A DNA stretch of 64,000 nucleotides, from IMG/VR virus record IMGVR_UViG_3300032677_000006; one strand, 5' to 3'. This document shows positions 1 through 64,000 of the stretch, in pieces. Numbering within the stretch: the stretch's first letter is position 1; the number at the start of each line of letters is the position of its first letter. The notes under the pieces were generated by a model. That model was not told the DNA's origin, did not search any database, and worked only from the letters and a program-made list of their open reading frames with translations. The translations under genes were made by a program, and so were the position numbers. Origin of the DNA: a virus.

Positions 1-68
1 CGCAGGTTTTGCTCGGCAGGCGGAAAGGCCGTCAGGTCCAGACCGGCGGGGCTGTAGATGTGAAGCAT
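1..68 (-). CDS. N-terminus of a gene running off the left edge (MLHIYSPAGLDL...)
   Basis: ATG at 68 directly after the portal stop at 70; frame open to the window edge. Confidence 0.5.
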   Translation of the reverse strand, partial: MLHIYSPAGLDLTAFPPAEQNL

Positions 69-69
69 A

Positions 70-2055
70 TCAGCCTACAAATTTGCGATACTTGTCCCAG
101 TTGCCGTTCTCGCTGCCGCCGTCGGTGCCGAGACCGGCCACGGTGGTGGCGGTTTCCGCGAGGGGCGGCGTCGCGCCATCGTCGTCCCATTTGCCGGTAT
201 GCTTGCCGTCGACCATGGCCTGGATGGTGCCGGTGTAATCCCCTTTTTCACCGGCGGATTCTTTGACGGAATTCTTGGGCCGTCGGAACGAAAACGGGTG
301 GCGGCCAAAGCTGGACACGACCACGTCGTTTTCCTGCATGGGCGCGCGGGTCAGCACCTCCTGCCTGGTCCACTTGCGGGGCTTCGGTTCCTGGGCGGCG
401 GTGCGGTCGCCACTGACGATCTCGCGCAGCTGGCGCATGCTCTCCAGGCCGCCGGGCATGTTCTTGATCGAATCGTGAATCTGGTTGAGCAGCTTGGCCG
501 TAGTCGGTGCGGGCTTGCGCTGGAGGCTCTCCTCCTGCTCCTGGTCTACCTCCTTGGGCAGCGCCGTCAGGAACACGTTGACCACCTCGTCGGGCAGGTG
601 CATGTACCGCTTGAACACAGTCTCGATCCAGGCTTCCTTCGGCAAATTGTACTGCTCCATCACGTCGCCGAGCTTGGCCATCACGTCAGCCTGCATGGAG
701 AGCATCTCCATCTTCATCTGCTCCTCCAGGGAGCCGATGGGCGGCATCATCGCCTTGATGTCCAGCTCCTCCACGTTTTTGCCCTTGAGCACGGCGTGGA
801 AGTACGCCAGCCACTGGTACGACGCGGTGATCGGGCGGCGGATGGACTTGATCTTGCGCAGGAACCGGATGTCCTGGGCCAGCAGGGCCTTGCCCGACGG
901 AAAGTTTTCGCCGTCGCCCTGGCCGCCAAACCACGCCTTGGGCATGCCGATGATCGAGTAAAACAAGTCCGTCAACAACTCAATGTCGTAGACATCCGGC
1001 ACGTCCGGCGTACCGGGCAGCTTGGTGATGACGTTGTTGAAGCCCTTGGGCTGGGCCAGGTAAATGATCGTGTCCAGCGCCAGCGCGTTGTAGTAGCTGG
1101 TGAAGTCCGCCGCGCTGCTCAACTCGCCCGGGGTGCCTGCCGAGCCGAAGGCCAGCTTGCTGCGCAGCGCCTGCCGCCAGCGTTGCACCGTCTTCATCTG
1201 CTCGATGGGCGGCTGCTCCTGGACGTCGATGCTGATGGCGTACCGGTCCGGCTGGACCTGGGCGCGGCAGACGACCATCTGGTCGACGGCCATGCGTAGT
1301 TTCTTGTAGATGCCGTCGGCCTCGGCGAAAATCGGCTCGCCGTGCTCGCTGATGCGCATGCGGAACATGCGCCGGAAGTGCATAAAGTCCCAGGGATAGT
1401 AGAGGTCCTCGGTGTACTGCCCGGAGGCCAGGCTGACCCGCTCAACGGGCGTCCGGTTGTCGGGCATGACGAATACGTCCTCCTTGTTGGGCTTGTGGTT
1501 GAGCCAGCGGAACCCGATGCACTTGCGGTTGCGCTCCAGCCAGTACCGGCGCATGTCCATGGGGTGGACGAAGCTCATGCCCATCACGCCCTCCTGGGGC
1601 GCGTACTCCAGCTTTTCAAAGTGATTGCCGAGGCTGGCCACGTGCCAGACCTGGGACGGCAGGATGTGCTCCACCTCCAGGCGGACCAGCAGGTCGTTCA
1701 GCTCCTCCTCGAAGGCGGAATCGTTGCACTGGTACCACAGCGTGCCCGGGGAGCTGGAGTCAGCCTGGGTCGCTTCGTCTACAATTTCCACCAGGGCGGC
1801 GGCCAGCAAGTCCCACTGGCTCATTTCGTCCCACAGCTGAAGCATCGCCTCGAACGTGGTCGGGCGCTTCATCACGCTGTTGAATTTGGTCCAGATGTCC
1901 GGGTCCGCGATCTGACCGGCCTGCTGGAACTCGCTCCAGAGCCGCTGGTCGGCGTCCGGGGTTTGGGCGCGCGGGACCAAGGAGCCGGTCCGCACCCCGC
2001 TGGTGCCGATCAGGCCCATGTATTTCAGCAACCCGCTGGTTTGTGTGTTCGCCAT
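70..2055 (-). CDS. Portal protein, T4 gp20-like
   Basis: Motifs 'AALVEIVDEATQ', 'HFRR...HGEPIF...YKKLRMAVDQMVVCR', 'ITKLPG', 'LAQDIRFLRKI' typical of T4-type portals. Start placed at ATG 2055, 5 nt after a GTAGTTA motif; the ORF track extends to 2094. Confidence 0.88.
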   Translation of the reverse strand: MANTQTSGLLKYMGLIGTSGVRTGSLVPRAQTPDADQRLWSEFQQAGQIADPDIWTKFNSVMKRPTTFEAMLQLWDEMSQWDLLAAALVEIVDEATQADSSSPGTLWYQCNDSAFEEELNDLLVRLEVEHILPSQVWHVASLGNHFEKLEYAPQEGVMGMSFVHPMDMRRYWLERNRKCIGFRWLNHKPNKEDVFVMPDNRTPVERVSLASGQYTEDLYYPWDFMHFRRMFRMRISEHGEPIFAEADGIYKKLRMAVDQMVVCRAQVQPDRYAISIDVQEQPPIEQMKTVQRWRQALRSKLAFGSAGTPGELSSAADFTSYYNALALDTIIYLAQPKGFNNVITKLPGTPDVPDVYDIELLTDLFYSIIGMPKAWFGGQGDGENFPSGKALLAQDIRFLRKIKSIRRPITASYQWLAYFHAVLKGKNVEELDIKAMMPPIGSLEEQMKMEMLSMQADVMAKLGDVMEQYNLPKEAWIETVFKRYMHLPDEVVNVFLTALPKEVDQEQEESLQRKPAPTTAKLLNQIHDSIKNMPGGLESMRQLREIVSGDRTAAQEPKPRKWTRQEVLTRAPMQENDVVVSSFGRHPFSFRRPKNSVKESAGEKGDYTGTIQAMVDGKHTGKWDDDGATPPLAETATTVAGLGTDGGSENGNWDKYRKFVG

Positions 2056-2124
2056 AGTCTTAACTACAGAAAAAGAACAAATTTCTCTGTCCAAGGCGCG
2101 CGCGATCCTGTTCTCTGTAGACGT

Positions 2125-2358
2125 ATGAAGAAAAAGAAAGTCCTTTTGAAATCAAACGTCATCAGCTTCCGCCTGACTACCGCCCAGAAAAAGAAACTGG
2201 AGGAGGTCTTCAAGCGCCAGCCGGTGTCGTACGTTAAGAGTGAAAAGAGCCTGTGCCGCAAGTGGGTCTGTGACTTCCTTGAGGGACGGCTCAAATTCGC
2301 CAATCCCAAGCACGCCCTGGTGGACCTGGACATTCACGCCGAAACCAGCGCAAGCTAG
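2125..2358 (+). CDS. Small basic ribbon-helix-helix-like DNA-binding protein
   Basis: MKKKKVLLKSNVISFRLTTAQKKKLEEVF...SLCRKWVCDFL: alternating strand followed by two helices; ATG follows a GTTCT motif. Confidence 0.55.
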   Translation: MKKKKVLLKSNVISFRLTTAQKKKLEEVFKRQPVSYVKSEKSLCRKWVCDFLEGRLKFANPKHALVDLDIHAETSAS

Positions 2359-2663
2359 TCTACGCGGCAGGCTTTCCCGGTTCGGGGGTCCAGCGTAAAG
2401 CGCACGTCCACCGGGAAAGTCTCCGCCGACTCGTGATCGCAGCAGCGACACGAGATGCGACAGTGCAGCCGGTCCGACTCCAGGCTCTCCACCAGCACCA
2501 GCGCCGGATCAAGCGGCTCCGCCTGCTCCTGGCAAAAGGTGCGCACCGAAGAGGCCAGGCGGCCTGTGCGGCAATTTTCCGTGGCCCAGGCCAAGGTAGC
2601 GGGCAGCTTGCTGGACTCGTCCGGCACGAAGGTTCCCGCCACTTTTTTAGCCAGCAGCGACAT
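2355..2663 (-). CDS. Hypothetical protein (102 aa)
   Basis: Start overlaps the stop of the upstream same-strand gene at 2663. Confidence 0.55.
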   Translation of the reverse strand: MSLLAKKVAGTFVPDESSKLPATLAWATENCRTGRLASSVRTFCQEQAEPLDPALVLVESLESDRLHCRISCRCCDHESAETFPVDVRFTLDPRTGKACRVD

Positions 2664-3031
2664 CAGTTGGAGTAGTCGTAAGCGCTGCCCGGCAGGTCCT
2701 GCGGTGATACTTCCACCTCCAGGCCGGTGCGCGCCTGCCCGTTTTTGACGTATTTCAGCAGCCGGTAGCCTTTGAAGTAGTCCACCGACAGGAGCTTTTC
2801 CAGCTCCGGGATGATCTCCTTGGGCAGCTTCAGGAAATCGAACTGAATCTTGACCTTGCCTTCCGGCCCGGGATCGCCCACGGAAAAGTCAACCAGGTGC
2901 GCCAGCAGAGAGGGAACCGACTGAATCTGAAGCAGCATGCGCGTCCCCAGAACACCGACTTTCTTGTCGAGTTTTCCGGTCTTTTGGGGCAAATCTTCAA
3001 TTAGCAGCCGTGCCAGTTGTGCTTCGTTCAT
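2663..3031 (-). CDS. Hypothetical protein with N-terminal 'QLARLLIE' tag
   Basis: GTATTTA motif 7 nt upstream; protein-like composition. Confidence 0.65.
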   Translation of the reverse strand: MNEAQLARLLIEDLPQKTGKLDKKVGVLGTRMLLQIQSVPSLLAHLVDFSVGDPGPEGKVKIQFDFLKLPKEIIPELEKLLSVDYFKGYRLLKYVKNGQARTGLEVEVSPQDLPGSAYDYSN

Positions 3032-3200
3032 TCCAGCCTAAATACACGGTATCCTGTCGAAAGTGGCTCCGCCAGGCGCGCGTAACCAGGCCGCGCAGCC
3101 AGACTGGCGGCAACTTCGTAGCCAAGGGCATCCAGGGGCGGTCCACTGTGGACACCCGACAGACCTCTTTACCGTTTACCGACAGGGCGTACAGTGTCAT
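2997..3200 (-). CDS. Hypothetical protein (67 aa)
   Basis: ORF with AT-rich leader; overlaps the downstream gene by 35 nt. Confidence 0.4.
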   Translation of the reverse strand: MTLYALSVNGKEVCRVSTVDRPWMPLATKLPPVWLRGLVTRAWRSHFRQDTVYLGWNERSTTGTAAN

Positions 3201-3302
3201 AGATTAACCATCACGCGAATAAGAACCAAACTGCGTAAAAGCCTGAAATGCCGCTCCGCCGGTTGATTTTCAATCAAACCTTGCCGCCACGTTCTTAGTC
3301 CC

Positions 3303-4328
3303 ATGCGCCTACTTGTTTACGCTGACCTGCAAGCCACCGACGGTTCCGACCTGTGCTACACCCAGCCGGACACGCCGCTGCAACACTACCGGATCGAGCG
3401 GTTCTACCGCGACCTGGTACGTGTCTACAAAGAGCACAAATGCGACGGGGTGGTCGATCTGGGCGACACCACCGACGACCGGTCCTCCCTGCCGGTGCCC
3501 ACCCTGGACGTGCTGTGCGCCGGTCTGGCCCAGCTGCCGAACGAGACCAACTACGCCTACAACTACAAGCTGATCGGCAACCACGAGCAGTTCATGCGAG
3601 ACACTACCATCAGCGTCTGGCGGCTGTTTGCCCCCTACTTCAACGTCACCCAGGACCGGGAAATCCTGACCGTCAACGGCTGCAAGCTCTTCTTTTGCTC
3701 CTACCCGGCGGACCACAAGGAGCTGGCCGCCTGGATCGCCGCCGAGTCCAGCAAGCATCGCGGACGCAAAATCCTGTTCGGCCATTTCCAGGTCAAGGGA
3801 GCCAAGCTGAACAACACGGAGGCGGCCACTGGCATCCCCAAGGACGCACTCACTGGCTTTGACTTGGTGCTGCTGGGCCACATCCACCAGCCCCAGAGCC
3901 TGACGGACCGGATACACTACGTCGGCAGCCCCTTTGAGCAGGACTGGGGCGAGCGCGGCCAGGCCAAGCGCTTGGCGATTGTAGACACCAAGGACTTCAG
4001 CGTCGAGTGGGTGCCTCTGCTCGGCTACCCGGAATACCGGGAAGTGACGCTCAAGCAGTTCCAGGCCCTGACGAGCACGCTGGACGAGCACCGCTACCGG
4101 GTCAACCTGACCTCGCACGAGGAGGCGGAGCAGTTTTTCGCCCACCCGGCTTTCAGTCGCGGCCTTGGCGTCTACAATTACGACACCCAGTCCGTGGAGC
4201 AGGTCGAAGAAAAGGACTGGAGCTTCGACGGCGTCCTGCGCCGCTATCTGGAGCTGGTCCCGGCGGAGGGTGTCGACCTGCCTGCGGACGAGCTGCTGGC
4301 CATGGGAAAGCTGCTGGCTGACATCTAA
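3303..4328 (+). CDS. Mre11/SbcD-like metallophosphoesterase (T4 gp47-like recombination nuclease)
   Basis: DLQ, LGDTTD, GNHE, GHF, LGHIH, YVGSP motifs. Confidence 0.9.
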   Translation: MRLLVYADLQATDGSDLCYTQPDTPLQHYRIERFYRDLVRVYKEHKCDGVVDLGDTTDDRSSLPVPTLDVLCAGLAQLPNETNYAYNYKLIGNHEQFMRDTTISVWRLFAPYFNVTQDREILTVNGCKLFFCSYPADHKELAAWIAAESSKHRGRKILFGHFQVKGAKLNNTEAATGIPKDALTGFDLVLLGHIHQPQSLTDRIHYVGSPFEQDWGERGQAKRLAIVDTKDFSVEWVPLLGYPEYREVTLKQFQALTSTLDEHRYRVNLTSHEEAEQFFAHPAFSRGLGVYNYDTQSVEQVEEKDWSFDGVLRRYLELVPAEGVDLPADELLAMGKLLADI

Positions 4329-4459
4329 GCAAATTGCACTTCAATTTTAATAGCCGCAGTGGGGAGGACACAGGTGGTTATGGTGTGCAAATAAAGGCGC
4401 AATCCTCGCTGTAGCTAGGCTGAGCCTGAAACAATAACCAACAACCATAGGAAATAATT

Positions 4460-5020
4460 GTGAATCAAGTAAGCTCTGTCCCCTTCGGCACGGACGCCAC
4501 CCAGTTCCAGGGGTACGCCGAGTCGGCTAACGACCGTTTGGGCGCGATTGACTTCGTGTTCGAGAACACCGGTCCCAACTACGCGGTGATCCGCTTGGCC
4601 CAGTACGACGGCAAAACGTCGCCCTCCGGCTTCGCGACCATCGACACCACGTACGTCTCCAGCTCGGCGGGCGTGAACTACTCCCCGAACGCCTCCCAGC
4701 AGAACTTCCAAGGCTTCGTGGTGGCTCCCGGTGGCACAACCACCCGCCACTACGCGTTGCTGAACAAGCGCGTCTGCTTCTTCGGCTCCGGCAACACCAC
4801 GGTCAACATCTCCGCCGTGCTCCGCAACAAGAGCGATTTGCGCGGGGCGCAGATCGACATCGTCGCGGTGGGCCGTCGGAGCTGGGGCTACGATGACGGC
4901 TGGAATCGCAACGAACTGATCAAGAAGTGGGGTGGCTTTGCGGCCAACGTGTTGCCCAACACGGCGACGACCACGCAAGCCGGTTCCGGCCTGCTCGATC
5001 CGACCACGCCCACGCTCTAA
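4460..5020 (+). CDS. Putative virion beta-sandwich protein
   Basis: A/C-rich leader, strongly biased codons, own terminator; shares an 'FENxGxN' motif with 24490-24843 and 33142-33615. Confidence 0.6.
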   Translation: MNQVSSVPFGTDATQFQGYAESANDRLGAIDFVFENTGPNYAVIRLAQYDGKTSPSGFATIDTTYVSSSAGVNYSPNASQQNFQGFVVAPGGTTTRHYALLNKRVCFFGSGNTTVNISAVLRNKSDLRGAQIDIVAVGRRSWGYDDGWNRNELIKKWGGFAANVLPNTATTTQAGSGLLDPTTPTL

Positions 5021-5041
5021 TTTGGTCTAGCCTCTGACATG

Positions 5042-5068
5042 GGCGCTCCCGCAAGGGAGCGCCTTTTT
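5042..5068 (+). terminator. Intrinsic terminator
   Basis: GGCGCTCCC-GCAA-GGGAGCGCC-TTTTT directly after gene 4460-5020. Confidence 0.9.
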
Positions 5069-5072
5069 GTTG

Positions 5073-8000
5073 TCAGTCCGGGCTGATTGCCTCCGCTGTC
5101 ACCGCCGACGCGGACACCACGTTGTACGCCAGACCATAGTCCGGTGCCACGTAGCTGTACTGCGTGCCGTTCACGACCACCGAGTCCGACGTATTCTCCG
5201 CCGAGATCAACTGGCCCGCGCTGCTGCTGTAGCGACTCGGGCTGTGGCCAAAGCCGCCACTCAGCACGGTATACGCATTCCGGGTCGTGTCGGTGATGGC
5301 CGCCTGCATGGCCACGCCCGCGCTGTTCAGGGTGTGGTACTGTGTGTACAAAGTCGCGGGCACGCTGCCGCTGTAGCTGAACCAAGCGTCCATCTCGCCG
5401 TGCGCGCCGGTCGCGGACCTGCCGGTGTAAAAGTTGAACTGCACCCGCCCGCTCAGCAGCTGCCCGGCATACGCCGTCACGTTCGGCGGCATCGGCAGCC
5501 CAAAGTCGCCCGTGCCGGACATGGCCACCAGCAGGTATTCCGTGCCCTGGCTGACCACGGTCACCAGGCCGTCCGGATTTAGCAGCCCGGAGACTGGCTC
5601 GGTGGCGGGCAGGCTGTCGTAAAACGCGTAGGAAGCCTGCTCCGTATAGCCGCAAAATCCCAGGGCTTTCAGCGCGCTGGCAGAGGGCAGCCGGTAGATC
5701 ACCGAAGCATAGAGGCGCGGCAGCGTGATCTGCGGCGTCCAGCTTACGTCCACCGGCATGCCTCGGAACTGTCCAGTCATGCCGTTCTGGTCGGACAGCA
5801 CCAAGCTCACGGTATCGCTGGGAAACAAGGGCAAAACCTTGACCGTCGACACACCCAAGTTGTGGCTGATTTCGGTTCCGTTGTGGTCCACCACCAGCTC
5901 TTTGTAGACGCCCGGCAGTCCGACGTTTACGGCCATAGTGACCGTGCCGGTGGAGGTAAAAAGGTATGTCTCGTCCCCGTTGAAAACCGCCGTGGCCGAC
6001 CCAGCGGTCGCACCGACCAGGCCCTCGTCCAGCGCCGAGGCCGCCACGCCATACACCGGCAAGCCGACATCCAGGTGCGGGAAGCTGACTGAGACCGGCA
6101 CTCCGGTTTCCGCGTCGCGGTAGAGGTAGGTTGAACCCTGCGTCGTGCCGCTGTAGGCCGCGCCGTAACAATTCAGGCTGGGAGTCACGCTGCCTGCGCT
6201 GACCACCAGCTCGTAGCTGGACGGAAGCAAAGTGCCGGTGTAGCTGTAGTACCGATTGTTGTACTCCACCGCCGCGTGCGGGGACGAGCTGGGCGGATAA
6301 ATCACCAGCATCTGGGTGGGCGCAGGCTGGTACTCCAGGTCCGCTCCAGACTCGCTGGGATTGGGCACCGGGACCACCGGGCACTCCGTGTAGAGATACG
6401 GTGTTCCACATGGAACGCTGTTTGGGTACGCCACCAGCGCCGGACCGGTGCCGCTGTATTCGGAAAGGAACGACGACAGCCGGTAGCAGGAGTACGGCTG
6501 GGTGCCGTACGAGACGTAGGGCGCAGGAAAGCCCAGCGGCTGGATCAGCTGCACCGGCGCGCCCGCGCCATAGACCGGGGCGTAACAGTACAGCCCTTGC
6601 GGTCCGCACGCCGGGTCCTGGCAGCCTGTGACGACCACCACCGGCCCGCTCTGTCCGTCTACGAAGATAGGCACCGGCACCGGATTAGAATAGCAGGCTC
6701 CGTCAAAGGCGACGGTAGGATGGTAGGCCGTGGAGTACAAGGACGTGGCGCTGGTCACCGGCACCGGCACGGGCGACGGCAGCGCGGTTTGCACCGCCCC
6801 GGACTCGGACACGGCAAAGTCAATGACCACCCCCGTTTCGTCGAACTGGTAGTCGCTCAAGTTCACCGGGATCACCAGCGCCTGGGCAAACGTGGACGCG
6901 GTGTTCGCATACACCGTCACCGGCACCGTGCCGCTGAAGGTCGCGCTGGCGCTGGAGCCGGTTTTCCACACGGTGACAGTGACCACCGACCCGGCGTACA
7001 GCGCCCCGTCCACCAGGTAAACCACCAGACTGCCGTACAGACGCTTGACCCGGTTGCAGATAAGCGGGTAGCCGTCATAAGTCAGCAGCGAAAAATAGGC
7101 TGGCCGGATGCCTTCAATGCCTGCCACGGCCTTGGCGTATACATTCGGCTGGCCGTACGCCTCATAAATCGCGTAGTTGTTGCTGTCTGTGAAGAAAGTG
7201 TTCGTGTAATACGGCGTCGAGTTGGGGCTGCCTGCAACGTCCAGCGTCATCAGCGGAATGTTGGTGGTCAGCGGCGTCGAGTAGGAAATGATCGCATCGC
7301 CTGTGCCCAGCCGGTTTTTACCGTAGTTCACGTCCAGCTGCAAATCGGCGTTGGTGAACAGGGCCGCCAACCGGCGTGCCCGCAGCCCGGACCCGCCGGG
7401 ATAAGCGCTGTAGGGGCACCTGGTATACTGGTAAATGTTTGCCACTTGCCGGTAGCAGCTCAGGCGCACCCGAAAGTTAAACGCCAGCCAGCTGGCCGAC
7501 CCGGCGTCCGTGGCCCGGGGCAGCCAGGCGTCCACCGTGGACTGGACGCGGTAATCGGCGGGCGCGGGCACGGGCGGCATGCCGATGCCGTAATCGTAGC
7601 CGACATCCTCGCCTTGCAAGCCCGCCGGGAAGCCCAGCAGCGCCCAGTTGGCCGCCTTGGTCCGGAGCACCACTTCCGGCGGGATCGTGCCGTCCGCCAA
7701 GTTGACCACGGCGGCGGCATAGTGGGTGGTTCCCGGGAGCAAGTACGTGTCCTGGGTGTGCGAAATCAGCTGATAGGGGAAGTAGGTGGCCGTACCTGGA
7801 CCGCCGTTGAATTCGTCGCTGTAAACGTCACCCAGATAGACCAGCGAGGTGCTGGGGGCGGGCAGAGGAACGGCGGAGCGGTTCGTCACGGCTCCGGAGA
7901 CGGTCACGGCGCTGTCAAACGCCAGCACGGTGCCGTCAGAGCAAGTGGCCGTGCCCTGGAGGCGGTACAGCCCGCTTTCCATCGACTGGATGGAGACCCC

Positions 8001-8432
8001 GGGACCGTTGCCGGTCTGCACCTGGGTGTTGTTGAGCAGCAGCGTCCAGGAGAAGGTCCCTGCCGCCTGCCCGGAAGCGCTGGCGGCGACAATGGCCGCC
8101 TCGCCCGGGTCGCCCGGGTCGAAGCTGACCTTGCTCCAGGTCACGCCGACATAGGTGGAACCGACGGTCGAAGCGGCGTTGACGGTAAACACCGCGTTCT
8201 GGTAGCCGAACTCAACCGGCACTGTGACCGTGATCGTGTGCGGCAGCGCCTGTACGGGCGTGAAAACAATCGGGCTGCTGACGCCGGAAGCAAGCGTGGC
8301 GTTGTTGCACAGCACCAACCAGCGCTTCGGAACCACTTGGGCGTTGTTGACGAACGCCTTAAGCTCGTAGCGGTGCTGACAGACCAGGGTGGCAGGCAGG
8401 GGCCTGCTATTATAGCGCAGTTCAATGACCAC
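5073..8432 (-). CDS. Large (1119 aa) beta-rich virion structural protein (baseplate/fibre-like)
   Basis: T/S/G/V/Y-rich, low charge, Ig/PKD-like segments; GTAGTTA motif 4 nt before GTG. Confidence 0.65.
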   Translation of the reverse strand: MVIELRYNSRPLPATLVCQHRYELKAFVNNAQVVPKRWLVLCNNATLASGVSSPIVFTPVQALPHTITVTVPVEFGYQNAVFTVNAASTVGSTYVGVTWSKVSFDPGDPGEAAIVAASASGQAAGTFSWTLLLNNTQVQTGNGPGVSIQSMESGLYRLQGTATCSDGTVLAFDSAVTVSGAVTNRSAVPLPAPSTSLVYLGDVYSDEFNGGPGTATYFPYQLISHTQDTYLLPGTTHYAAAVVNLADGTIPPEVVLRTKAANWALLGFPAGLQGEDVGYDYGIGMPPVPAPADYRVQSTVDAWLPRATDAGSASWLAFNFRVRLSCYRQVANIYQYTRCPYSAYPGGSGLRARRLAALFTNADLQLDVNYGKNRLGTGDAIISYSTPLTTNIPLMTLDVAGSPNSTPYYTNTFFTDSNNYAIYEAYGQPNVYAKAVAGIEGIRPAYFSLLTYDGYPLICNRVKRLYGSLVVYLVDGALYAGSVVTVTVWKTGSSASATFSGTVPVTVYANTASTFAQALVIPVNLSDYQFDETGVVIDFAVSESGAVQTALPSPVPVPVTSATSLYSTAYHPTVAFDGACYSNPVPVPIFVDGQSGPVVVVTGCQDPACGPQGLYCYAPVYGAGAPVQLIQPLGFPAPYVSYGTQPYSCYRLSSFLSEYSGTGPALVAYPNSVPCGTPYLYTECPVVPVPNPSESGADLEYQPAPTQMLVIYPPSSSPHAAVEYNNRYYSYTGTLLPSSYELVVSAGSVTPSLNCYGAAYSGTTQGSTYLYRDAETGVPVSVSFPHLDVGLPVYGVAASALDEGLVGATAGSATAVFNGDETYLFTSTGTVTMAVNVGLPGVYKELVVDHNGTEISHNLGVSTVKVLPLFPSDTVSLVLSDQNGMTGQFRGMPVDVSWTPQITLPRLYASVIYRLPSASALKALGFCGYTEQASYAFYDSLPATEPVSGLLNPDGLVTVVSQGTEYLLVAMSGTGDFGLPMPPNVTAYAGQLLSGRVQFNFYTGRSATGAHGEMDAWFSYSGSVPATLYTQYHTLNSAGVAMQAAITDTTRNAYTVLSGGFGHSPSRYSSSAGQLISAENTSDSVVVNGTQYSYVAPDYGLAYNVVSASAVTAEAISPD
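6402..6417. promoter_or_regulatory. parS-like palindrome inside a CDS
   Basis: TGTTCCACATGGAACG, 14/16 identical to TGTTCCACGTGGAACA. Confidence 0.5.
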
Positions 8433-8439
8433 GCCCTAA

Positions 8440-9054
8440 CTACGGTTCGGCGCTGTCTTTTATGACCTTGCCGTCCAGCCAGTCCTGGTGCGTGTAGCAG
8501 AACTCCTGATTGTTGGAAGTGCCGTCCTTCAGCCGCTCCACGAAGAAAATCGGAGTCAGCTTGCCGAGGTTGGCCACCACTTCGTCGCCCTCCTCCACCG
8601 GCTTGGTCACGGTCGACCCTTTCTTGAGCACCTTGAAGTAGATGAACTCCGGCGTGGACTGGCGCATGACATGTTCCGGCAGGATGATTGGTGAGCCGGA
8701 CTCGCGGAAAAAGTGCTTGAGCAGGACGTAGTCGCCCACCATCTCGAAATTTGGCAGCGTGACCTCGTCGCCGGTCAGCCGACCGATGATGTCGCCCTGG
8801 TGCAGATTCATGTAGTGCCTGCCGTCCAGCACGTACTTCTGCGTGTTCTCCATGACCGAGTTGATCTGGAACATCACGATGTCGCCGGGCTTGACGACCG
8901 ACGTCTTTTTGGGATCGGTGCCCACGGAGACCACTTTGCCCATCCGGTGCGTATCCGCCTGCTGGGCGGCGTCAGGCAGGATGATCTGCGACGAGGAGGA
9001 CTTGGGCCGGTAGTGTTCCACCAGGCAGCGAAAACCAAACATTTTTACATTCAT
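8440..9054 (-). CDS. groES: Co-chaperonin with two tandem GroES domains
   Basis: 'IILPDAAQ...GKVVSVG...VKPGDIVMF' followed by 'GDYVLL...IILPE...VEEGDEVV'. Confidence 0.8.
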   Translation of the reverse strand: MNVKMFGFRCLVEHYRPKSSSSQIILPDAAQQADTHRMGKVVSVGTDPKKTSVVKPGDIVMFQINSVMENTQKYVLDGRHYMNLHQGDIIGRLTGDEVTLPNFEMVGDYVLLKHFFRESGSPIILPEHVMRQSTPEFIYFKVLKKGSTVTKPVEEGDEVVANLGKLTPIFFVERLKDGTSNNQEFCYTHQDWLDGKVIKDSAEP

Positions 9055-10130
9055 ACCGGTATAGAACCGATTCGGAGCTTGGTTATGTCACAGGCTTGCT
9101 TCATGGCCCGGAGCGGGTCCACGGTGACCAGATTGCCCGTCACCGCCGCCGCGCTGTAGCGCTTGCGGTTGCGGATGGCGTCCCAGGCGGCGTCTACATC
9201 ATCGTTGGCATCGGCCTTCTTGTTGCCCTCCAGCTGCGGCATTTCCGCAATCGTCACCCGGGTCAGGTTGCTAAACGCGGCCACCGACTTCCAGGTCAGG
9301 GCGATGGCGTCGTGGTCGAACAGCAGGCAGAACTCCTCCGCGCCGCAGAGCAGCAGCTTCTGCACTTGCACCTGGCTGACAAAGTGCTTGAACACGCACA
9401 CCGGCACGTACTTGTGCTCCAGGTGGAGCGCGCGCAGCTTGCGCTTCAGCGACAGGACGTTCAGGATGGATTCCACCATGATGATGACATTGGGCTTGAC
9501 CGTCCGCACCTCGTCGATGTTGTACACCCAGTAGGACGCACCGTAGGTCACGTCCTTGCGGTTGGGGAAACGCTTGGTCGGCTCGCCCGGCACGTCCACG
9601 TACGTGCGGCCCTGATAGTAGACGGGCATCTTGGAATCGTAGACGGGAAAAATGCAGTACGGCTCCCACAGGCCCTGCTCCGTGAAGCCCGCGCCCGCCT
9701 CGATGAACGCTTTCAGGTCCAGATTTTTTCGCTTGGCCATGCGGCGGATCAGCTCCGTGTAGGCGCTGTCGGGGTCATCCTCCAGCCGGGTGAAGCCCAC
9801 CGGCAGGTCCACCGGCTTGAGCACCGGCATCTTGGTCCTGACCGCTGGCGGATTGTTCAGCAGCTCCTCCAGCGGCACGTTGCTGTAGCCGTTGTCGGAG
9901 TTCAGGAACTGGTAGCCCAGGGCCTTGGACCAGGCCATGAAATTGCCCTTGTTGTGCGCGCCCTTGTTGCACCGGAAGCAAAAGGTGAAGCCGGTGCGCA
10001 GGTTCACCGACCGGTGGCCGGAATGGTCGCCGCATTCCGGACAAAGGAACACCAGTTCCTCGGCGGAGGACTTGTCCGCCACCACCGTAAACATGCTTTC
10101 GATCTCTCGTTTTAACAATGGTCCGATCAT
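9051..10130 (-). CDS. DNA primase (Zn finger + TOPRIM)
   Basis: CPECGD...CFRC zinc finger, 'IFP...YYQGR', TOPRIM 'MVES' and 'FDHDA'. Confidence 0.85.
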   Translation of the reverse strand: MIGPLLKREIESMFTVVADKSSAEELVFLCPECGDHSGHRSVNLRTGFTFCFRCNKGAHNKGNFMAWSKALGYQFLNSDNGYSNVPLEELLNNPPAVRTKMPVLKPVDLPVGFTRLEDDPDSAYTELIRRMAKRKNLDLKAFIEAGAGFTEQGLWEPYCIFPVYDSKMPVYYQGRTYVDVPGEPTKRFPNRKDVTYGASYWVYNIDEVRTVKPNVIIMVESILNVLSLKRKLRALHLEHKYVPVCVFKHFVSQVQVQKLLLCGAEEFCLLFDHDAIALTWKSVAAFSNLTRVTIAEMPQLEGNKKADANDDVDAAWDAIRNRKRYSAAAVTGNLVTVDPLRAMKQACDITKLRIGSIPV

Positions 10131-10160
10131 AATCTGATCCTACTCTGTTGTATTTAGGCC

Positions 10161-10349
10161 ATGGACTTGAATAAATCTATAGCGACGGCTCAGCAGTTCA
10201 CCGCGCCCAGGCCGGACGGGCTGCCGGTGATCGACCGCTCCGCCCAGGCTGACTTCGGTCTGGACATGGCCCGCCGCGCCGCCCAGCGCAGCCAGCAGCC
10301 GGTGGACGCGCCCAAGCCGATGCCGCCCATCGTGCCGATGGCCAGTTAA
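10161..10349 (+). CDS. Small hypothetical protein (62 aa)
   Basis: GTATTTA motif 4 nt before ATG; fills the gap between genes. Confidence 0.55.
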   Translation: MDLNKSIATAQQFTAPRPDGLPVIDRSAQADFGLDMARRAAQRSQQPVDAPKPMPPIVPMAS

Positions 10350-11086
10350 ACCCCAAGAACGGCAGCTGGTCTGACTTCCAGCTTCGGATTCTGAAAAAAG
10401 TTTGGGCTGTCGAGTATGGCCAGCGACCGTTCGCGCTCCCAGGCGCAGTAGATGTTGGACCGAACCCGGGCCAGCAGCGAAGGCCGAACTCCGTCGTACC
10501 ACTTGAAATGGTGCGTATCTCCAAAATTAAGCGGTATTTCCATGCTGTTGTGGTGTCCCGACCGGATCGTCACGTCCCCTCGGTGCAGTCCAATCTTGTG
10601 GACATTTGCGCCGGACCATTTGGTCATGGAAGTCGCCCACGGGAATTGCGCATCCAGACTGACGTCCAGCTTCACCGGCGGCAGCGCCCCTTCCGGCGCA
10701 AACCGGTCCACAAACCGGCTGCGCACGACCTTATAGCCTTCCTGCTGGGCCTGGGCGGCCATGTCCGGAAAGGATTTGCCGCCGTAGTCGTGCAGTTCGT
10801 CCAGGTCGGCCACCAGAAACCATTCGTCAGCCGCCACGAACTCCCGGCGCGCCCGGTTGAGCGCCACTGTTTCGTCGGTTGAGTTGTACAGGTTGTACGT
10901 GCAAAACTGGTTTGGCCGCACGTGCCAGTCGAGTCCCTGGCTGTGTTTCGCCAGCTCAGCGTAGACGGGGCACTTAATCCCTCGCCACGCGGCGTACACG
11001 AACCGCGTCACTCCGCGCTGCTGGTAGTACTTCAGCAGGAACGGGAGCAGGTAGGTGCGGTCGTATACGGGTATTATCAGCGTCAT
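10346..11086 (-). CDS. Glycosyltransferase, GT-A fold (GT2/GT92-like)
   Basis: 'FLLKYYQQRGV', 'WFLVADLDELH' DxD motif, 'HHFKW'. Confidence 0.8.
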   Translation of the reverse strand: MTLIIPVYDRTYLLPFLLKYYQQRGVTRFVYAAWRGIKCPVYAELAKHSQGLDWHVRPNQFCTYNLYNSTDETVALNRARREFVAADEWFLVADLDELHDYGGKSFPDMAAQAQQEGYKVVRSRFVDRFAPEGALPPVKLDVSLDAQFPWATSMTKWSGANVHKIGLHRGDVTIRSGHHNSMEIPLNFGDTHHFKWYDGVRPSLLARVRSNIYCAWERERSLAILDSPNFFQNPKLEVRPAAVLGV

Positions 11087-11832
11087 ACTCCTATTTGACT
11101 TGCCGGTTCACTTTTGCACTTTGGGTCGCTCAGGTAATCCGGTGTTTCCAGCAGGCTCAAGGCTTTAGCCTGCTCCCAGGCCCAGTTGATGTGCGCGGCC
11201 AGCTGGCGCTCGTGCCTGCTCTTCAAGATTTCCTTTATGCCGCTGACCCACTTAAAATGATGGGTATACCCAAACGGAAAGCTCACCTCGTCGCACTCAT
11301 GGTGACCGCTGCGGATGGGCAGGCCGCCCTGGCATAGACTAACCTTAAGGTAGCAGGCTCCCATCCAGCGGGTAAACTGGGTCATGGTCGGAAACTGCTC
11401 GTCTAACGTCCGCTCCGGCTGGATGACCGGCAGCGCGCCGTCAGCGGCAAACCGGTCCCTAAACTCGCCTTGAACGCAGCGAAAGCCCGCCCTCTCCGCC
11501 ATGGCCGCAGCCTCCGCCAGGCTTTTCCCGTCGTAATAATGAAATTCATCCGCATCCGCCAGCACGTACCATTCTTCCGGCTCGACAAATTCGCGCCTGA
11601 TTTCGTTGAGGCCATCCGTTTCGCTGTAAGCGTAGTCTGACTCGGAGCACAGCACGGTCGGTCGCACGTGCCAGTCCAGCGCGCCGCTGAGGGCGGCAAC
11701 CTGAGCGTACACCGGATGACGGATGCCGTTGCACAGCGCGTAGACAATTCGCGTTACGCCCATCCGCGTGTAGTACCGCAGCACGTACGGCACCAGCTCA
11801 ACCCGGTCGTGCAATGTCAGGATCAAGGTCAC
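11083..11832 (-). CDS. Glycosyltransferase, paralogue of 10346-11086
   Basis: 'WYVLADADEFH', 'IRSGHH', 'HHFKW'; collinear with its neighbour. Confidence 0.8.
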   Translation of the reverse strand: MTLILTLHDRVELVPYVLRYYTRMGVTRIVYALCNGIRHPVYAQVAALSGALDWHVRPTVLCSESDYAYSETDGLNEIRREFVEPEEWYVLADADEFHYYDGKSLAEAAAMAERAGFRCVQGEFRDRFAADGALPVIQPERTLDEQFPTMTQFTRWMGACYLKVSLCQGGLPIRSGHHECDEVSFPFGYTHHFKWVSGIKEILKSRHERQLAAHINWAWEQAKALSLLETPDYLSDPKCKSEPASQIGV

Positions 11833-12659
11833 AGCAGGTACCCCTTGCTTTCGTACACGGCCCGGTTATCCGTCACCCAGCGCGGCAGCGGCGCGTCCGG
11901 CATCCGGTCGAAGATGAAGCCACCTTTAGGGTCCACCTGCCTGCCCAGCCGCCGCATGTCCACCGGCACGTCGCCTTGGAGGGCGTACAGGATCGGCAGC
12001 GTGTGCCGCCCGAAGCAGTGCGAGTAATTTTTGAGTTTGTACTGAACCCGGCCAGGACCTTCCGGACCCAACAAGTAGGAAAAGTGCCAGCCCGCGCGCT
12101 CCAAACGCTTGGCCAGCGGATAGGGGTCGCTCTTGTAGCTGAAGTGTTCAAACGGACGCAGCCGATGCACCGGATACTGGTTGTACAGCGACCCGGGTAC
12201 TAGATAAGGAGCCTTCCAGACTTTGTTGACGCACCCGTAATTCAGGTAGAAGTGAAAGAACGCCAGCTCCAGGCCGACTGCGCCGTCCCGAGGCCGGTAG
12301 TTTAGAATCGTCTGCGCGCTGATGATTTCGTCAGCGTCACAGATGCTAAACACGTCGAATTCCTTTAGCCTTGGCAGCACTTCCTTCAAGTAATCGCGCT
12401 GGTAGTTTTGGCGCGCCCAGGAGGCGGCCTGGGCATCTTCCGGCAGGTTGGGGCAGGGCGGCACCTCTATGTATACAATTTTATCGCGCCACTGCTCGAA
12501 CTCGTCGGCGTGCTCCTGGTAGCTGAGCCGCTTGGGCCTGCCCGCGAAGGTGACCCGGCTCTCCAGCACGTAGAAGCGGTCAACCACGCGGTACATCTCG
12601 TGCAGCCGCAGCTTGAGCAGCTCCAGCTCATTAAGCAGGATGGATGCGTTGATCACCAT
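11829..12659 (-). CDS. GT17 family (MGAT3-like beta-1,4-GlcNAc transferase)
   Basis: 'NELELLKLRLHEM..VVDRF.VLES..TFAGRPK', 'W.RQNYQRD', 'DADEI', 'GWHFSY'; start at ATG 12659. Confidence 0.85.
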   Translation of the reverse strand: MVINASILLNELELLKLRLHEMYRVVDRFYVLESRVTFAGRPKRLSYQEHADEFEQWRDKIVYIEVPPCPNLPEDAQAASWARQNYQRDYLKEVLPRLKEFDVFSICDADEIISAQTILNYRPRDGAVGLELAFFHFYLNYGCVNKVWKAPYLVPGSLYNQYPVHRLRPFEHFSYKSDPYPLAKRLERAGWHFSYLLGPEGPGRVQYKLKNYSHCFGRHTLPILYALQGDVPVDMRRLGRQVDPKGGFIFDRMPDAPLPRWVTDNRAVYESKGYLL

Positions 12660-15379
12660 AGCGGCTCGTCGATCAAAGACAGATACTCGTTGGACCAGTA
12701 CGGGTACAGTCCACCGGCAAAAGCCAGTTCCAGGTTGCGCAGGCTGAAAAGTTTCACCAGCGGTCCTTCGGAGTCCTGGTGCAAGTGGCACGCCTGCGGG
12801 TACAGCCATTCACTCTCCACCTGGTTTATATCCACCAGCGTGGGCAGCATGATTTCCCTGGCGCTGGGGAAGTTAAGCACCACCACGCACTTAAGCCCCA
12901 GCGCGGAAGCCAGGTGCATTGGCCCGCTGACAATGCCTAAAAACCATTCACTGCCGGACATCAAGGCAATGGATTCATCCAGGCTGCGACCGGTGCGGTC
13001 CTCCACCCCGTTCAGGTTGTGGCAGGTCTGGCCTATCTCCACAAAGGACATGTCGGCGCGGTGGGCGTCCACAAACTCCTGGATCACCTTGAAAGTCGAC
13101 GGGTACACTTCGCGCGCCCGGCCATGCACGCGCCGCCGCTGCCACTGGGCGTGCGCCCCGGGTTCAAAATGCAGCACGCAGCGGCCCGGCACCTTGTCCT
13201 GGGGACAGACCACCGTGGCCCGGGGCAGCAAGTCGGCCCGATAGCCCCATGCCCGTTGCAGGCGCTGCATCAAATGGCCGTTGCCCAGGTCGAAGGTCTT
13301 TTGCAAAAAGTCGGAAGACACCGGCGGCCTGCCGTCGTACGGCTTGTACCAGGGGTTGTGCTTGATCAACGTCTCAAACTTGGCATCGGCGTGAAAGATA
13401 TGCGTATAGCCGCCCTGCTCCGTAGAGACCCGGGGCAGGGAGGACATGACCAACATGTCGCCGATGCCGCTCTGGTAATTGGACAGCGCGTAATTGGTCA
13501 AGTCAATGAGCGGCTCTTTCGGTGCCGCTTTCATCCGGCGATAGTAATTCCGGATGTGGTCCACTACTTCGCGGGATTTGCGCTTGTGGCTGGTCCGGCG
13601 CAAGCTGGACCTTGCAACGGTTTCCTGGCGGAACAGCCGGTACGCCAACAGGTCGGCGCTGGCGCAGTCCTCCGCCTCCATGAGCTGGCGAATGTCCACG
13701 TCCGCCGTTTCCAGCAGGCTGCGGTGCCGCTGCCACCAGCCGTAGGTGAAAGCGTAAAACTCCACCTCCGGGCTGGGCACAGAATTGCGCTCCAAATCCG
13801 CCGAGGTATGCGTTCCCGGCATGGCCACTTGTCGGCGCAGGCCATAGAAACAGTCTGCTTCGCACAGCTTGGCCCGCAGAATGCGCTCAACATCCGGCAC
13901 GAAATACGTGTCACCGGGCGTGTAGACAATAACATCAATCGGTTCTGCTGACGTCAGTTTGGCGATGTCCGCCAGTGTGTTGCTGCCTGACAGCTGCCAG
14001 GGCGGCCAGGTATTGGACGCCTGCTCGTTTACCACTTCCGGATGCACGTGCCAGAACAGGCGGAACATCACGCGATTAACGGCAGTGTCCAAGGCGTCCG
14101 TGTCCAAGGCGTCCGTGTAGCGAAAAGTCTTGGCCAGGTTACAGCAGGGCACGGTGGCGCTCCAGGAGCCTGCCAGGGTGTTCAAGTAGGCAATCACTGG
14201 AATCTTAACTGCCTGCGCCAGGTGGAGGAAGGCGGTGTCCACGGTTATCAACAGGTCAGCCGCGTCCATCAGGGTCAGGAAATCAGTCAGCGTGGACGCT
14301 TTGACGTCATCCAGCCAGACTACCGCCGATCCGTACTTGGTGGCGATCCATTCCCGCAGCCGGACGGCGTGCGGAAACGGGCTGGACTTGCCTTGCAGGG
14401 CCACCAGGATCGTGGGCGTGCGGTTGCGCAGGTGAAGCTTGGCCAGCTCCAGTTCGCCCGCCAGGTCACGGCCATCCAGCACCAGCGGCAGCTTTCCGCG
14501 CAAAGGCAGCAGGCCCAGCGCGGCCCAGGGTTCTTCACAGTAGCTCCGGCACCTGTAGTCCATCGTGAAATCACGGGTACAGGGCTGCATGACCACCACT
14601 TCGGTATACCGTGTCGACGCCCATTCCAGCGCCGGTTGCGTCAAGTCGAACTTACCGGGATAAATGACCGGATTCCAGTAGCTGACCCAGGCCGCCGCAT
14701 CCGCAAAGTCCTGGCTGATCACCACGTTGGGCTTTTCGCCGGTAGCGTCGAACAAATGCTTGAAGATCGGCAGCACGTTCAGCAAGTCACCGTACCGGCC
14801 TAAAACCAGGTAGCAGCGGATGCTGTACTTTATCTCTGGCGGGAAAGGCCCGACCTTGAACGGGTGAGTAATAAGTCCTATCCGGTAGCTTAAACGCTTC
14901 GTCTGAATCAGCGTAATCGAAGGCACAAACTGTTCCGCGAAGGTACGCTCATTTCCCTCAGCGTTGTAGCGGATCAGACCCAGCGCAGAGCGGAAAAAGG
15001 CGAAGCAGGCGGCATTGTCGTCCGGCTGCTCGACGCCGGAAGCGCTGCTGACCAGGTGGAGACTGTTGGTGACTGCCCGCATGTGAAAGTCGATGTAGTC
15101 GGGGTCGTACCAGTAGTTTGGCAGCCAGGGGAAGCACCACTCGGCCTGGGCCAGCTCCAGGGCGGCGTTCTTAAGCTCCTGGATGCTGCCGCCGGACTCC
15201 ACCACCTTTACCTCCGGCGGCAGGCTTATGGCGCGTCCGCTGCCGTTGATGACGATCAAGCTTTTGAGCGGCCAGGTTTGCCGGATAAAGCAGAAGGCCG
15301 CGTTCATTGCGTTTTCCTTCAGGTCATCCGGTCCGATGACCATGAGTCCGTTTACCGAGGGTTGTTCAGGCCACGCCAT
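12653..15379 (-). CDS. Multidomain glycosyltransferase: degenerate GT2 + two GT9 (heptosyltransferase-like) modules
   Basis: 'LGRYGDLL...TVDTAFLHLAQAVKIP' and 'GIGDMLV...VSGPMHLASALG'. Confidence 0.78.
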   Translation of the reverse strand: MAWPEQPSVNGLMVIGPDDLKENAMNAAFCFIRQTWPLKSLIVINGSGRAISLPPEVKVVESGGSIQELKNAALELAQAEWCFPWLPNYWYDPDYIDFHMRAVTNSLHLVSSASGVEQPDDNAACFAFFRSALGLIRYNAEGNERTFAEQFVPSITLIQTKRLSYRIGLITHPFKVGPFPPEIKYSIRCYLVLGRYGDLLNVLPIFKHLFDATGEKPNVVISQDFADAAAWVSYWNPVIYPGKFDLTQPALEWASTRYTEVVVMQPCTRDFTMDYRCRSYCEEPWAALGLLPLRGKLPLVLDGRDLAGELELAKLHLRNRTPTILVALQGKSSPFPHAVRLREWIATKYGSAVVWLDDVKASTLTDFLTLMDAADLLITVDTAFLHLAQAVKIPVIAYLNTLAGSWSATVPCCNLAKTFRYTDALDTDALDTAVNRVMFRLFWHVHPEVVNEQASNTWPPWQLSGSNTLADIAKLTSAEPIDVIVYTPGDTYFVPDVERILRAKLCEADCFYGLRRQVAMPGTHTSADLERNSVPSPEVEFYAFTYGWWQRHRSLLETADVDIRQLMEAEDCASADLLAYRLFRQETVARSSLRRTSHKRKSREVVDHIRNYYRRMKAAPKEPLIDLTNYALSNYQSGIGDMLVMSSLPRVSTEQGGYTHIFHADAKFETLIKHNPWYKPYDGRPPVSSDFLQKTFDLGNGHLMQRLQRAWGYRADLLPRATVVCPQDKVPGRCVLHFEPGAHAQWQRRRVHGRAREVYPSTFKVIQEFVDAHRADMSFVEIGQTCHNLNGVEDRTGRSLDESIALMSGSEWFLGIVSGPMHLASALGLKCVVVLNFPSAREIMLPTLVDINQVESEWLYPQACHLHQDSEGPLVKLFSLRNLELAFAGGLYPYWSNEYLSLIDEPLW
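14085..14114. repeat. 15-bp tandem duplication (TDALD x2) in the GT gene
   Basis: gtgtccaaggcgtcc occurs twice in tandem. Confidence 0.8.
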
Positions 15380-15995
15380 AAGGGTATTCTCGCATCATGC
15401 TTAAACGCTGATTCTGGGTTAAGGCTCCGAAGTGGTGCAGCGGCTTTAGCCGCTCTGGATCGTACCACGGCATGTCTGCTATCCAGTTCGAGTCCAAAAA
15501 GGAAATCCGGCGGGCCACCGCAGGAAACTCGTTGAGCAGCCCCTTAATGGTGTTCTGCTCCCACTTAGGCCCTAAAGCCGCCCCGTAGCGGTCGTCGTCC
15601 TTGACGTCTCCGCACCGGCTAAGCGTAGGTAAAAACCAGTCGGTCCAGGCACACTTCTTAACCGCCAGCACGCAGGCGCACAGGCCGTTCCAGTCGGAGG
15701 CTCCCAGCAGGTCAAACTGAAGTTTGTCGCCCAAGTCGTCCACCAGCGCAAACGGACGAAGCAGCAGGCAGTCGGCGTCAATCCACACCGCCCAGTCCCC
15801 ATCCTGTAAATCCGACAGCGTCGTTTGGAGGGCGGCTATTTTGTTCCAGGACGGATGCACCCCTGGGTCCAATAACTCCGTGTATACGTCCAAGCCAACA
15901 CCCATGGCCGCCGCGTGCGTCCGCAGCGACTTGGCACACTGATCGCCCACCTGAGCGTAGCCCGCGTCGTATAGCGTAAGCAGCTTCACGTTCAT
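15366..15995 (-). CDS. GT34-like (GMA12/MNN10) glycosyltransferase
   Basis: 'HPSWNKI', 'WIDADC', 'WEQNTI'. Confidence 0.78.
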   Translation of the reverse strand: MNVKLLTLYDAGYAQVGDQCAKSLRTHAAAMGVGLDVYTELLDPGVHPSWNKIAALQTTLSDLQDGDWAVWIDADCLLLRPFALVDDLGDKLQFDLLGASDWNGLCACVLAVKKCAWTDWFLPTLSRCGDVKDDDRYGAALGPKWEQNTIKGLLNEFPAVARRISFLDSNWIADMPWYDPERLKPLHHFGALTQNQRLSMMREYPYGVA

Positions 15996-16777
15996 AGCTC
16001 GGCAACTTCCGACCGAATAAGTCGGCTGCTGGCGCTTTCGTCCAGGTTGGTGTAGTCGCGGTGAATGCCTTCCCAGTAATCAAAGCGCATCTCCCGGCAC
16101 TTGGTGTAGACCGCCATGCCGCGCAGGGTATGGTCATCCTTGCCGTGGTCCATGAAAACAGCTTCACCAACCCGTTTACAGCCAAAGGACGCGAAAGTTT
16201 CGTCCAGCCCCCTCAGATTAAAGAAAGTGCAACTGGTCGCGTCCCACGGCGACGTCGTGACCGGGCAGTGGATCAGCGGCTCGTCATTTGGCCCGTAGAA
16301 TCCAGATTCCACGACAATGATGCCGCCGGTCTGGGTCGCGCCCACGACGGCAGATATGCCATTGATTGGATACCGCAGGTGGTACAGGACGCCCATGAAC
16401 AGCACGGTGCGGAACTGGTTGTCCCGATCCAAGCTATACACGGACTTTTCCCGGATCGTCAGCTTGGACCCGCGTAGTTCGCGCATCAGGCCAATGCCTT
16501 CGCTGATGTTGTTATCAATGCCGGTGACTGGCTCGATGCCGTTGTCCTCCAGCCAAAAACTGAACATGCCGTCGCGACAGCCTATGTCGAGGGCCGGACC
16601 TTTAAGCAGCTTGCGCGCGTGCAAATCGTTCAGCTGCTCCTTGATCCAGTTCCAGGATTTCTCCAGTCCGAGACTGTGGCCGTGGGTGACGATGCTGGTG
16701 CCCGGCACTTCCATGGTGTGGTACCACTTAACCTTGTTCACTCTGACCCGCAGGGCTTCTTCGTTTAGGGTGTCCAT
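15992..16777 (-). CDS. Class I SAM-dependent methyltransferase (CmoB/DUF1698-like)
   Basis: 'WYHT', 'ALDIGCRDGMFSF', 'VLFMGVLYHLRYP'. Confidence 0.85.
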   Translation of the reverse strand: MDTLNEEALRVRVNKVKWYHTMEVPGTSIVTHGHSLGLEKSWNWIKEQLNDLHARKLLKGPALDIGCRDGMFSFWLEDNGIEPVTGIDNNISEGIGLMRELRGSKLTIREKSVYSLDRDNQFRTVLFMGVLYHLRYPINGISAVVGATQTGGIIVVESGFYGPNDEPLIHCPVTTSPWDATSCTFFNLRGLDETFASFGCKRVGEAVFMDHGKDDHTLRGMAVYTKCREMRFDYWEGIHRDYTNLDESASSRLIRSEVAEL

Positions 16778-18870
16778 GTGTCTTTAATGTTGTGTATTCC
16801 GGCGACCGCTCCGGCTACGAGCCTTCGCTTTTGGTAGTCGCGCTGGATAAAGCACTCGCCGTTAAAGGACAGCGCCTGGGTGACGGGCGAGAAGCGCTCC
16901 AGGTACTCCAGGCCGTAGGTCCGCGCCAGCTCCAGGCCGACGCGCATGTCCCAGGGCTTGTCGGTGTAGATTCCGCTTTTCCAGGCGGCAACCACTTCCT
17001 TGGTCCGGTAAATGGCGAAGCATCCGTTGGGAAACAGCGTCCACTGCTCGCGCGGCAGCCACTCGTCGCGCAGGGAGTAAATGTGGGCACCGGTCACCCG
17101 GTTATACTCGCGCACAATCAAGCGGCATATCGTGCGCACCCCGGGACCGGCAAATTGAGTGTGAAAGGGCACCGGGGTGCCTGCCAGCAAAAAGTCCGGG
17201 TTGTGGGCCAGCGCCTCGCGCAGCAGGCGCTCGTCCCAGGCCCCGCCTTTGACCCGGCAGTCGGGTTCAATGGGCATGAAAAACTCGGCGTCCAACTGTT
17301 CCGCCACTTTGATCACCTCGTTGAAAATACCAATGCCGGTAACGTGGGTGTTGGCTCCGCACCTGATCGGCTCGGCCAGCAGGTGCTGCGGCTGATAATC
17401 CGGGGTCTCGCTGACGTAATGCACCGGGAACGTCGGGGGATTGGCGCTTAAATTGCGGAAAAACACGTCATTGTGCCCGACTTCCGGCGGCGGCAGATAG
17501 CAGATACTGACCAGGCGCGGTTTACCGTGGATCAGGAGCGGAACGGAGGGCAGATCGGGCCGGGCCACGGAAAGGAAGGCTTCGCGGATGCTATTCTCCC
17601 ACAGCGTAAGCTCGATCCAGGGACAATGAAAGACCACGTTCTCCACCCGGCCCGAGCATTCCCACTTGGGCCTTCCGAAGTGTATGGACGGCGTGTTGGT
17701 CGCCCGGTTCAGGTGCAAAATGGCCGTGTCGGCACAGACTAGCAGTTTCGCATTTTCCAGCAGCAGCAGAAAATCCGCAAAGTTGTCCAACCGTACCTCA
17801 GAAATGTCTACAACCGACCAGCCCCATTCCCGGCAGAGTTCGGCCAGCAACTTTTGCACCCAGGCAGCCTCAGCATCGGTCGGCGGCGAGGAATGGCTTT
17901 TTAAGCAGGTGACCACGTACGGCGAGTCGGGGTTGAACCGGTCGAACACCGCCGTCTCGGCGGTCGCGTTTCGACGGTCAAACACCAGCGGCAGCTTGCC
18001 CCACTGCTCCAGGTAGCCAAGCTTCTCCCACTGGGCTTTCAGAAAGTTAGCGCCGGTCTTGCGATTTTTAGACGTTCCAAAAAACATGCAGTTGGTCGCC
18101 TTAAGCCCGGTGCCCTCGACTTCCTTTACCGCCGATTCGGCGTCGTGAAGGCTGCCTTGAAACAACACTGGCTCCACGTAGCTTACCCGTTCCAGTATGG
18201 CGGCAAACTCCGGGCAGACCATCATTTTGGGCGCGATGCCGCTGCGCAGAAAGAGCGCCCGGCAAACCGGCAGCACGTTAATGATGTCACCGATGCGCCC
18301 CAAATTTACGATTACTGAGCCGTCCGGCTTGGGCGACGCGACCGTCAGCTTGGGCGCTTCCGCGTCTCGGACCTTGGTCTCCGACTTAACGTGGTGGGCC
18401 AGGACGCGGTCGGAATGCACCGCTACCGGGGTTCCCAACTGACCCAGAAACAGGTGCTCGTAGCCGTGGTCGTCATAACGAATCTTGCCCAGAGCTGCCT
18501 TGGCGTAGCCGCAGAAGCGCCGGTCCTGGCCATACAGCAGCACGTTTGCGCCGTTGGCTTTGCCCAGCAGGGTGTCGAGGTATTCAGGCGCATACCAGGC
18601 GTCCGGCAGCCAGTTAAAAATCCACTCGCCAGTGGCCAGCGCCAGCGCCTGGTTGCGCAATTCGCCGTAGGGCAGAGGGAGACCGACCACTTCCTGAATA
18701 TCGGCGTTCGGCGGAGCCAGGGCGACACCGGTGCTGTTAACCACGATCAACTCTTTTACCGGCCAGGTCTGGCGAATAAAGCAGTAAATCGAGTTTAGCG
18801 CCGCGTCCCGTAAATCACAGGGGCGCACCACCATTACCGCCGAGACAAAACGATGTTCAGGCCATGCCAT
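16765..18870 (-). CDS. Multidomain glycosyltransferase (degenerate GT2 + GT9 + C-terminal GT-A-like), paralogue of 12653-15379
   Basis: Shared MAWPE start, CFIRQTWP, LGRIGDIINVLP, GKLPLVFD, DTAILHL. Confidence 0.75.
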   Translation of the reverse strand: MAWPEHRFVSAVMVVRPCDLRDAALNSIYCFIRQTWPVKELIVVNSTGVALAPPNADIQEVVGLPLPYGELRNQALALATGEWIFNWLPDAWYAPEYLDTLLGKANGANVLLYGQDRRFCGYAKAALGKIRYDDHGYEHLFLGQLGTPVAVHSDRVLAHHVKSETKVRDAEAPKLTVASPKPDGSVIVNLGRIGDIINVLPVCRALFLRSGIAPKMMVCPEFAAILERVSYVEPVLFQGSLHDAESAVKEVEGTGLKATNCMFFGTSKNRKTGANFLKAQWEKLGYLEQWGKLPLVFDRRNATAETAVFDRFNPDSPYVVTCLKSHSSPPTDAEAAWVQKLLAELCREWGWSVVDISEVRLDNFADFLLLLENAKLLVCADTAILHLNRATNTPSIHFGRPKWECSGRVENVVFHCPWIELTLWENSIREAFLSVARPDLPSVPLLIHGKPRLVSICYLPPPEVGHNDVFFRNLSANPPTFPVHYVSETPDYQPQHLLAEPIRCGANTHVTGIGIFNEVIKVAEQLDAEFFMPIEPDCRVKGGAWDERLLREALAHNPDFLLAGTPVPFHTQFAGPGVRTICRLIVREYNRVTGAHIYSLRDEWLPREQWTLFPNGCFAIYRTKEVVAAWKSGIYTDKPWDMRVGLELARTYGLEYLERFSPVTQALSFNGECFIQRDYQKRRLVAGAVAGIHNIKDTWTP

Positions 18871-18887
18871 GCAGCTTTAGAACTGAA

Positions 18888-20027
18888 TCAGCTGCCGGTT
18901 CGGAGTAGTTGCAGTCCCGACAGGTACCCATAGACCGCAAAGCTCATTTTTCCCGTGCTGTTGACCGCCGCCGAAACGGCCACGTAGTTCTGACCGGCTA
19001 CAAAAGACGTAGCTGCCGTGTTGTTGACCGTGTGCAAGACAGGAGCACCGCCATTAACTCCAATGTAGACGCTGCTGGTGCCCGAGGCGGCTGCCGAATA
19101 GACGTACAGGGTGTAGCTGCCGGGCGGGATGTTGCGCAGGTTGAACGTGTTGGGCACGGACGGACCGCCTGCGTACGTGTTCAACATGGGATCAAAAGTG
19201 CTCTGGGTGCCTGCCGCCGATGTCAGCGGCGCAACCCGTTCCAAATAAACGACGCTCAGGCTGCGGTCGTAATTCAGCAGCGGAATCAGCGGAGCACTGG
19301 AAAACACCCAACCATACCCGTATCCGTAGCCGCAGGTATGGTCCACCGTTGCCGTATAACTGGCGGGAGTGTAGACATTCCAGTAGTCGCTGGCGGTTTT
19401 GCCGACCTGAGCCGGACCCTGCTTGAGACCCGTGCCGTTAAAATCGACATTGACCAGCAGCTGCGTCGCGTCCGGCGTAAAATAGCGCTTCCCGCCGACC
19501 AGGGTGGCTGCCGTGCCACCACTCAGATCGCGCGGCAGGACGTCAGGAGCGAACCGGATCATGTCGTACTGGCCCAGGACCTCGGCCCCATCTTGCACCA
19601 AAAAGGTTGGATTTAGCCGCAGAGGGTCCAACGGGACGGTGCCGACGAGCACTCCCATCCAGATTTGGCTGGTTTTCGGCGGTCCAACCAGCGCCCCGCG
19701 CGTAACGGGCTGCCCCGTGACCAGCCCGGTGGAAGCCAGGCCACTAAGCGTCACCAGCACGCCCAGGCCGCAGTCAATGGTGACGTTGGTGGCGTACGTG
19801 GCCAGCAGCACCGGGTCTTCCGTGTAAAACTCCGGGAGCGACGTCCATATCCGGCTGACCGTCCCCGTGGCCGGAGCGATGGTGCTCTCTCCCGCCGCCA
19901 GCTGCACGGTGATGCCCAGGTTGACGCTGCCCTCGGCGGTGTACGCGTACAGCAGGGTGGCTGACCGGGAAAACGGCGGTCGAAACTGGGTGACCAGGTT
20001 GATGACCGACTGCGAAAGGTTGCTCAT
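18888..20027 (-). CDS. Putative virion protein: degenerate M23-like N-domain + carbohydrate-binding-like C-domain
   Basis: 'APATGTV', 'VTGQPVTRGALVG', 'PLDPL' M23 scaffold without the Zn-binding His residues. Confidence 0.5.
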   Translation of the reverse strand: MSNLSQSVINLVTQFRPPFSRSATLLYAYTAEGSVNLGITVQLAAGESTIAPATGTVSRIWTSLPEFYTEDPVLLATYATNVTIDCGLGVLVTLSGLASTGLVTGQPVTRGALVGPPKTSQIWMGVLVGTVPLDPLRLNPTFLVQDGAEVLGQYDMIRFAPDVLPRDLSGGTAATLVGGKRYFTPDATQLLVNVDFNGTGLKQGPAQVGKTASDYWNVYTPASYTATVDHTCGYGYGYGWVFSSAPLIPLLNYDRSLSVVYLERVAPLTSAAGTQSTFDPMLNTYAGGPSVPNTFNLRNIPPGSYTLYVYSAAASGTSSVYIGVNGGAPVLHTVNNTAATSFVAGQNYVAVSAAVNSTGKMSFAVYGYLSGLQLLRTGS

Positions 20028-20893
20028 GAGGGTATCGTCGGTGCGCCGTTAAAGTTGAGGGTGGACGTGTACCGTTCCACCGCTTCCGGGTAAAACGTGG
20101 CTTCCAGGGTCAGCAGCTGGGATTCGGTGTAATTCAGGTCCGACAGCTTGTACCCGGCGCACCAGCACTGCCGCAGCACCCACTTGGTGTGTTCCTCCAT
20201 CTGAGGCAGGGTGGCTGCCGCCGTGGCGGACGGTGCGCCCTGCGGACCAGCGGGCGTGCTGGTGGCCGCGCCCTGGTTCGACTGCCTGGCCGCCTGCTGC
20301 TTCAGCAGGCTGTTGTACTTGGCCACCGCAGCGAGCTGGGCACCGTTTACCTGGCCGGTGGTCGTCGTGCCGCTCAGCCCCTGGACGATATTCTGCATGT
20401 TGCCGCGCAGCAAGCTGACGTTGATGTCGAACCGGCAAGTCGTGCTAAAATTGCTGTCCAGGGTGAAATATCCCTGGGGACTGAGGCCCGCAAACCCGCC
20501 GTAGCGTGCCCCGCGCCCCGCCCGCGTCAGCGCCACCCAGGCGTCCAGCAGGTCCGCCGTGTCACTGCGGTCGGTGCCCTCCCAGGTGTCCACCACAAAG
20601 GTGATTTTAGCGGCTTCCACCGGGTCGTCCCAGTTGGGCATGTTGTACGGCACCGAGTCCCGGCGGAACACTTCCGCCTTGAGCCTGACTTCAGGCAGGC
20701 TGACGCTGCGCACAAACTGGCGCAGCTGCGCGTTGAGCTTGACGTTGGCGGCGCTCTGGATGCCGCCCGCCGCCAGGGTCAGGTCCACCAGGAACAAGTC
20801 CGAGCGCTGCGGTTCCAGCACGCTGGACGTGTTGGCGTCCGTCTGCCGTCCCCAAAGGTTAACCAGGTTCTTATTATCAGCGTCACGCGACAT
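20024..20893 (-). CDS. Tail tube-like baseplate protein (gp54/gp48-like)
   Basis: 'LEPQRSDLFLVDL' matches the tube's 'LDLQRSDLWKVNI'; 'SDLNYTES..LTLEATF'; start at ATG 20893. Confidence 0.65.
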   Translation of the reverse strand: MSRDADNKNLVNLWGRQTDANTSSVLEPQRSDLFLVDLTLAAGGIQSAANVKLNAQLRQFVRSVSLPEVRLKAEVFRRDSVPYNMPNWDDPVEAAKITFVVDTWEGTDRSDTADLLDAWVALTRAGRGARYGGFAGLSPQGYFTLDSNFSTTCRFDINVSLLRGNMQNIVQGLSGTTTTGQVNGAQLAAVAKYNSLLKQQAARQSNQGAATSTPAGPQGAPSATAAATLPQMEEHTKWVLRQCWCAGYKLSDLNYTESQLLTLEATFYPEAVERYTSTLNFNGAPTIPS

Positions 20894-20912
20894 TTGAGTA
20901 ACTACCTTGAGC

Positions 20913-21890
20913 ATGAACCTTAACTTTACGTATGCCGGAACGGTGGAGCTAAACCAGGACCCGCTGAAACTTGGCCGGTTGAAGGTTCGCGTCCCGCACG
21001 TCTATGGCACCAGCGCCACCGGCTCGGGCTACATCGGCACCGGCGACCTGCCATGGGCCATGCCAGCAGGCATGCCTGCCGGTGGCAGTGCCCTGAGCGG
21101 GGGCTTCTCCCAGATACCGGAGCCGGGCGATCCCGTCTGGGTTCGCTTCCTGGATGGGGAGCCGGAAAAGCCCATCTGGGAGTGGGGCATGCAAACCATG
21201 AACGGGGCGCAGAAACTGAAGCTGCACACCTATGACATCGGCACGCCCGTGGGCAAGCCCAACCGCACCGTCTGGACCCGCTACAGCCACGCCATCGAGA
21301 TGAACGAGGGTTCGCTGATCGCCACCACCAGCGCCGGGTACCGCATTGTTCTGACCGACGACACCGAGGTCGGCTCTTCGGACGGCAACATCATGGTCAC
21401 GACGCCCAACGGCAACTACTGCCAGTTCGACGATCTGGACGACACGGTCAAGTTCAACGTGCTCCAGGACCTGTACTTCAATGTCTACGAAGGCGTGACC
21501 GGCATCTCCAACAGCTTTTCCTGGCAGACCCTGGCCGATGACTTCAGTGTAGACAGCGGCGGCGGCATCGCCCTGACCGCTTTCGACAACATTGACATTT
21601 CCACCGTCGGCGACATCACCATCGACAGCCTGAGCGACCTGAACCTGACCACCGTCGGGGAAATGGTGCTGGGCTTCACCAACCTGACGCTGGGCATTGG
21701 GGCTACCCAGCAGGCCGTTTTGGGCAATTACCTGGTGGAATGGATCAATTCCCTGTTCGTCTGGCTGGCCGTTCACACGCACACCAGCAGCAATCCAGGG
21801 AACCCGACGTCGCCGCCCACGCAGCCCACGTCCTCGATCACCCCGGAGGCCACGCAGCTGCTTTCGCAGACCGTCACCGTGGCAGACTGA
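20913..21890 (+). CDS. Baseplate central spike (gp5/VgrG OB-fold + beta-helix, HxH apex)
   Basis: 'DPLKLGRLKVRVP', 'LPWA', 'PEPGDPVWVRFLDG', C-terminal 'HTH...PTSPP'; no lysozyme domain. Confidence 0.88.
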   Translation: MNLNFTYAGTVELNQDPLKLGRLKVRVPHVYGTSATGSGYIGTGDLPWAMPAGMPAGGSALSGGFSQIPEPGDPVWVRFLDGEPEKPIWEWGMQTMNGAQKLKLHTYDIGTPVGKPNRTVWTRYSHAIEMNEGSLIATTSAGYRIVLTDDTEVGSSDGNIMVTTPNGNYCQFDDLDDTVKFNVLQDLYFNVYEGVTGISNSFSWQTLADDFSVDSGGGIALTAFDNIDISTVGDITIDSLSDLNLTTVGEMVLGFTNLTLGIGATQQAVLGNYLVEWINSLFVWLAVHTHTSSNPGNPTSPPTQPTSSITPEATQLLSQTVTVAD

Positions 21891-21911
21891 GTTTTGCGTT
21901 CTTAGTGGCCT

Positions 21912-22676
21912 ATGGCTATTCGCACCAACCTGAAATCACTGGTCCCGCGCCGAGACGCGTACAAGCGGGAAATCACCCTGCTCTCGCGCGGCTACACCAG
22001 CCCCACGGCCTGGCCCGGCGGCAAATTGACCGTCTACCCCTGGGACAATGAAGTTGACGACTGGTTCGTGGAGAACGCCCGCAAGCTGACCAAGGAGGAG
22101 CTGATCTTTAGCCTGTTCGAGCGCTGCTGCAACCTCAACGGCGGCAGGCTGGACGATTTTGTCGCCGACGAGATCAACCTGATCCTGCTGGTGTCCCGGG
22201 CGCGCCTGGCCAACGACCATATTCGCTACACCTCCGTGTGTCCGCACTGCGGGGCCAAGAAGGACGAAACCATCGCCATTCCTGACGAGCTGGAGCCGGT
22301 GGGGGTCAAGGAGCCGGATTATCCCGGTTTCGATGTCATCACCCTGCCGGACGTCCAGGACGTCGTCAAGGTGCGCCCGCTGTTGGTCAAGGACGAGCGC
22401 GCCATCGTGGGCCGACCCACCGTGGAGCGCGCCCGGGTGCCTGACACACTGCTGCGCACCCTGATGCGGGTCGTCACCATCAACGACACCCGACCCGACG
22501 CGCTGGAAGAGCTGATCCAATGGTTTCGGGCGCTGTCGCCAGCGGATTCCAAATTTCTCGAAAAGGAGGGCCGCCGCATCACGCCGCATCTGAACACCGC
22601 CGTGCCACACAAGTGCGACGAGTGCCTGAAGACCTTCGACCACGTGCTGGACCTGGGTCAGGAGTTTTTTCGTTGA
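21912..22676 (+). CDS. Baseplate hub / tail assembly protein, T4 gp26-like
   Basis: Two CxxC pairs (CPHCG, CDEC), 'VRPLLVKDE', C-terminal EFFR. Confidence 0.75.
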   Translation: MAIRTNLKSLVPRRDAYKREITLLSRGYTSPTAWPGGKLTVYPWDNEVDDWFVENARKLTKEELIFSLFERCCNLNGGRLDDFVADEINLILLVSRARLANDHIRYTSVCPHCGAKKDETIAIPDELEPVGVKEPDYPGFDVITLPDVQDVVKVRPLLVKDERAIVGRPTVERARVPDTLLRTLMRVVTINDTRPDALEELIQWFRALSPADSKFLEKEGRRITPHLNTAVPHKCDECLKTFDHVLDLGQEFFR

Positions 22677-22851
22677 GGCGGCTTATATTAGCCGCCAAGA
22701 CCGCTGGAGAACCCTGTTTGAACTGGCCTGGGATGGCAAGGGCCTGACGCTGGAGCTAAGCCGCGTGCCCGACGACATCCTGCGCCAGATGGTCCACTGG
22801 CGCAACGAAAAAGTAGAGCAGGAAAACGAGAGAAACTCGAAATTGCGATGA
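22672..22851 (+). CDS. gp51-like domain in the +1 frame with no start codon of its own (probable frameshift extension)
   Basis: VEAAYISRQDRWRTLFELAWDGKGLTLELSRVPDDILRQMVHWRNEKVEQENERNSKLR*; absent from the ORF track. Confidence 0.6.
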   Translation, partial: VEAAYISRQDRWRTLFELAWDGKGLTLELSRVPDDILRQMVHWRNEKVEQENERNSKLR

Positions 22852-23655
22852 TCAGCGCAGCCCGAGAAAATGAGCTGATATGTTGCGAATCCATGTTTTG
22901 AATTCGTCTACACTCATTGTGTTTTTGGCATAATTGCACACTTTGCACGCGGGCACGCAGTTGCTGACAGTGTAGCCAGAGCCAGAATCCAGACGATCAA
23001 TACCGTTGTATACAAAATCTACGATTGATGTACGAGTACGGTACGACTTTGACGGCGGCGCTCCGCAGTAAAAACATTTTTCAGCTACGACGCGCTTAAA
23101 TTCATCCGGGGTCAAAACCCACGCTATACCCCGGTTCACCGCCTGTCTTTTGACTTGACCGTAGACTGCGTTAAACGAGGCGGTACCAGGAGGTAACGAC
23201 CATGCTCGTTTTGCCGCCGCTACCCTGTTCTTGATCCCCACACAGCCGCAGCTGATGGTTCCTCCGCATTTTAACGATTTTACCGCTATTGACTTTTTCT
23301 TGCCGCACGCGCAGACACAGATGACGCGTCGTTCAACTGTACTTCCATTGCGCTGCGCAGTTTCAAAAGGTTTAATATCATAGCCAATCACCGTAAGCTG
23401 TCCGAACTTTAAGCCTGTTGGATACGTAGACTTGAACCTGTCAGTTGCGCACCCAGCAAAACTACAGCCGCAGCTTTTAACTGTTCGAGCCATGAGTCTG
23501 TGCGGCCTTTCCCTAATTATATTGCCGCAGTCACAGCGACAAACGAGCATCCAAAAATACGGAGGTTTGCCGTATTTTTCGTAGCCTTTGACGACTAGCT
23601 TTCCTGTTCTAGTGCCTGGTGGAAATTTATTTTTAAGCACCGTTAGCTTTTTCAT
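22852..23655 (-). mobile_element. Free-standing HNH homing endonuclease
   Basis: Two 'GxLxV...CxCxCG...SCGC' repeats, CFYCG, 'GIDRLDSGSGYTVSNCVPACKVCN'; visibly more AT-rich. Confidence 0.88.
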
Positions 23656-23669
23656 ACCAGTACCTACAC

Positions 23670-24503
23670 ATGATAACAGCCTGCTTTGACGCAAATAGTA
23701 TTTTTGCCCGGTCCTGGTACGCCGCCGAGCGCAGCGGCGGGGAACCGCTGGACGCGGTCAGTCTGATGGTGCGCTCACTGCTGATCCTGCTGAATCCCGA
23801 CATCGACAAACTTGGGGTGTACGTAGACCGGACCCTGTTCGGCTGGGACCCCAAAAACATTTCCAGCAACAAGGGCCGAGAAACCAAACCAAAGGTATAT
23901 CATGACACCAAGGAAGCCGTTAAAGATGTTCTGGCGTTCCTCTTTGGCACTGTCAACTTTGAACACGACCAGTACGAGGCAGACAGTGTCGTGGCAACCG
24001 CCGCAGTACGCGCCGCCAAAACGGACGAAGTTTACGTGGTCTCGGGTGACAAGGACCTGCAACAGCTTCAGCGAGGGAACATCCATTACTATTGCCTGAA
24101 CACCAAGACCATCCTCTCGCCCGACTACATCCGGCGAAAATGGGGCGTGCCCCGGGCCAGCCAGGTGGCGCTGGTTCAGGCCATCACCGGCGACCCGGTG
24201 GACAACATCAAGGGCGTTCATGGCTGGGGTCCTAAAAAGTGCCGCGAGCTGTTCCGTAAGGTAAATCCAGACATGACGTTCGAGGAGGCCAAGGCGGCGC
24301 TGCTGAGCCAAATGCCGCCGGAGTGCCAGGAGCAGTTCCTGGCGTGCCTGGAGCTGACCCGCTTAAAAACCAACGTCCCGGACGTACCTGATCCGGGACG
24401 TTTGCAGCTGGCTTCCGTGGCGGAAGCCAAATCGCTCGGTATCCCCAACATCGGCCTGTTGTACAGCCGCGTCTACGAGGAGTACCAGACTAGACGGCGA
24501 TGA
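23670..24503 (+). CDS. 5'-3' exonuclease / RNase H (flap endonuclease family)
   Basis: 'FDANS', 'YEADSVVA', 'SGDKDLQQL', 'GDPVDNIKGVHGWGPK'. Confidence 0.9.
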   Translation: MITACFDANSIFARSWYAAERSGGEPLDAVSLMVRSLLILLNPDIDKLGVYVDRTLFGWDPKNISSNKGRETKPKVYHDTKEAVKDVLAFLFGTVNFEHDQYEADSVVATAAVRAAKTDEVYVVSGDKDLQQLQRGNIHYYCLNTKTILSPDYIRRKWGVPRASQVALVQAITGDPVDNIKGVHGWGPKKCRELFRKVNPDMTFEEAKAALLSQMPPECQEQFLACLELTRLKTNVPDVPDPGRLQLASVAEAKSLGIPNIGLLYSRVYEEYQTRRR

Positions 24504-24843
24504 GCGGCAGCGCTCCGCCGCTGGCCCGGTTGTAGTACCGGACCACCGTGAACTCCAACAGCGCGCCGCCGGAGGCGTTGCCTACCAGCTGAACCTGCGG
24601 ATACGTGGAGGTCACGATCAGCTGGATCACCTGGTTGGCCATCAGCGTGTTGTTGAGCAGGCTGCCCGGCGCGCCCAGGTCCGCCCAGGAGGTGCCGTTG
24701 AATTCCTGAAAATCATAATTCAGCGTGTTGACGCCGCTATTCTTCATCGTCACCATCAAGCTGGCCGGACCCTGCTGGATGACGCTGAACAGCGTAGACA
24801 AAGTCTCGCCGACGAATTGGCTGTCTGTGACGGTTGCAATCAT
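24490..24843 (-). CDS. Putative virion beta-sandwich protein
   Basis: 'LMVTMKNSGVN' motif; GTAGTTA 4 nt upstream. Confidence 0.6.
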   Translation of the reverse strand: MIATVTDSQFVGETLSTLFSVIQQGPASLMVTMKNSGVNTLNYDFQEFNGTSWADLGAPGSLLNNTLMANQVIQLIVTSTYPQVQLVGNASGGALLEFTVVRYYNRASGGALPLIAV

Positions 24844-24850
24844 ACGCTAA

Positions 24851-25177
24851 CTACTGTGCGTTGGGATTCCGGTAGTTGTACACGTCCCGGCTCTGGTGCA
24901 AGCCCAACATCCGGCTCGTTTCACTGCCGGGTTCCGCCTGCCTAAATAACCGCCTGAGCTGAGGCTCAATGCGTTGCCAGGCCGCTTCCGCCTGTTCACG
25001 GCTCACGGGACCAACAGCTTGGCCTGTTGTCGGGTCCTTGAAGCCATGAACTCGTTCCTCAACAAAGCGCTCACGAATTTGGGTCATAGCGCCATCCAGT
25101 TCTCCGGGTACTGCGCTGTGTTGCGTGGTGGCCTCGATGTCGGCCTCGCCGATAATTTTCTGGATAAGTTTGTTCAT
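24851..25177 (-). CDS. Hypothetical protein with N-terminal 'LIQKIIGE' tag
   Basis: Tight packing with neighbours. Confidence 0.6.
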   Translation of the reverse strand: MNKLIQKIIGEADIEATTQHSAVPGELDGAMTQIRERFVEERVHGFKDPTTGQAVGPVSREQAEAAWQRIEPQLRRLFRQAEPGSETSRMLGLHQSRDVYNYRNPNAQ

Positions 25178-25179
25178 AG

Positions 25180-25725
25180 CTAAAATCGAATTCTCCAGGT
25201 CAGCGTGGGCGCGTAATCTGAAGTCTTGTTGATGCTGGTGGCGCGGACCTTGCGGGTCACCAGCGCCTGGCCGCCCGTCAGCAAGCCCATCTCGCTAATC
25301 AGCGTGCCGTTGGCCTCGGTGGTGCCGATGGTGAAAGCTACGCGCACCACGAAAGGCGACATGTAGTCAATCGAGTCCACGGCCTTGTGGTACAGCGAGC
25401 TGGGGAACAGGATGGGCGCGGCCAGCGCCACGTCCGTCACCTGGGCCGCCGTCGTGCCGGTGCCGATGGCAAACAAACTGATGGCGTAGTTGACCGTCGG
25501 GCTGCGGCCCCCGAAAGCAAAAGCCATGGCCTGGCGGCCTTGGTCGAGGAATAGATTCTTGCCCACAGGCACCTCGTGGCGCTCCAGGCCCCAGCCAGCG
25601 GGCTGCCGCCCGGCGGGTGCCTTGATCCAGCCGTAGTCGACGGCCTGCTGCGTGGACAGCTCCTGGCCGTCCGCCAAGGTTATCTTGGAGATGGACACAA
25701 ACCCAACTGGACGCGGTAACATCAT
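25180..25725 (-). CDS. Baseplate wedge / tail-collar-like protein
   Basis: 'KNL...G', 'AIGTGTTAAQVTDVAL', 'EANG..ISEMGL', 'TLTWRIRF'. Confidence 0.7.
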   Translation of the reverse strand: MMLPRPVGFVSISKITLADGQELSTQQAVDYGWIKAPAGRQPAGWGLERHEVPVGKNLFLDQGRQAMAFAFGGRSPTVNYAISLFAIGTGTTAAQVTDVALAAPILFPSSLYHKAVDSIDYMSPFVVRVAFTIGTTEANGTLISEMGLLTGGQALVTRKVRATSINKTSDYAPTLTWRIRF

Positions 25726-26117
25726 AGCGGCAAATCCTCTTCCGGCTCAGCCACGCCTGCGGTATCCACAGCCAGCCGGAAAGCGGCGTAATCGTCCGGG
25801 TCCACCCCTTTGGGCGGCGTCGGGGACAGGGCCTCGTACCGTTTAATCTCACGCAGGCGGCTGGCCCGGCGCTCGGACAGCTTGCGGATCACCTGACGGG
25901 CCAGGGACTCCAGCTTGGGCGTAAAGATCGCCTGGCAGTCCGGACACGACGCTTGCTCACCCGCCTCGGACTCGGACACCAAGGCGTTCAGCTGGCCACA
26001 GCTCGGGCAGACGTGGGCGGTCCCCAAGTCAAACTCCGGCAGAGGGGCCACTTCGAGCAGTGGACGCTCAACCGGAGTACAGACCCGCAAGATGGCTTCT
26101 TTGTAGCGGTCGTACAT
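25722..26117 (-). CDS. Zn-ribbon hypothetical protein
   Basis: CPSCG and CPDC pairs; translationally coupled to the tube gene. Confidence 0.6.
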   Translation of the reverse strand: MYDRYKEAILRVCTPVERPLLEVAPLPEFDLGTAHVCPSCGQLNALVSESEAGEQASCPDCQAIFTPKLESLARQVIRKLSERRASRLREIKRYEALSPTPPKGVDPDDYAAFRLAVDTAGVAEPEEDLPL

Positions 26118-26737
26118 TACGTGGCGAGCACCGGCGTCGTCACCATGCTGTTGACGTCCACCGGATAGTACCGGTCAATCTGGAGGGAAAACATCATGTT
26201 CACGAAGCCGCTGGCGGTCATGTCGCCGTCGCTGAACTTCAGGCCCTTGGGCTGGCAGCCTTCCAGAACGTAGGTCAAGCCCGGGTCCATGGTGGACGCC
26301 CCCGGCTGGGCCTGGTTGTTGATGTCGTTGACCATGTTCTGCATGTTGGGCGTGTACCAAGTCATGCGACCCATGGCCTTCACCTGGGAGGTCAGGCCGA
26401 CCCCGCCGGTGCGCGGATTGGAACTCAGCCAGAACCACTTTTCCAGGGCTTCCGCCGCCCGGGTGGAGAAGGCGTAGCGCACCGGAATTTCGATGGCAGG
26501 CGTCGGCGTGTCCTTGCCGATCAGCAGGTTGGTCTGCTGCATGTATTTCACTTCGATCATCTCACGCTCCCGGTTCGGGAACGGAAACTTCTCCAGCAGG
26601 AATTGAACGTCATCCACCCACTGGTAACCCAGCACCTGGGGAAGGCTGATGTTTACCTTCCACAGATCGGAGCGCTGCAAGTCCAAGCTGGTCGCGCTGG
26701 TCTGCGCGCCAAAGGTGTTGTTGAATCCAATTTTCAT
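26117..26737 (-). CDS. Tail tube protein (T4 gp19-like)
   Basis: Directly after the sheath; 'YVLEGCQPKGLKFSDGDM...FSLQIDR'. Confidence 0.85.
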   Translation of the reverse strand: MKIGFNNTFGAQTSATSLDLQRSDLWKVNISLPQVLGYQWVDDVQFLLEKFPFPNREREMIEVKYMQQTNLLIGKDTPTPAIEIPVRYAFSTRAAEALEKWFWLSSNPRTGGVGLTSQVKAMGRMTWYTPNMQNMVNDINNQAQPGASTMDPGLTYVLEGCQPKGLKFSDGDMTASGFVNMMFSLQIDRYYPVDVNSMVTTPVLAT

Positions 26738-26743
26738 AGTCGA

Positions 26744-29038
26744 TTAAGAAATGCTGTTGATCACCGCCCCGCTCTCGTAGACCGTGGCGTTGATGTAGAT
26801 TTTCTCCGCCACGTCGGCGGGAATGAGCGCCAGGTTGCAGATCACCTGCCGGTTGTTCCGGTCGTCGGCGGACGCCGTGATGGACAGGTTGTAATCTTCC
26901 AGGCCCCGGTCGTTCTTGATCCGCGCCAGGAACTCGTTACCCGCCAGGTCCATGTTGGTGAGCAGCTCGGCGTCGTTCGGATCGAAGACAAACCGGCGGA
27001 ACACCTGCGCCAGGCCGTTGACGGTCCAGTTCACACAGATGACCGAGTGGATGGCCGTCAGCTTGCTTTCCAGCCGCTGCATCGTGCGCTCGCCGTACAG
27101 GAAAAAGTTCCCCTGCATGTTGAGGATCGGATTGACGCTGTTGCCGTTGCCGTACATGGCCTGAAGCGTGTCCTCCGACACGTCGTCGAACTGCACAGCT
27201 TCACAGTCCGGCAGGTAGCCCCGGGTCTCGCCCGCGATGGCGTACCAGGGTGCAAAGCTGTTGAAGGTGAAACCAGCGGCGCGCGCCCAGAACACCGACG
27301 GCGGCACGAGCTGGGTGACGCCAAAGCTGTTGGTGCGCTGACCCCAGTTCCAGAACACGGCCACGTTGTGGCTGTCCAGCTTGCCCGTTTGGTTGTTCTG
27401 GCCCTGGCCGTTGTGCCAGTCGATGGCCTGCCGGGCGTTAAGCCGGGAGGGCACGTCCGTGACGGCGATGGCGTTGATCGCAAAGCACGTGCTGGCCAGC
27501 TGGCTCAAGATCGCCAGCGAGACATTGTCCATCGGCAGGATGATGACGTTGACGTCCACCTTGCGCTTGTTCTCGAAAGCCCGGATGCCGGAGTATTTGT
27601 CCGTCACCGGGTCCAGGGTGCCGGTCCAGACCGCAGAGTCTGCCACCGGGTCCAAAGTTTCGCCGTCGGCTCCGTTGACAAACTGACCGCCCTTGGCGGT
27701 GACGACACCGTTGATGACCAGGGTGCCTGCGTTAATGGCACCGGCGGGCATCGGAACCGGCAAGCCGACCGTGGGCGTGCTGGTGTAAAAACGAGCATCC
27801 CACGGAGCCACCGTGTTGGCGGGCGTCCAGCCGTAATTGTTGCTGCCGATGATGTTGCTGACGTAGACGTATTTGCTGATGCCTTGTGCCAGCCGAACAT
27901 CCCAGTAATTGGCGTCGCCCGGAATGTTGGTGATGTTGTCGTGCGTCTCTTCCAGGGCCGAGTTCCAGTAAACTTCCAGCTTCTTGGTGCCCGGGCCGGA
28001 CCCGGGCCGGACTTTGACGTACAGGCCGGTCGCCGAATTGGTGCCGTTGGCCCAGCTGCCGGGACTGGCAGCGGACAGCCACATGAACGGCTGGGACCCG
28101 GTGGCGGCAAACACCTGCGCGCCTGCCGAATAGTTGTCCTGCAAAGGCAGCGCCTGGTAACCGATCTGCTGAATGCTGGCTGTTTCCAGGAAGACCGTGC
28201 CGCTGCCATCCGGATTGACCAGGCGGCTGGCCACACGCACTTCCAGGGTGGGAACGCGTTGCGGGCTGCTCTGCTGGATTTTGAGGACCATGCCCGGCGT
28301 GACGCTGGTGATGTTTGAGGAAACCGTGAACTGAAACGTGTTCTTGACCGCGTTGGAAATGGTGCCCAGCGAAAGCGCGTGATCCGCCGTGTTGGTTCCG
28401 CTGCCGTAGGTGTAGCAGGACACGACGCTTTCCGCCGTGAACGCGGCGGGGTTGTTCACGCTGTAGGAAATCTGACCCGCATCATAACTGTCCTGCAACG
28501 GCAGGCCCGATAGGATGGAAAGGGTGCCGTTGGAGGCGCTGGTCACCACGGCGTTGACCGTGGACTTCTTTCCAGGTTCCGTGACGCTGATGTACAGGGC
28601 GGATGTGGTTGAAGCGTTAAGAATGTCGTTCACCGCCGCGTAGCTGTCCGGGCAGTTGAGCACCAGGTTGTTGACCGTGCCCACGCCGTCGGCGGCGGGC
28701 AGTTCGGTGAAGGTCTTGCCGATGCGGATCACCGTCATCTGGTTGGTGTAGTCCGAACACGCGTCCACGGCATCGGCCATGAAATAGCCCGTCCCGTCGG
28801 ACGGCCCGATTAGGCCCGTGTCCGGGTCCGGCGTTTCAACGGTCGGAATCGGGTTGCCGAAATTTGCCACGAAGTCATTCAGCGACTGAATCTGAACGGG
28901 CGTGTTGAACGGTCCCTTGGTGGCCACTCCGATGAACCCCGGTTTGAACCGGCTGCTCGTCGGCGTAAAAAAGGACTTGTCAACAATCTGCGTGTAAACC
29001 CCGGGAAAGGTTTTTGGTGTAAAAGACGGTGTCGTCAT
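26744..29038 (-). CDS. Contractile tail sheath protein (T4 gp18-like)
   Basis: 'FPGVYTQIVDKS', 'GVATKGPFNTP', 'PWYAIAGETRG', 'VNPI', 'FVFDPND', 'AEKIYI'. Confidence 0.95.
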   Translation of the reverse strand: MTTPSFTPKTFPGVYTQIVDKSFFTPTSSRFKPGFIGVATKGPFNTPVQIQSLNDFVANFGNPIPTVETPDPDTGLIGPSDGTGYFMADAVDACSDYTNQMTVIRIGKTFTELPAADGVGTVNNLVLNCPDSYAAVNDILNASTTSALYISVTEPGKKSTVNAVVTSASNGTLSILSGLPLQDSYDAGQISYSVNNPAAFTAESVVSCYTYGSGTNTADHALSLGTISNAVKNTFQFTVSSNITSVTPGMVLKIQQSSPQRVPTLEVRVASRLVNPDGSGTVFLETASIQQIGYQALPLQDNYSAGAQVFAATGSQPFMWLSAASPGSWANGTNSATGLYVKVRPGSGPGTKKLEVYWNSALEETHDNITNIPGDANYWDVRLAQGISKYVYVSNIIGSNNYGWTPANTVAPWDARFYTSTPTVGLPVPMPAGAINAGTLVINGVVTAKGGQFVNGADGETLDPVADSAVWTGTLDPVTDKYSGIRAFENKRKVDVNVIILPMDNVSLAILSQLASTCFAINAIAVTDVPSRLNARQAIDWHNGQGQNNQTGKLDSHNVAVFWNWGQRTNSFGVTQLVPPSVFWARAAGFTFNSFAPWYAIAGETRGYLPDCEAVQFDDVSEDTLQAMYGNGNSVNPILNMQGNFFLYGERTMQRLESKLTAIHSVICVNWTVNGLAQVFRRFVFDPNDAELLTNMDLAGNEFLARIKNDRGLEDYNLSITASADDRNNRQVICNLALIPADVAEKIYINATVYESGAVINSIS

Positions 29039-29052
29039 AAGCTTTCGCTGTC

Positions 29053-29112
29053 TTAACTACGGGGGTGCCTCTGGGCACCTCCCTGGGTTTCTTTGGCTGT
29101 TCCGTTGTTCAT
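29053..29112 (-). other. Possible 19-codon leader ORF with a GC hairpin upstream of the sheath gene
   Basis: ATG 5 nt after GTAGTTA (29118-29124); ends inside a second GTAGTTA (29054-29060). Confidence 0.35.
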
Positions 29113-29170
29113 TGCCTTAACTACCGATTGCCGCCCGTCTGCCGTTGTCCGTCAGCTGTAGACGCCTAGT

Positions 29171-30184
29171 TTAATCAAACACCTCCTGGCTTTCACCAGG
29201 TATGATCGCCGGGGCCGGGCTGGCCGTCGGCAGCGTGTTGTTCGTGTCCGGCTGGTACGTTCCGCAGGGCGGCATGTCCGAGGTGGCCGCCCGGTAAGCC
29301 ACGGTCGGGTTGGTGTCGCAGTCGCCGCGCAAATCCACGGGCGTAACGAAATCCATGTCGGACGTGAGCGTGAACGCCTGGACCACGGTCGCGGGCACGG
29401 CGGCCCCGCTGTTGAAGACCAGGCTCCAGAGCGTGGGATGCACCTTGTAGCGCAGGTCCACTTCGTAGCCCTCCATGACCACCGTCAAGCTGACGCGGAA
29501 CTCCACGTTTTTTCCCTCCTCGGGCGTCTCGGGCGTCATGTTCTCCACGTCCCCGTCAATGTAGACGCGCACCAGCTTGGGGCCGATGAGCGGGTAGGCG
29601 ACCATTGTCCAGGTCTGCAACTGCGTGCCGCCGGTCCGCCAGAATTCCCGAAACAGCTGGTTCAGGAAAAACGACTGGGTGTCGGGCCGGTTGCAGAAAA
29701 AGTCAATCTGGAACCGGTAGTCCAGGGCCATGGGGTACCGGGCCACAATGACATTGCCCAGATCGCCCCGGGTCAGGCCGGTGCCCTGCTGCGGCTTGCC
29801 CGGCACCGGAACCGTGTCATCCGAGACGGTCGGCCAGGCGATGTGCCGCATGTTGTGGATGGAAAAATTGTGGCTCTGGCGCAGCTTGTAATTTTTGCGG
29901 AAGACCGAGATCACCGGGTATCGGATGGGCGCGGGATACGGCTGGTACAGGGGATTGCCGTTTTCGTCCTTGGCATCCAGCAGGTACTTGTACGGATTCT
30001 TGTCCATGGCCCACAACCGGGTGAACTCCGAGAAGGCGTCCATGGGGCTGGACATGACCACCGGCATGGGCACACCCCAGCGCAGCGTCAAAATCCGGTT
30101 GAGCCACGCTTGCAGCGCCAGCTCGTGGTAGCGCATGCCGGTGCTGGCCAGCGCGCCGGAATCAAAATCTAGCACATTGCTCAC
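29171..30184 (-). CDS. Tail terminator / sheath stabiliser (gp15-like)
   Basis: Lies between neck and sheath; 'YPVISVFR', 'PMALDYRFQIDFF', 'FRVSLTVVMEG'. Confidence 0.65.
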   Translation of the reverse strand: MSNVLDFDSGALASTGMRYHELALQAWLNRILTLRWGVPMPVVMSSPMDAFSEFTRLWAMDKNPYKYLLDAKDENGNPLYQPYPAPIRYPVISVFRKNYKLRQSHNFSIHNMRHIAWPTVSDDTVPVPGKPQQGTGLTRGDLGNVIVARYPMALDYRFQIDFFCNRPDTQSFFLNQLFREFWRTGGTQLQTWTMVAYPLIGPKLVRVYIDGDVENMTPETPEEGKNVEFRVSLTVVMEGYEVDLRYKVHPTLWSLVFNSGAAVPATVVQAFTLTSDMDFVTPVDLRGDCDTNPTVAYRAATSDMPPCGTYQPDTNNTLPTASPAPAIIPGESQEVFD

Positions 30185-30195
30185 GCCCTAAATAC

Positions 30196-30233
30196 AAAAC
30201 GGGGGTCGCTGCACAATGCAACAGCGACCCCCG
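30196..30233 (-). terminator. Intrinsic terminator
   Basis: CGGGGGTCGCTG...CAGCGACCCCCG stem followed by TTTT on the minus strand. Confidence 0.65.
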
Positions 30234-30280
30234 CCAGGGGCACTGCCGCGAACAGCGCGGCAGAGTTCACTAGAACTAGA

Positions 30281-30538
30281 TCAGATGGGGACCAACAGGG
30301 ACGTCTGCATGTTGTAGATCGTCCCGTTCTCCGACTCAATCTCGGCAAAGCCCGGGTTCGAGTCAGAAATCTTGCGGACCTTGCCCTTCAGGCCGGTCAT
30401 GCCTGAGATCGGATCGTCCACGACCGCGACGGTCTGGCCAGACTTCACGTCCTCGCCCAGGAGTTGGTTTACGGCTTCCTGGACATAGTTCCGGCTGCCG
30501 CTACTCACAGCCTCGGTGATTACGTTTTTGATGTTCAT
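30281..30538 (-). CDS. Small KOW/SH3-like protein with 'VNQLLGE' tag
   Basis: 'GQTVAVVD...GLKGKVRKI'; GTAGTTA 4 nt upstream. Confidence 0.6.
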   Translation of the reverse strand: MNIKNVITEAVSSGSRNYVQEAVNQLLGEDVKSGQTVAVVDDPISGMTGLKGKVRKISDSNPGFAEIESENGTIYNMQTSLLVPI

Positions 30539-30541
30539 ACT

Positions 30542-30895
30542 TTAACTACGCTTTGGGCCTGCCAGCGCGGCGGCCACGATTATATGGTCAATGTCAGGCT
30601 CCGGGTCAAACCAGTCCGACCCAAGTCGAAACTGGCGGATCAGCGACTCAGCGGAACCTGCTGGCTTAACTACGAGGTTCCCGTGCTGAAACTCGACGGA
30701 TACCTCCTCCGCCAGGCGTTGCACCTGTTCCTGCATCTTCTGGACGCGCAGCGCCAGGTCAGGCACCGGCTTTTTGCGCAGTCCGGCAAACGCGGTCATC
30801 ACGGCCAGCACGATGCGCTGCCGGATTTCCGGGTCCCGCGTGCGCTCGGCCATGTGCTGCTGGAGCGCCTGTTCCATGAGGCTGCCGATGCTCAT
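30542..30895 (-). CDS. Hypothetical protein (neck region)
   Basis: Coupled to the upstream neck gene. Confidence 0.6.
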   Translation of the reverse strand: MSIGSLMEQALQQHMAERTRDPEIRQRIVLAVMTAFAGLRKKPVPDLALRVQKMQEQVQRLAEEVSVEFQHGNLVVKPAGSAESLIRQFRLGSDWFDPEPDIDHIIVAAALAGPKRS

Positions 30896-31446
30896 AGTTC
30901 CGGCAGCGGCCTCGTTTGTATACGTTCCTGTGGCACGGGCACCGAGGGATCGAGCAGCGGCTTGGCATCGCCTTCCGCCGGGATGACCGTTTCGCAGATC
31001 AGGCCCAGCCAGACGTTGGTCTGCTGCCAGAATGCCTGCGGCTCCAGTACCACCTTCTGGATCATGTGCCGGTAGCCGTCGAAAAACATCATGTCGCCCT
31101 GGGCCGGAAACCAGTCAAACTCCTGTAGGTGCAGATTGGCCAGCCAGATTTTGTGCTTCTGCATGGGCGTCAGGCCCACCTTGGTGAGCCGCCAGTCGGG
31201 GCGCTCCTTGGTCACCAGCGCAGGCACCTTCAGCTCCCGGGAGAACACGGTGCGCTCGTCCAGCGGCATGTGCCACAGGTCGTCATACTTGGTCGACCGG
31301 CGATCCACTTCCAGGAACAGCGGCCCGGGGATGGGCGCGTGCTTGGCGATGTACTCCGCGTGGATTTTCAGCGCCGTGGTGACGTCCGGCCTGAGCCTGA
31401 AAATCTCGCCATCGTAGAGCCACTCTTTTCGCTCCGTGTATTTCAT
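30892..31446 (-). CDS. Head-closure/neck protein (gp14-like)
   Basis: 'YDDLW', 'KVGL', 'PAQGDMMFFDGYRHMI' pattern and position. Confidence 0.6.
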   Translation of the reverse strand: MKYTERKEWLYDGEIFRLRPDVTTALKIHAEYIAKHAPIPGPLFLEVDRRSTKYDDLWHMPLDERTVFSRELKVPALVTKERPDWRLTKVGLTPMQKHKIWLANLHLQEFDWFPAQGDMMFFDGYRHMIQKVVLEPQAFWQQTNVWLGLICETVIPAEGDAKPLLDPSVPVPQERIQTRPLPEL

Positions 31447-31501
31447 TATGAGCTAAATACGCCCGGGTTTTCCGTTCTTGCGACGTACCTATCACTAGAA
31501 C

Positions 31502-31819
31502 ATGAAGAAACCAACGGCACTGGACGATCTGCTCCAAGAACTCCGCGACGACGGCACGATCCGGCGCAACCCGCACGTCAGCCCGGTGACGATGGCCAAC
31601 ATCTACCTGGACGGCATCGAGGAGTCTGATGAAACCGAGGCGATTCAGCTTAACTCCGAGGAGTGCGCCCTGATCCTGGCCAACGAGGACACCGTCGAGC
31701 GGCTGGCCGAAGCCTTGAACCACCCGAAGAACGCCAGTATCCACGTGCTGGACCTGGTCCTCAGCCCGCGCCTGATCGGATACCTGGAAGCCAACCAATT
31801 CACTGTAGACGAAATCTAA
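31502..31819 (+). CDS. Hypothetical protein (105 aa)
   Basis: Typical codon bias; directly precedes the hub gene. Confidence 0.6.
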   Translation: MKKPTALDDLLQELRDDGTIRRNPHVSPVTMANIYLDGIEESDETEAIQLNSEECALILANEDTVERLAEALNHPKNASIHVLDLVLSPRLIGYLEANQFTVDEI

Positions 31820-31825
31820 ACCCGT

Positions 31826-33145
31826 ATGGCCGCGCCCCTCCAACCCGGTGAAGGCTTCGCCCAGGTCCAGTACCAGATGGCGCTGCCCCAGCAACAGTTC
31901 CAGACCTTTGACCCGGAGCAGGTGTCCCTGGTCGAAGCCAACCTGCGCGATGACGTCTTCGGCGACGGCAGCTGCATCCACGTGTTTCAGAGCAACAACG
32001 TCGCCTACCTGACCATGCTCCAGAACGCCATGAGCAACGGCAACCCGCTGCTCATGTTCCGCCTCGGCTTCGGCCCGGCCACCGGCATGTACTGGCTGCC
32101 CTGGCAGCAGCACATCGTCACCCGCCACTATGCCAAGTTTCAGGGCATTGGCGACACCGCAGGCCACCTCCTGGTGGTCCACAGCAGCAACAGCCTGGTG
32201 CGCATCCGCCGGACCCAGCGCGTGCTGTCGCGCAAGGGCCTGATCAGCGACATGGTCAGCGCCATCGCCCAGGCCAACGGCCTGAAAGCCGTGGTGGAAC
32301 CGACCGACGGAAAATACTTGCTGATGCAGGCTTTCACCGACGACACCACCTTCCTGCTGAAGCGGCTGCTGCCCCGAGCGATCAACCAGCAGGGACGTGG
32401 CGGCTACTTCTGCTTCATCCTGGACAACGTCCTCCATTTCCACACGCCGGACTACCAGGCGTCCGTGAAGAAGATGGATTTTTACGGCTCCTACGGCTCC
32501 AGCCTGGAAGCTAACGATTACAGCGAGGACAGCGCCCTCTGGGACGCGGGCATCGCCGGGGCGCGGGTGGTGGCCGCCGACCCCTACACCGGCGACTCCA
32601 AGGAGTTCCTGTCCGACCCGGCCAAGGCCGTCAAGCTGGCCCACAGCATTTACCAGTTCGACAATGTAGACAACGGCCAGCGCAACCAGGCGTACCATCT
32701 GGGGCAGAACCCGGTGTCGGAGCTGAACGCCCTGGCCCAGTTCCGGTACCAGCACGCCCGGCTGCAAACTTTCCGTTCCGTGATGGTCCTGCAAAAGACG
32801 ATCAACATCCGGCACGGCGACCTGCTGGGCCTGGCGGTGACCCAGGAGGGCAACCGCACCAGCGAGTATTCCGGCTACTATTACGTGACCAGCGCCGCCC
32901 ACACGGTTAAAAAGTCGCTGGTGACTTCCGTGTATACGCTGAACCGGGGTGAGACGGAATTGAAGCAAACCGGGCTGGCCACGCAGAACAGCCAGGACCA
33001 GCTGGTGTCGCAAAACAACGCCCCGGGCGTGACGCCCAACATCATCTCGCTGCAAAGCTCGGCCTTGACCAAGGGGTCTGGAAACACAACGTCCGCCACA
33101 ACGCTGCTCGCCGTGGCGGACGCACAAACAGGGGCAACAGATTAA
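31826..33145 (+). CDS. Baseplate hub protein (gp27/gpD-like)
   Basis: 'SDMVSAIAQANGL', 'TDDTTFL.KRL', 'SGYYYVTSAAHTV'. Confidence 0.75.
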   Translation: MAAPLQPGEGFAQVQYQMALPQQQFQTFDPEQVSLVEANLRDDVFGDGSCIHVFQSNNVAYLTMLQNAMSNGNPLLMFRLGFGPATGMYWLPWQQHIVTRHYAKFQGIGDTAGHLLVVHSSNSLVRIRRTQRVLSRKGLISDMVSAIAQANGLKAVVEPTDGKYLLMQAFTDDTTFLLKRLLPRAINQQGRGGYFCFILDNVLHFHTPDYQASVKKMDFYGSYGSSLEANDYSEDSALWDAGIAGARVVAADPYTGDSKEFLSDPAKAVKLAHSIYQFDNVDNGQRNQAYHLGQNPVSELNALAQFRYQHARLQTFRSVMVLQKTINIRHGDLLGLAVTQEGNRTSEYSGYYYVTSAAHTVKKSLVTSVYTLNRGETELKQTGLATQNSQDQLVSQNNAPGVTPNIISLQSSALTKGSGNTTSATTLLAVADAQTGATD

Positions 33146-33615
33146 GTGAGCGGGCCGGGGATTTCTGCCGCTTCCCACAGCGTCGGCGACTGGCCGGTGA
33201 GGCTGCTGTTATCCAGCCGGTCAAAGCCCAGTTGATTCCACTGGCGCTGCGACTCGATCTGCATGCGCAGCTGGCCGGTGGTTGTGCCTGTGCAGTACAC
33301 TTCAAGATAAGGCAGGTGGCCGTTCAACAGCAAGGTCTGCTGGCCGCCTGCAACCAGGTAAGCCGCCGTGCCGCTAAAACCGTACAGGGGGTACCGCGTG
33401 CCTGCGGTGCTCCGGTCCGACGCTTCGTTGAGCACGACCGAGAAGTTGGTATTACCCACGTTCTCGAAGGTGACCAGCATGCTGGTCGGCATGCCGGAGG
33501 TCGCAGCCGGGAACCAGTCCCGGTCCTGCAACCGGGCGGCGACGTAACCTGAAACAACCGGACACTGCACCAGTGTCTTACGCGGCATTGGGGCTAAGTA
33601 TTCGCCTGGATTCAT
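33142..33615 (-). CDS. Putative virion beta-sandwich protein
   Basis: 'MLVTFENVGNTN...LVAGGQ' shared with 4460-5020. Confidence 0.6.
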   Translation of the reverse strand: MNPGEYLAPMPRKTLVQCPVVSGYVAARLQDRDWFPAATSGMPTSMLVTFENVGNTNFSVVLNEASDRSTAGTRYPLYGFSGTAAYLVAGGQQTLLLNGHLPYLEVYCTGTTTGQLRMQIESQRQWNQLGFDRLDNSSLTGQSPTLWEAAEIPGPLT

Positions 33616-33657
33616 AGATTAAAACTGCAAAAAGGGTGAACAGAGCGGACCAGGAGC

Positions 33658-35244
33658 TTACTCCTCTTCCTTCTTGTCCTTCTTTTTCTTGGGTTCCGGA
33701 CGGCTTTCACCAGGCTCTTCCTCGCCTTTGGGTTCCTCGGGCGCTTCCTCTTCCGGTTCAAATTCGTTGGCTTCACCTTCGCCTCCGGCCTCGCCCTCGG
33801 GCGGCAGATCACCGGGCGGCTCGCCGGGCATTTCCATCCCGCCTTCAGCGCCCAGCTCACCTTCAGCCCCCAACTCACCTTCAGCGCCCATGCCGCCTTC
33901 AGCGCCCATGCCGCCGTCCATGCCGTCCATGCCGCCCTCGGCACCAGGAATCTCCTGGCCCGTGACGTTGGCGGTGAGGTCGGCGAGCAAGTCGCGCATC
34001 TGGCGCAACAGGCCCAGGGCGGTTTCGCCCTCGGTGTCCGCACCCACGGCGGCGTCGCTTACTGCCGGTTCCATGGGTTCATCCGGCGCGCCGAGTTCGT
34101 CCATCCCGCCGTCGGGTTGGGAAAATTCATCGCCTGATGGCGCACCTTGGGTGGCCGCCAATTCTTCATCGTACAATTCCTGTACCAGTGATTTTGCTTC
34201 GTTCAGTGCGCTCATATTGTCATGTTGACCTGTTGCTCTAACTACGCTACTCCCGTCAGACTCCCAGGTGCCTGGAAACTGCTGCGAGGGAATCATACCC
34301 TTGACGATCCGGTTGCCCAGCACCCGGCGCGGCTTGGCCTTGTTTGTAGACGTTTTCGGCGCAGCCGTTGCGGGCTTTTTCACAGCGGGCTTGGCTGGAA
34401 GCGGCTTCGGCAACGGCTCGGGCTGGATCATTTGACGCGCGCCCTGCGCCGGTTTCTTCGGCGCTCCCGGCGGCGGAGCCGTGGGCGGCTGGGCGGCCCC
34501 GGGCTTGGCCGGTTGGGGTGCGCCTGGCTTGGGCTTGGGTTCGCCGGGCTTGGGCGGGGCCTTTGTAGACGTTGGCTCCGGCGGGCGCACCGGGGTGACG
34601 GGCTGCGGCAGGATCAGGCCCAGGTTGCGCGCCTGCTTGCGGTCCTTGTAGACTTTCTCCCGTTCGCGCGCCGCCGCCATGGCCCCCTCAAAATCGGTCC
34701 AGCGCTTGGTGGCGATCTTGGTCAAGCGGTTCAGCTTTTCCGCCGTATCCGGTTCATCCCCGGGAAAAGACGACAACAGGCCGTAGATGTACTGGCGGGC
34801 GGCCAGCAGGTGCTTGCACAGGCCCGGGCGACCGGAAGGGTTGGTGATCCGGGGTGCTTTGTTCCACGCCTGGTTGAGCGAATTGGGACCCACCACGCTG
34901 GACCCGCGCTGCTTGTTGGCCCAGGCCCACCGGTAGCGGAAGTCCGGGCACATGCAGTCCACCACGCACTCCAGGTGCTGCAAGGGCACGTCCTTGGGGT
35001 TCTTGCGCGTCGGCTTGAAAAACTTGATGTAGCCGCGATGCCGCAGACCCGTGGTGCTGGGGTTGGACTTGAAATTGAAGCTGTAGTAAACCGTGTCCTG
35101 GTAGCTGTCGATCTCCAGCGGCGGCCCGCGCACGGTGAAGCTGCGGTACACCCGCTTCGGATCGGAAATCCGGAAGAGCTTGTCGAAGGACAGGCGCTCG
35201 CACAGGCTGAGCGGCAGGCTGATGGTCACGCTGGGCATGGTCAT
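33658..35244 (-). CDS. SWIM Zn-finger protein with Pro/Lys linker and acidic tail
   Basis: 'CMCPDFRYR...LCKHLLA'. Confidence 0.7.
   Translation of the reverse strand: MTMPSVTISLPLSLCERLSFDKLFRISDPKRVYRSFTVRGPPLEIDSYQDTVYYSFNFKSNPSTTGLRHRGYIKFFKPTRKNPKDVPLQHLECVVDCMCPDFRYRWAWANKQRGSSVVGPNSLNQAWNKAPRITNPSGRPGLCKHLLAARQYIYGLLSSFPGDEPDTAEKLNRLTKIATKRWTDFEGAMAAAREREKVYKDRKQARNLGLILPQPVTPVRPPEPTSTKAPPKPGEPKPKPGAPQPAKPGAAQPPTAPPPGAPKKPAQGARQMIQPEPLPKPLPAKPAVKKPATAAPKTSTNKAKPRRVLGNRIVKGMIPSQQFPGTWESDGSSVVRATGQHDNMSALNEAKSLVQELYDEELAATQGAPSGDEFSQPDGGMDELGAPDEPMEPAVSDAAVGADTEGETALGLLRQMRDLLADLTANVTGQEIPGAEGGMDGMDGGMGAEGGMGAEGELGAEGELGAEGGMEMPGEPPGDLPPEGEAGGEGEANEFEPEEEAPEEPKGEEEPGESRPEPKKKKDKKEEE
33838..33936. 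repeat. 18-bp coding tandem repeats (GAEGGM/GAEGEL)
   Basis: Repeated ccttcagcgccc units. Confidence 0.7.
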
Positions 35245-36035
35245 TCAGGCCACACGGGCTTTACCGGGAAATTCAAGTAGTCCGGCCCTCGGCGCACGGT
35301 CAGCACCACCCGGGTGTCCGGCTGGACCAGGGCCAGCGCGTCGGCCAGCTCCTCGGGCGTGGTCACCCGGTCGTTGCGCTGGCCGGAAGCCGTGTCGTAC
35401 TGGATGGCCACGATCATGTCTCCGGCCTGGATGCCGGACAAGGCCACCGGCCCGTTGTCCGTGGGCGAAAGCACATAGACGCCGTCTCGGAAACGCCGGT
35501 CGTACGCCAGGCCCAGGGACGCCTTGGGGCGGTTGTCCGGCTCGGCGGGCGGCGCTTCGACCGCCTGCGCCTGCGGAGCCGGGTTGGGCGTTTGCGCCGG
35601 GGCCGCCGGTTGCTTCTCCTCCGGTTCGACTCCGACGAAGGCGGAACCCATGCTCACGAGCTGGCCGCGATTGTCGCGGCTGTTGGAGCGCCAGATCAGC
35701 CGGGCGTCCGGCGGCAGGTTCAGGCGCTGCTCCAGCTCCTGGGCCGCCTCGGCGGGCAGCCGGGCGGGCAGCTTACTGGCGTATACAATTATGTCGTTGG
35801 GCGCTTTCACGTGGACCAGGGTATAGCCGTGCGGCAGGCCGATCTCGTCCAGCGCCTGCTGTACCTCCTCCCGGCTCACCGGCTTGGGGTAGCGGCCTTG
35901 CAGCCAGGAAGCGGCCAGCATGAGGCTGTCGAACGTACTGCCGCGCTCAGGCAGGTGCGGGCCGTACATGTATACGGCGGGACCCGGCCCTTCGGCCTCC
36001 AGAAACAGTTCCACAATTTGTGCGGCGGTTACCAC
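35241..36035 (-). CDS. PDZ-domain protein
   Basis: 'SLGLAY...GVYVLS...GPVALSGIQAGDMIVAI...VVLTVRRG'. Confidence 0.75.
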   Translation of the reverse strand: MVTAAQIVELFLEAEGPGPAVYMYGPHLPERGSTFDSLMLAASWLQGRYPKPVSREEVQQALDEIGLPHGYTLVHVKAPNDIIVYASKLPARLPAEAAQELEQRLNLPPDARLIWRSNSRDNRGQLVSMGSAFVGVEPEEKQPAAPAQTPNPAPQAQAVEAPPAEPDNRPKASLGLAYDRRFRDGVYVLSPTDNGPVALSGIQAGDMIVAIQYDTASGQRNDRVTTPEELADALALVQPDTRVVLTVRRGPDYLNFPVKPVWPE

Positions 36036-36067
36036 GACCTAAGTACGAGAACCCGTTCTAAGCAGGC

Positions 36068-38014
36068 ATGGCTGACTTAAAACTCAAGCGCCTGAAAATG
36101 CGCAACTGGATGAAGTTCCGTGATGTGGATTTGGAGTTCCCCGACCAGGGCCTGATCCTGGTCCAGGGCCTCAACACCGCCTCCGGCGGTGCCCTGGCCT
36201 CGGTGGGATCGGGTAAGACCGCCGTGGGCGAAGCTTTGTGCCGCACCCTGCTGGGCATCACAGGCCGGTTCACCAGCGCCAAGCAGTATAGCCTGGACAA
36301 GCAGGGCGACCTGTACGTCCGTCTGGAGGCCGAACTGCTGGGCAAGCCGCTGCTGGTGGAAGCCGGGTACGCCTGCGACGAATTTCAAAGCTCCGGCGAG
36401 GCCCTGAGCTACACCCACGGCGGCACCCGGGTCGAGCGCGGGCGCATGCAGGAGACACGCGCCCAGCTGGCCAAGCTGTTGGGCGTGTCTCCGCAGCTGG
36501 CGGACTGGACGGCCTTCATCGACGGCGAGCGGCTCAAGTTCAATCGGCTGTCCCAGGCGGACAGCGTCAGCCTCGTCATGGCGGCGCTCCGCCAGCCAGA
36601 ATGGTCCAGCTACTTTGAAATCCTGAAGAAAAAGTCGGGCGAGTTCCAGGTTACCGCCGCCAAGGACAGCCAGGCCCACGCCACCGCCATCGAAAACCTA
36701 ACCGACGCCCAGCGCGACCTGGACGCGGCCAAGGACGCGTATCTGGCCGCCAAAGAAGAGCACCAGCGCAACCTGGACAACCACGAGGCCAAAATCAACG
36801 AAGTACGCCAGCGCAAAGTCAATCTGGAGAATCGCCTGAAGGAGATCAGCGCCAAAATGCAGGAGATCAAGACCCAGCTGAAACTCATGGAGGACGAGCG
36901 CGCCAAAAAGTCCCACGACATTGAAATCAACATCCACAAGGTAGAAGACGTCCTGACCGCCCTGGACGACGAAAAGGAAAAACTCCTTAAAACACGTGAC
37001 ACGCGCCAGGAGACCATGTCCACCACGCGCACCGCCAGGCAGAATTACCTGTCCTCGGCGGCCAACTGTCCGACCTGCAACCGGCCCCGTGGAAAACTGG
37101 ACCCGGAGCGCCAGCAGGAGCTGGAAGCTGCCTACCAGAAGGGTTGTAACGCCTTCAACGAGATCAACGAACAGCTCAGCCAGCTTAACGAGAAGATCAA
37201 GGCCAAGCAGCAGTCGCTGCGCGACCTGCGCAAGGAGTTCAGCGAAGCGTCGGCCAGCGACGAGGTCAAGCAGCTGTCGGACGACTACGAGGACCTCGTC
37301 GAAAAGCAAAACGCCAACGAAGACCGCGTCCAAGACCTGGACGTGGAACTGGCGGGCTTGAAAGCGCCGCCCTCGGACAGCAACGTGGTCAGAGCGGCCA
37401 CCACCTTGAAAGCCTCCAAGGCGTACCTGCAAAAGTGCCAGGACAAGCTGGACGCGGCGGCGGTGAGCGTGACCCAGAATGACTTCACCGCGAAGGTGAT
37501 CAAATACTGGTACACCGCTTTCTCCTCCTACGGCATTCCCAACCTGGTGCTGCGGGAAGCCATCGGACCGCTCAACCACGAGGCCCGGCGCGTGTCAGCG
37601 GCCATGACCGGCGGCACCATCGACATCCGCTTCAGCACGGTCCGGGAGCTGGCCAGCGGCCAGGAGAAGGCGCAGCTCCACGTGGAAGTAGACAACAAAC
37701 TGGGCGACAAGGAACTGGCAGGCAGTTCCAAAGGCGAGGGCGGCCTGACCAACTTCATCATCGCCGAAACGCTGTCCGAAGTCGGCCAGGTTTCGCGGCG
37801 GCTGGGATTCCGGTGGTATGACGAAATCCTGCCCCATCAGGACCCGAAGGTATGCCAGAGCATCTACAGCTACATGAAAGACGTGGCCCAGCGCCTGGGC
37901 ATCCTGGTGTTCCTGGTGGACCACAACCCGGTGGCCGCCAACTACGCCGACCACGTGCTGATCGTGGAGAAGCACAAGCGCGACCAGGTGGCCAGCACCA
38001 TCCGCTGGCGCTGA
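36068..38014 (+). CDS. Rad50/SbcC-like ATPase (T4 gp46-like)
   Basis: Walker A 'GSGKT', coiled coil with CPTC Zn hook, 'SKGE' signature, 'YDE', 'VDH'. Confidence 0.93.
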   Translation: MADLKLKRLKMRNWMKFRDVDLEFPDQGLILVQGLNTASGGALASVGSGKTAVGEALCRTLLGITGRFTSAKQYSLDKQGDLYVRLEAELLGKPLLVEAGYACDEFQSSGEALSYTHGGTRVERGRMQETRAQLAKLLGVSPQLADWTAFIDGERLKFNRLSQADSVSLVMAALRQPEWSSYFEILKKKSGEFQVTAAKDSQAHATAIENLTDAQRDLDAAKDAYLAAKEEHQRNLDNHEAKINEVRQRKVNLENRLKEISAKMQEIKTQLKLMEDERAKKSHDIEINIHKVEDVLTALDDEKEKLLKTRDTRQETMSTTRTARQNYLSSAANCPTCNRPRGKLDPERQQELEAAYQKGCNAFNEINEQLSQLNEKIKAKQQSLRDLRKEFSEASASDEVKQLSDDYEDLVEKQNANEDRVQDLDVELAGLKAPPSDSNVVRAATTLKASKAYLQKCQDKLDAAAVSVTQNDFTAKVIKYWYTAFSSYGIPNLVLREAIGPLNHEARRVSAAMTGGTIDIRFSTVRELASGQEKAQLHVEVDNKLGDKELAGSSKGEGGLTNFIIAETLSEVGQVSRRLGFRWYDEILPHQDPKVCQSIYSYMKDVAQRLGILVFLVDHNPVAANYADHVLIVEKHKRDQVASTIRWR

Positions 38015-38881
38015 TCACTCGTACGGGGACTGGGTGTCGTTGCCCTGGCCAAAGCCTTGATAGTTGGCCGCGTACACCAGGCTGCGTGTGTTGTACAGCA
38101 GGCCCTTGACGTCGTCAGCGTACGTCTGAGGCGTTTCCGACACCGTCGTCGGAAAGTTCGACGTGCTGATGTTCTGCGAGTTGCCGTAGCCCGGGTTGTG
38201 GACAAAGGTAAAGCTGTATTCCGCCGAGGTCGGCACGTTGAAGCTGCTGCTGGGACCCCGGTTCCAGGGTCCGCCAAAAACCACCTTCACATCCTTGACG
38301 TAGCCGATGCAGGAAATGCCGACACTGCCCTGGGCGATCCAGATCAGGTTCAACCAGCAGGTCACCGGGCTGGTGATCATGCCGTTGGTGTCGCTGCTGG
38401 TGCGCTGGACGCTGTACACCTGCTCCTGGGAGGCCGCTGACTGACTAGAAGGATCGGTGGCCTTGCCGGTCAGGTCACTGCTCGTCCCGGCGACCGGGGC
38501 AACTGTAACACCCCGATTGAAAGTGCTGACAGGCAGAATGAACGAATGCAGCCTGGCCGCCAACTTAAGCAGTGTCAGTCCGCCCTCCTTGCAGTACTGG
38601 CTGTCCATGAAGTGGAGCTTAAAGCTCAGCGGCAGCTCCATGGGCTTGGTGCCCTTGTACTGGTGGATGCCGTCGGGCATGTTGGGCGCGTAGTTGACCA
38701 CGTAATCCGCCGACCGGGCCAGCTCCAGCACATCCGGCATGGCGGGAAAGTCTACGGAGATCGTGTTGGCGTACCCCTGACCACCCTGCGCGTTTTTGAG
38801 CGCGTACAGCGAGTTGGTGCTGGGCATGGCCACCAGCCTGCCAAACAGCAGCTGGTCGTCGCGTCGAATGTTAATGTCCAT
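38015..38881 (-). CDS. Tube-like baseplate protein (gp48 / CIS tube-like)
   Basis: Directly after the tape measure; 'YKGT.PMELPLSFKL', 'CIGYVKDVKV', 'PTSAEYSFTF'. Confidence 0.6.
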   Translation of the reverse strand: MDINIRRDDQLLFGRLVAMPSTNSLYALKNAQGGQGYANTISVDFPAMPDVLELARSADYVVNYAPNMPDGIHQYKGTKPMELPLSFKLHFMDSQYCKEGGLTLLKLAARLHSFILPVSTFNRGVTVAPVAGTSSDLTGKATDPSSQSAASQEQVYSVQRTSSDTNGMITSPVTCWLNLIWIAQGSVGISCIGYVKDVKVVFGGPWNRGPSSSFNVPTSAEYSFTFVHNPGYGNSQNISTSNFPTTVSETPQTYADDVKGLLYNTRSLVYAANYQGFGQGNDTQSPYE

Positions 38882-38884
38882 AGG

Positions 38885-41125
38885 CTAGTCTGACAGTTCT
38901 CCGGATTTTTGCCATTGTCGCCAGGTTGAATTCTGCTTGGCCCGCTCGACTTCGACATCGCGGCTGCTGTCCTCCGCCTGTTTGAAGCGCTTCTCCGCCC
39001 AGGTCAGGTGCTTCTCCGCAATGAGTCCCTGCTTTTTAGTGACATCAAGCAGCTCTTTGTCCTTGAGCACTTGCGGCAGGCCACGCTGTTGCACCGTCTG
39101 AAACATGCCACGGGTGTAGACGCCGCGCGCAATCGCTTCCGCCGCCACCACCTGCTGCTCGTCCATCCACTGCTTCATTTTGGCGCTGCGCTCGCGCGGG
39201 TCTTCGATGCTTTGAAACATCGGGATGGCCTGGCTGTACAGTTTGTTCAGCTGGTACTCCACCCCGCTGGCGGTGCCGAAGCGGGCCTCCCGATACAGAT
39301 TGGATTTGGTGCGGTCGGCCAGCAGCGTCGCCTTGTCGAACTCCACCTTGCGGGAATTGGCCTGCGCCTCAGCGGTCGCCTTGTTGATCTGGTAGATGTG
39401 GTACACCATGCCGCTAATTATGGCAACGCCTGCGGCGATGACAGCCAGCGGACCCAGGGCGGTAAAACGGAGCATCGCCCAGATCAGCCGCAACGACCCC
39501 AGCATGCCGCTAAAAGTCGGCGCGGCTGCGGTGTACCCGGGAATTTTTCCTAGAATGCCGCCGACACTTCCGGTGTTGCCCGCCGCCTGGGCCACGGCCA
39601 GGGCAGCCGCGCTTCGGGCGGCTATGCCCGCTGAAACCGCGACTGCGTACAGGCTCTTGACCAACGATCCCAAGCCGATCACAGCCCATCCAACGCCAAC
39701 CGCCAACGCGGCCCCAGCAACAGCCACTGCGACTTTGCTTTTAGCCAGCCAGCCCGTTAAATCCGCCAACTTGTTTACGACGTAGCTGATCCCAGGCGTC
39801 ACGTAGTACAGTGCCTGCTGGAACAAGCCCTTTAGCGACTCGACGATGCGCGTAATCCCGGCGTTGGTGGCGTGCATCTGCTCCCGCCAGCGATCCTGAA
39901 GCGAGATGGTGCCGACCTGCTGCTTGTTGGCCCGGTCAATCGCCATGATCAGCTGGTTCGCCTGCTGAGCCGACATGTTGAACATCTCACCCAGGATGTT
40001 GAGCCGGAACTGCCGATCCCAACCCTGCGACTGTCCGACCAGGCTTTTGCCGTACGCGGCAAAACGATCCATGACCGTCTGGACGCCCTGTGACGTGGCC
40101 ACAAACTCCGGCTGAACGCCCAGGATGCCCGCGCCCGTCAAACCTTCCGGCGTGGTCAGCTTGCTGACCAGCTCCTCCACGGTGCCGGGAACACCGCCGA
40201 CTTCTTTCAACGCGCCCTCGTAGCGCCCGACCAGCTTGAGCACTTCCGGCAACCCGGCGGCACCAAGGCCAGGCCGTAGACGACCCATGACATTGGCCAG
40301 CGACTCGGCCAGTTTGGCCGCCTCATTGCCCGCCAGTGCCGTGTCGTCCACCAGCTGAGCCACCACGTCGGCCACGCCGCTGAACGAACCCTTAAGCTGC
40401 CGCTCCACGATGGAAGCCAGGCGGGCCGCCGTGTCCACTTCCACGCCCAGGCCCTGCTCCATTTGATTGACGATGCGCAGGTTATCGGCGAAAGTGCGCT
40501 CCGTATCCATGCTGTAGTGAACCAGCGCCCGTGCGGCGCTGGTCGCCAATTCAAAACTCGTGCCCAGCTCCGTCTGCGTAGCCAAAGTCCGCCGCATCAG
40601 ACCGCCCCGGGTCTCCCAGCTGGCATTAGCCTCGATAAGATTCTGGTTTAACTGGCTTTCCTTGAGCACAAGGTCAGCCGCCATACCTGTGAGGGCCGCC
40701 AGCGCCAACAGTTTAAGCTTGTCGTATTTCTGCCAAATTTCCGCCGCCTGTATTTGAGCGCGTACGTGTTCACGGCCTGCCTTGTACGTTTCCAGTATCT
40801 GAGCCTGTTCCTCTTTCCGACTGGCCTTCCGTGCTCGGTTGTAGCCGATTTGAGCCGTATGGACTAAACCGTCAAAAACAGCTTCGGACTTTTTCAGTTC
40901 AGTCAGTTGAGAAGCTTCAGACGTAAGAACTTTAGAGAGTGCTTGGTACATCCGTGTCTCTTGCACGACGTGAGTAACGGCGTGCTTGAGGGCATCCATT
41001 CCAACCGTCAAAGCCGCGAGCTGGGTAACGGAAAAGGAGATGCCGTGCGCCGCCTTTTGACCGCGCTCCAGATGCTCCGCCAGTTTGTGGGCGTGCTCTG
41101 TTAGCTCTGAAAATTCACCGGGCAT
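38885..41125 (-). CDS. Tape measure protein
   Basis: 746 aa, Ala/Gly-rich and helical with hydrophobic segments. Confidence 0.75.
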   Translation of the reverse strand: MPGEFSELTEHAHKLAEHLERGQKAAHGISFSVTQLAALTVGMDALKHAVTHVVQETRMYQALSKVLTSEASQLTELKKSEAVFDGLVHTAQIGYNRARKASRKEEQAQILETYKAGREHVRAQIQAAEIWQKYDKLKLLALAALTGMAADLVLKESQLNQNLIEANASWETRGGLMRRTLATQTELGTSFELATSAARALVHYSMDTERTFADNLRIVNQMEQGLGVEVDTAARLASIVERQLKGSFSGVADVVAQLVDDTALAGNEAAKLAESLANVMGRLRPGLGAAGLPEVLKLVGRYEGALKEVGGVPGTVEELVSKLTTPEGLTGAGILGVQPEFVATSQGVQTVMDRFAAYGKSLVGQSQGWDRQFRLNILGEMFNMSAQQANQLIMAIDRANKQQVGTISLQDRWREQMHATNAGITRIVESLKGLFQQALYYVTPGISYVVNKLADLTGWLAKSKVAVAVAGAALAVGVGWAVIGLGSLVKSLYAVAVSAGIAARSAAALAVAQAAGNTGSVGGILGKIPGYTAAAPTFSGMLGSLRLIWAMLRFTALGPLAVIAAGVAIISGMVYHIYQINKATAEAQANSRKVEFDKATLLADRTKSNLYREARFGTASGVEYQLNKLYSQAIPMFQSIEDPRERSAKMKQWMDEQQVVAAEAIARGVYTRGMFQTVQQRGLPQVLKDKELLDVTKKQGLIAEKHLTWAEKRFKQAEDSSRDVEVERAKQNSTWRQWQKSGELSD

Positions 41126-41137
41126 GGTTATTTAATG

Positions 41138-41165
41138 TTGACAGATTCAATTAAACGTATACATT
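41138..41165 (+). promoter_or_regulatory. Sigma70-type promoter, probably leaderless
   Basis: TTGACA-16-TACATT, ATG 6 nt later. Confidence 0.65.
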
Positions 41166-41171
41166 TACGCT

Positions 41172-41432
41172 ATGATCGTTAATCCATTCACCGCTGGCTT
41201 TGTGATCGGTCATGCGCTTAGCTCGCGTAGGCTGGAAAAGCCACAACCACCTCCACCAATCCAGGTATACACTCCGCTCACGCGCGCCGACCGGCGGCGA
41301 TTAACAAAACTGGAAGCTGCCCGCCGTGTGCGTTCCGCGCAACTAGACGCGGAGGACAGGGCCTTCGCGCTCTTGGTGGTCCTCATTGTCGTCGGATTAG
41401 TCATCGGCAGCATCGTCGTAAACGGAGGCTAA
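41172..41432 (+). CDS. Small membrane protein
   Basis: C-terminal transmembrane segment ALLVVLIVVGLVIGSIVV. Confidence 0.6.
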   Translation: MIVNPFTAGFVIGHALSSRRLEKPQPPPPIQVYTPLTRADRRRLTKLEAARRVRSAQLDAEDRAFALLVVLIVVGLVIGSIVVNGG

Positions 41433-41911
41433 GCCAACAACCGGTTAACCACCGACTCCGGCGTGCTTTCCTTCAGCTTACCGCCGCTTGTGGTCTGGCC
41501 CTTGTCCTGGTTCGTGAAACCCTTCAAGCCGCGCTGGTTGGTGATCGCCTTGCGCAGGTTCAGGGATTTGGTCCACTTCCTCGCCGTTCCACCGGGCTGG
41601 TCCATCACGTCCTTGGACGTCATCCGGGCGTAGCTGCGCGTCTCCGGCTCCACGTTGACCTTGCTGTGGTCCGCCAGATCGTCGCGGCCCTCCAGCGCCC
41701 ACTGGCGCTGGAACAGCTCCCGGGCGGTCAGCGGCAGGGCCTCGTGCTGGACATGGTCTGGCAGACCCTTGGGCTTCCGGTGCGTGAAATCCTCCAAGTC
41801 GCCCGGCTTCATGGACCGTTTGATGTCCTTGGCCGCTCCGTAGAGCTTGCTGGCCGGACTGTGCTTGGCGGCCTGCATGGCCCGCCACTGTGCGCTACTT
41901 TTTGCTGGCAT
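41429..41911 (-). CDS. Basic hypothetical protein
   Basis: 'MPAKSSAQWRAM...DLEDFT..K.KGLPDHV'; C-terminal 'ESVVNRLL'; GTAGTTA upstream. Confidence 0.65.
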   Translation of the reverse strand: MPAKSSAQWRAMQAAKHSPASKLYGAAKDIKRSMKPGDLEDFTHRKPKGLPDHVQHEALPLTARELFQRQWALEGRDDLADHSKVNVEPETRSYARMTSKDVMDQPGGTARKWTKSLNLRKAITNQRGLKGFTNQDKGQTTSGGKLKESTPESVVNRLLA

Positions 41912-41984
41912 ATATTTCGTTGCCCTAACTACCGGCGCAAACAGGCCGCTTTTGGCCCTGGTAAAACTTTGTTAAAATTTTATG

Positions 41985-42013
41985 TTGACGAGTTTGGATT
42001 TTTCGTCTACATT
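41985..42013 (+). promoter_or_regulatory. Sigma70-type promoter
   Basis: TTGACG-17-TACATT with AT-rich upstream element. Confidence 0.7.
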
Positions 42014-42067
42014 GGACACGTGACAGTCAACAACGTCTAAACTTAAACAATCAAACACAGGAAAAAT

Positions 42068-42871
42068 ATGAACGGTCTGATGCTACATTGCGGTGCCCAC
42101 AACGTGACGCGCGAACAGGTCATGGAAGTCAAAACCCCCTCGCCCACCGATACCTGGTATCCCATCGCCCACGAGACCCTGATCTCCCGGGTCGAGCAGG
42201 CGCTGGGCAGCCTGAACATGCGCGTCATGGAGCAGGCGCACGCGCTCACCAAGAACGGCGACCGCTACTTCGGCCTCCTGCGCGTGGCCAACTGCCAGAA
42301 GACGGCGGACGACTACGCCTACGTCCTGGGCCTGCGCAACGCCCACGACAAAGCCTTCACCGCCTCCCTCGCCGTCGGGGCCAGCGTGTTCGTGTGCGAC
42401 AACCTCAGCTTCAGCGGCGAGATTACCATCGCCCGCAAGCACACCCGGTTCATCGAGCAGGACCTCCCGAAGCTCACCGGCAACGCCGTCGGGCTGCTCG
42501 CCCAGAAGTGGTCCGTCATGAACGACCGCATCGCCCAGTACAAGCAGACGATGCTGACCGACTCCACCGCCCACGACTTCATCATCCGCGCCACGGACAT
42601 TAACGCCTGCACGCTCCAGCAGATTCCGTCCATCCTCAAGGAATGGCGCACGCCCCGGCACCCGGAATTTGCCAAGGACAAGTCCGCCTGGCGTCTGCAC
42701 AACGCGTTCACGGAAGTTTACAAAGAGACCAGCCTGACCCTTCTGCCGCAACGGTCCATCCGTCTAAGCGGTTTAATGGACGCCCAGGTGGGCTTCGCCA
42801 CCACGACCGCAGCGGAGAAGGTTACGGCGGGCACGGTGGAAGTCGACGCAGCGGTCGTGGCCACGAACTAA
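42068..42871 (+). CDS. DUF932/DUF945-family protein
   Basis: 'GLRNAHDK...VGASVFVCDNLSFSG', 'RKHT', 'AWRLHNAFTE'. Confidence 0.8.
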   Translation: MNGLMLHCGAHNVTREQVMEVKTPSPTDTWYPIAHETLISRVEQALGSLNMRVMEQAHALTKNGDRYFGLLRVANCQKTADDYAYVLGLRNAHDKAFTASLAVGASVFVCDNLSFSGEITIARKHTRFIEQDLPKLTGNAVGLLAQKWSVMNDRIAQYKQTMLTDSTAHDFIIRATDINACTLQQIPSILKEWRTPRHPEFAKDKSAWRLHNAFTEVYKETSLTLLPQRSIRLSGLMDAQVGFATTTAAEKVTAGTVEVDAAVVATN

Positions 42872-42878
42872 AACAAAC

Positions 42879-42907
42879 AGGGCTGGCCTGCGAGGCCAGC
42901 CCTTTTT
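42879..42907 (+). terminator. Intrinsic terminator
   Basis: AGGGCTGGCCT-GCG-AGGCCAGCCCT-TTTT. Confidence 0.88.
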
Positions 42908-42920
42908 CGTCTACACTTAT

Positions 42921-43145
42921 ATGGCTGAAGCTAAAGCACCCGAACCGCCCCGCAAGCCGACCAAGATCATCCAGGTCAGCTACGGCATGTCCGTGAACAT
43001 CGGCAACTACGAATCCGTCAAGTTCGACCTGACGGCCCAGGTGACGCCGGACGAAGACTGGCGCGATGTCCTAGACTCGCTCCAACGCAAGTCGGCCCGC
43101 CTGAAGGAACACATCCAGGCCGAGCACGGCATCACCAACAGCTGA
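42921..43145 (+). CDS. Small phage protein ('NIGNYES' motif)
   Basis: 'VSYGMSVNIGNYESVKFD'. Confidence 0.7.
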   Translation: MAEAKAPEPPRKPTKIIQVSYGMSVNIGNYESVKFDLTAQVTPDEDWRDVLDSLQRKSARLKEHIQAEHGITNS

Positions 43146-43370
43146 CTAGGTGTTGTTGTAGCTGCGCGGATTACCGGCCACATTGGGGCCGTTGTTCTTT
43201 TTCTGGTTGCCCGCGCAGTTGAAACCGCACTCGATGTTCGAGTTGGTCACGGTGTTGTCCGTGGCCAGACCGCTGTTGGTCGTGGGCGCGGGAGTCGAGA
43301 TGCGGCCCGAGCCAGCGGCGCTGGGTCCGTTGTCGTAGCGAGCGTTTGGATCAAAATTTTTATTGGCCAT
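43146..43370 (-). CDS. Small Asn/Gly-rich protein
   Basis: GTAGTTA 7 nt upstream. Confidence 0.55.
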   Translation of the reverse strand: MANKNFDPNARYDNGPSAAGSGRISTPAPTTNSGLATDNTVTNSNIECGFNCAGNQKKNNGPNVAGNPRSYNNT

Positions 43371-43380
43371 AGCGTATTAA

Positions 43381-43638
43381 CTACATCGCCTGCTCCTGGC
43401 CTGGCCCGTTGACCCCGTAGTCAGGCACCCCAGGGGCCGGAATGATCTCCACCGACTGAATCGTCGGCACCGACGTGGGATTCGTCGCCCCGGCAGCGTT
43501 TGGCCCTACGGCGGGAATGATGGTGCCGTCCGGCGTGCGCCAGCTGAAGTTGTAAGGGTCGCGGGCGTATACCGTGACCTTGCTGATGGGCGGCGGGTTT
43601 CGCGGCTGCGCCAGCGCCCAGGGTGTGAATTCGGCCAT
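43381..43638 (-). CDS. Small Pro-rich protein
   Basis: CTAGTTA motif variant 3 nt upstream. Confidence 0.55.
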   Translation of the reverse strand: MAEFTPWALAQPRNPPPISKVTVYARDPYNFSWRTPDGTIIPAVGPNAAGATNPTSVPTIQSVEIIPAPGVPDYGVNGPGQEQAM

Positions 43639-43644
43639 GCCTAA

Positions 43645-44244
43645 CTAGCGCTCCAGCACCAGCACGACCGGGTACAGTGTCTTGTCCAGGGACCAGATGG
43701 CCTCGTCCGGCGACTGCGGGCTTACCGGAAGCCATTCGCCGGTGCGGCTGTCCACCAGGGAAATCTTCAGCCCGTGATCCGTCGCCGTGCGCACGAACGA
43801 CTTCCAGAGGCGCTTGCCGCCTTCCAGGTGCTCAAAATCGGAGACCACCCCGCCCGCATACTGGACGTAGCTGAAATACCAGCGCGTCGCCACGCCGCCC
43901 CGGGCGAAGCTCTCCCGGATGCTCAGCCGGTGCGCCTGCATGTAGCCCTTGATGTTGGACGGGCGCAGCTGAACCGTCATGACCGGAACGATGCCGGTCC
44001 TTGGCGGGTTCTCGGTGTCAGGCACGGAAAACACGTAGCCGAAGTTGCCCGCCGGGGAAAGGGCGTAGGCGTAGTCGGCATCCTGGGTCATCAGCTGGCA
44101 GGCCCAGTAGTTGTCCATCGACAGGGGCCGGAAGCCGGAATCTCGCTGGTAGGCGAAGGGACCTGGGTAATACTGGGGCGACTCCCGGAGCTGGCCCAGG
44201 GTGGGCAGGTCCAGGAGCTTCGTCACTAGCTGATCGGCACGCAT
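43645..44244 (-). CDS. GNAT-like protein
   Basis: 'FARGGVATRWY...VVSD...GGKRLWKSF' resembles GNAT motifs A/B. Confidence 0.5.
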   Translation of the reverse strand: MRADQLVTKLLDLPTLGQLRESPQYYPGPFAYQRDSGFRPLSMDNYWACQLMTQDADYAYALSPAGNFGYVFSVPDTENPPRTGIVPVMTVQLRPSNIKGYMQAHRLSIRESFARGGVATRWYFSYVQYAGGVVSDFEHLEGGKRLWKSFVRTATDHGLKISLVDSRTGEWLPVSPQSPDEAIWSLDKTLYPVVLVLER

Positions 44245-44250
44245 ACTAAA

Positions 44251-44279
44251 AATGTATACAATCGACAGGTCGATGTCAA
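44251..44279 (-). promoter_or_regulatory. Sigma70-type leaderless promoter with an inverted repeat in the spacer
   Basis: TTGACA-17-TACATT-6nt-ATG; ATCGAC-NN-GTCGAT at 44261-44274. Confidence 0.75.
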
Positions 44280-44295
44280 TTTAAGCTTTAACCCG

Positions 44296-44802
44296 TCAAA
44301 AACTGGGCAGGATGTCGAACTGCCACGTCTCGCCCGGCACCGGCTCCAGGGTCCTGATGCTGGCGTGGTCGCTGTCCTGGTACCTTTGGCTGCCGAACAC
44401 ATTTTCCCGGTTGGAGTAAAACTCAACGCGCACGACCCCTGCTCCCATCCACTGGCGGCAGCCGCACTGGAACGGCACCTGAATCTTGTGCCGTTCCGCC
44501 ACGCTGGCATCGTGGCAGCGGTAGAGCTGGTCGTCGGGCATGGCTTGCAGATCGCGGAGCGTGCGCAACGGCCCGGCCTCCAGGAGCGCATCAACCAGGG
44601 CCACCGGCTTGCCGCGTTTGAGCGCTTCTTCCAGCTTGGCGTTCGTAAATGGCCGGTGCAGCAGGAGGTCCAGCTCGTTGTTGAGCGCCTTCAGCTCGGC
44701 GGATACGTGCGCAGTGGGCTGCGCCAGGCCGTCCAGGCGGTCATACTCAGCGTCCAACTGCGCGATACGCGCTTTAACCACGGCAAGTCGTCTCTGTCTC
44801 AC
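44296..44802 (-). CDS. Hypothetical protein
   Basis: GTG 5 nt after GTAGTTA. Confidence 0.55.
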   Translation of the reverse strand: MRQRRLAVVKARIAQLDAEYDRLDGLAQPTAHVSAELKALNNELDLLLHRPFTNAKLEEALKRGKPVALVDALLEAGPLRTLRDLQAMPDDQLYRCHDASVAERHKIQVPFQCGCRQWMGAGVVRVEFYSNRENVFGSQRYQDSDHASIRTLEPVPGETWQFDILPSF

Positions 44803-44837
44803 GCCCCTAACTACGGACAAATTCAGTTCTAGCGGGC

Positions 44838-45080
44838 ATGATCACGAATCGACTCGTTTCCATTGACATCCCGGGCGCGCCCGACGTCACGACCAAAGAC
44901 GCGGAGTGCTGCGACAAAATGGTGGAGGGCGTCCACACCCTCAACCTGGCGTGCGAACTGGCCGCCGCCAACGGCACGCACATCACCATGTGGCCGATGC
45001 ACTACTGCCCCTGGTGCGGCAAATCGTTTACCGAATCGGCGAAGGAATTCCTGGCCAAGCAGCCGGTCAAAGGTACGTGA
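44838..45080 (+). CDS. Small Cys-rich (Zn-binding) protein
   Basis: 'ECCDKM...YCPWCGK'; GTTCTAG upstream. Confidence 0.65.
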   Translation: MITNRLVSIDIPGAPDVTTKDAECCDKMVEGVHTLNLACELAAANGTHITMWPMHYCPWCGKSFTESAKEFLAKQPVKGT

Positions 45081-45996
45081 ACTTTGCAGGCTGGCGGCTG
45101 CCGATCACGGTGCCGTGGAAATGGGACCTGATGTTGTCGGCCACGAACGCGTCAGTCGCGTAGTCCAGGTGCGTGATGGCCACGACATCCGGACGCGTCA
45201 GCCGCAGGCTGAGCTTGAAGTCGCTCTCCGACCACTCAAATACCCGGCGCACGCGCTTGGTCGTGGAGGCGATCTCCGGCTCCAGCTTCAGCTCAACCCA
45301 GGTCAGCTCCTTGCCGCCACAGGGGCCGCTGGGGCCGCCCGTGCGGATTGGCAGCGTCCGGTACACCGAGCAGATGGTCCAGTTGAAGCAGGACAAGCCG
45401 TTGCGCCCGATAATGGACAGCGGCAGCGTTGACCGGCTGGTCACGTACGGGTACACGCCAAAGTTGGTGTCCAGCAGCGCTCCCTGGCTGCCCTCGACGA
45501 TCCAGTCGAAACTGGACAGCTCCTCCACCAGGTCCAGCCACTCCGCCGACTTCACGACGGTTACGCCTGGGATTGGGTAGTAGCCCGCCACGGCATTGGG
45601 CTGCCTTAGCGTATACTTTTTGTACCGGGCGTACCCGCTGCCGGTACAGGTGCTGGAGATGCTCCGCCCCAAGCCCAGCTCTTGCTCCGCGACGCGGTCG
45701 TCAGGCAGGGTGATGGCCGCGTTCTCGTGGACGTAGACGCGAGCATTCTTTGGCAGCTGCGCCAGCTCGCGGGCCAGCTGGTCCAGGTCGATCACCGCGT
45801 CCGGCCCGATCAGCGTGGCGTTGGCCCGCATGGCGCAGGAGGGCAGGCAGTGGGTACACCAGGCTGAGTTGGTGTGGCCGGAGTTGGGGCCGGACTCGGC
45901 GAAGGCGACCAGGGCTTGGGTCTGCCGGGCGAAGTAATCGGCCACGCAGCCCTTGCCCTCGGAGCCGTAGAGACCGCCGCAAATCAATAGCTTCAT
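45067..45996 (-). CDS. purZ: PurZ/PurZ0-like adenylosuccinate-synthetase homologue (candidate dGMP-succinylating enzyme)
   Basis: P-loop GGLYGSEGKG (Ser in place of the PurA catalytic Asp), GPNSGHT, EGSQG, YPYVTSR, RTLPIRTGGPSGP, TTKRVRRV, THLD. Confidence 0.75.
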   Translation of the reverse strand: MKLLICGGLYGSEGKGCVADYFARQTQALVAFAESGPNSGHTNSAWCTHCLPSCAMRANATLIGPDAVIDLDQLARELAQLPKNARVYVHENAAITLPDDRVAEQELGLGRSISSTCTGSGYARYKKYTLRQPNAVAGYYPIPGVTVVKSAEWLDLVEELSSFDWIVEGSQGALLDTNFGVYPYVTSRSTLPLSIIGRNGLSCFNWTICSVYRTLPIRTGGPSGPCGGKELTWVELKLEPEIASTTKRVRRVFEWSESDFKLSLRLTRPDVVAITHLDYATDAFVADNIRSHFHGTVIGSRQPAKFTYL

Positions 45997-46003
45997 AGCT
46001 CTG

Positions 46004-48037
46004 CTAGTTGACCGGGCAAGCGGTTTTGACTTTCGCTCTTCCACCTTTAATCGTGCCGAACGGCCCTTGCGAGGCTTGGTGCAAATGCCTTATGCCAGCT
46101 ACGATAGACAGTAGCGCGCTGGGCTTTGTCAATTCATCCGAGTTTTTCATTTTGTTGGCCTTAAGGTAGGCGTAAATGTGCGTCATAGCCAAGCTCACGT
46201 GCCCGATTACCTGGCTCTCAAAAGCTCGTCGGTAGCTAGTCATTTCAGCGCCGTCATCCACACCGTCGGCTCTTAGCTTGAGTTCGCACATGTCCCACGC
46301 ATCTTTGACTAGAGGATGTGTCATGTCTACAATGCCTCTAGGCTCTTTTTGATCTGTATTCCATTCTACCGGAAATCCTCCTTCTACTGTACCCTTATTA
46401 ACGGTTATCAAGCCTCGACTATTTTGAAAATCCCTGCCGCGACCGCCCAAATGTCCCGGCAAGCGGTAACCGCCGCGATTACCACTGTCGGTGTCGCCGT
46501 CCGATTCATCCGATCTTTCGTAAGCAGGCTGTTTCTTTTCCGCGCGTCGAGTTTCTACGACAGTATGCGCCATGAACGGAAAATACTGCTTAAGGTGCTC
46601 CACGATGCTCGCATCCGTTTCAGGTCGATCTACGCTTAAACCTTCAAAGTAGGCGTCCACCGCTTTTGATATGAAGTCAGGCCGGTTTACCCTGTAGGCT
46701 GCCGCCCACTCAAGCTCCGGCAGCGGCGCGCCACCTTTAGTCTTACTTTGGTATAGTAGAGTGCGCCTGGACTGATCCGCAAAAACACAGATGTCACCGT
46801 CGTCCTTCGGCTCTAGGATTAAAGCCAAACGTCGCCGTACATCCATTAAGTTTATCCAGTCAAAAAGCGCAGTTTTTCCCTCTGACAGCATGCGCACGTT
46901 AAAAGTTTCGACTAAGTCTAAGTCGGGATGGCATTTCCAGATGCTAGCGATGAGCGGAAGTGAAGGATAATTACCGGCGGCATAGTGATTGTCACCACCA
47001 ACGGTGCCGCTGCTTTTTTCCAGCTCAGGCAGCAGCAAGGTGTCTACACTAACAGGAACTTCTGCGCCAGCTTTAAGCAGCGTCTGACCGCGCTTAGCCT
47101 CCTTGCCCTCTTTAGTAGCGGCGACAACGTAAGACTCCAGACACTTTTTCATGCCGATGACTGTCCTGCTGCTTATGCCTCCAGTGCCAGGTGCCGTTGG
47201 CCAGCTGCTCGGTTGATTCCAGTTTTTTCTTGCCTCTTCTGTTCCCACGGAAGCAACCGTAATTTTGAAGTTGTCGGGAATAGAATAAAAACGGGTGTTC
47301 AGGTAGCGGCAAAGACCGTACTTGGTGTCGTGTTCGTTCCTCTTAAAGTCACCAAGTATGGTGTGTTCTTTTCCACGCTGCCCGAGTAGCACGATAACCG
47401 TGCCGTGCCCAGCCTCTTTCACAAACTTAGGGACTACTTTAAGCCAGTTAATACCGTCTAATTCAGGCACGTATCCGCAATCGTTTAACAGTGTCAATGG
47501 CATCACTGTTGTAGCATCCTCGTTTCTTCCAAAACCGGAGACCCAGTCGCCGATAAAATCGTCGCTTTCTTGAGTTTCTCGCCCATCGAAATAATCAGAC
47601 AACAGCTCCCGCGCGCCGTAGTCCAAGGTACCGTCGTCTTTCTCTTCCCTCTGAAGCCACATCATATTGGTTTCTATCCGCCCGTTCAGCGTAACCACGG
47701 AAATGACCACAACACCGTAACCGTTCCACGGCAGTACGCTGCTCTTAAAGCCTACACCGTAGTTTCCTGTAATGGCTCCGATAGTGCGGCCTGAACCGCC
47801 AAATTTATTCAAAAAAGCTGGCATTTGCTGCGCACTCATGCCTGATCCGTTGTCGGCCACAAGCCGTCGGTACACTTGTTGGCTGCGTACTGCTTGCCAC
47901 TCCACGTCGAACCGCACATCAGTCGCACCAGCTTGGAGGGCGTTTACGGCGGCTTCTCTTGACCATTGATAAGCCTCTGAAGATTCGTAGGCTCGGTTAA
48001 TGTGAGCGTAGACGCCCACCATTTGCATATATTTCAT
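46004..48037 (-). CDS. GHKL (Hsp90/MORC-like) ATPase-domain protein
   Basis: 'REAAVNALQA', 'DNGSGMS', 'GNYGVGFKSS'; AAGGA SD before ATG 48037; lower GC. Confidence 0.75.
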   Translation of the reverse strand: MKYMQMVGVYAHINRAYESSEAYQWSREAAVNALQAGATDVRFDVEWQAVRSQQVYRRLVADNGSGMSAQQMPAFLNKFGGSGRTIGAITGNYGVGFKSSVLPWNGYGVVVISVVTLNGRIETNMMWLQREEKDDGTLDYGARELLSDYFDGRETQESDDFIGDWVSGFGRNEDATTVMPLTLLNDCGYVPELDGINWLKVVPKFVKEAGHGTVIVLLGQRGKEHTILGDFKRNEHDTKYGLCRYLNTRFYSIPDNFKITVASVGTEEARKNWNQPSSWPTAPGTGGISSRTVIGMKKCLESYVVAATKEGKEAKRGQTLLKAGAEVPVSVDTLLLPELEKSSGTVGGDNHYAAGNYPSLPLIASIWKCHPDLDLVETFNVRMLSEGKTALFDWINLMDVRRRLALILEPKDDGDICVFADQSRRTLLYQSKTKGGAPLPELEWAAAYRVNRPDFISKAVDAYFEGLSVDRPETDASIVEHLKQYFPFMAHTVVETRRAEKKQPAYERSDESDGDTDSGNRGGYRLPGHLGGRGRDFQNSRGLITVNKGTVEGGFPVEWNTDQKEPRGIVDMTHPLVKDAWDMCELKLRADGVDDGAEMTSYRRAFESQVIGHVSLAMTHIYAYLKANKMKNSDELTKPSALLSIVAGIRHLHQASQGPFGTIKGGRAKVKTACPVN

Positions 48038-48091
48038 GTTTTCCTTTCCCAGTCCCACCGGTTAATTCCAGCAAGTCCGGTTACACGCCGA

Positions 48092-48955
48092 CTATAGTTC
48101 AGCGCTGCCGTTAAGAACAAGAGAAAAACCTTTGTGTGCGCAAATTTCGCTCGCTTTTTTCCACTCAGCCACTCCCACTACTTCGCGGTGGGCGCGATGG
48201 GCTGTGTCCATCGAGTATCTCGTATCTATGAGCTTTTTGTCTACGCGCCAGTACAAGTCGCAGGCAACCCTATCTTTATTATCGTAGGTCAGTACCCACT
48301 TTCTCAGCGTGCGCAAGGCTTTTGCAAAATTCCTGTGCTCGCTTTCAGTCATGCTAACGCCGTAAAGTTTATTTTTGCCGTCCATAAGGTACGGCGGATC
48401 AATAAAGCAGGGACAACTGAATCGACGTACAAATTCAACAGCGTCCAGTTCCGTCACAACAGTGCGTCCGGACAGAAGTTCATGGTAGGCTACTAAAAGG
48501 GCGCTTAAAGCGCCTACGTTATAGCGACAACCGATTGGCCACTTACTTTTCTGCTCCAGGCCGCCTATCGGACGTGAGTCGTGTACGATGCCGTTCCACG
48601 AGGTTCGGTTCATGAATATCGCCTTAAAAGCCCGATTCAAGTCTGTTTTGGGTTCACTGCTGCGGGTGGACCGCCACAGGCTTAATGTTGGCACCACATC
48701 AATCAGTTTAATTAGCTGATTGACACCGGCAGAGGGTCCGCAGATTACGCGCCATAACCCGGCTATGAGCGGGTCTTTGTCGTTCAGCCTTAACTTGATT
48801 TTTGGAAAATGGCGCGCCACGTGCAACGCCACCGAACCACCACCGACGAAAGGTTCGCCGTACTCAGTTTCATTTTTAAGCATTCCGACCAGGTACGGCT
48901 GTAGATCGCCGAGCATTCGACTTTTTCCGCCAGGGTACCGTAATAGGCATTTCAT
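48092..48955 (-). CDS. DNA N6-adenine methyltransferase (Dam/D12 class)
   Basis: 'LRYPGGKSR', 'EPFVGGGSV', 'DPPY', 'WVLTYD'. Confidence 0.9.
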   Translation of the reverse strand: MKCLLRYPGGKSRMLGDLQPYLVGMLKNETEYGEPFVGGGSVALHVARHFPKIKLRLNDKDPLIAGLWRVICGPSAGVNQLIKLIDVVPTLSLWRSTRSSEPKTDLNRAFKAIFMNRTSWNGIVHDSRPIGGLEQKSKWPIGCRYNVGALSALLVAYHELLSGRTVVTELDAVEFVRRFSCPCFIDPPYLMDGKNKLYGVSMTESEHRNFAKALRTLRKWVLTYDNKDRVACDLYWRVDKKLIDTRYSMDTAHRAHREVVGVAEWKKASEICAHKGFSLVLNGSAEL

Positions 48956-49019
48956 GTCGCCAGTATAGAACACACACAGACGAGCCGTGGCCAGCTGAAA
49001 AATGACTAAACGTCAGCAT

Positions 49020-49035
49020 TGTTCCACGTGGAACA
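49020..49035. promoter_or_regulatory. parS: parS centromere-like site
   Basis: Perfect intergenic palindrome TGTTCCACGTGGAACA matching the bacterial chromosomal parS consensus. Confidence 0.8.
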
Positions 49036-49050
49036 CGTAATAAGTTTATC

Positions 49051-49272
49051 TTAGTAGTCTAACAGTTTGTCTACAATGTCGCTGGCGCTCTCCGCCTGGT
49101 GGCGCAGCTTGCCACCCCGCAGCTTAAACCCGGATTTGTTGACCCACTTCCCCACGGTGCCGGGAGCCACCTTGGCGGACTTGGCGATCTGCGCGTTCGA
49201 CTGGCCGCCCTGGCGGCAGCGGATGGCGGCAGCTTTTGAGCAGATGTCTCGAAAATTGAGTTTATGTCCCAC
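49051..49272 (-). CDS. Small HTH protein
   Basis: 'SNAQIAKSAKVAPGTVGKWV'; GTAACTA 4 nt upstream. Confidence 0.6.
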   Translation of the reverse strand: MGHKLNFRDICSKAAAIRCRQGGQSNAQIAKSAKVAPGTVGKWVNKSGFKLRGGKLRHQAESASDIVDKLLDY

Positions 49273-49315
49273 GGTATAGTTACACCACCAGCCTCTGACA
49301 ACGAAAAGTTTAAGG

Positions 49316-49359
49316 CTGGCGGCGGGCTACCCTTCCTCCTACAAGTAGCCCGCTGCCAG
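49316..49359. other. Intergenic hairpin
   Basis: CTGGCGGCGGGCTAC...GTAGCCCGCTGCCAG; no clear U-tract. Confidence 0.5.
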
Positions 49360-49364
49360 ATTGC

Positions 49365-49718
49365 TTAGGACGCAGGAGCCACGGGCGCGACCGTCGAGAT
49401 GGCTTGCGCCTGGGTCACCAGCGCCGCACTGTGCGCTTTCAGGGTAGTCAGCGCGGCCTGGTCGGCGGCGCTCAGGGTCCCGGGTGAGTTGTTGAAGGCG
49501 GTAATTTCAGCATCCAAGGCTGAAATGCCCGTGACCACGGCAGCCAGCGCCGTTTGAATTCCCGTCAGGTCGGCATCTTCGGTGGCCGCCCAGTCTGTGA
49601 TTGCACTCATTATTAGTTCTTTCGTTCTTTGCAGGTCCTGTACGGTTGCAGGCGTTCCGATGGACTTGCGGAAATCGGAAATCTGCTTTGACAGCACGTC
49701 AAATTGTTGATCGTTCAT
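49365..49718 (-). CDS. Ala-rich coiled-coil hypothetical protein
   Basis: Heptad pattern; AT-rich leader. Confidence 0.6.
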   Translation of the reverse strand: MNDQQFDVLSKQISDFRKSIGTPATVQDLQRTKELIMSAITDWAATEDADLTGIQTALAAVVTGISALDAEITAFNNSPGTLSAADQAALTTLKAHSAALVTQAQAISTVAPVAPAS

Positions 49719-49869
49719 AAATTAAAAGGAGTTGGGCGGTGTCGCTACAATGCGCACCAGGTCGAAAACAAAAGACAGAATTCACGAACCTGACCCTAGC
49801 CTGTTTTTAGCTAAGTGCCTATCAGGTGTTTACCTACCGGCAGAAACTGAGAAGTGGACCGATTTGTGC

Positions 49870-50484
49870 TCAGTCAAGCTGGACCTGGCGCTCCTGGGCC
49901 AGCCTGACCTGGTCGGCGGCGAAAGCGTCCTTCAGCCCCTGGTCCGCCTGGGCCATCATGGCGATGACGCCCAACACGTTCCTGTAGACGTACTGCGCGG
50001 GCTTGCCACCGTCGTCTTCCGCTTCCAGCGGAATGTAGACAGGATTGGCCGTGCCGCTCAGTGTGGACGCGTCCACCATCAGCACGTACTTGCCGCCGCC
50101 CAGGGCCTCCTTGAGCGTGGTGACCTGGGCCGTGACCCCAAACATCTCGTGGCCGGTGATGTCCTTGCCCAGGGACTTTTTCTTGGCGTGCGGGTCGTAG
50201 CCTTCGTAGGAGGTGACGTAAGCGATGTTTGACGGCTGACGCAGGGAGACGTTGACGGAGAAATCTCCCTTCAGCCAGCCGAAGTGCGTGGTCGAGGCCC
50301 CGATGACGCTCTCAAAGCCCTGCTCCTTCATGAACTGGTTCACGGCCATCAGGCCGATGCGCCAGGCGGCGTGCCGCTGGCCCAGGGAAAGCTTCTTGGG
50401 CGGCCCTGGCTTGACGACGGAGGTTTCGCCGGTCGGGCTGACGGCGAACACCCGTTCGATCTTGGCTGGCAGCAAATTGCTCAC
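49870..50484 (-). CDS. Hypothetical protein
   Basis: Strong codon bias; start uncertain (GTG 50484 or TTG 50499). Confidence 0.6.
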   Translation of the reverse strand: MSNLLPAKIERVFAVSPTGETSVVKPGPPKKLSLGQRHAAWRIGLMAVNQFMKEQGFESVIGASTTHFGWLKGDFSVNVSLRQPSNIAYVTSYEGYDPHAKKKSLGKDITGHEMFGVTAQVTTLKEALGGGKYVLMVDASTLSGTANPVYIPLEAEDDGGKPAQYVYRNVLGVIAMMAQADQGLKDAFAADQVRLAQERQVQLD

Positions 50485-50500
50485 AGCCTGGAAGAACAAA

Positions 50501-51280
50501 TTACGCGCGCCGAGAAGCCCACCAGAGCTTGACGGCGGCGCTGCGGGCGGCGCGGTGCTCGGGCGTCTGCGGGCGGCCTAGTTTTACGGCTGACTGCTTT
50601 CGCCGTGTGGCGGCTGAGACCTTGTGACCGATCTGGCTAGTGCCGTCACGCTTGGGCATGTGGGCGCTGGCCTCCTCGAACCAACCCTCCCGCTTGGCAA
50701 CACGGTAAGACCCCTGAGAGCCGTCGATCCAGGCTTGTCTGGTAGTGAACTTCCGAGCTTCTGCCACGATCAGCTCTTTGGTCCACTTGCGACCACGCAC
50801 AGTGCCAACAGAGCCTCCGCTATTCCGATTCAACATGGTCCAGCCTTCGTTCTTGTACTGCGCGATGGCCAGCTTCTCCGCCTCCGGAGCTTGCTCCCGG
50901 GTCAAGCTCGTGGCCAGAACCTTGCGCGTGTAGGTGCCACAGACATCAGCGTGCTCCGCTACCGGGCCACTGACCTTGTGCGCGTACTGCCTGGCTCGTG
51001 GCAAGAAAGTCAACCCGACGTACGCGTGCTTGTCGGCAAATTCGTACACGTAGATTTCGTAGTCAGCCGCGAACGGGCTGGCCATAGGCGTCATGTGGGC
51101 GCAACACCGGTCAAGCAGGCCCCTTGAACTAGCCGCCTGGTAGTGGTTGTTGGCGTAGCGCTTCCAGTGCGAACGATGCGGATACTGCGCAGCAGATGCC
51201 ATCAGCTCTTCGTCTGTGTACTTCCAACGTACTTTGTACGCATGCTTTGGATTATTCTTAGATGTGTAGCTCATGTACAT
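50501..51280 (-). mobile_element. GIY-YIG homing endonuclease with NUMOD3-like C-terminus
   Basis: 'IYVYEF...AYVGLT', 'AEK..I', two 'KW/YT.E...AHM' repeats, 'GHKVSAATRRKQS'. Confidence 0.82.
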
Positions 51281-51310
51281 ACACTAATGTATCATGCAGT
51301 CAAACGCAAC

Positions 51311-51341
51311 AAATAAAAAACCCACGGTTTCCCGTGGGTTT
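51311..51341 (-). terminator. Intrinsic terminator after the capsid gene
   Basis: AAACCCACGG-GAAA-CCGTGGGTTT-TTTATTT. Confidence 0.88.
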
Positions 51342-51363
51342 GTGAAGACTTAAGCGGCTAGGC

Positions 51364-52833
51364 TTAACCGATAGTCTGGCCAAAAGCGCTTGGACTATTC
51401 TGCACGAGGCCGCGTGCAAACATCTTCGAGTTGATCATTTTGCGCGCGAAGCTCGTGGCAAAACCCCGTTGATGGATGAAGTCAGGCAGCACCACGTCAG
51501 GGGTGGTGTACAGCTTCTGGTACTCGGCCAACACGTAGCCGGTCGTGAGGAACTGATCGCCCTTGTGGCCGACCAGGAACTCGTTCACCGGATAGTGGGG
51601 ATCGGCGAACACTTTCTTGTTGCCGATGTCGCCCAGGTACGTGATGCCCTGCATCTGGACCCGGTTGTTCTTCGGCACGAACTGCGGCAGCGTGGCCACC
51701 ACGGTAGCGGCTTGGAGGCCCAAGAGCATCCAGTTACCGGCGACCATGTTCGTGGAACCGAAGATGAAGTTCGAGGCAGTCTCGAACGCGTCGATGATGG
51801 AGAACTTGTGCGTCTGGTAATTGACGTTCGCCGGAGCGATAGCGTCCCAGACCACGAACCCGGCATCCGCCTTGGCCCGCAAGTCAAAGATGACCTGGCG
51901 GTGCTTCTGGTATTGCAGGGCGTTGGTCAACGCGTTGAGCAGGACGCTCTCCGCCTTGATGTTGTACATGGCCTGGAGGTTCTGGTCGGCTTCCTCGGAC
52001 CAGAGCGTCTTCAGCTTCATCACCTTGGCGGTGACGGGGGTGCTGGAGAGCTTCATCTCGTAGTCCTGGATCGCCAGGTTGCCTTCCGAGTTGAACGCGT
52101 AGCTCACAGTGTAGCTGGCAGCCGTTTCCGCGCTGACGGTGATCGTACCCGCGCCGGAACCTTGATAGGTCACCACGCCGATATACGCGCCCGTGGCCAC
52201 GTTGACGATCTGGCCGTTGCCGTCGTCCGCGAACTGGGTGCCGTCACCGAAGGAACCGGAAATCGTCCCGGTGCGGATCGGAGTCCATTCCAGCACGAAC
52301 ACGCCGGAACCATTCGTGGTGCCGGTTTCGTCCTGGACGACTTCATCAGCGTCATCGTCGCGGTCCACCGCGCCTTGCAGCGCGCGCCAGACGGGTGCGC
52401 CTGCCGGGGTGCGGCCTTTGCGCCGACCGGTGACGATGTCCATGTACACGATCTGGCTGACCGGGCCAGCCATGGGCTGGAGGGCCACCAGTTGATCAAT
52501 CACGTCGTTTTCCGACATGTTGGCGATGATGGGGAAAATCCACTTGTCGAACGTCCCGAGGGAGGTCGTACGAGTGACTTCGTCCAGACGGCCAAAACGG
52601 CTGCGGCAGTTTTCGAGCATGATCGCCGCCAGCGGTTTCTTGTGCTCCGGCATGTGGTCGACGAATTCCTTCCAGCCTTTGGCTTCCCAAAGACCTCGGG
52701 GATTTTTGTCGCGGCTGACCCCGACCGGCGTTTCCGCCAGGCGGTAGCCCCACTCAAGGACATCCATGAAGCGGGAAATGTGCCCGCCATCAGATGCCAA
52801 TACCGGTCTTCCACTTTCAGTTAGAATAACCAT
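51364..52833 (-). CDS. Major capsid protein (T4 gp23-like)
   Basis: 'AIMLEN', 'LQPMAGPVSQIVY', 'VTAK..KLKTLWSEEADQNLQAMYNIKAE', 'GYVLAEY'. Confidence 0.93.
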   Translation of the reverse strand: MVILTESGRPVLASDGGHISRFMDVLEWGYRLAETPVGVSRDKNPRGLWEAKGWKEFVDHMPEHKKPLAAIMLENCRSRFGRLDEVTRTTSLGTFDKWIFPIIANMSENDVIDQLVALQPMAGPVSQIVYMDIVTGRRKGRTPAGAPVWRALQGAVDRDDDADEVVQDETGTTNGSGVFVLEWTPIRTGTISGSFGDGTQFADDGNGQIVNVATGAYIGVVTYQGSGAGTITVSAETAASYTVSYAFNSEGNLAIQDYEMKLSSTPVTAKVMKLKTLWSEEADQNLQAMYNIKAESVLLNALTNALQYQKHRQVIFDLRAKADAGFVVWDAIAPANVNYQTHKFSIIDAFETASNFIFGSTNMVAGNWMLLGLQAATVVATLPQFVPKNNRVQMQGITYLGDIGNKKVFADPHYPVNEFLVGHKGDQFLTTGYVLAEYQKLYTTPDVVLPDFIHQRGFATSFARKMINSKMFARGLVQNSPSAFGQTIG

Positions 52834-52873
52834 AAGTATTTATTTCTTAGTTTGTTGTGTTGGTTGATGGCGT

Positions 52874-54550
52874 TTACTTGACTGAACCGCTCAAGCGTTG
52901 CACCAGGCCGATGGACTCGCTCAGGTCGCGAATGTCGCGACTCTGGGTAAGCACACGGGCTTCGGTAATCGCCGGAGCAGCGGGCTTGGCGTCGTTGGAC
53001 TCGGTTTTCACCTTGCCCGGTTCGGCGGCCACTTTCCCGGATTCAGGGCTGCCAGCGCCCTTCACCTTTTCGTCCTTGATGCCTTCTTTGGACGGCACTT
53101 CGCCCTCTTTGGGCTGTTTCAGCGCGTCAGCTTCTTGGACCGAATCTTTCTTGGGGCCTTCCAGTTTTTCCCGGATGACCGCGATGTGACGGAGACGAGT
53201 GGCCTCTTTGAGCGCCTTCTGGATTTCCGGCGTCTGCGCCTTGTCCTTGAATTCCAGGACGATCACCCGGCGACCGAGTTCCGTGACGTCTTCGTGATAG
53301 CGCTGGGCCATCAGGTCCAGGGCCTCGCAGGAGGTGTCGAAGTCGTGCTCCAGCGCCAGGAACTTGGCCTTGCGGCTTTCCGCCAGGCGTTGCCAGCCCT
53401 GACCGCGCCGGGTCAATTCTTCGACCATCTTCTGGCCGCTGCGCTTGCCTTTGATGGCTTCGCCCAGCTTTTTCTTGTACGTGACCGCCGTTTGAGCGGT
53501 GGCGTTGATGACGCGCATCAGCTTGCCGTTCTGTTCGGTCAGGCGTTTGGCCTCCTTGATGGGAAGGCGGGCCGATTGGGTCCAGGTCTCGGACAGACTG
53601 TCGAGTTCCTTGTGCAGCTTCTGGGCTTCCCAGGAGCGTTTCGGATCGGCAGCAGCCCATTCGCAGACCTGCTGGTGCAAGTCCTCGATTTGGCCCATGG
53701 ACTCGGCGAATCTGCTCAGCTTGGTGGGTTCCAAACCTCGGAGCGCGGTCACCCGCGTCTTGATTTCGTTGATTTCCATATTTTTTGTGGTGTGTTTGTT
53801 GCTGGCTGTTGCAGGGCTACTGCTTGAACCAGATGAAGGCGACGATTCCTTCAAATTTTTGGCAGTCTCGGCTTCGAGGACTGGGGCCGTTTTGGCCGGT
53901 TGGAGAGATTCTGCGGTGGGGTTGGGGGAAACAGGGGCGGCGAACTGCGGGGTCGAGGTGCTGAGGGCGGGGCGCTGCGGGGTCAGTTCGGCGGATTCAA
54001 AACTCGGCTTGATGACCACGTCCCAGCTTTCACACACGTAGTCCTCCTCCACGTTGTCCACGCCGTCCGCTCCGCGCTTCAGGGAGCCGTAGCCTCGGCT
54101 GGACACCAGTGGATTGTAGCCGCCTTCAATCAATCCCATCAGCTTGCCGGACTCAGGTATGAGCGTGGGATTATACAGCGCAATCTCGCCCATGACCTCG
54201 TGAATGACTTTCCCGTCCGCGTCCTTGGACTCCACCATCTGCGCGCTGACCACCTGGTGGGAAATCGGGGATTGCAGCGTCACCAGGCCGTCCTTGGGAT
54301 GTTCCAGCAGGCCGAAGGCGGCGTTGCGCTTGATGGCTTCCTGGAGCGGCGATCCGGGCGTGAGATTCTTTTCCCAGACGCGCTTGCTGTAGCGCCGGTT
54401 GTTGCCGTTGACGCAGTCACAGACGCTGAAGCGACCCGGTATGCGAGCAACACTTCCGCCGTTGGGACGGCTCTCGATAACGGGAGGTTTGGACCGGTCT
54501 ACGATGAACGTATAGGCTCCGGCAATGCCTTCGGCTAAGTATTGTCTCAT
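52874..54550 (-). CDS. Prohead protease (gp21-like) fused to coiled-coil scaffold (gp22-like)
   Basis: 'NGNNRRYS', 'GLLEHP', 'VSSRGYGS', 'WDVVIKPS', then a helical charged C-terminal half. Confidence 0.88.
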   Translation of the reverse strand: MRQYLAEGIAGAYTFIVDRSKPPVIESRPNGGSVARIPGRFSVCDCVNGNNRRYSKRVWEKNLTPGSPLQEAIKRNAAFGLLEHPKDGLVTLQSPISHQVVSAQMVESKDADGKVIHEVMGEIALYNPTLIPESGKLMGLIEGGYNPLVSSRGYGSLKRGADGVDNVEEDYVCESWDVVIKPSFESAELTPQRPALSTSTPQFAAPVSPNPTAESLQPAKTAPVLEAETAKNLKESSPSSGSSSSPATASNKHTTKNMEINEIKTRVTALRGLEPTKLSRFAESMGQIEDLHQQVCEWAAADPKRSWEAQKLHKELDSLSETWTQSARLPIKEAKRLTEQNGKLMRVINATAQTAVTYKKKLGEAIKGKRSGQKMVEELTRRGQGWQRLAESRKAKFLALEHDFDTSCEALDLMAQRYHEDVTELGRRVIVLEFKDKAQTPEIQKALKEATRLRHIAVIREKLEGPKKDSVQEADALKQPKEGEVPSKEGIKDEKVKGAGSPESGKVAAEPGKVKTESNDAKPAAPAITEARVLTQSRDIRDLSESIGLVQRLSGSVK

Positions 54551-54654
54551 GTATGCGGCGGACGCGCTGATTAAAGGGTCCGCCTATAACCACGAGGAAC
54601 CGCCGCCGAAAGTAAACGAAACGCGAAAACGCCGCTAAGACGATTGAAACTACA

Positions 54655-54924
54655 TCAAATGTTGGGAGAATAAGGCAGCACCGGCGCTTTGGGCAGTCGC
54701 GGCCTCTCAATTAGCACCTCTGCCTTCAGAAAATTCCAGGCCATGGTCAAGGCTTCCTCGATGGCGTCCATGTTCGCGCCGCGCTGCTTGAACCACTCAC
54801 GAACCTCCTCAATTTCAAGCTCTTCGCTGAAACCGTCCACCGGAGTGGTCAGCGTGCAAAAGGTGCTGAACATCTCCCGGGTGATGATCACGTGCAGGGG
54901 TTCAGGGGAGGGTGGAATCTGCAT
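54655..54924 (-). CDS. Hypothetical protein
   Basis: ORF within the operon. Confidence 0.55.
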   Translation of the reverse strand: MQIPPSPEPLHVIITREMFSTFCTLTTPVDGFSEELEIEEVREWFKQRGANMDAIEEALTMAWNFLKAEVLIERPRLPKAPVLPYSPNI

Positions 54925-55642
54925 ATTTTACCAGGTAGGCGGACAGGTCTTGGAAGGCTAAGTTGAACGATTCACGACTGTCAACCAGCTCAAGCTGATC
55001 TGGTTGCATGAACTCGTATACAATAGCGAGCGCAATTTCATCCGCCCAGTCGCAAAAATTATCCCGATTTATGCCCGGCAGGCACTCCTTGTAGCGCTCC
55101 AGAGCCGCCTCTTTCATCCGGTCCAAAGTAGACGGCAATTCGTCAATGTACCGCTGCGGGTCTACGTTTTCAGCGGACTCGCCCATGGGCCGGATGTTCC
55201 TGGCGTCGCCGATGGTGAAGTAGTCGGCCACACCCTCTGATTCGTCGAACGGCGGAAATGGATCGCTCACGTGTACGCGGGGCAGGTAGCGCCGCAGCAG
55301 CCGGTGATAAAAGCTCAGCTTGTCCTGGTTGTAGCTGCCGACCAGGAGAGTGCCGTACTTGGAAATCCAGCTGCGCACCAGGTCCAGAAACTCGTGCCGG
55401 TGGCCCAACGCGTGATGTCCGCCCACCTGGCGCTTCTGCTGGCTGTCCGGGTCGAACGACAGGCCGCGCCGGTTGAGCGAAATTTCGTTGAACTTGACCT
55501 CCTCGCCCTTGATGTGCTTTTTGCCCTGCCAGAGCTTCATGTTGTAGTCCCCGACGTCGGCGGCGGCCACCAGGGTGTAGCCCTCGGGCGTCCACTCGCC
55601 GTCGGTTTCCAACAGGCTGAAGGCTAACTGGGCGGCGTTCAT
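54902..55642 (-). CDS. Hypothetical protein with 'QLAFSLLE' tag
   Basis: ATGA overlap with the upstream gene. Confidence 0.65.
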   Translation of the reverse strand: MNAAQLAFSLLETDGEWTPEGYTLVAAADVGDYNMKLWQGKKHIKGEEVKFNEISLNRRGLSFDPDSQQKRQVGGHHALGHRHEFLDLVRSWISKYGTLLVGSYNQDKLSFYHRLLRRYLPRVHVSDPFPPFDESEGVADYFTIGDARNIRPMGESAENVDPQRYIDELPSTLDRMKEAALERYKECLPGINRDNFCDWADEIALAIVYEFMQPDQLELVDSRESFNLAFQDLSAYLVKYADSTLP

Positions 55643-55935
55643 CCTTTGCCGAAAATGTCGTGCCAGGGGTGGTTCGGGTCCCGGGCCGCCTGCCGGAACT
55701 TTTCGTGCGCGGCCCGGATGGTCTTGGGCGGCCAGATGATCGGGCCTTTGCAGTCGGAATGGTACGCCTGATCCATGCTCTCGCCCTGGAAAAAGACGTG
55801 CTTCTCGTGAATTTCCTGCTGGCAGTGCGGACAGACGTGATACGTCTCTGCGCGCGTGGCCTCAATTACTTCCAGGGACTGGGTCGGCTGGCTTTGCTGG
55901 CTCTCCCCCAGGACTCTTCGTAGCGTTGTGTTCAT
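55639..55935 (-). CDS. Zn-binding hypothetical protein with 'LRRVLGE' tag
   Basis: CPHC...H..C. Confidence 0.65.
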   Translation of the reverse strand: MNTTLRRVLGESQQSQPTQSLEVIEATRAETYHVCPHCQQEIHEKHVFFQGESMDQAYHSDCKGPIIWPPKTIRAAHEKFRQAARDPNHPWHDIFGKG

Positions 55936-56344
55936 GCAGTGCCTTGGTTATGGCGTCTTTGTAGATACCGAAGCACAGCCCGCTGTAAAATCGGCCTGGC
56001 GTCGCGAGCTTCATCTTGCCCTGCTCATTCAGGAGCACGAATTCGACGGCCTGGGCTTCGCTGAAATGGTTCAGGTAGCACTTGTTGGCCGGGCTGCTGG
56101 GCAGGTGCTGGCCCGCCACCGGCTCCAGGTAGATTTTGTAATTCTTGTCGGTCGGCACCACCGTCGCACCGTTTTTGATGGCCTCCAGGGCGATGGATGG
56201 CTTCATGCCGCCGCAGTGGGAGCAGGTGTTGTCGTCACGCCAGTGCGGCTGGCTGTGGGAGTGGTAAACCAAAGGACTGGCCGCGATCTCAGCTTCGGTC
56301 ATCACCGAGCACCGGCCCCAGAACGTGTCGGCGTCCTGGCTCAC
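55862..56344 (-). CDS. Hypothetical protein
   Basis: 'CSHCGG', 'PTDKNYKIY'. Confidence 0.55.
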   Translation of the reverse strand: MSQDADTFWGRCSVMTEAEIAASPLVYHSHSQPHWRDDNTCSHCGGMKPSIALEAIKNGATVVPTDKNYKIYLEPVAGQHLPSSPANKCYLNHFSEAQAVEFVLLNEQGKMKLATPGRFYSGLCFGIYKDAITKALHEHNATKSPGGEPAKPADPVPGSN

Positions 56345-56946
56345 ATGAACCTCCGCAGGGCCTCGTAGGCGTTGGTGGGATTAAAATTGCTGGTCGGCTC
56401 CGGCATCGTGCCGCCGTCCTTGGCCGATAGCAACGCCATGGCGGCGTGGCCCTGCGCCTGGGGCGCGTCTTCAGTCAAGACCGTCATATTCTGCACCATG
56501 GCCTCAGCCTCCTCGGTGGACACGGCTCCGGCGGCGGCCATCTCCTGGCCGTTGCGCGCAGGCGCTCCAGTGCGCCGGTGGCCCAAAAGCACATCCATGG
56601 CGCGCATGGCTGGATCGCTCTGGCCCATGCCGTTCTGGGGCAGCTCCGGGGCGTTCTCCAGGTCAGCCACGGTAAACTTCTGCGGGCTGCCGCTGCCTGG
56701 CACTTTGGAGGGGTCGATGGGCTGCTGTGAGTCGGGCGTGCAGTCCGGGGCGGTCAGCGCCGAGTACGGCGTCAGGTACTTCTCCTTTTCGCCGGTCGGC
56801 TTGCTGGGTTCCTGGACCACCCGGGTCAGCGGAGCCAGCGGTTTGCCTACCACTTCCTGGGTCATGTCGTGCTCTTCGGCGTCGTCAGGAATTACCCCTT
56901 TGGTGCCGCGCTCTTCGCCAAGCACACGTTTCAACATTGGATTCAT
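56341..56946 (-). CDS. Low-complexity hypothetical protein with 'MLKRVLGE' tag
   Basis: Start placed at ATG 56946 (ATGA overlap with the upstream gene). Confidence 0.65.
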   Translation of the reverse strand: MNPMLKRVLGEERGTKGVIPDDAEEHDMTQEVVGKPLAPLTRVVQEPSKPTGEKEKYLTPYSALTAPDCTPDSQQPIDPSKVPGSGSPQKFTVADLENAPELPQNGMGQSDPAMRAMDVLLGHRRTGAPARNGQEMAAAGAVSTEEAEAMVQNMTVLTEDAPQAQGHAAMALLSAKDGGTMPEPTSNFNPTNAYEALRRFM

Positions 56947-57158
56947 ACGCGTAATTTTGACATTTCCCGGTCGTAGGAGGCCGCCGTGGCCGGATCGTGC
57001 ATCCGGATCAGTTCGCTGGCCAGGGCGATGATCTGGTCGCGGTCGCCGCGCTTGGCGGCGGCCACAATGGCGTTGGCCAGCTCCACCTCCCGGCGCTCTT
57101 CCGGGCTGCCGGAGGTTTCGCTGTCTTCGCCCAGTACCTGTGCAATCAGTGCATTCAC
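56943..57158 (-). CDS. Small helical protein with 'LIAQVLGE' tag
   Basis: ATGA overlaps on both sides. Confidence 0.65.
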   Translation of the reverse strand: MNALIAQVLGEDSETSGSPEERREVELANAIVAAAKRGDRDQIIALASELIRMHDPATAASYDREMSKLRV

Positions 57159-57592
57159 GAAACCGGCTCCATTGTGCCTTTGTCACGGTTGGCGACCACC
57201 CGCTGCAAAATCTGGGAATAATCGGACGACGGCTCCGGCACGGGAATGTTCTCCGAATCCGCCAGCTCGTCCAGCAGCTGGCCAAGCTCGCGCCCTGCGC
57301 CCTGGCCGATCACAAAGCACAGGTTGACAAAATCAACGTAGCTGGCGGGTGTAAACATCAGCTGGGTGGCCACGTCCATCTTCTGGCCGGATTGCCACAT
57401 GCGGGCCAGCTCCTGAACCGGCACGGTGCTGGATTGAGCTGGCGGCGCATCCATCTCGGTTGGCTCCGGATCAATCTGGGCTGGCTCCGGACCTGCTTGC
57501 GCCTGGCTCTGAGCCGCGTCGTCTACCTCGGGCGGCGCGATTTCATCGTCCGACTCGCCCAGCAGGCGGCGCAAAAATGGGTTGTAGCTCAT
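57155..57592 (-). CDS. Acidic protein with 'LRRLLGE' tag
   Basis: GTAGTTA 8 nt upstream. Confidence 0.65.
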   Translation of the reverse strand: MSYNPFLRRLLGESDDEIAPPEVDDAAQSQAQAGPEPAQIDPEPTEMDAPPAQSSTVPVQELARMWQSGQKMDVATQLMFTPASYVDFVNLCFVIGQGAGRELGQLLDELADSENIPVPEPSSDYSQILQRVVANRDKGTMEPVS

Positions 57593-57603
57593 ACCTGGGC
57601 TAA

Positions 57604-58533
57604 CTACACCAGGTCAGTGAGAATCCGATAACCGACCTGCTCAAGTTGACGGGTGGAGCTGCCTGCGTTCATGTAGCCGCCCGACCACGGGGGATAGATC
57701 AGCTTGAACGGACGGTAGTAGTGACGGTAGCTATACTCACGCGTGGCCCGGTTCATGGCCTGGGAGGCAACCAGGTCGGCCTGCTTGCGCGGAACCCCGG
57801 CAAAGCTGGTGGGGACATCCTGGTGCTGGAGCAGACCATGTTCGATGTCCAGGCAGTTCATGTCCTGCTTTTCCATCTGGATGAAACCAGCCAGGCGCGC
57901 CCGGATGTTGAAGTCGCAGTGCTCCTCGCCGAATTTCCCAAACTCAGTGTCGAAGTAACCGATCTTTTCAATCACCGCCCGGGTCATGGACATCATGATT
58001 CCGGTCATGCGCGGCAGCATCTTGACCTTGTACCCGCGCCAGGGGTACGTGACCCACTTGTAGCTCTCCGGGTTGCCGGAGATGGCCGGGCTGGCCTTGT
58101 CGAAGTCGCAGAAACAGAACAGGCCCACGCCCAGGTCATCGTGCGCCTGGGCGTACGCGCGGACGAAATCACCGGTGACCAGCAGGTCGTCGTTACACAG
58201 GCACAGGTGGTCGCAGCCCGAGTCCATGAACATTTTGATCAGCCGGTTGCTGTTGCCTGCCACCCCCAGGTTGCGTTCGCCCAGGAGCACCCGGGCGTTG
58301 GGATAGACCGCCGCCGGGTCGCCGCTGTCTACGTATTCCGTGGCCATGAGATCGCGCCGGTAGGCGTACTCTGTCGTGCGGCCCGCTTTCAGGAAGCTCG
58401 ACGTGCTGTCCCGCTGGCCGCAGTCTTCAGCGATGGCGCACTGGTACTGGGAGCAGTGCTCTTCAATTCCGGCCATCATGGCCTGGAGCGCCGCCAGCCG
58501 CCGGAAGGTGAGGATGCCGATGAAAGATTTCAT
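57604..58533 (-). CDS. GT2-family glycosyltransferase
   Basis: 'GILTFRR', 'AEDCG', 'NLGVAGNSN', 'LCNDD', 'IGYFDTEF..FGEEHCDF..R'. Confidence 0.85.
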   Translation of the reverse strand: MKSFIGILTFRRLAALQAMMAGIEEHCSQYQCAIAEDCGQRDSTSSFLKAGRTTEYAYRRDLMATEYVDSGDPAAVYPNARVLLGERNLGVAGNSNRLIKMFMDSGCDHLCLCNDDLLVTGDFVRAYAQAHDDLGVGLFCFCDFDKASPAISGNPESYKWVTYPWRGYKVKMLPRMTGIMMSMTRAVIEKIGYFDTEFGKFGEEHCDFNIRARLAGFIQMEKQDMNCLDIEHGLLQHQDVPTSFAGVPRKQADLVASQAMNRATREYSYRHYYRPFKLIYPPWSGGYMNAGSSTRQLEQVGYRILTDLV

Positions 58534-58766
58534 GATTCAGATTCCGTGAGCACGCCGATGACTTTTGGCTCGCCGACGATTTTAGCGGCGGCAGCGTTGG
58601 CCCGGAACAGGCACGTCAGCGTTTCCACCGCCTCTTTGGCCGCCTGGTCGTACAGCTGGCCGATCAGGCAGTCGTGGCCCCAGGGCGACGTGGCTTTGAT
58701 CTCCACGGTCAGCTGGATGCGGGCGGTGGCTTTGACCCGGGGCCGGGGCATGACTTTGGTTTCCAT
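58530..58766 (-). CDS. Hypothetical protein
   Basis: Coupled ORF. Confidence 0.55.
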   Translation of the reverse strand: METKVMPRPRVKATARIQLTVEIKATSPWGHDCLIGQLYDQAAKEAVETLTCLFRANAAAAKIVGEPKVIGVLTESES

Positions 58767-58771
58767 ACGCT

Positions 58772-59059
58772 TCAGTTGTTAAGCCGGGAGGTCAGCACCT
58801 TGCCCATGCGAAAGCGGACCGCCTGGCGGGCCGGGATGTGGTATTGGGCGGCGTGTGGGCGCTTGGGGTTGCGGCCCACCTTGGGCTTGCGGGTGACCAC
58901 CTCCAGCACGCCGAAGTTGCGGAACTCCACCCGGCGGCCCTTGCCCAGCGCCTCGGTGACGCAGTCCAGGATGGTGTCTACAATTCCCAGGGCGCGGGAG
59001 ACCGGCAGGTCCAGGCGCTTGTTCAAGTCTACGGCCAGCTGGTTGCGGTTGTAATTCAC
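58772..59059 (-). CDS. HU/IHF-family nucleoid protein
   Basis: 'VEFRNFGVLEV..RKPKVGRNPK...IPARQAVRFRMGK'; GTG start at 59059. Confidence 0.9.
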   Translation of the reverse strand: MNYNRNQLAVDLNKRLDLPVSRALGIVDTILDCVTEALGKGRRVEFRNFGVLEVVTRKPKVGRNPKRPHAAQYHIPARQAVRFRMGKVLTSRLNN

Positions 59060-59382
59060 TTGTTCCGGCCCTCCCAGTAGCCCACCACGATGCGCGCGGC
59101 GGACTCTGGCATCAGATTGACGTCCGCGCCCAGGTCCAGCACGAACACGAGCACCCGGTAGCACAGCACCACGATCCACAGCTGGGTCACCACCACGTTC
59201 ACGATGGCAAAGGCGATCAGCTCGTTGGCCGTCGGCGCGCCGAACAGCTTCCAGAAGCCCAGCGTCATCCAGCTGAACAGAATGAGGGCGGCCATGGTGA
59301 AGTCCAAGGGCGCAAACAGACCCAGCTTGCGCTGGGCCTCGAAGCGCGACATCGGCTTTTCGGGAGCGGGAATGGCAGGCAT
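59056..59382 (-). CDS. Small membrane protein with two transmembrane segments
   Basis: Two hydrophobic segments. Confidence 0.6.
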   Translation of the reverse strand: MPAIPAPEKPMSRFEAQRKLGLFAPLDFTMAALILFSWMTLGFWKLFGAPTANELIAFAIVNVVVTQLWIVVLCYRVLVFVLDLGADVNLMPESAARIVVGYWEGRNK

Positions 59383-59383
59383 G

Positions 59384-60901
59384 TTAGCTGAGCGCCTCTT
59401 TGGCGTGTTGTTCGATCAGGGCGAAGATTTCCGCGAGCGAGGCGCAATCCCGGGGCTGCCACGCCTTCTGCTTGCTGACCAGCCGGGTCTTGAGCTTGTC
59501 GCTGGGCGCGCTGAACCGCAGGCGCATGGGGCTGGTGTTGTCTACCGTGAACAGGACCCGGTGCCGGTTGTTGGACGAGTCCTCGCCGTAGTAGACAATG
59601 GTTTCGTCTTCCACACGGCGGGAAAAGCTGTCATCCAGGTAGGCGATGATTTCCTGCTCGTCGCTGCTGGAAACCCGGAACTCCTTGTCCGCCGGGTGCG
59701 GCAGGCAGGCCGGGATGCGCTCCTGGTTGCGGCCCAGCAGGCGCGGGCTGATGGCCATAGTGGTCAGGCCCAGGTTGGCCGCTTCGATCCGGCAGCTGTC
59801 CCGCATGTCGCACATGTTGCATTTGCGGCAGTTGCGGGAGTACAGGATGCCGTAGCAGGACATGATGTTGCCGATCATCCGGGGCGGCTTGGCCCCGATC
59901 TCGATCAGCATCTCCTCCACCTCGGGCTTGCCCTTGACCTTCTCGTCAAATTGATTGCGCGCCGCCATCGTAAACAATCGCCGGACCACCATGTCGTCGT
60001 GCAGATTGGCGGGAATCTGGATGCCAAACAGCTGGCTCAAGGTGGCGATCAGGACGTTCCGGCGGCTTTGTTCATCTAGTTGTTCGTTGCTCATGTTGCG
60101 GTAGGCGGTGATTTTCTGCCTGACTGTTAGAACGTATTTGGCGAAGTCCTTGACATCCATGCCCAACCCCTCGGCCAGATGCTCGTTCTTGAGCTTGATG
60201 TTGAAGCCCTGGTCCTCCCGTTTACGCCAGGCGTCCAGCTGGGCCAGGCAGCAGGCTTTGGCGTTGGGCCGGTGGAGCTGCCGGAACACCAGGATTTCCG
60301 TCTCCGTCAACAGCGACTCATACTCCGCCTCGACCTCGCGGGCTTCCTGCTGGTCATGGTCGCTGCCGTTGGCCACCTGGACGTTCAGCTCCGGATCGTC
60401 CAGGCTCAGCTCGACGTTTTTGTGGTAAGCGGGGGCCTCCTCTTCATGCTCGTTGTCGTCGTCTACACTCAAGGGCTTAGCCCCTGGTGCCGGGGCGAAA
60501 CGCTGGTCCCGGGGCGGCGGCTTCTGGCCGGTGCGCTTTTCCGTGAACCGGTACTTCTGTAGACGGCTGCGGGCCATGTTGCTCACGCAGGCCGTGAAGA
60601 AGCGGAAGAAGTCGTAGCGGCTGACCTGGCGGTCCAGCTCGCCCTTGCTGATCAGCTCCGCGAGCTTCAACCGGCCCTCGCCGATCAATTCGTCGTAGTG
60701 CATGAACGGGGTGGTCACATCCCGGTACTGCCAGGCCACGGAGGCGATCACGCGCTCCAGGTCTTCCATCATCTCTTCCAAGATGGGTGGTCGCAGCTTG
60801 GGGTCGGCCCAGAGCGGGCCGCGACAGACGTGGTGCCGGGTCAGTTTTACCTGCCAGCAATCACTGTCCGGAATCTTCGTCGAAAACGCCATATTCGCCA
60901 T
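59384..60901 (-). CDS. Sigma-factor-like protein with a Cys-rich C-terminal extension
   Basis: 'DELIGEGRLKL...FFTACVSNMARS' (region 2), 'LSLDDP', 'LTETEILVF...HLAEGLG' (region 4), 'CYG...CRKCNMC....C'. Confidence 0.55.
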   Translation of the reverse strand: MANMAFSTKIPDSDCWQVKLTRHHVCRGPLWADPKLRPPILEEMMEDLERVIASVAWQYRDVTTPFMHYDELIGEGRLKLAELISKGELDRQVSRYDFFRFFTACVSNMARSRLQKYRFTEKRTGQKPPPRDQRFAPAPGAKPLSVDDDNEHEEEAPAYHKNVELSLDDPELNVQVANGSDHDQQEAREVEAEYESLLTETEILVFRQLHRPNAKACCLAQLDAWRKREDQGFNIKLKNEHLAEGLGMDVKDFAKYVLTVRQKITAYRNMSNEQLDEQSRRNVLIATLSQLFGIQIPANLHDDMVVRRLFTMAARNQFDEKVKGKPEVEEMLIEIGAKPPRMIGNIMSCYGILYSRNCRKCNMCDMRDSCRIEAANLGLTTMAISPRLLGRNQERIPACLPHPADKEFRVSSSDEQEIIAYLDDSFSRRVEDETIVYYGEDSSNNRHRVLFTVDNTSPMRLRFSAPSDKLKTRLVSKQKAWQPRDCASLAEIFALIEQHAKEALS

Positions 60902-61865
60902 AACGTCGGGGGTCTCTTATTTCTAACATTTCGTTGAATATCTGTTCGGCGGCGCGCTGGGTCCGTTTATATTTGCGCGCCACCTCCACGACGGCATCGG
61001 GGTCCTGATCGCTGCGCTCGATGTCGCGGGCTATTTTTTGTTTCTCAACCAGCAGGGCCACGGCCTGCAAGGTTGGAAATTTGATCCGGTGGCCGCCAAA
61101 AATGGCCAGCACTTCCTTGCCCTTTTCGATGCCGATGATGTTGAACAGGTCGGGAAGAAAGGTGAAGCTCTCCGCCGCCATCAGCAGCTCGTACTCCGTG
61201 TACGGAATATAGGCTTTGTCGTAAAACGCCGTGCGCAAGGCCACCGTACACCACTCGTACAGGTACTTGCTGAATTCCAGGCTGAGACAGTAGGCGTAAG
61301 CCGCCGAGCGCACCACCGCCTGGCGGTCGTGCTCGTCCTCGACGATGCACTCCAGGGAGAAGCGCAGCGCGCCGATGATCTGCGGGTCGGACCAGCGACA
61401 GATGATGTCGGTGATCCGCTTGCGCACTTCCAGGGACAGGTCGTGCTTGTTGACTTCGTGGTCTTCGACGCCGTAAAACTTCTCCAGGTGCTCGCTGGTG
61501 ACATGATAGCGCTTGCGGTACTGGTTGACCTTGACCAGCTCGGATTTGAACGCGTTCTTGGCGCACTTGCTGAACCAGGAGAAAAGCTTGCCTTTCTTGG
61601 GCTGCCATTTGGCCAGCCACTTGATCACCTTCTCCTGGGCCGCGCTGACCAGGATCGGGAGGTCCACCGTGTAGTGGAAGTCTTCAAATTGGGCCAGGCG
61701 TTGAAACATGGCCGTGGAACCGATGACGATCTCTTCCAGGACGAGCATGGCCTCTTTGTGACGGCCCGTGGCATTCAACTGCTTCCACTGGACCGCCAAA
61801 GGCGTTAATTTGCTCGCCGGAAAGATGTGCTCGCCGTCGACGGGATTGGATGCTTTCTTAGCCAC
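60861..61865 (-). CDS. Sigma-factor-like protein (gp55-type region 2) with a Mor-like C-terminal HTH
   Basis: 'KWQPKKGKLFSWFSKCAKNAF'; 'IGIEKG..VLAIFGGHRIKFP...EVARKY'. Confidence 0.6.
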   Translation of the reverse strand: MAKKASNPVDGEHIFPASKLTPLAVQWKQLNATGRHKEAMLVLEEIVIGSTAMFQRLAQFEDFHYTVDLPILVSAAQEKVIKWLAKWQPKKGKLFSWFSKCAKNAFKSELVKVNQYRKRYHVTSEHLEKFYGVEDHEVNKHDLSLEVRKRITDIICRWSDPQIIGALRFSLECIVEDEHDRQAVVRSAAYAYCLSLEFSKYLYEWCTVALRTAFYDKAYIPYTEYELLMAAESFTFLPDLFNIIGIEKGKEVLAIFGGHRIKFPTLQAVALLVEKQKIARDIERSDQDPDAVVEVARKYKRTQRAAEQIFNEMLEIRDPRRYGEYGVFDEDSGQ

Positions 61866-62682
61866 CGGAAGGTAGGGTAACGAGGACGTAAACTTTGTCG
61901 ATCAAGGTGGCAAATTCGTCGTTTAGATCGGCGGCCACTTTGTCCCCGCGCCGGACGTACGGTTCCATCAAGAGCATGATGGCGTGCAGATTGTTGATGA
62001 TGGTCAGCCCGGGAATGTAAGGTATCTTGTCCCGGATGTAGGTGATTTCGTCAGTGCTGGGCTTGGTGCCTGACTTGATGGGCTTGGACAGCGCCGTCTT
62101 GGGCGCAGGTTTGGCCTCCACGTCCGTGTCCTCGCTTTCGCGGACTACGGCGGCTGCCGCCGGTGCGGGCTTAGCCGGGACCGGTTTAGCCGGGGCGGGC
62201 TTGGCTGGAGCCGGTTCCGCCGGGCGGTTGAGCGGCTTGAGTTCGGGTTTGACCTCCGCCTTGACGACCGGCTTGGGTTCAACTTTGGCGGCGGGCTTGG
62301 GTTCAGAAGGTTCTACTTTTGGGCGAGGGCTGACGGGTTTTTCCGGCGGCTTGGGTTTGGCGGGCGCTGTTTTCTTGGGTTCAGCGCTGCGCACGGGAAC
62401 TGGCTTTTGCATCAGTTCCCTGACGACCGGCAGCGGCGTATCCAGTATCAACACACTGGTGGCGCTGCCAATGATTTGCTGCTTGGTCAGCTTGGGCACG
62501 TCTTTGCCGGAGCGATAGATCGCCCGGGTGAGGTCACAAACCGTTTTGGAGTAGTCGGTGCCGTTCGGGCTGCCGTCTTGCACGGTTTCGGTTTCTTTGC
62601 ACAAGCTTGTGCTCAGTTGGGGTTCTTCCCGTAGTACGTCGTTTACCCGACGGTACCATCCCGCAGTCAGATCAGTGGGCAT
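61858..62682 (-). CDS. Pro/Lys/Ala-rich hypothetical protein
   Basis: PAKPA repeats between two compact ends. Confidence 0.6.
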   Translation of the reverse strand: MPTDLTAGWYRRVNDVLREEPQLSTSLCKETETVQDGSPNGTDYSKTVCDLTRAIYRSGKDVPKLTKQQIIGSATSVLILDTPLPVVRELMQKPVPVRSAEPKKTAPAKPKPPEKPVSPRPKVEPSEPKPAAKVEPKPVVKAEVKPELKPLNRPAEPAPAKPAPAKPVPAKPAPAAAAVVRESEDTDVEAKPAPKTALSKPIKSGTKPSTDEITYIRDKIPYIPGLTIINNLHAIMLLMEPYVRRGDKVAADLNDEFATLIDKVYVLVTLPSGG

Positions 62683-62836
62683 AATGTTAAGGCTTAAAAG
62701 CGAACGGCAACGTAGCAAAGAAATGACAGGTTGCCGTTCCAGGTACAGTGTTTATTAACTGGTCTTAGGTATACAGCTTAGGATCAGAGGTTTCAACAAA
62801 AATCGTACAAAAGTACTCAAAAATTTTTATCGAGCC

Positions 62837-63541
62837 TCAATCCGCCTCTTCCTGCCCCACGGCAGGCCGCCGACGGCGGTTGGTGCGGGTGGGCAGCGTC
62901 TCTTTTTCCGGCGCGGCTTCCTCGGCGGCTTCCGCCGCTTCGCCCGCTTCCGCCGCCGCGACTTCGGCTTCCGCCGTTTCGCTTGTCTCCGCCGCCGGTT
63001 CTTCGGTCGGCTTTTTGACCTTACCGGCCAGGTGGTTGTACGCCTCCGGGTCGTCGTTCTCGCTCGTGCCGTAGGGCATCAAGCGCTGCCGCAGCGCGTC
63101 TTTCATCTGCACTAGAGCTGGATTCCAGGCCCCATAACATTGGGCCGTGGCGATGTCGGTCTGAATGGCGTGCGGCAGCGTCCGCAGCTTGAGCGCGCCC
63201 GCCTGGTTGCGCTCCACGCTGATGCGCCGCAGCGTTTCATGGATCATGGGTTCCCGTTTTTCAGGCGACACGTGCTTCCAGGCGTGATAATCGAAAATCA
63301 GGATGAAGTCCGGCTTGTCCTTCATGAACAGCTTGAACTCGGGACTGATTTTGCGCAGCTTGACCGGCGCGCCCGCGCTGGGCTTGGTCTCGCCCTCTTC
63401 GTCGGTCTTGATGTAAAAGACCGCCTTGATCTCCACTTCCTCGTTGGTAAGGCTGCTCAGTAGCAGCTCTTGTTTTGCCAAAACGGACTCTAAAAGGTCC
63501 GTCAATTCCTTCTCCGTTGAGTACTCAGTAGTTGTTGCCAT
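62837..63541 (-). CDS. Phage putative-metallopeptidase-like protein (degenerate) with acidic tail
   Basis: 'PDFILIFD...W......MIHE...I...H.......YGAW'; start placed at ATG 63541. Confidence 0.55.
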   Translation of the reverse strand: MATTTEYSTEKELTDLLESVLAKQELLLSSLTNEEVEIKAVFYIKTDEEGETKPSAGAPVKLRKISPEFKLFMKDKPDFILIFDYHAWKHVSPEKREPMIHETLRRISVERNQAGALKLRTLPHAIQTDIATAQCYGAWNPALVQMKDALRQRLMPYGTSENDDPEAYNHLAGKVKKPTEEPAAETSETAEAEVAAAEAGEAAEAAEEAAPEKETLPTRTNRRRRPAVGQEEAD

Positions 63542-63548
63542 AGTAATT

Positions 63549-63998
63549 TTAAGTGTTAAGTTCCTCTTCTTCCTCTTCCAAACAGATGCTGCCGTCCAGG
63601 CCCGGCGTGTTGTCGCAGAAGGCAATCGCTGCCTTCCACAATAAGTCTACGTCAGCCTGGTGCTCCGCCATGAACTGCGGCCACTCGCTCCGGTACTTGA
63701 ATTCCGGGTCCTTGCGGCTGCCGCCCCGGCGGGGTGTCGGCAGGTCATCATCTTCGTCCAGGGTGGTGGTTGTGGCCGCCGCTCCGAACGTCGTCGGCGT
63801 GATGCCGTTTTTGTTGAATTTCAGCACGAAGCCGACGCCTTTTTCCTTGGCCCGGCACTCGATGAAGCCCAGGAACAGCATCGTCTCCAGGCGACTCCAG
63901 GCGTCGTTAAGGCCGCCCTGCTTGGGGTCGGTCAGCAGCACCATGCGGCCCTCGCGCAGCGGTGGCTTGATCCGGTTTTTGGACGTGTGGAAGCCCAG
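63549..63998 (-). CDS. C-terminal part of a RecA/UvsX-like recombinase (5' part outside the window)
   Basis: Frame open to the window edge and reads 'KNRIKPPLREG', similar to RecA 'KNKxAPPFxxA'. Confidence 0.6.
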   Translation of the reverse strand: MGFHTSKNRIKPPLREGRMVLLTDPKQGGLNDAWSRLETMLFLGFIECRAKEKGVGFVLKFNKNGITPTTFGAAATTTTLDEDDDLPTPRRGGSRKDPEFKYRSEWPQFMAEHQADVDLLWKAAIAFCDNTPGLDGSICLEEEEEELNT

Positions 63999-64000
63999 CT

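Follow-up and report, generated by a model that had tools for sequence, protein, structure and literature searches.

A variable cassette of soluble glycosyltransferases travels with accessory tail-type genes in uncultured T4-like jumbo phages

The window analysed here is a stretch of 64,000 nucleotides from a virus record (IMGVR_UViG_3300032677_000006), and its carrier, an uncultured jumbo phage, is T4-like and very divergent. Between positions 10346 and 18870 the window holds an island of seven minus-strand open reading frames (ORFs) whose neighbours overlap by 4-14 nt, which bears out the initial annotation of seven tightly overlapping genes on one strand. The products are two GT-A paralogues, a GT17 and a GT34 glycosyltransferase (GT), a SAM methyltransferase and two paralogous multidomain proteins of 701 and 908 aa (GT701 and GT908) with GT9-type domains; Pfam/NCBIfam searches and structure comparison recognised ~8 GT domains in the island, plus one methyltransferase. 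On the primase side the insertion site is bordered by a conserved 62-aa gene (10161..10349, plus strand), which converges on the end of the island, has a GTATTTAG motif upstream and whose homologues adjoin the primase in relatives both with and without the island. At the other end, a GTTCTA motif (18878..18883, minus strand) lies 7 nt before the GT701 ATG, inside the 17-nt gap after the gene of protein p379. The same motif, as GTTCTW, recurs in five relatives ahead of the first gene of the island, at a distance of 6-7 nt, and it also precedes Cpn10, Mre11-like and Rad50-like genes. Because this start-proximal motif is its own, seen also at the chaperonin and Mre11/Rad50-like genes, and because some relatives carry the island in the opposite orientation, it cannot be counted simply as a piece of the tail operon. 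Moreover, the signal is that of chaperonin and recombination genes and not the structural-gene motif, thus the island is not demonstrably a late gene set.

The last island gene (10346..11086, minus strand, 246 aa) has no Pfam match of its own, but it shares 45% identity with its neighbour (11083..11832, minus strand, 249 aa) and keeps the DLDE motif. The neighbour is GT2_4-like and matches Glyco_tranf_2_4 (PF13704) with E 1.1e-5 and 26.3 bits, just under the cut-off of 27.5; the two had been annotated as GT-A paralogues, and their mutual identity agrees with this. The next gene (11829..12659, minus strand) exceeds the gathering score of PF04724 (81.8 bits against 26, E 6.3e-23, profile positions 73-273 of 348), which places its product in CAZy family GT17. 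Its ORF is open to 12809, but translation most likely begins at the ATG at 12659, which overlaps the upstream stop (ATGGTGA) and gives 276 aa. The GT34-like protein (15366..15995, minus strand, 209 aa) likewise exceeds the gathering score of PF05637 (E 3.5e-8, 33.9 bits against 23), but only over profile positions 134-209 of 238, so that its CAZy GT34 membership has partial profile coverage; homologues were found in the islands of four relatives. The class I SAM-dependent methyltransferase (15992..16777, minus strand, 261 aa) matches PF08003 (E 9.8e-11), PF13489 and PF08241, and its NCBIfam matches (TIGR04290, E 1.8e-18; CmoB-like, E 7e-12) are all below the equivalog cut-offs. The GT17, GT34 and methyltransferase assignments of the initial annotation thus hold.

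GT701 (16765..18870, minus strand), the product of the first island gene, and GT908 (12653..15379, minus strand) are paralogous, with the first ~400 residues common at 32% identity. Residues 1-180 of GT701 form a partly degenerate GT2-like domain, a hallmark of all islands, in which the DxD position reads PD/PN (DD in some relatives), and a GT9-like region follows at residues ~185-400. The Pfam scores of both regions are borderline (GT2, 22 bits; GT9, 21.4 bits), and residues 410-701 match no family. The GT2'-GT9-GT-A architecture proposed earlier is therefore kept in its first two parts, with scores of that order, and its C-terminal GT-A domain gave no hit. GT908 scores 38 bits against PF01075 (GT9) over the whole protein and 25.1 bits over residues 181-400 (cut-off 22), and its structure model, which has pLDDT 70-93 in residues 620-900 only, contains a full GT9 fold at residues 624-900 (Z 15.3 to WaaC, 13.8 to WaaF and 13.1 to TibC). 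The family model and the GT-B fold place GT908 in CAZy family GT9, while the GT701 domain is borderline at 21.4 bits against 22. Hence, in the GT2'-GT9-GT9 reading of GT908 both GT9 regions stand, and the N-terminal GT2-like region is paralogous to that of GT701; residues 401-610 matched no family and are poorly modelled.

Fold comparison brings GT908 close to two groups of heptosyltransferases. The LPS inner-core enzymes WaaC/WaaF (CAZy GT9) share the Pfam GT9 hits and include the best structural match, WaaC (to GT908 residues 628-895; Z 15.3, 228 residues aligned at rmsd 3.4), but identity is 8-12%, all NCBIfam equivalog cut-offs are missed by a wide margin, and the GT9 domain is here fused into multidomain phage proteins associated with tail-type genes. 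The TibC/Aah autotransporter O-heptosyltransferases (PDB 4RAP/4RB4) are cytoplasmic and have the same GT9-type GT-B fold, and TibC was the top Foldseek hit of GT908 (E 1.2e-6). However, identity as a BAHT protein O-heptosyltransferase (TIGR04414) was rejected (E 0.069, 12.1 bits against a cut-off of 200), and the GT9 domain is structurally at least as near to WaaC/WaaF, which score as high or higher, as to TibC. Unlike TibC-type fibre systems, the locus has no collagen-like or Ser/Thr-saturated fibre.

None of the seven island proteins contains a 19-residue window with Kyte-Doolittle hydropathy ≥1.9, no flippase-like ORF was found in the window, and no multi-pass membrane ORF lies in or near the island; the initial annotation had likewise seen no obvious membrane anchors or flippase. 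By Pfam/NCBIfam matches and hydropathy the island thus encodes soluble GTs of the virus that need no membrane or secretory machinery. Gtr-type seroconversion (O-antigen modification by GtrA/B/C) was discarded as a candidate, since it would call for a membrane flippase, a bactoprenol glucosyltransferase and a polytopic GT there.

Upstream of the island lie two genes that had been described as tail-like, and both descriptions are confirmed. Protein p379 (18888..20027, minus strand, 379 aa), an accessory tail protein, adjoins tube-fold and hub genes and combines a LytM/M23 domain at residues 2-141 (M23 profile E 3e-5; Z 16.8 to the LytM domain of DipM) with a malectin/CBM-like beta-sandwich at residues 185-379 (Z 11.8-7.5 to malectin-like, CBM35 and CBM6 folds); the p379 model has pLDDT 77. 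Its LytM domain is degenerate, with metal ligands replaced, and judging by these replacements is non-catalytic ("dead"). The adjacent core gene p296 (20024..20914, minus strand), present in nearly all relatives, has a tail-tube fold (Phage_TTP_2 / gp19 clusters, TM 0.55-0.60, ESM Atlas) and is a candidate gp48/gp54-like initiator. On the other side of the island, beyond chaperonin (Cpn10) and primase genes, lies the gene of F1119 (5073..8432, minus strand), a 1119-aa accessory protein and a candidate glycan acceptor or fibre. The late-type motif GTAGTTAG stands ahead of it at 8436-8443; this motif, GTAKTTAR, precedes F1119, the sheath gene and other tail-region genes (16 sites against 1.4 expected). 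One F1119 homologue carries PKD domains, and the N-terminal ~160 aa, an adhesin-type repeat module, recur as tandem repeats in giant proteins. Both p379 and F1119 look structural, and F1119 would be part of the virion. No acceptor motif (Ser/Thr tract or sequon) was identified in F1119 or p379.

To place the island in its lineage, ~70 related phage contigs were compared, from uncultured T4-like jumbo phages with genomes of ~200-230 kb whose hosts are probably Gram-negative soil or water bacteria. The site of the island is fixed across these relatives, between the conserved 62-aa gene and the baseplate genes, and its content varies widely, with many sugar-type O-methyltransferases accompanying GT2, GT4, GT9, GT17 and GT34 enzymes. 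At the same site in 11 relatives we found TylF (three times), FkbM (twice), many class I methyltransferases, GT2, GT4, GT9, GT34, GNT-I and GH130, and such O-methyltransferase and multi-GT content is the profile of a diversifying glycan pathway. Among the 24 loci in which all three states were readable, the island, p379 and F1119 were all present in 10 and all absent in 14, and no locus was mixed. On a five-protein tree this distribution takes at least 5 changes for the island and for p379 and at least 4 for F1119, and the independent contrasts on supported branches were concordant in 3/3 cases; the co-occurrence nevertheless amounts to 3-5 independent events only (sign test p 0.25). A reverse search starting from F1119 found GT genes adjoining the primase in 10/10 informative loci, and added further contigs, some with GT17 genes in a tandem row of three and others with a pair of GT34 genes. 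Linkage alone is insufficient for the association of F1119 with the island because Cpn10 and primase intervene. As a point against a tail-module glycan, GT2 and GT9 genes also exist elsewhere in relatives that lack the island. The GT2 gene annotated at 57604 beside the head genes is a candidate match only (E 0.002, below cut-off).

Since the island always travels with two extra tail-type genes across relatives, the enzymes most likely add sugar to part of the phage's own particle. In the comparative data the island is linked with structural-type genes of the phage and not with genes for DNA modification, and we suggest with middling confidence, from these gene associations, that the seven genes serve glycosylation of the accessory tail module and not of the capsid. 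The idea of a dedicated soluble multi-enzyme cassette for building and methylating a glycan beside tail genes is supported by enzyme families and hydropathy; of the earlier alternatives of a capsid or tail glycan, the tail agrees with the co-occurrence of p379 and F1119, and nothing ties the island to the capsid. The seven genes would be a cassette that is autonomous and shuffled horizontally, and its soluble cytoplasmic enzymes would draw on host nucleotide sugars and SAM and build a probably O-methylated oligosaccharide on the phage-encoded accessory tail module, with F1119 and/or the baseplate-proximal p379 as the likeliest acceptor. Progeny virions would then carry a glycosylated fibre or decoration, and the glycan would differ between related phages. 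We infer that a protein is the acceptor, as well as its identity, the sugars used and the transfer of methyl groups onto sugars; the branched, methyl-capped form first proposed for the glycan is putative. An extended form, in which the island glycosylates F1119, the malectin/CBM-like domain of p379 binds this glycan and the dead LytM domain anchors p379 at the baseplate, would dock an accessory fibre to the tail through contact between sugar and lectin, and the specificity of this contact would diversify along with the enzyme set. We regard this form as quite improbable, and are aware of no report of a tailed phage whose own glycan serves as a joint in assembly.

Three other products of the island need to be weighed against a glycosylated tail module. 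The enzymes may make a product that is neither protein nor DNA, i.e. a free or small-acceptor methylated oligosaccharide or glycoconjugate of the kind related bacterial clusters may make, which might be a ligand of the p379 CBM-like domain or act as an assembly or protective factor. The C-terminal domain of GT908 is 40-52% identical to bacterial proteins whose genes lie in islands of low GC3, alongside further GT9s, a GT2-methyltransferase fusion and B12-radical-SAM enzymes, and these bacterial islands hold no obvious acceptor protein; a radical SAM gene occurs in one phage island as well, and the carbohydrate-binding-type fold of p379 suits such a product. However, the constant company of the 1119-aa F1119 would be unexplained, carrier or export functions are not encoded and the product of the bacterial clusters is itself only putative, and we consider this reading unlikely.

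Remodelling of the host envelope, in which the soluble enzymes would add to or change the infected cell's LPS core, or some other glycolipid made in the cytoplasm, is also rather unlikely. It could mask the receptor of p379/F1119, giving superinfection exclusion or keeping progeny from sticking to debris, and co-occurrence with receptor-binding-type proteins would also be expected if the enzymes mask their receptor. The best Z-scores of the GT9 fold, to the LPS heptosyltransferases WaaC/WaaF, and the non-structural-type start motif of the island fit this reading too. WaaC-type core-LPS enzymes are soluble or peripheral and rely on the host flippase, hence the missing membrane anchors do not argue against LPS-core remodelling. 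On the other hand, Gtr-type membrane enzymes, a flippase and lipid-carrier enzymes are all absent at the island, the islands are rich in families atypical of LPS core (GT17, GT34, GNT-I and TylF/FkbM methyltransferases), and we know of no lytic myovirus that rebuilds LPS core with so large a cassette.

DNA hypermodification, in which the enzymes would glycosylate modified phage bases to evade restriction, is very improbable. Phage GT-A/GT-B enzymes, sometimes several near replication genes, do glycosylate DNA, and heptose or Kdo-type sugars are among those attached; such pathways are reported to be usually clustered with a base-hydroxylating enzyme (bioRxiv 10.1101/2023.12.21.572611). In this phage the island adjoins the primase and shares its start motif with recombination genes, and a PurZ-like gene and a Dam-type methylase in the genome mean that the DNA may be unusual. 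Against this, the window ORFs scanned include no thymidylate-synthase-type or TET/JBP gene, the window and near-complete island-bearing relatives have no 5mYOX, ThyS-type or C5-methyltransferase partner, and PF00303 (thymidylate synthase) and PF12851 (TET/JBP) are absent from two near-complete island-bearing relatives (G003, 89% complete; G005, 93%), which weakens DNA glycosylation, although the PF12851 half counts for little because that search was blank in control genomes too. ThyA-family genes are present in relatives without the island. Moreover, a DNA product does not predict the link to two structural-type genes, and at least 8 GT domains are far beyond the need of the DNA glycans known to us.

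The locus thus presents a swappable glycan-building and methylating cassette that is genetically tied, across a whole lineage, to an accessory tail module with a lectin-like protein. As far as we know, experiments have shown phage-encoded enzymes to glycosylate virions in just a few actinobacteriophages, whereas large multi-enzyme systems are those of giant viruses that infect eukaryotes. Should the island make a virion glycan, the range of complex glycans built by viruses would come to include phages whose hosts are probably Gram-negative bacteria of soil or water, dozens of relatives would offer a natural system for comparing glycan with tail-protein diversity, and the islands would be a source of compact multidomain soluble GTs (GT9, GT17 and GT34 types) for glycoengineering.

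A close functional parallel is chlorovirus PBCV-1, whose capsid protein is glycosylated in the cytoplasm by multidomain GT and GT-GT-methyltransferase proteins (PMC7826918). As with PBCV-1 A064R (GT-GT-methyltransferase) and A111/114R (three GT domains), the enzymes here are virus-encoded, soluble and cytoplasmic, independent of ER/Golgi or membrane, with transferase domains fused in one protein and a methyltransferase in the set, and here too the enzyme set differs between related viruses. The PBCV-1 glycan has been solved chemically, whereas the glycan of the present system is predicted from genes; the system uses GT9, GT17 and GT34 families in a bacterial host, and the linked partner is a tail module and not the major capsid protein. 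A phmmer search of GT908, GT701 and GT17 against PDB chains gave no relevant hit; remote homology within the GT-A fold may still exist. Glycoproteins have been detected in jumbo phage XacN1 (PMC5852040). For mycobacteriophages (Che8, Corndog, Myrna; Freeman et al. 2023, as described in PMC12619734), capsid and tail-tube glycans are described, and, as proposed here, phage GTs presumably modify virion proteins of the phage itself. Those phages are actinobacterial siphoviruses with one to few GTs acting on C-terminal tags of capsid or tail-tube subunits, whereas the present system belongs to a T4-like jumbo phage and would direct ~8 GT domains to accessory proteins rather than to capsid or tube subunits.

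The initial annotation had read 10346-18870 as seven tightly overlapping same-strand genes for glycan enzymes, and the ORF positions together with the family matches confirmed this: the seven genes of the island lie on the minus strand, with neighbours overlapping by 4-14 nt. GT17 matched PF04724 (E 6.3e-23), GT34 matched PF05637 (E 3.5e-8) and the class I SAM methyltransferase matched both PF08003 (E 1e-10) and TIGR04290 (E 1.8e-18). GT-A paralogue 2 matched PF13704 slightly below the cut-off (E 1.1e-5), and paralogue 1, which has no family match of its own, is 45% identical to it. The GT17 gene most likely starts with the ATG at 12659, which overlaps the stop codon of GT908 as ATGGTGA, and the longer ORF reaching 12809 is probably a false extension. 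The reported lack of membrane anchors also held, with membrane-like segments in 0 of the 7 island proteins, and transmembrane-like stretches were found in only two ORFs of the window, 38885-41125 and 59056-59382. The first of these (minus strand) encodes a 746-aa protein without a family match that is strongly hydrophobic in two segments (residues ~465 and ~552); no other sizeable protein of the window is membrane-like, and this one is possibly a tape-measure or ejection protein. The extra GT2 gene proposed at 57604 came down to a weak match, under the cut-off (E 0.002).

The two multidomain glycosyltransferase-type proteins of the island, GT908 (908 aa, 12653-15379) and GT701 (701 aa, 16765-18870), are 32% identical across their first ~400 residues. 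This shared part consists of a GT2-like domain of ~180 aa (PF00535 was sub-threshold in GT701), whose DxD position reads PD in GT701 and PN in GT908, and a GT9-like domain scoring 25.1 bits in GT908 and 21.4 bits in GT701. Moreover, the C-terminus of GT908 is a complete GT9-fold domain. The AlphaFold model of GT908 (mean pLDDT 56) was poor outside residues 620-900 and reached a pLDDT of 70-93 at residues 624-900, and the modelled domain aligned with WaaC at Z 15.3 (rmsd 3.4, 228 residues), with WaaF at 13.8 and with TibC at 13.1; it failed the TibC/Aah model (TIGR04414), and no collagen-like fibre was seen at this locus. The Pfam search gave no match for GT908 residues 401-610 or GT701 residues 410-701; it thus lent no support to the GT-A domain that the initial annotation had placed at the end of GT701, or to an extra GT-A-like segment suspected from alignment motifs at ~440-600 of GT908.

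A joint scan covered 53 island ORFs of 11 relatives. Methyltransferases were represented by Methyltransf_11 (10 ORFs), TylF (3) and FkbM (2), and glycosyltransferases by GT2 (6), GT4 (4), GT34 (2), GT9 (2) and GNT-I (1), together with DUF273, GH130 (2) and radical SAM (1). Only the ~180-aa GT2-like domain occurs in every island, where it is encoded first, either free or fused. The island measures 8.5 kb in the window versus 4.4-6.7 kb in relatives because of two internal duplications, GT-A1/GT-A2 and GT701/GT908. The C-terminal domain of GT908 shares 40-52% identity with proteins from soil bacteria such as Verrucomicrobia, Mesorhizobium and Acidobacteriota. These bacterial homologues are encoded in low-GC3 islands that contain two or three GT9 genes, a fusion of GT2 and methyltransferase, and genes for B12-binding radical SAM enzymes, for example in a Verrucomicrobia MAG (L008, 6873-12645) and in Mesorhizobium sp. 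CA14 (L010, 1600-8909). A GT9/radical-SAM-type cassette is thus common to soil bacteria and these phages. TIGR04290, the best NCBIfam model of the island methyltransferase, and the bacterial GT9/B12-radical-SAM clusters possibly form part of a 'rhizo-twelve' cassette. Outside the island site, each of the five large relatives carries 1-2 GT9 genes as well as GT2 genes, whether or not it has the island; thus the whole lineage has glycosylation capacity, to which the island is an accessory addition. In relatives of both kinds, an open frame of 390-440 aa that matched the GT9 family was found 2-7 kb beyond the portal gene (G003 at ~75.9 kb, G005 at ~186.1 kb, G006 at ~65.6 kb and G008 at ~37.2 kb); this frame may encode a core glycosyltransferase of the lineage, placed close to the head genes, and the equivalent site here precedes the window start.

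An IMG/VR search with the hub protein yielded 63 related loci, to which the window's proteins were compared by tblastn; a single-sequence locus search with GT908 returned no loci, and an alignment-based search succeeded. The backbone order is portal ... Mre11-like, o186, [F1119], Cpn10, primase, s62, [island], [p379], p296, hub, baseplate protein, RNase H ... tube, sheath, in which brackets mark the accessory elements. Upstream of the island in the window are the same-strand genes p379 (18888-20027) and p296 (20024-20914), and downstream are, in order, s62 (a small conserved plus-strand gene, 10161-10349), the primase gene (phrog_47), a Cpn10-type co-chaperonin gene and F1119 (5073-8432). Among the loci in which all three states were readable, island, p379 and F1119 were all present in 10 (window included) and all missing in 14, with no mixed case. 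In relatives without the island, primase-s62 lies 200-600 bp from p296, and o186 adjoins Cpn10; since s62 is kept in loci with and without the island, the insertion point is fixed. When five core proteins were concatenated for a maximum-likelihood tree (47 rows), at least 5 changes were needed for the island and for p379, and at least 4 for F1119. Independent contrasts on well-supported branches were concordant in 3 of 3 cases (sign test p 0.25, with significance unreachable for three pairs). The reverse search from F1119 gave 12 loci, and GT genes were found beyond the primase in all 10 in which that DNA was visible; two new contigs from this search carry three tandem GT17 homologues (L088) and two GT34 homologues (L094). 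Because two core genes part F1119 from the island, physical linkage through a single insertion is insufficient to explain this pattern.

The core neighbour p296 was grouped among tail-tube-fold proteins in the ESM Atlas (Phage_TTP_2/gp19; TM 0.55-0.60). For p379, a model built from 16 homologues (pLDDT 77) predicts a LytM/M23 domain at residues 2-141, with Z 16.8 to DipM and 16.0 to Csd3 and EnvC, and the profile of this domain matched PDB M23 proteins at E 3e-5. The metal ligands are gone in the p379 family (N..T stands in place of HxxxD, and HxH is lost), so the domain is non-catalytic, like DipM, EnvC and SpoIIQ. Residues 185-379 are modelled as a beta-sandwich that aligned best with malectin-like domains and carbohydrate-binding modules: the FERONIA malectin-like domain at Z 11.8, a pectate-lyase CBM at 9.9, and CBM35, CBM6 and malectin at 7.5-8. 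The 576-aa p379 homologues of two relatives (L041 7439-9169 and L035 7445-9175) have a ~190-residue insertion between these two domains, which looks like a second lectin-type module. The island enzymes could make a non-protein product, which the lectin-like domain of p379 would perhaps bind, and we regard this as unlikely.

F1119 (1119 aa) had no match in Pfam, PHROG or PDB searches, and its family counts ~76 representatives at E <= 1e-30 among 1.84 billion cluster representatives. Its N-terminal module of ~160 residues (residues ~15-190; window 7863-8390, minus strand), for which neither a Pfam nor a PDB match was found, is repeated in tandem up to 20 times within giant proteins (2,000-7,000 aa), consistent with an adhesin-type module; one F1119 homologue contains PKD domains. 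A prohead-protease-type N-terminal propeptide was considered for F1119 and dropped, as the N-terminus varies among homologues. PHROGs gave zero matches for the seven enzymes, p379, p296 and F1119, and PDB sequence searches with GT908, GT701, GT17 and the F1119 profile returned nothing useful. Remodelling of the LPS core or another part of the envelope, matched to the receptor of the p379 and F1119 tail proteins, is a further reading that we find improbable.

Two different start-proximal motifs were found. In the window and in five relatives (L020, L025, L031, L034 and L052), GTTCT[AT] stands 6-7 nt ahead of the first island gene's start codon; it is retained in L020 and L052 too, where the island and p379 have opposite orientations. 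In the window, its sites at 3291, 9062, 18878, 21898, 36055 and 44826 lie 6-9 nt (mostly 6-7) before the starts of, in this order, the Mre11-like, Cpn10, GT701, one baseplate, Rad50-like and one small gene. With 42 copies of the hexamer versus 36 expected there is no overall excess, so the signal lies in the position, which suggests near-leaderless transcripts. The 8-mer GTAKTTAR occurs 16 times in the window versus 1.4 expected (at least 16 in 0 of 100 shuffles), nearly always directly upstream of gene starts and often containing the TAG or TAA stop of the prior gene; examples are 8436-8443, 29053-29060, 30188-30195, 41925-41932 and 57600-57607 on the minus strand and 10150-10157 on the plus strand. 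It precedes sheath, F1119, s62 and several unassigned genes of the tail-gene region, as well as p296 in L043, and is probably a promoter or restart signal of the structural-gene class. By its GTTCT[AT] motif the island thus belongs to the 'chaperonin/recombination' signal class and forms a unit of its own, rather than simply extending the tail operon.

Pfam matches in the window include a T4-type portal (70-2094), the major capsid protein gp23 (51364-52833), a gp5-like hub (20907-21890), a T4 baseplate protein (21912-22676), a prohead protease and a tail sheath. No deposited phage is close, since megablast with the island and tblastn with GT908 gave zero matches in 50,697 deposited phage genomes and the portal protein is only 21-26% identical to those of known phages. 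Membership of the 'moraphage' jumbo lineage, for which Bacteroidota are predicted as hosts (PMC12619734), was judged unlikely for a window of ~60% G+C. An HNH/endonuclease VII-like gene (280 aa, 22852-23694, minus strand; phrog_1035 E 2.7e-18) lies between the baseplate and RNase H genes; in related phages it lies at other sites or is missing, and its product is probably a mobile homing endonuclease. A PurZ-like adenylosuccinate-synthetase homologue of 325 aa (45067-46044, minus strand; PF00709 E 6.6e-26) hints at 2-aminoadenine in the DNA, and a low-G+C island at 46004-48973 (minus strand; 0.51-0.53 versus 0.60) encodes a 684-aa GHKL/HATPase_c protein and a D12 (Dam-type) adenine methyltransferase.

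The reading that fits best, to which we give about an even chance, is a phage-made, probably methylated glycan on the accessory tail module, which the soluble and numerous island enzymes would build. We favour it because these enzymes belong to oligosaccharide-building families, because the gene content of the island turns over rapidly and often includes sugar-type O-methyltransferases, and above all because of the island's association with two accessory structural-type genes. The capsid had also been proposed as the glycan site, and nothing that we found implicates it. DNA glycosylation is very improbable: such phage pathways are usually clustered with a base-hydroxylating enzyme (10.1101/2023.12.21.572611), none was seen in the window, and both thymidylate-synthase-family and TET/JBP matches were absent in the near-complete island-bearing relatives G003 (203 kb, 89%) and G005 (211 kb, 93%), the TET/JBP half of this test being weak because the model matched no control genome either, and ThyA-family genes being present in the complete island-less relatives G006 and G007.

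For a glycan on the tail module, precedents exist among virion-glycosylating viruses, to whose enzymes PDB sequence searches with GT908, GT701 and GT17 detected no homology. The proposed system resembles mycobacteriophage virion glycosylation, and glycoproteins have been seen in the jumbo phage XacN1 (PMC5852040). It likewise resembles the glycosylation that chloroviruses carry out in the cytoplasm with multidomain GT and GT-GT-methyltransferase proteins, the target there being the capsid (PMC7826918).

What the first reader, a model, noticed from the sequence alone, without database searches (positions are those of the whole stretch)
45067..45996. PurZ0-signature enzyme in a large myovirus: possible 2-aminoadenine (Z) DNA
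Seen: a compact 309-aa PurA-fold protein with P-loop GLYGSEGKG (Ser where PurA has the catalytic Asp of GDEGKG), RTLPIRTGGPSGP in place of PurA's KAYxTRVG.GP, and THLD at the NTP-specificity motif. Known: the Asp-to-Ser change and RxxPIR loop typify PurZ, which converts dGMP towards dZTP; a retained TxxD points to the GTP-using PurZ0 variant. Characterised Z-phages are mostly sipho/podoviruses and usually encode a dATPase (DatZ) and MazZ nearby, and neither is recognisable in this window. Inference: a Z pathway in a T4-like/jumbo lineage, partial substitution, or a different modified purine.
Basis: partly seen in the sequence, partly recalled or inferred. Interest (0 to 1): 0.85.

Follow-up and report, generated by a model that had tools for sequence, protein, structure and literature searches.

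The report
Orphan PurZ-type enzyme, jumbo phage
A large uncultured contractile-tailed phage carries an intact enzyme from a previously unnamed sister branch of PurZ, the enzyme that starts synthesis of the DNA base 2-aminoadenine (Z); no known adenine-removing helper gene was found, so its DNA may hold some Z, but only chemistry can show this.

Summary

It belongs to the Ser-type PurZ superfamily. Its best PDB, PHROG and NCBIfam matches are all PurZ, and the AF2 model has TM 0.87 to S-2L and phiVC8 PurZ. It is not a member of either named subgroup:
- It scores 154.6 bits against a cutoff of 300 on the NCBIfam PurZ model.
- It sits in its own clade (39-53% identical relatives, metagenomes only), which is the well-supported sister of the classical ATP-using PurZ clade. 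Actinophage PurZ0 branches deeper.
- It keeps the PurA/PurZ0 Asp of the NTP-base pocket, so a GTP-type donor is inferred.

The host phage is a jumbo myovirus. Two near-complete IMG/VR relatives (238 and 230 kb; capsid protein 81% and 67% identical) also carry clade members. Both lack DatZ, MazZ/DUF550, DutZ, NDT/DUF4406, PurB and guanylate kinase, and positive controls for DatZ, MazZ/DUF550 and DutZ worked.

Small (~25-30 kb contig) relatives carry purZ next to a dUTPase-like gene, with a DUF4406 gene a few kb downstream.

The most likely activity is dGMP + Asp + GTP giving the dZ precursor. Z content in the virion is unproven and may be partial.

The scan has noted PurZ in other large phages before, on other DNA.

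The parts
45070..45996 (-). purZ-like CDS, 309 aa (stop codon 45067-45069). It is a short adenylosuccinate-synthetase fold with S12 at the PurA Asp13 site. Catalytic H41, K15, Q171, T116, R131, T186, R248, R250 and R251 are kept. The NTP-base motif is T275-H276-L277-D278-Y279.
   Evidence: GC3 is 0.86, like the rest of the phage.
46004..48058 (-). GHKL/MORC-like ATPase gene, 684 aa, directly upstream on the same strand. It lies in a lower-GC island (GC3 0.54). This is context only and not shown to act with purZ.
   Evidence: Pfam HATPase_c_3 at 9.7e-5, below the cutoff. Composition. The gene junction is shown.
48092..48973 (-). D12-class (Dam-type) N6-adenine DNA methyltransferase, the first gene of the same lower-GC island. 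This is context only.
   Evidence: Pfam PF02086 at 8.5e-10; PHROG 56 at 8.4e-35.
44296..44820 (-). Downstream co-oriented ORF, 174 aa, with no recognisable family. It was checked as a possible helper and nothing was found.
43645..44244 (-). Downstream co-oriented ORF, 199 aa, with a GNAT-acetyltransferase-like predicted fold. It is not a nucleotide hydrolase.

Best explanation
P0001 is an active enzyme of the Ser-type PurZ radiation of short adenylosuccinate synthetases.

Inferred mechanism, by phylogenetic bracketing between the two assayed groups (PurZ and PurZ0):
1. An NTP phosphorylates O6 of dGMP. The donor is probably GTP or dGTP, because the guanine-recognising Asp (D278) is kept.
2. 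L-aspartate displaces the phosphate to give N6-succino-2-amino-2'-deoxyadenylate.
3. Host PurB and host kinases convert this to dZTP.
4. The phage's own polymerase inserts Z opposite T. The relatives encode a family A polymerase.

No enzyme that removes dATP or supplies dGMP was found in the window or in near-complete relatives. The substitution is therefore likely partial, or it depends on a helper of a kind not yet known.

Shown here: the fold, the conserved catalytic set, Ser at the Asp13 site, the clade's position in the tree, and the absence of known helpers. Inferred: the substrate, the phosphate donor, and any Z in virion DNA.
For: Sequence and structure matches:
- Best PDB sequence matches are phiVC8 and S-2L PurZ (E 2e-23), against 4e-14 for archaeal PurA and 1e-11 for E. 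coli PurA.
- The best NCBIfam model is PurZ NF038379 at 154.6 bits, ahead of archaeal-type PurA at 110.8.
- The AF2 model has pLDDT 90.2. Foldseek gives TM 0.87 to 7ODX and 6FM1, and 0.83 to PurZ0 7VF6.

Phylogeny:
- In IQ-TREE the query clade has 100/100 support. Query clade plus classical PurZ has 99/92. PurZ0 lies outside this pair and canonical PurA is the root.

Residues:
- Ser at the Asp13 column in 52 of 53 clade members that cover it.
- H41, K16, N38, T129, R143, Q224, T239, T301, R303 and R305 equivalents are kept across 56 clade members, which argues for purifying selection on catalysis and on aspartate binding.
- D278 (the D333 equivalent) is kept in 56 of 56.

Literature:
[quoted passage not shown] It is found in 100% of phage PurZ-group proteins (PMC12884076 section 24; bioRxiv 10.1101/2025.10.22.683976 section 8).

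Context in relatives:
- Small-contig clade members carry purZ followed by a dUTPase-like gene, with a DUF4406 (NDT-like) gene a few kb further downstream. This resembles the PurZ0 helper set.
- The gene's GC3 matches the phage's, and clade members occur in both jumbo relatives.
Against: - No DatZ, YfbR-like, HD, MazG, DUF550, DUF5664, dUTPase, NDT or DUF4406 gene in the 96%- and 100%-complete relatives G001 and G002. None was found in the window by tblastn. The searches detect these helpers in known Z phages.
- The score is far below the curated PurZ cutoff: 154.6 against 300.
- phiVC8 T262, which contacts the 2-amino group, is Ala in 45 of 56 clade members. The Val next to C2' (E. coli V273) is Thr in 53 of 56. 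PurA's D229 is retained. The nucleotide pocket is therefore not identical to assayed enzymes.
- The closest relative's copy has Leu in place of the Ser.
- A Dam-type adenine methylase sits two genes upstream.
- Ser-type homologues are common in bacterial chromosomes with no Z helper within about 6 kb. The Ser signature alone therefore does not prove a Z-DNA role.
Confidence: 0.55

Rival explanations
1. The enzyme manipulates the nucleotide pool and does not build the genome. It converts (d)GMP into the succinyl adduct or into Z nucleotides during infection, for example to drain the host guanine pool, to poison host or competitor replication, or to counter a nucleotide-based defence. Little or no Z ends up in packaged DNA.
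For: - No dATP-clearing or dGMP-supplying helper in the window or in complete relatives.
- Incomplete Z clusters give lower A-to-Z substitution in E. coli than the full cluster (PMC8342488 section 11).
- Ser-type homologues sit in bacterial chromosomes beside a canonical purA and without Z helpers nearby. Earlier scan notes read such cassettes as defence systems (unchecked leads).
- purZ has moved or been replaced within the lineage: it lies at different loci and in different subclades in the window, G001 and G002. This behaviour is typical of accessory genes.
Against: [quoted passage not shown]
- The nearest assayed relatives on both sides of the clade serve Z-genome synthesis.
Confidence: 0.2
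2. The clade uses a different nucleotide substrate from dGMP, for example GMP, a modified dGMP, dIMP or XMP. It would then make another 6-amino purine, not the Z precursor.
For: The clade has specific changes at positions lining the base and sugar. The PurZ/PurZ0 Thr (phiVC8 T262) is Ala. E. coli V273 is Thr. PurA-like D229 and R303 are retained, whereas PurZ has Ser/Gly and often Lys/Leu at those positions. R303 is the residue that balances the 2'-OH of IMP in PurA (PMC8342488 section 8). The protein scores well below the PurZ cutoff.
Against: - Ser at the Asp13 site is the change tied to accepting a 2-amino purine (bioRxiv 10.1101/2025.10.22.683976 section 8).
- The loop after PIR(V/T) carries the PurZ/PurZ0-type insertion.
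- Small-contig relatives pair the gene with deoxynucleotide-type helpers, a dUTPase-like gene and a DUF4406 gene.
- No other purine-modification genes were seen near it.
Confidence: 0.15
3. It is an ordinary adenylosuccinate synthetase (IMP + Asp + GTP) carried as an auxiliary gene to boost adenine nucleotide supply.
For: It hits Pfam PF00709. It retains D278 (GTP type), R248, and the LLD motif seen in PurA.
Against: - The essential Asp13 is Ser here. Asp13 is about 99% conserved in true PurA (PMC12884076 section 24).
- Canonical PurA models score only 44-80 bits against cutoffs of 395-700.
- The trees place it inside the Ser-type group, far from the canonical PurA of E. coli, Nostoc, Sorangium and Pirellulaceae.
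Confidence: 0.04
4. It is a decaying or inactive remnant.
For: The closest relative's copy has Leu at the key Ser. The helpers are missing.
Against: - The frame is intact and the model is confident (pLDDT 90).
- All catalytic and aspartate-binding residues are conserved across 56 clade members at 39-53% identity.
- Codon GC3 fits the genome.
Confidence: 0.04

Closest known systems
PurZ (succino-amino-deoxyadenylate synthase, also called DgsS) of Vibrio phage phiVC8, cyanophage S-2L and Salmonella phage PMBT28 (PDB 6FM1, 6TNH, 7ODX; NCBIfam NF038379)
   Same: - The same short PurA fold (TM 0.86-0.87).
- Ser at the Asp13 site, an aromatic residue at phiVC8 F12, the P233 proline and Y298, and the catalytic His, Lys and Gln set.
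- The query clade is the sister group of this clade (99/92).
   Different: - Only about 26-33% identical and below the curated HMM cutoff.
- The adenine-selecting N297/Q308 is Asp here, and F295 is His. T262 is Ala, V236 (E. coli V273) is Thr and S192 is Asp.
- The genomes lack the DatZ and MazZ/DUF550 genes that accompany PurZ (against controls).
- The host virus is a jumbo myovirus, not a 38-48 kb sipho- or podovirus.
PurZ0 (GTP-using variant; Gordonia phage Archimedes, PDB 7VF6; actinophages such as Microbacterium phage Jera)
   Same: - A GSE(G/A)KG P-loop.
- The Asp of the T/S-x-x-D NTP motif is retained.
- The insertion after the PIR(V/T) strand is of similar length.
- Small-contig members of the query clade have a dUTPase-like and an NDT-like (DUF4406) neighbour, like the DutZ/DmtZ pair.
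   Different: - It is not in the PurZ0 clade, which branches deeper. The structural match is weaker (TM 0.83, 22% identity).
- The residue after the Asp is Tyr, as in PurZ, not Gln.
- The jumbo relatives have no dUTPase or NDT gene (control).
Archaeal short PurA (Pyrococcus horikoshii, PDB 5K7X and 2D7U)
   Same: A compact fold with the same deletions (TM 0.82-0.85), and a GTP-type Asp.
   Different: Archaeal PurA keeps the catalytic Asp13 and uses IMP. The sequence match is weaker (E 4e-14; NF003295 at 110.8 bits against a cutoff of 368).

Membership tests
PurZ superfamily (Ser-type short adenylosuccinate synthetases) | Short PurA fold with the archaeal-type deletions | tested here: met
   AF2 pLDDT 90.2. 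The top Foldseek hits are 7ODX, 6TNH, 6FM1, 7VF6 and 5K7X, with TM 0.83-0.87.
PurZ superfamily (Ser-type short adenylosuccinate synthetases) | PurA catalytic Asp13 replaced by Ser | tested here: met
   S12 aligns with E. coli D13, phiVC8 S14 and S-2L S23. Ser is present in 52 of 53 clade members that cover the column.
PurZ superfamily (Ser-type short adenylosuccinate synthetases) | Catalytic and aspartate-binding residues retained (H41, K16, Q224, T129, R143, T239, T301, R305) | tested here: met
   All are conserved in the query and in at least 53 of the 56 clade members.
Classical ATP-using PurZ (NCBIfam NF038379) | Score above the curated HMM cutoff | tested here: not met
   154.6 bits against a cutoff of 300.
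Classical ATP-using PurZ (NCBIfam NF038379) | Adenine-selecting NTP pocket N-F-x-N/Q-Y (phiVC8 F295, N297, Y298) | tested here: not met
   The query has T-H-L-D-Y. Asp is present in 56 of 56 clade members and only the Tyr is shared.
Classical ATP-using PurZ (NCBIfam NF038379) | Placement inside the clade of assayed PurZ enzymes | tested here: not met
   It is the sister clade, not nested inside. PurZ has 99/96 support on its own, and the query clade plus PurZ has 99/92.
Classical ATP-using PurZ (NCBIfam NF038379) | Z-cluster partners DatZ and MazZ/DUF550 in the genome | tested here: not met
   None in G001 or G002 and none in the window. The same searches find them in PMBT28, S-2L and phiVC8. 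The remainder of the window's own genome could not be searched.
PurZ0 (GTP-using, actinophage type) | Retained Asp of the PurA TKxD motif (guanine recognition) | tested here: met
   D278 in the query. 7VF6 has SMADQ and Jera has TMLDQ.
PurZ0 (GTP-using, actinophage type) | Placement inside the PurZ0 clade | tested here: not met
   The PurZ0 group (90/97) lies outside the query-clade-plus-PurZ pair.
PurZ0 (GTP-using, actinophage type) | DutZ and DmtZ helpers in the genome | tested here: not met
   No dUTPase, NDT or DUF4406 gene in G001 or G002. DutZ is found in Jera by the same search. Small-contig clade members do have a dUTPase-like and a DUF4406 gene.
PurZ / PurZ0 | Activity: dGMP + L-Asp + NTP gives N6-succino-2-amino-2'-deoxyadenylate; Z present in virion DNA | not testable with these tools
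   This needs an enzyme assay and nucleoside LC-MS.
Canonical PurA (EC 6.3.4.4) | Catalytic Asp13 and a full-length (~430 aa) architecture | tested here: not met
   The query has Ser at Asp13 and is 309 aa. The PurA equivalog models score 44-80 bits against cutoffs of 395-700.

The most novel reading that the evidence does not exclude
A lineage of jumbo contractile-tailed phages puts 2-aminoadenine into its DNA using only a stand-alone, GTP-type PurZ. This would mean either a naturally mixed A/Z genome, or a way of excluding adenine that is not yet known, such as a selective family A polymerase or a helper enzyme of a new family.
Probability: 0.3. Interest if true: 0.8.

Novelty: new variant of a known kind. 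Interest (0 to 1): 0.58.

Why it matters
Natural Z-DNA is documented in small sipho- and podoviruses whose PurZ always travels with enzymes that destroy dATP and supply dGMP.

A third, well-separated PurZ branch is described here. It occurs in 230-240 kb myoviruses with no known helper, and in ~25-30 kb contigs that carry a protein-primed polymerase and a different helper set.

This widens the range of phages that may rewrite their purines. It also gives a clean test case for two questions: whether helper enzymes are needed for Z incorporation in nature, and whether mixed A/Z genomes exist.

The enzyme combines an ancestral guanine-type NTP pocket with a PurZ-like acceptor site. That makes it useful for tracing how PurA became PurZ, and it is a candidate tool for making Z nucleotides.

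Tried and rejected
Source genome and samples:
- No genome is held for the window.
The rest of the 144,876-bp source contig and its samples could not be examined.
- The window is not in IMG/VR and has no near match among cultured phages.

Helpers beside purZ in the window:
- The 174-aa ORF has no family by Pfam, PHROG or the Atlas.
- The 199-aa ORF is GNAT-like.

Small-contig neighbours tested against the window and G002:
- HMMs built from the small-contig neighbours (the 127-aa, dUTPase-like, 177-aa, DUF4406 and 159-aa genes) found nothing in the window, in G002, or in the 21-kb G001 stretch around its purZ.
- The 127-aa neighbour looked MazG-like by eye. hhalign against S-2L MazZ and the PMBT28 pyrophosphohydrolase gave nothing, Pfam gave nothing, and its AF2 model was poor (pLDDT 59). 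I did not run a fold search on it and I make no claim about it.

Restriction-site avoidance as a proxy for Z content:
- The window lacks sites that dZ at least partly protects: BamHI, ClaI, PstI and PvuI (the latter reading PMC12944874).
- The true Z phage phiVC8 also purges GATC (4 observed, 152 expected). The test therefore does not discriminate, and I give it no weight.

Polymerase:
- The family A polymerase of the relatives shows only a weak match to the Jera polymerase (E 1e-5) and none to phiVC8 DpoZ. No DpoZ-type polymerase is claimed.

Full report
**1. The observation**

The minus-strand ORF 45067..46044 read from the ATG at 45996 gives the 309-aa protein P0001. Its homologues start at the same position. 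The ATG lies 7 nt after the stop of the upstream gene.

The protein matches Pfam Adenylsucc_synt (E 5.4e-26) and PHROG 1211, annotated '2-aminooxy adenylosuccinate synthetase' (E 1.5e-44). Its third-position GC (0.86) is typical of this phage. The two genes just upstream have GC3 of 0.54-0.55.

**2. The host genome**

The window encodes:
- a portal, SbcD, primase and tail sheath;
- SbcC;
- a major head protein and prohead protease;
- a T4-type baseplate protein and a spike OB domain;
- a flap endonuclease.

It is therefore a myovirus. No genome is held for the window. P0001 is recorded on contigs of up to 144,876 bp.

Two IMG/VR genomes are clear relatives:
- G001 is 238,436 bp and 96% complete. 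Its capsid protein is 81% identical to the window's.
- G002 is 230,253 bp, has terminal repeats and is rated 100% complete. Its capsid protein is 67% identical, and about 35 of its ORFs have blastp matches in the window, many of them in conserved neighbouring blocks.

Both relatives carry a member of the same purZ-like clade and a family A polymerase, and neither has a family B polymerase. The nearest cultured capsids are only about 28-30% identical: Listeria phage LIS04 and Bacillus phage SP-15.

**3. What the protein is**

By sequence:
- The best solved relatives are phiVC8 and S-2L PurZ (E 2e-23). Archaeal PurA scores 4e-14, PurZ0 7VF6 scores 6e-14 and E. coli PurA scores 1e-11.
- The best NCBIfam model is PurZ (NF038379), but at 154.6 bits against a cutoff of 300.
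- Cultured-phage PurZ proteins are only about 30% identical.

By structure:
- An AlphaFold model built on 27 clade members is confident (pLDDT 90.2).
- It superposes best on S-2L and phiVC8 PurZ (TM 0.87), then on P. horikoshii PurA (0.85) and PurZ0 (0.83).

In the large protein collections:
- The protein has its own clade, with about 20 representative clusters at 39-53% identity. There is then a drop to the general PurZ-like pool at about 35%.

**4. Phylogeny**

I aligned clade members, metagenomic representatives, homologues from bacterial and archaeal genomes, phiVC8, S-2L and PMBT28 PurZ, the actinophage (Jera) PurZ0-type protein, E. coli PurA, and the canonical PurA of Nostoc, Sorangium and a Pirellulaceae strain.

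- Jera's protein matches the PurZ0 crystal structure 7VF6 at E 3e-82. PMC12884076 identifies 7VF6 as PurZ0 of Gordonia phage Archimedes.
- FastTree (273 rows), IQ-TREE quick (141 rows) and IQ-TREE with bootstraps (55 rows) agree.
- The query clade is monophyletic (100/100).
- Its sister is the clade that holds all assayed ATP-using PurZ enzymes (joint support 99/92).
- The PurZ0 group (90/97) branches deeper.
- Canonical PurA is the outgroup.

The protein is therefore bracketed by two groups whose members have been shown to use dGMP, and it belongs to neither.

**5. Active site (numbering checked against residues named in the papers)**

Kept:
- The P-loop Lys and Gly residues, N38, G40, H41 and T42.
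- T129, R143, Q224, L228, T239, T301, R303, R305 and R306.

As in PurZ and PurZ0:
- Ser at Asp13 (52 of 53 clade members that cover the column).
- An aromatic residue at phiVC8 F12.
- The PIR loop with an insertion.

As in PurA and PurZ0, but unlike PurZ:
- Glu after the Ser.
- The Asp of the T-x-x-D motif (56 of 56 clade members).
- In S-2L and phiVC8 the residue at the Asp position (Q308 / N297) selects adenine and would clash with a 2-amino purine (PMC8342488 section 7). An Asp here points to a guanine nucleotide as phosphate donor. This is an inference.

Specific to the clade:
- phiVC8 T262 is Ala in 45 of 56. [quoted passage not shown]
- The Val that approaches C2' (E. coli V273) is Thr in 53 of 56.
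- PurA's D229 is retained in 56 of 56.
- These differences leave some room for a shifted substrate preference.

**6. Helpers**

Known Z phages pair PurZ with DatZ plus MazZ or DUF550. PurZ0 phages pair it with DutZ, DmtZ and DUF5664 (PMC12884076 sections 24-25; PMC8342488).

In G001 and G002 I found no HD, YfbR-like, MazG, DUF550, DUF5664, dUTPase, NDT or DUF4406 gene. I also found no PurB and no guanylate kinase. The only hit was one NUDIX domain in G001, about 21 kb from its purZ. G002 has none.

The same searches do detect the helpers where they are known to exist:
- DatZ in PMBT28, S-2L and phiVC8.
- MazZ/DUF550 in S-2L and PMBT28.
- DutZ in Jera.

tblastn with helper proteins found nothing in the window or in G002. 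The ORFs beside purZ in the window give nothing relevant.

**7. Relatives with helpers**

A second set of clade members lies on contigs of about 22-31 kb. Several fetched loci of this group share a conserved block after purZ:
- a 127-aa all-helical protein of unknown family;
- a dUTPase-like protein (Pfam 1.5e-5);
- a 177-aa protein;
- a protein-primed family B polymerase;
- in three loci, a DUF4406 protein, which I take from general knowledge (not tested here) to belong to the nucleoside deoxyribosyltransferase-like superfamily.

This resembles the PurZ0 helper logic and supports a deoxynucleotide role for the clade as a whole.

Within the clade, most large-contig proteins, G002's among them, form one tight subclade (SH-aLRT 100). 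The window's protein and G001's protein sit apart from it, among proteins from the small contigs. The gene lies at different places in the three jumbo genomes. Capsid proteins are 81% identical between the window and G001, but their PurZ proteins are only 45% identical. The gene has therefore been acquired or replaced more than once in this lineage.

**8. Cautions**

- Nostoc, Sorangium and a Pirellulaceae strain carry one in addition to a canonical purA.
- None of 60 genome loci of at least 10 kb has a DatZ, MazZ, DutZ or DUF4406 homologue nearby.
- Earlier notes of this scan read such cassettes as defence systems. They also report PurZ in other large phages. These are unchecked leads. They show that this theme has been seen before on other DNA.
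- G001's copy has Leu where the Ser should be.
- A Dam-type methylase and a GHKL ATPase, in a lower-GC island, read straight into purZ.

**9. Verdict**

This is a genuine PurZ-superfamily enzyme of a new sister branch, with an ancestral GTP-type donor pocket, in a jumbo myovirus lineage that lacks every known helper.
- The most likely activity is synthesis of the dZ precursor from dGMP (confidence about 0.55).
- Whether the virion DNA holds Z, and how much, is open.
- Rival readings are a pool-manipulating role without genome substitution, and a shifted substrate.
- Literature searches of the held library found no paper describing PurZ in a jumbo phage or myovirus.

Noticed in passing
window 1-64000; L083 and L200 (G001); G002 (L086-L097): Extreme restriction-site purging. 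Seventeen six-base palindromes expected 7-60 times each are absent from the window, including GCCGGC, GGCGCC, CGGCCG, CCGCGG, GGGCCC, CGATCG, CTGCAG, GAGCTC, GGATCC and CTCGAG. A 25-kb sample of G001 lacks most of the same sites and also GAATTC, GTCGAC and nearly all GTAC. G002 has 0 GTAC against 308 expected.
   Followed up: partly
window 46004-48973, minus strand: A lower-GC island (GC about 0.51-0.53, GC3 0.54) holds a D12/Dam-type adenine methyltransferase and a 684-aa GHKL/MORC-like ATPase. It is inserted directly upstream of purZ on the same strand. It may be an acquired defence or anti-defence pair.
   Followed up: partly
L083:9986-11014 (G001): The closest relative's PurZ-clade protein reads GGQYGLEGKG, with Leu where every other clade member has Ser at the PurA Asp13 site. 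Its other catalytic residues are intact.
   Followed up: no
L004:2956-11079; also L006, L009, L010 and L005: Contigs of about 20-30 kb carry purZ followed by a 127-aa helical protein, a dUTPase-like protein, a 177-aa protein, glycosyltransferases, a protein-primed family B polymerase and a DUF4406 protein. This is a candidate Z-type module in a phage group with a protein-primed polymerase.
   Followed up: partly
L099-L178 (genome contigs); L182-L196: Ser-type PurZ-like genes are widespread in bacterial and archaeal chromosomes, for example Sorangium, Nostoc, Bradyrhizobium, Burkholderia and Pirellulaceae. Three checked genomes carry one in addition to a canonical purA. No known Z helper lies within about 6 kb.
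   Followed up: partly
L084:983-6180 and 18439-19503 (G002): Near its purZ, the 230-kb relative encodes a class II ribonucleotide reductase, a tubulin/TubZ-like protein and a radical SAM/SPASM enzyme.
   Followed up: no
window 43645-44244, minus strand: The 199-aa ORF two genes downstream of purZ has a GNAT-acetyltransferase-like predicted fold (Atlas TM 0.61-0.68) behind an N-terminal extension.
   Followed up: no
L085 (G003, 119,931 bp, 67% complete): An unrelated large phage contig with a family B polymerase, a dUTPase and two NUDIX genes carries a PurZ-like gene from a different branch (32% identical). No DatZ or MazZ was found in it.
   Followed up: no
window 12653-18870, minus strand: Two very large multi-domain glycosyltransferase proteins (908 and 701 aa, with GT9 and GT2 hits) lie among virion genes. 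Another glycosyltransferase lies at 57604-58533.
   Followed up: no

Follow-up and report, generated by a model that had tools for sequence, protein, structure and literature searches.

Why would a T4-like phage of lake water carry a perfect copy of a bacterial centromere, and what might it gain from it? The question is raised by a palindrome in a 64,000-nucleotide stretch of IMG/VR record IMGVR_UViG_3300032677_000006, hereafter called the window. The sequence, TGTTCCACGTGGAACA, occupies positions 49020-49035 (no strand assigned) inside an intergenic spacer of 77 nt. This 16-bp inverted repeat agrees at 16 of 16 positions with the chromosomal parS consensus tGTTNCACGTGNAACa, and it has the same 16 letters as parS2 and parS3 of P. 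aeruginosa, which are working chromosomal parS sites (PMC5098823). Both the perfect intergenic palindrome and its match to the conserved chromosomal parS, as announced in the original prediction, are thus borne out. In P. aeruginosa, ParB can bind, spread and form foci on a lone parS at any location, and sites with two mismatches are unbound in vivo (PMC5098823). The phage site is present as a single copy in the structural-gene region, and it is neither origin-proximal nor clustered nor located beside parAB, gidAB or dnaA.

The number of copies to be expected was estimated with Markov models of order 0-5, the maximal-order version being uninformative. A perfect copy is expected ~6e-5 times per window and, under the order-5 model, ~0.001 times per 1.06 Mb of the phage clade. 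Allowing up to three mismatches, the window contains three matches, versus 0.23 expected from shuffles. The 16-mer at 49020 is real and very unlikely to have arisen by chance. We also considered other signals that the spacer might contain. A search for intrinsic terminators (a G+C-rich stem and a subsequent T run) called none at 49020-49035, promoter scoring gave no sigma-70-like candidate adjoining the palindrome, and the RNA fold of the spacer is unremarkable (z = -1.1), with the palindrome lying outside any significant fold. None of these results favours a terminator, a promoter or a structured RNA in the spacer.

The window belongs to a T4-like myophage, as indicated by a gp20-type portal, a gp23-type capsid protein, sheath and baseplate proteins, a gp46/47-like nuclease and a PurZ-like enzyme. 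The phage also has a large glycosyltransferase island. The PurZ-like gene suggests that the phage DNA is possibly modified. Megablast searches against cultured phages gave no matches. Pfam scans of the ~70 ORFs of the window found no ParA, ParB or SMC, and HMMs of ParA and ParB built from bacterial origin loci gave no hits, whether in the window or in its five large relatives (G001-G005), from which the ParB N-terminal domain PF02195 is also absent. The predicted lack of parA and parB in the window was confirmed by both approaches, and the search for parAB in relatives that had been proposed as a check found none in the five large genomes. In contrast, the phage HU/IHF gene that the original prediction had invoked in favour of a nucleoid-like state was not found in the window by Pfam or motif searches.

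Two degenerate copies accompany the perfect site. The near-copy announced at 6402 does exist (TGTTCCACATGGAACG, 6402-6417, no strand assigned; 14 of 16 positions), but with its two mismatches it belongs to a class that is unbound in vivo in P. aeruginosa (PMC5098823), and by this analogy ParB probably binds it weakly or not at all. It lies inside an ORF coding for a structural protein of 1119 residues (5073-8432, minus strand), where it reads GTT CCA TGT GGA ACA on the coding strand (peptide VPCGT). Nowhere else in the gene do five A/T-ending codons follow one another, and the joint probability of these codons given the peptide is 1.1e-5. VPCGT is not conserved in the orthologues of the 1119-residue protein in the two relatives G002 and G004. 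The codon pattern is compatible with selection acting on the DNA itself, or else with a recent patch. The third match, with three mismatches (13/16), is no more than expected by chance; it is found at 37908 within the Rad50/gp46-like gene.

The immediate surroundings of the perfect site are composite. On one side of it, a gene on the minus strand (48092-48973) codes for a D12-class N6-adenine DNA methyltransferase (Pfam PF02086; PADLOC PD-Lambda-5_B, E 1.9e-45), whose probable ATG near 48955 is ~65 nt away from parS. It is followed on the same strand by a gene coding for a GHKL-type ATPase of 684 residues (46004-48058), recognized by a sub-threshold match to Pfam HATPase_c_3 (22.8 bits; cut-off 25). 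On the other side is a small, basic ORF of 73 residues (49051-49272, minus strand), the stop codon of which is 16 nt from parS. The GC3 values of the methylase and ATPase genes are 0.55 and 0.54, versus ~0.8 for the other genes of the window, including the PurZ-like gene and the 73-residue ORF (0.77). Thus, the two genes form an imported island, with the methylase gene first and the ATPase gene second, and parS is located exactly at the upstream edge of this island, next to a native ORF. No direct repeats were found flanking the island.

Single-sequence scans of viral contigs gave no matches for either island protein, and scans of metagenomes and genomes with a profile of the methylase yielded a single close relative, in locus L040 (67% identity). 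Of the 5.8 billion proteins searched, just 20 are homologues of the GHKL ATPase at E<=1e-10, which makes it a very rare family. Three of these 20 and homologues of the methylase are on contigs of equal size (3,297, 25,223 and 209,257 nt), which suggests that the two genes form a linked module carried by phage-sized contigs. The module (46004-48973), which reads into the PurZ-like gene, may be a phage-borne system for exclusion, DNA marking or a restriction-like activity. No palindrome precedes the methylase gene in L040, the nearest homologue for which upstream DNA is available, and none follows the homologue of the 73-residue ORF (54% identity) in locus L010.

The island is part of a larger variable region. 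Taking the gp23-type major capsid gene (51364-52833, minus strand; Pfam PF07068) as a synteny anchor, we found that the region downstream of it, 42871-51364, is hypervariable among 35 related IMG/VR loci (L001-L035). This cargo region ranges from ~1.5 kb in L010 to ~8.5 kb in the window, and the relatives share almost no genes there. The gene directly after the capsid gene (50501-51280) codes for a protein of 259 residues found at 45-60% identity in many relatives; it has weak matches to the homing-endonuclease family phrog_314 and also to phrog_20046.

The relatives do not share the site. There is no perfect parS in ~1.5 Mb of related phage contigs and no site at the homologous place. Both this absence and the position at the edge of a foreign island count against the original prediction, which had named them as observations that would refute it. 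The sequence comparison indicates that the lake phage acquired its parS recently, at the edge of the imported island, and that the site is not ancestral to the clade. Near-copies are nevertheless more frequent in these phages than expected. Copies with a single mismatch are found in G001 (TGTTCCCCGTGGAACA), in G002 (TGTTCCATGTGGAACA, within the variable region that also contains the site of the window, 1.9 kb downstream of the capsid gene) and in G011 (also TGTTCCATGTGGAACA), and copies with two mismatches in G001, G004 and G006. The order-5 Markov model predicts 0.033 copies with up to one mismatch and 0.58 with up to two in 1.06 Mb. The three copies with up to one mismatch in the relatives compare with ~0.045 expected in ~1.48 Mb, a Poisson probability of ~1.5e-5 that leaves out the window's own site. 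Similarly, the count for parS in the phage clade is six, versus 0.24 on average and at most three for 331 control palindromes with shuffled halves. The near-copies of the clade have central changes (CATG, CCCG) and non-homologous contexts, and several of them are intragenic. Two sites, G004:215273 (L036) and G001:45784 (L037), share a longer motif, tAGAAC-T(T/G)TTCC(A/C)CGTGGAAC(T/A)-TTTTT, ~20 kb upstream of the capsid gene and in opposite orientations in the two relatives. This motif may represent a phage-specific signal with a mere resemblance to parS, or else a weak terminator.

We then asked how the same 16-mer is distributed in bacteria and in viral contigs generally. With one genome per species, the exact sequence is present in at least 120 bacterial stretches from many phyla, flanked by the classical origin set gidA, gidB, parA, parB, dnaA, dnaN, recF and gyrB, of which the first four were confirmed by Pfam and the others were named from cluster size alone. 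In IMG/VR, it is present in at least 120 viral contigs, versus three and 13 for two composition-matched control palindromes, an excess of at least 9- to 40-fold. The 120 listed viral loci total 1.0 Mb, with GC contents from 23 to 71%. They contain no ParA, no full-length, HTH-bearing ParB and no host origin genes, and the capsid and terminase genes found beside viral sites indicate that they are not mis-binned bacterial origins. Four of the 120 (L406, L411, L447 and L505) contain short ORFs with a weak ParB_N match and no ParB HTH domain; that of L406 (4423-4947) begins 12 nt past parS.

Viral and bacterial sites have the same bias in their flanks, with A in about half of the sites at positions -2 and -1 and T in about half at +1 and +2, although the flanks lay outside the pattern used to search for the 16-mer. 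Among the matches listed, 47% of the viral sites are located outside any ORF of at least 100 residues, versus a background of 21%. In phages of the HTVC023P type, a perfect parS follows the capsid gene at a distance of 29-60 nt, right behind its terminator, and it has been kept across capsid identities of 54-98% with a rearranged spacer. Loci of this type with a perfect site are L422, L425, L480, L500, L442, L453, L506 and L507 of IMG/VR. Four cultured relatives, including Pag-Yong1, DSL-LC04 and CRP-901, are devoid of the perfect site. Pelagibacter phage HTVC023P has only a variant with one mismatch, TGTTACACATGTAACA, ~2.4 kb downstream of its capsid gene. In a second viral lineage, a perfect site inside a gene is kept at protein identities of 71-100%. 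Retention of the position in two lineages argues that viral parS sites are usually under constraint. Host-type parS sites are thus enriched and constrained in viruses beyond chance.

As to the host, the phage locus was found in many public lake-water runs, many of them possibly from the source sample series, and the four runs examined contain an identical strain, with zero variants at the locus. One contig is the sole hint to a host: it is 2.8 kb long, has low coverage and a capsid gene 91% identical to that of the phage, and was assigned to a metagenome-assembled genome (MAG) of Candidatus Korobacteraceae (Acidobacteriota). Across the 301 genomes searched in the candidate host order, that MAG is the sole carrier of the capsid gene, and it contains no parS itself. 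With up to one mismatch, parS is present in 37 of 41 Korobacteraceae genomes, including the unpublished G018 and G041, on which no other result depends, or in 35 of 39 without those two. One genome of this family, G017 (loci L375-L390), harbours 43 copies at up to one mismatch, of which nearly all are perfect. Six of them form a cluster that looks like an origin-type array. Most of the others are paired, 34-35 bp apart, within a conserved dispersed repeat present on many contigs, with the layout site - ttaggaaaatgcgcggag - site - tcccaaaatgggaa...gttgattc...ggcaagttgca. This repeat looks like a MITE/REP-like element that scatters centromere sites over the chromosome. In five further Korobacteraceae genomes, parS is present in 12-20 copies.

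What is the site, then? It might be a neutral passenger that came with the methylase-ATPase island or arose at its recombination joint, or was picked up from host DNA rich in parS repeats. It would then have no role for the phage and would be expected to decay, as the copies of the relatives with one or two mismatches may have done. A junction between native DNA and an island of such distinct GC3, in a hypervariable region, is where parS could be baggage; the lack of a perfect copy in the relatives and the decayed look of their copies, e.g. CpG to TpG, are in keeping with this, and the paired perfect sites in the dispersed repeat of G017 show that parS can travel on mobile DNA. However, the flanks of the site in the window are unlike that repeat, none of the 120 listed viral sites has host origin genes next to it, and the methylase homologue of L040 is not preceded by the palindrome. 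In addition, the viral enrichment, the flank signature and the conservation of position imply that such sites are usually selected. We consider it rather unlikely that the site is a mere passenger, but its location at the island edge, its absence in relatives and the possible modification of the phage DNA keep this explanation alive.

Two further explanations are minor. The palindrome could be a local operator, at which a regulator of the phage or the island, or host ParB acting purely as a repressor, controls the methylase-ATPase operon, possibly together with the PurZ-like gene, with no role in DNA positioning. Its location 47-65 nt upstream of the methylase start and just after a small basic ORF would suit an operator, and there is a precedent in P. 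aeruginosa, where ParB at parS3 and parS4 is described as potentiating the repression of adjacent promoters (bioRxiv 10.1101/151340). Nevertheless, this idea gains no support from the homologues in L010 and L040, neither of which has the palindrome, with one comparison per gene; moreover, neither island protein has an HTH domain, no sigma-70-like promoter was scored close by, and an unrelated operator would hardly be expected to match a 16-bp parS exactly. We regard a purely local operator as improbable. Slightly less credible still is a chance origin, with parS spelled by a random palindrome that was noticed after the fact. Very many windows have been inspected, so that a rare 16-mer will turn up somewhere, and the control palindromes also occur, in 3-13 viral contigs. 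The low expectation per window, the excess of viral parS over these same controls and the independent enrichment of near-copies in the relatives argue against such an accident.

Our preferred interpretation, to which we assign a probability of roughly 45%, is that the palindrome is a working ParB loading site borrowed from the host, by analogy with known parS systems. A perfect host-type site in a phage without a ParB gene suggests that it probably borrows the ParB of its host, and host ParB is expected to load at 49020-49035 because the phage clade has neither ParB nor ParA. In infected cells, the ParB-CTP clamp of the host would load at this site and build a partition-type complex on the phage DNA. 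By analogy with phi29, the likely benefit is that the phage genome would then ride on the segregation machinery of the host, and segregation together with the host could allow it to persist and be inherited in slow-growing, non-lysing cells, in a carrier state. Once multiplied, the phage DNA might also titrate ParB off the host origin, and loading of SMC may be a further role of the phage parS.

We infer both the binding of ParB to the site of the lake phage and the benefit to the phage, and the evidence for this phage itself is no more than suggestive. The borrowing proposed in the original prediction is favoured by the identity with parS, the absence of ParB from the clade and the enrichment in viruses, and disfavoured by the absence of the site in relatives and its position at the island edge. 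The phage site has A and T on its left and C and G on its right, the right flank (CG) departing from the AA-site-TT preference of bacterial and viral sites. Lastly, the PurZ-like gene and the glycosyltransferase island raise the chance that the phage DNA carries modifications that might change ParB binding.

A broader proposal is that orphan host-type parS sites represent a general, selected phage strategy, by no means confined to spore-forming hosts. In many lineages, including that of the lake phage, phages that look lytic would plug a single perfect site into the ParB-ParA-SMC system of their hosts. Their genomes would thereby be passed on in cells that do not lyse, or ParB would be drawn off the host origin, and such sites would be quickly gained and lost within variable regions. 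We put this forward tentatively, as somewhat less probable than borrowing by the lake phage. If host ParB does load on such genomes, many phages considered as strictly lytic could persist and be inherited in slow-growing cells; alternatively, they could disturb the segregation of the host chromosome, well beyond the case of phi29 in sporulating Bacillus.

How does the lake phage compare with known systems? At the level of the site, it resembles the parS1-4 system of P. aeruginosa, which operates with ParB-CTP, ParA and SMC: the 16 bp are identical, and one site nucleates ParB there (PMC5098823). Unlike a chromosomal parS, the phage site is on a viral replicon, away from an origin, a cluster of sites or parAB genes. 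As in P1 parABS, N15 sop, mycobacteriophage parABS and the KorB-OB system of RK2, a palindrome acts in cis on a mobile replicon through a reader of the ParB family, which in our case is predicted. However, those replicons have their own ParB, usually ParA and site sequences of their own, whereas the clade of the lake phage has neither protein and the lake phage carries a host-type sequence.

The closest parallel, missed in the survey of known systems that accompanied the original prediction, is the virulent Bacillus phage phi29. As summarised in PMC2731898, which refers to Meijer et al. 2005 for phi29 and Nf, phi29 has five host-type parS sites, and host Spo0J is implicated in the movement of its genome into the prespore. 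Borrowing of host ParB by a ParB-less phage through a host centromere sequence is thus already published, and in the literature searched we found orphan host-type parS sites in phages only for phi29 and Nf. Like these phages, the lake phage has no ParB of its own and carries a host-type ParB-binding sequence. In phi29 and Nf, the partition protein of the host acts on phage DNA, whereas for the lake phage this is predicted. The phi29 system, according to the same summary, involves five sites and is tied to sporulation, with trapping in the prespore and Spo0A boxes. In contrast, the lake phage is a T4-like phage of the ~200-kb class with one perfect and one degenerate site and, contrary to what would be expected for a phi29-type system, its site is not retained among relatives. 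On the basis of its sequence, the lake phage adds a T4-like case to the orphan parS sites of the phi29 type.
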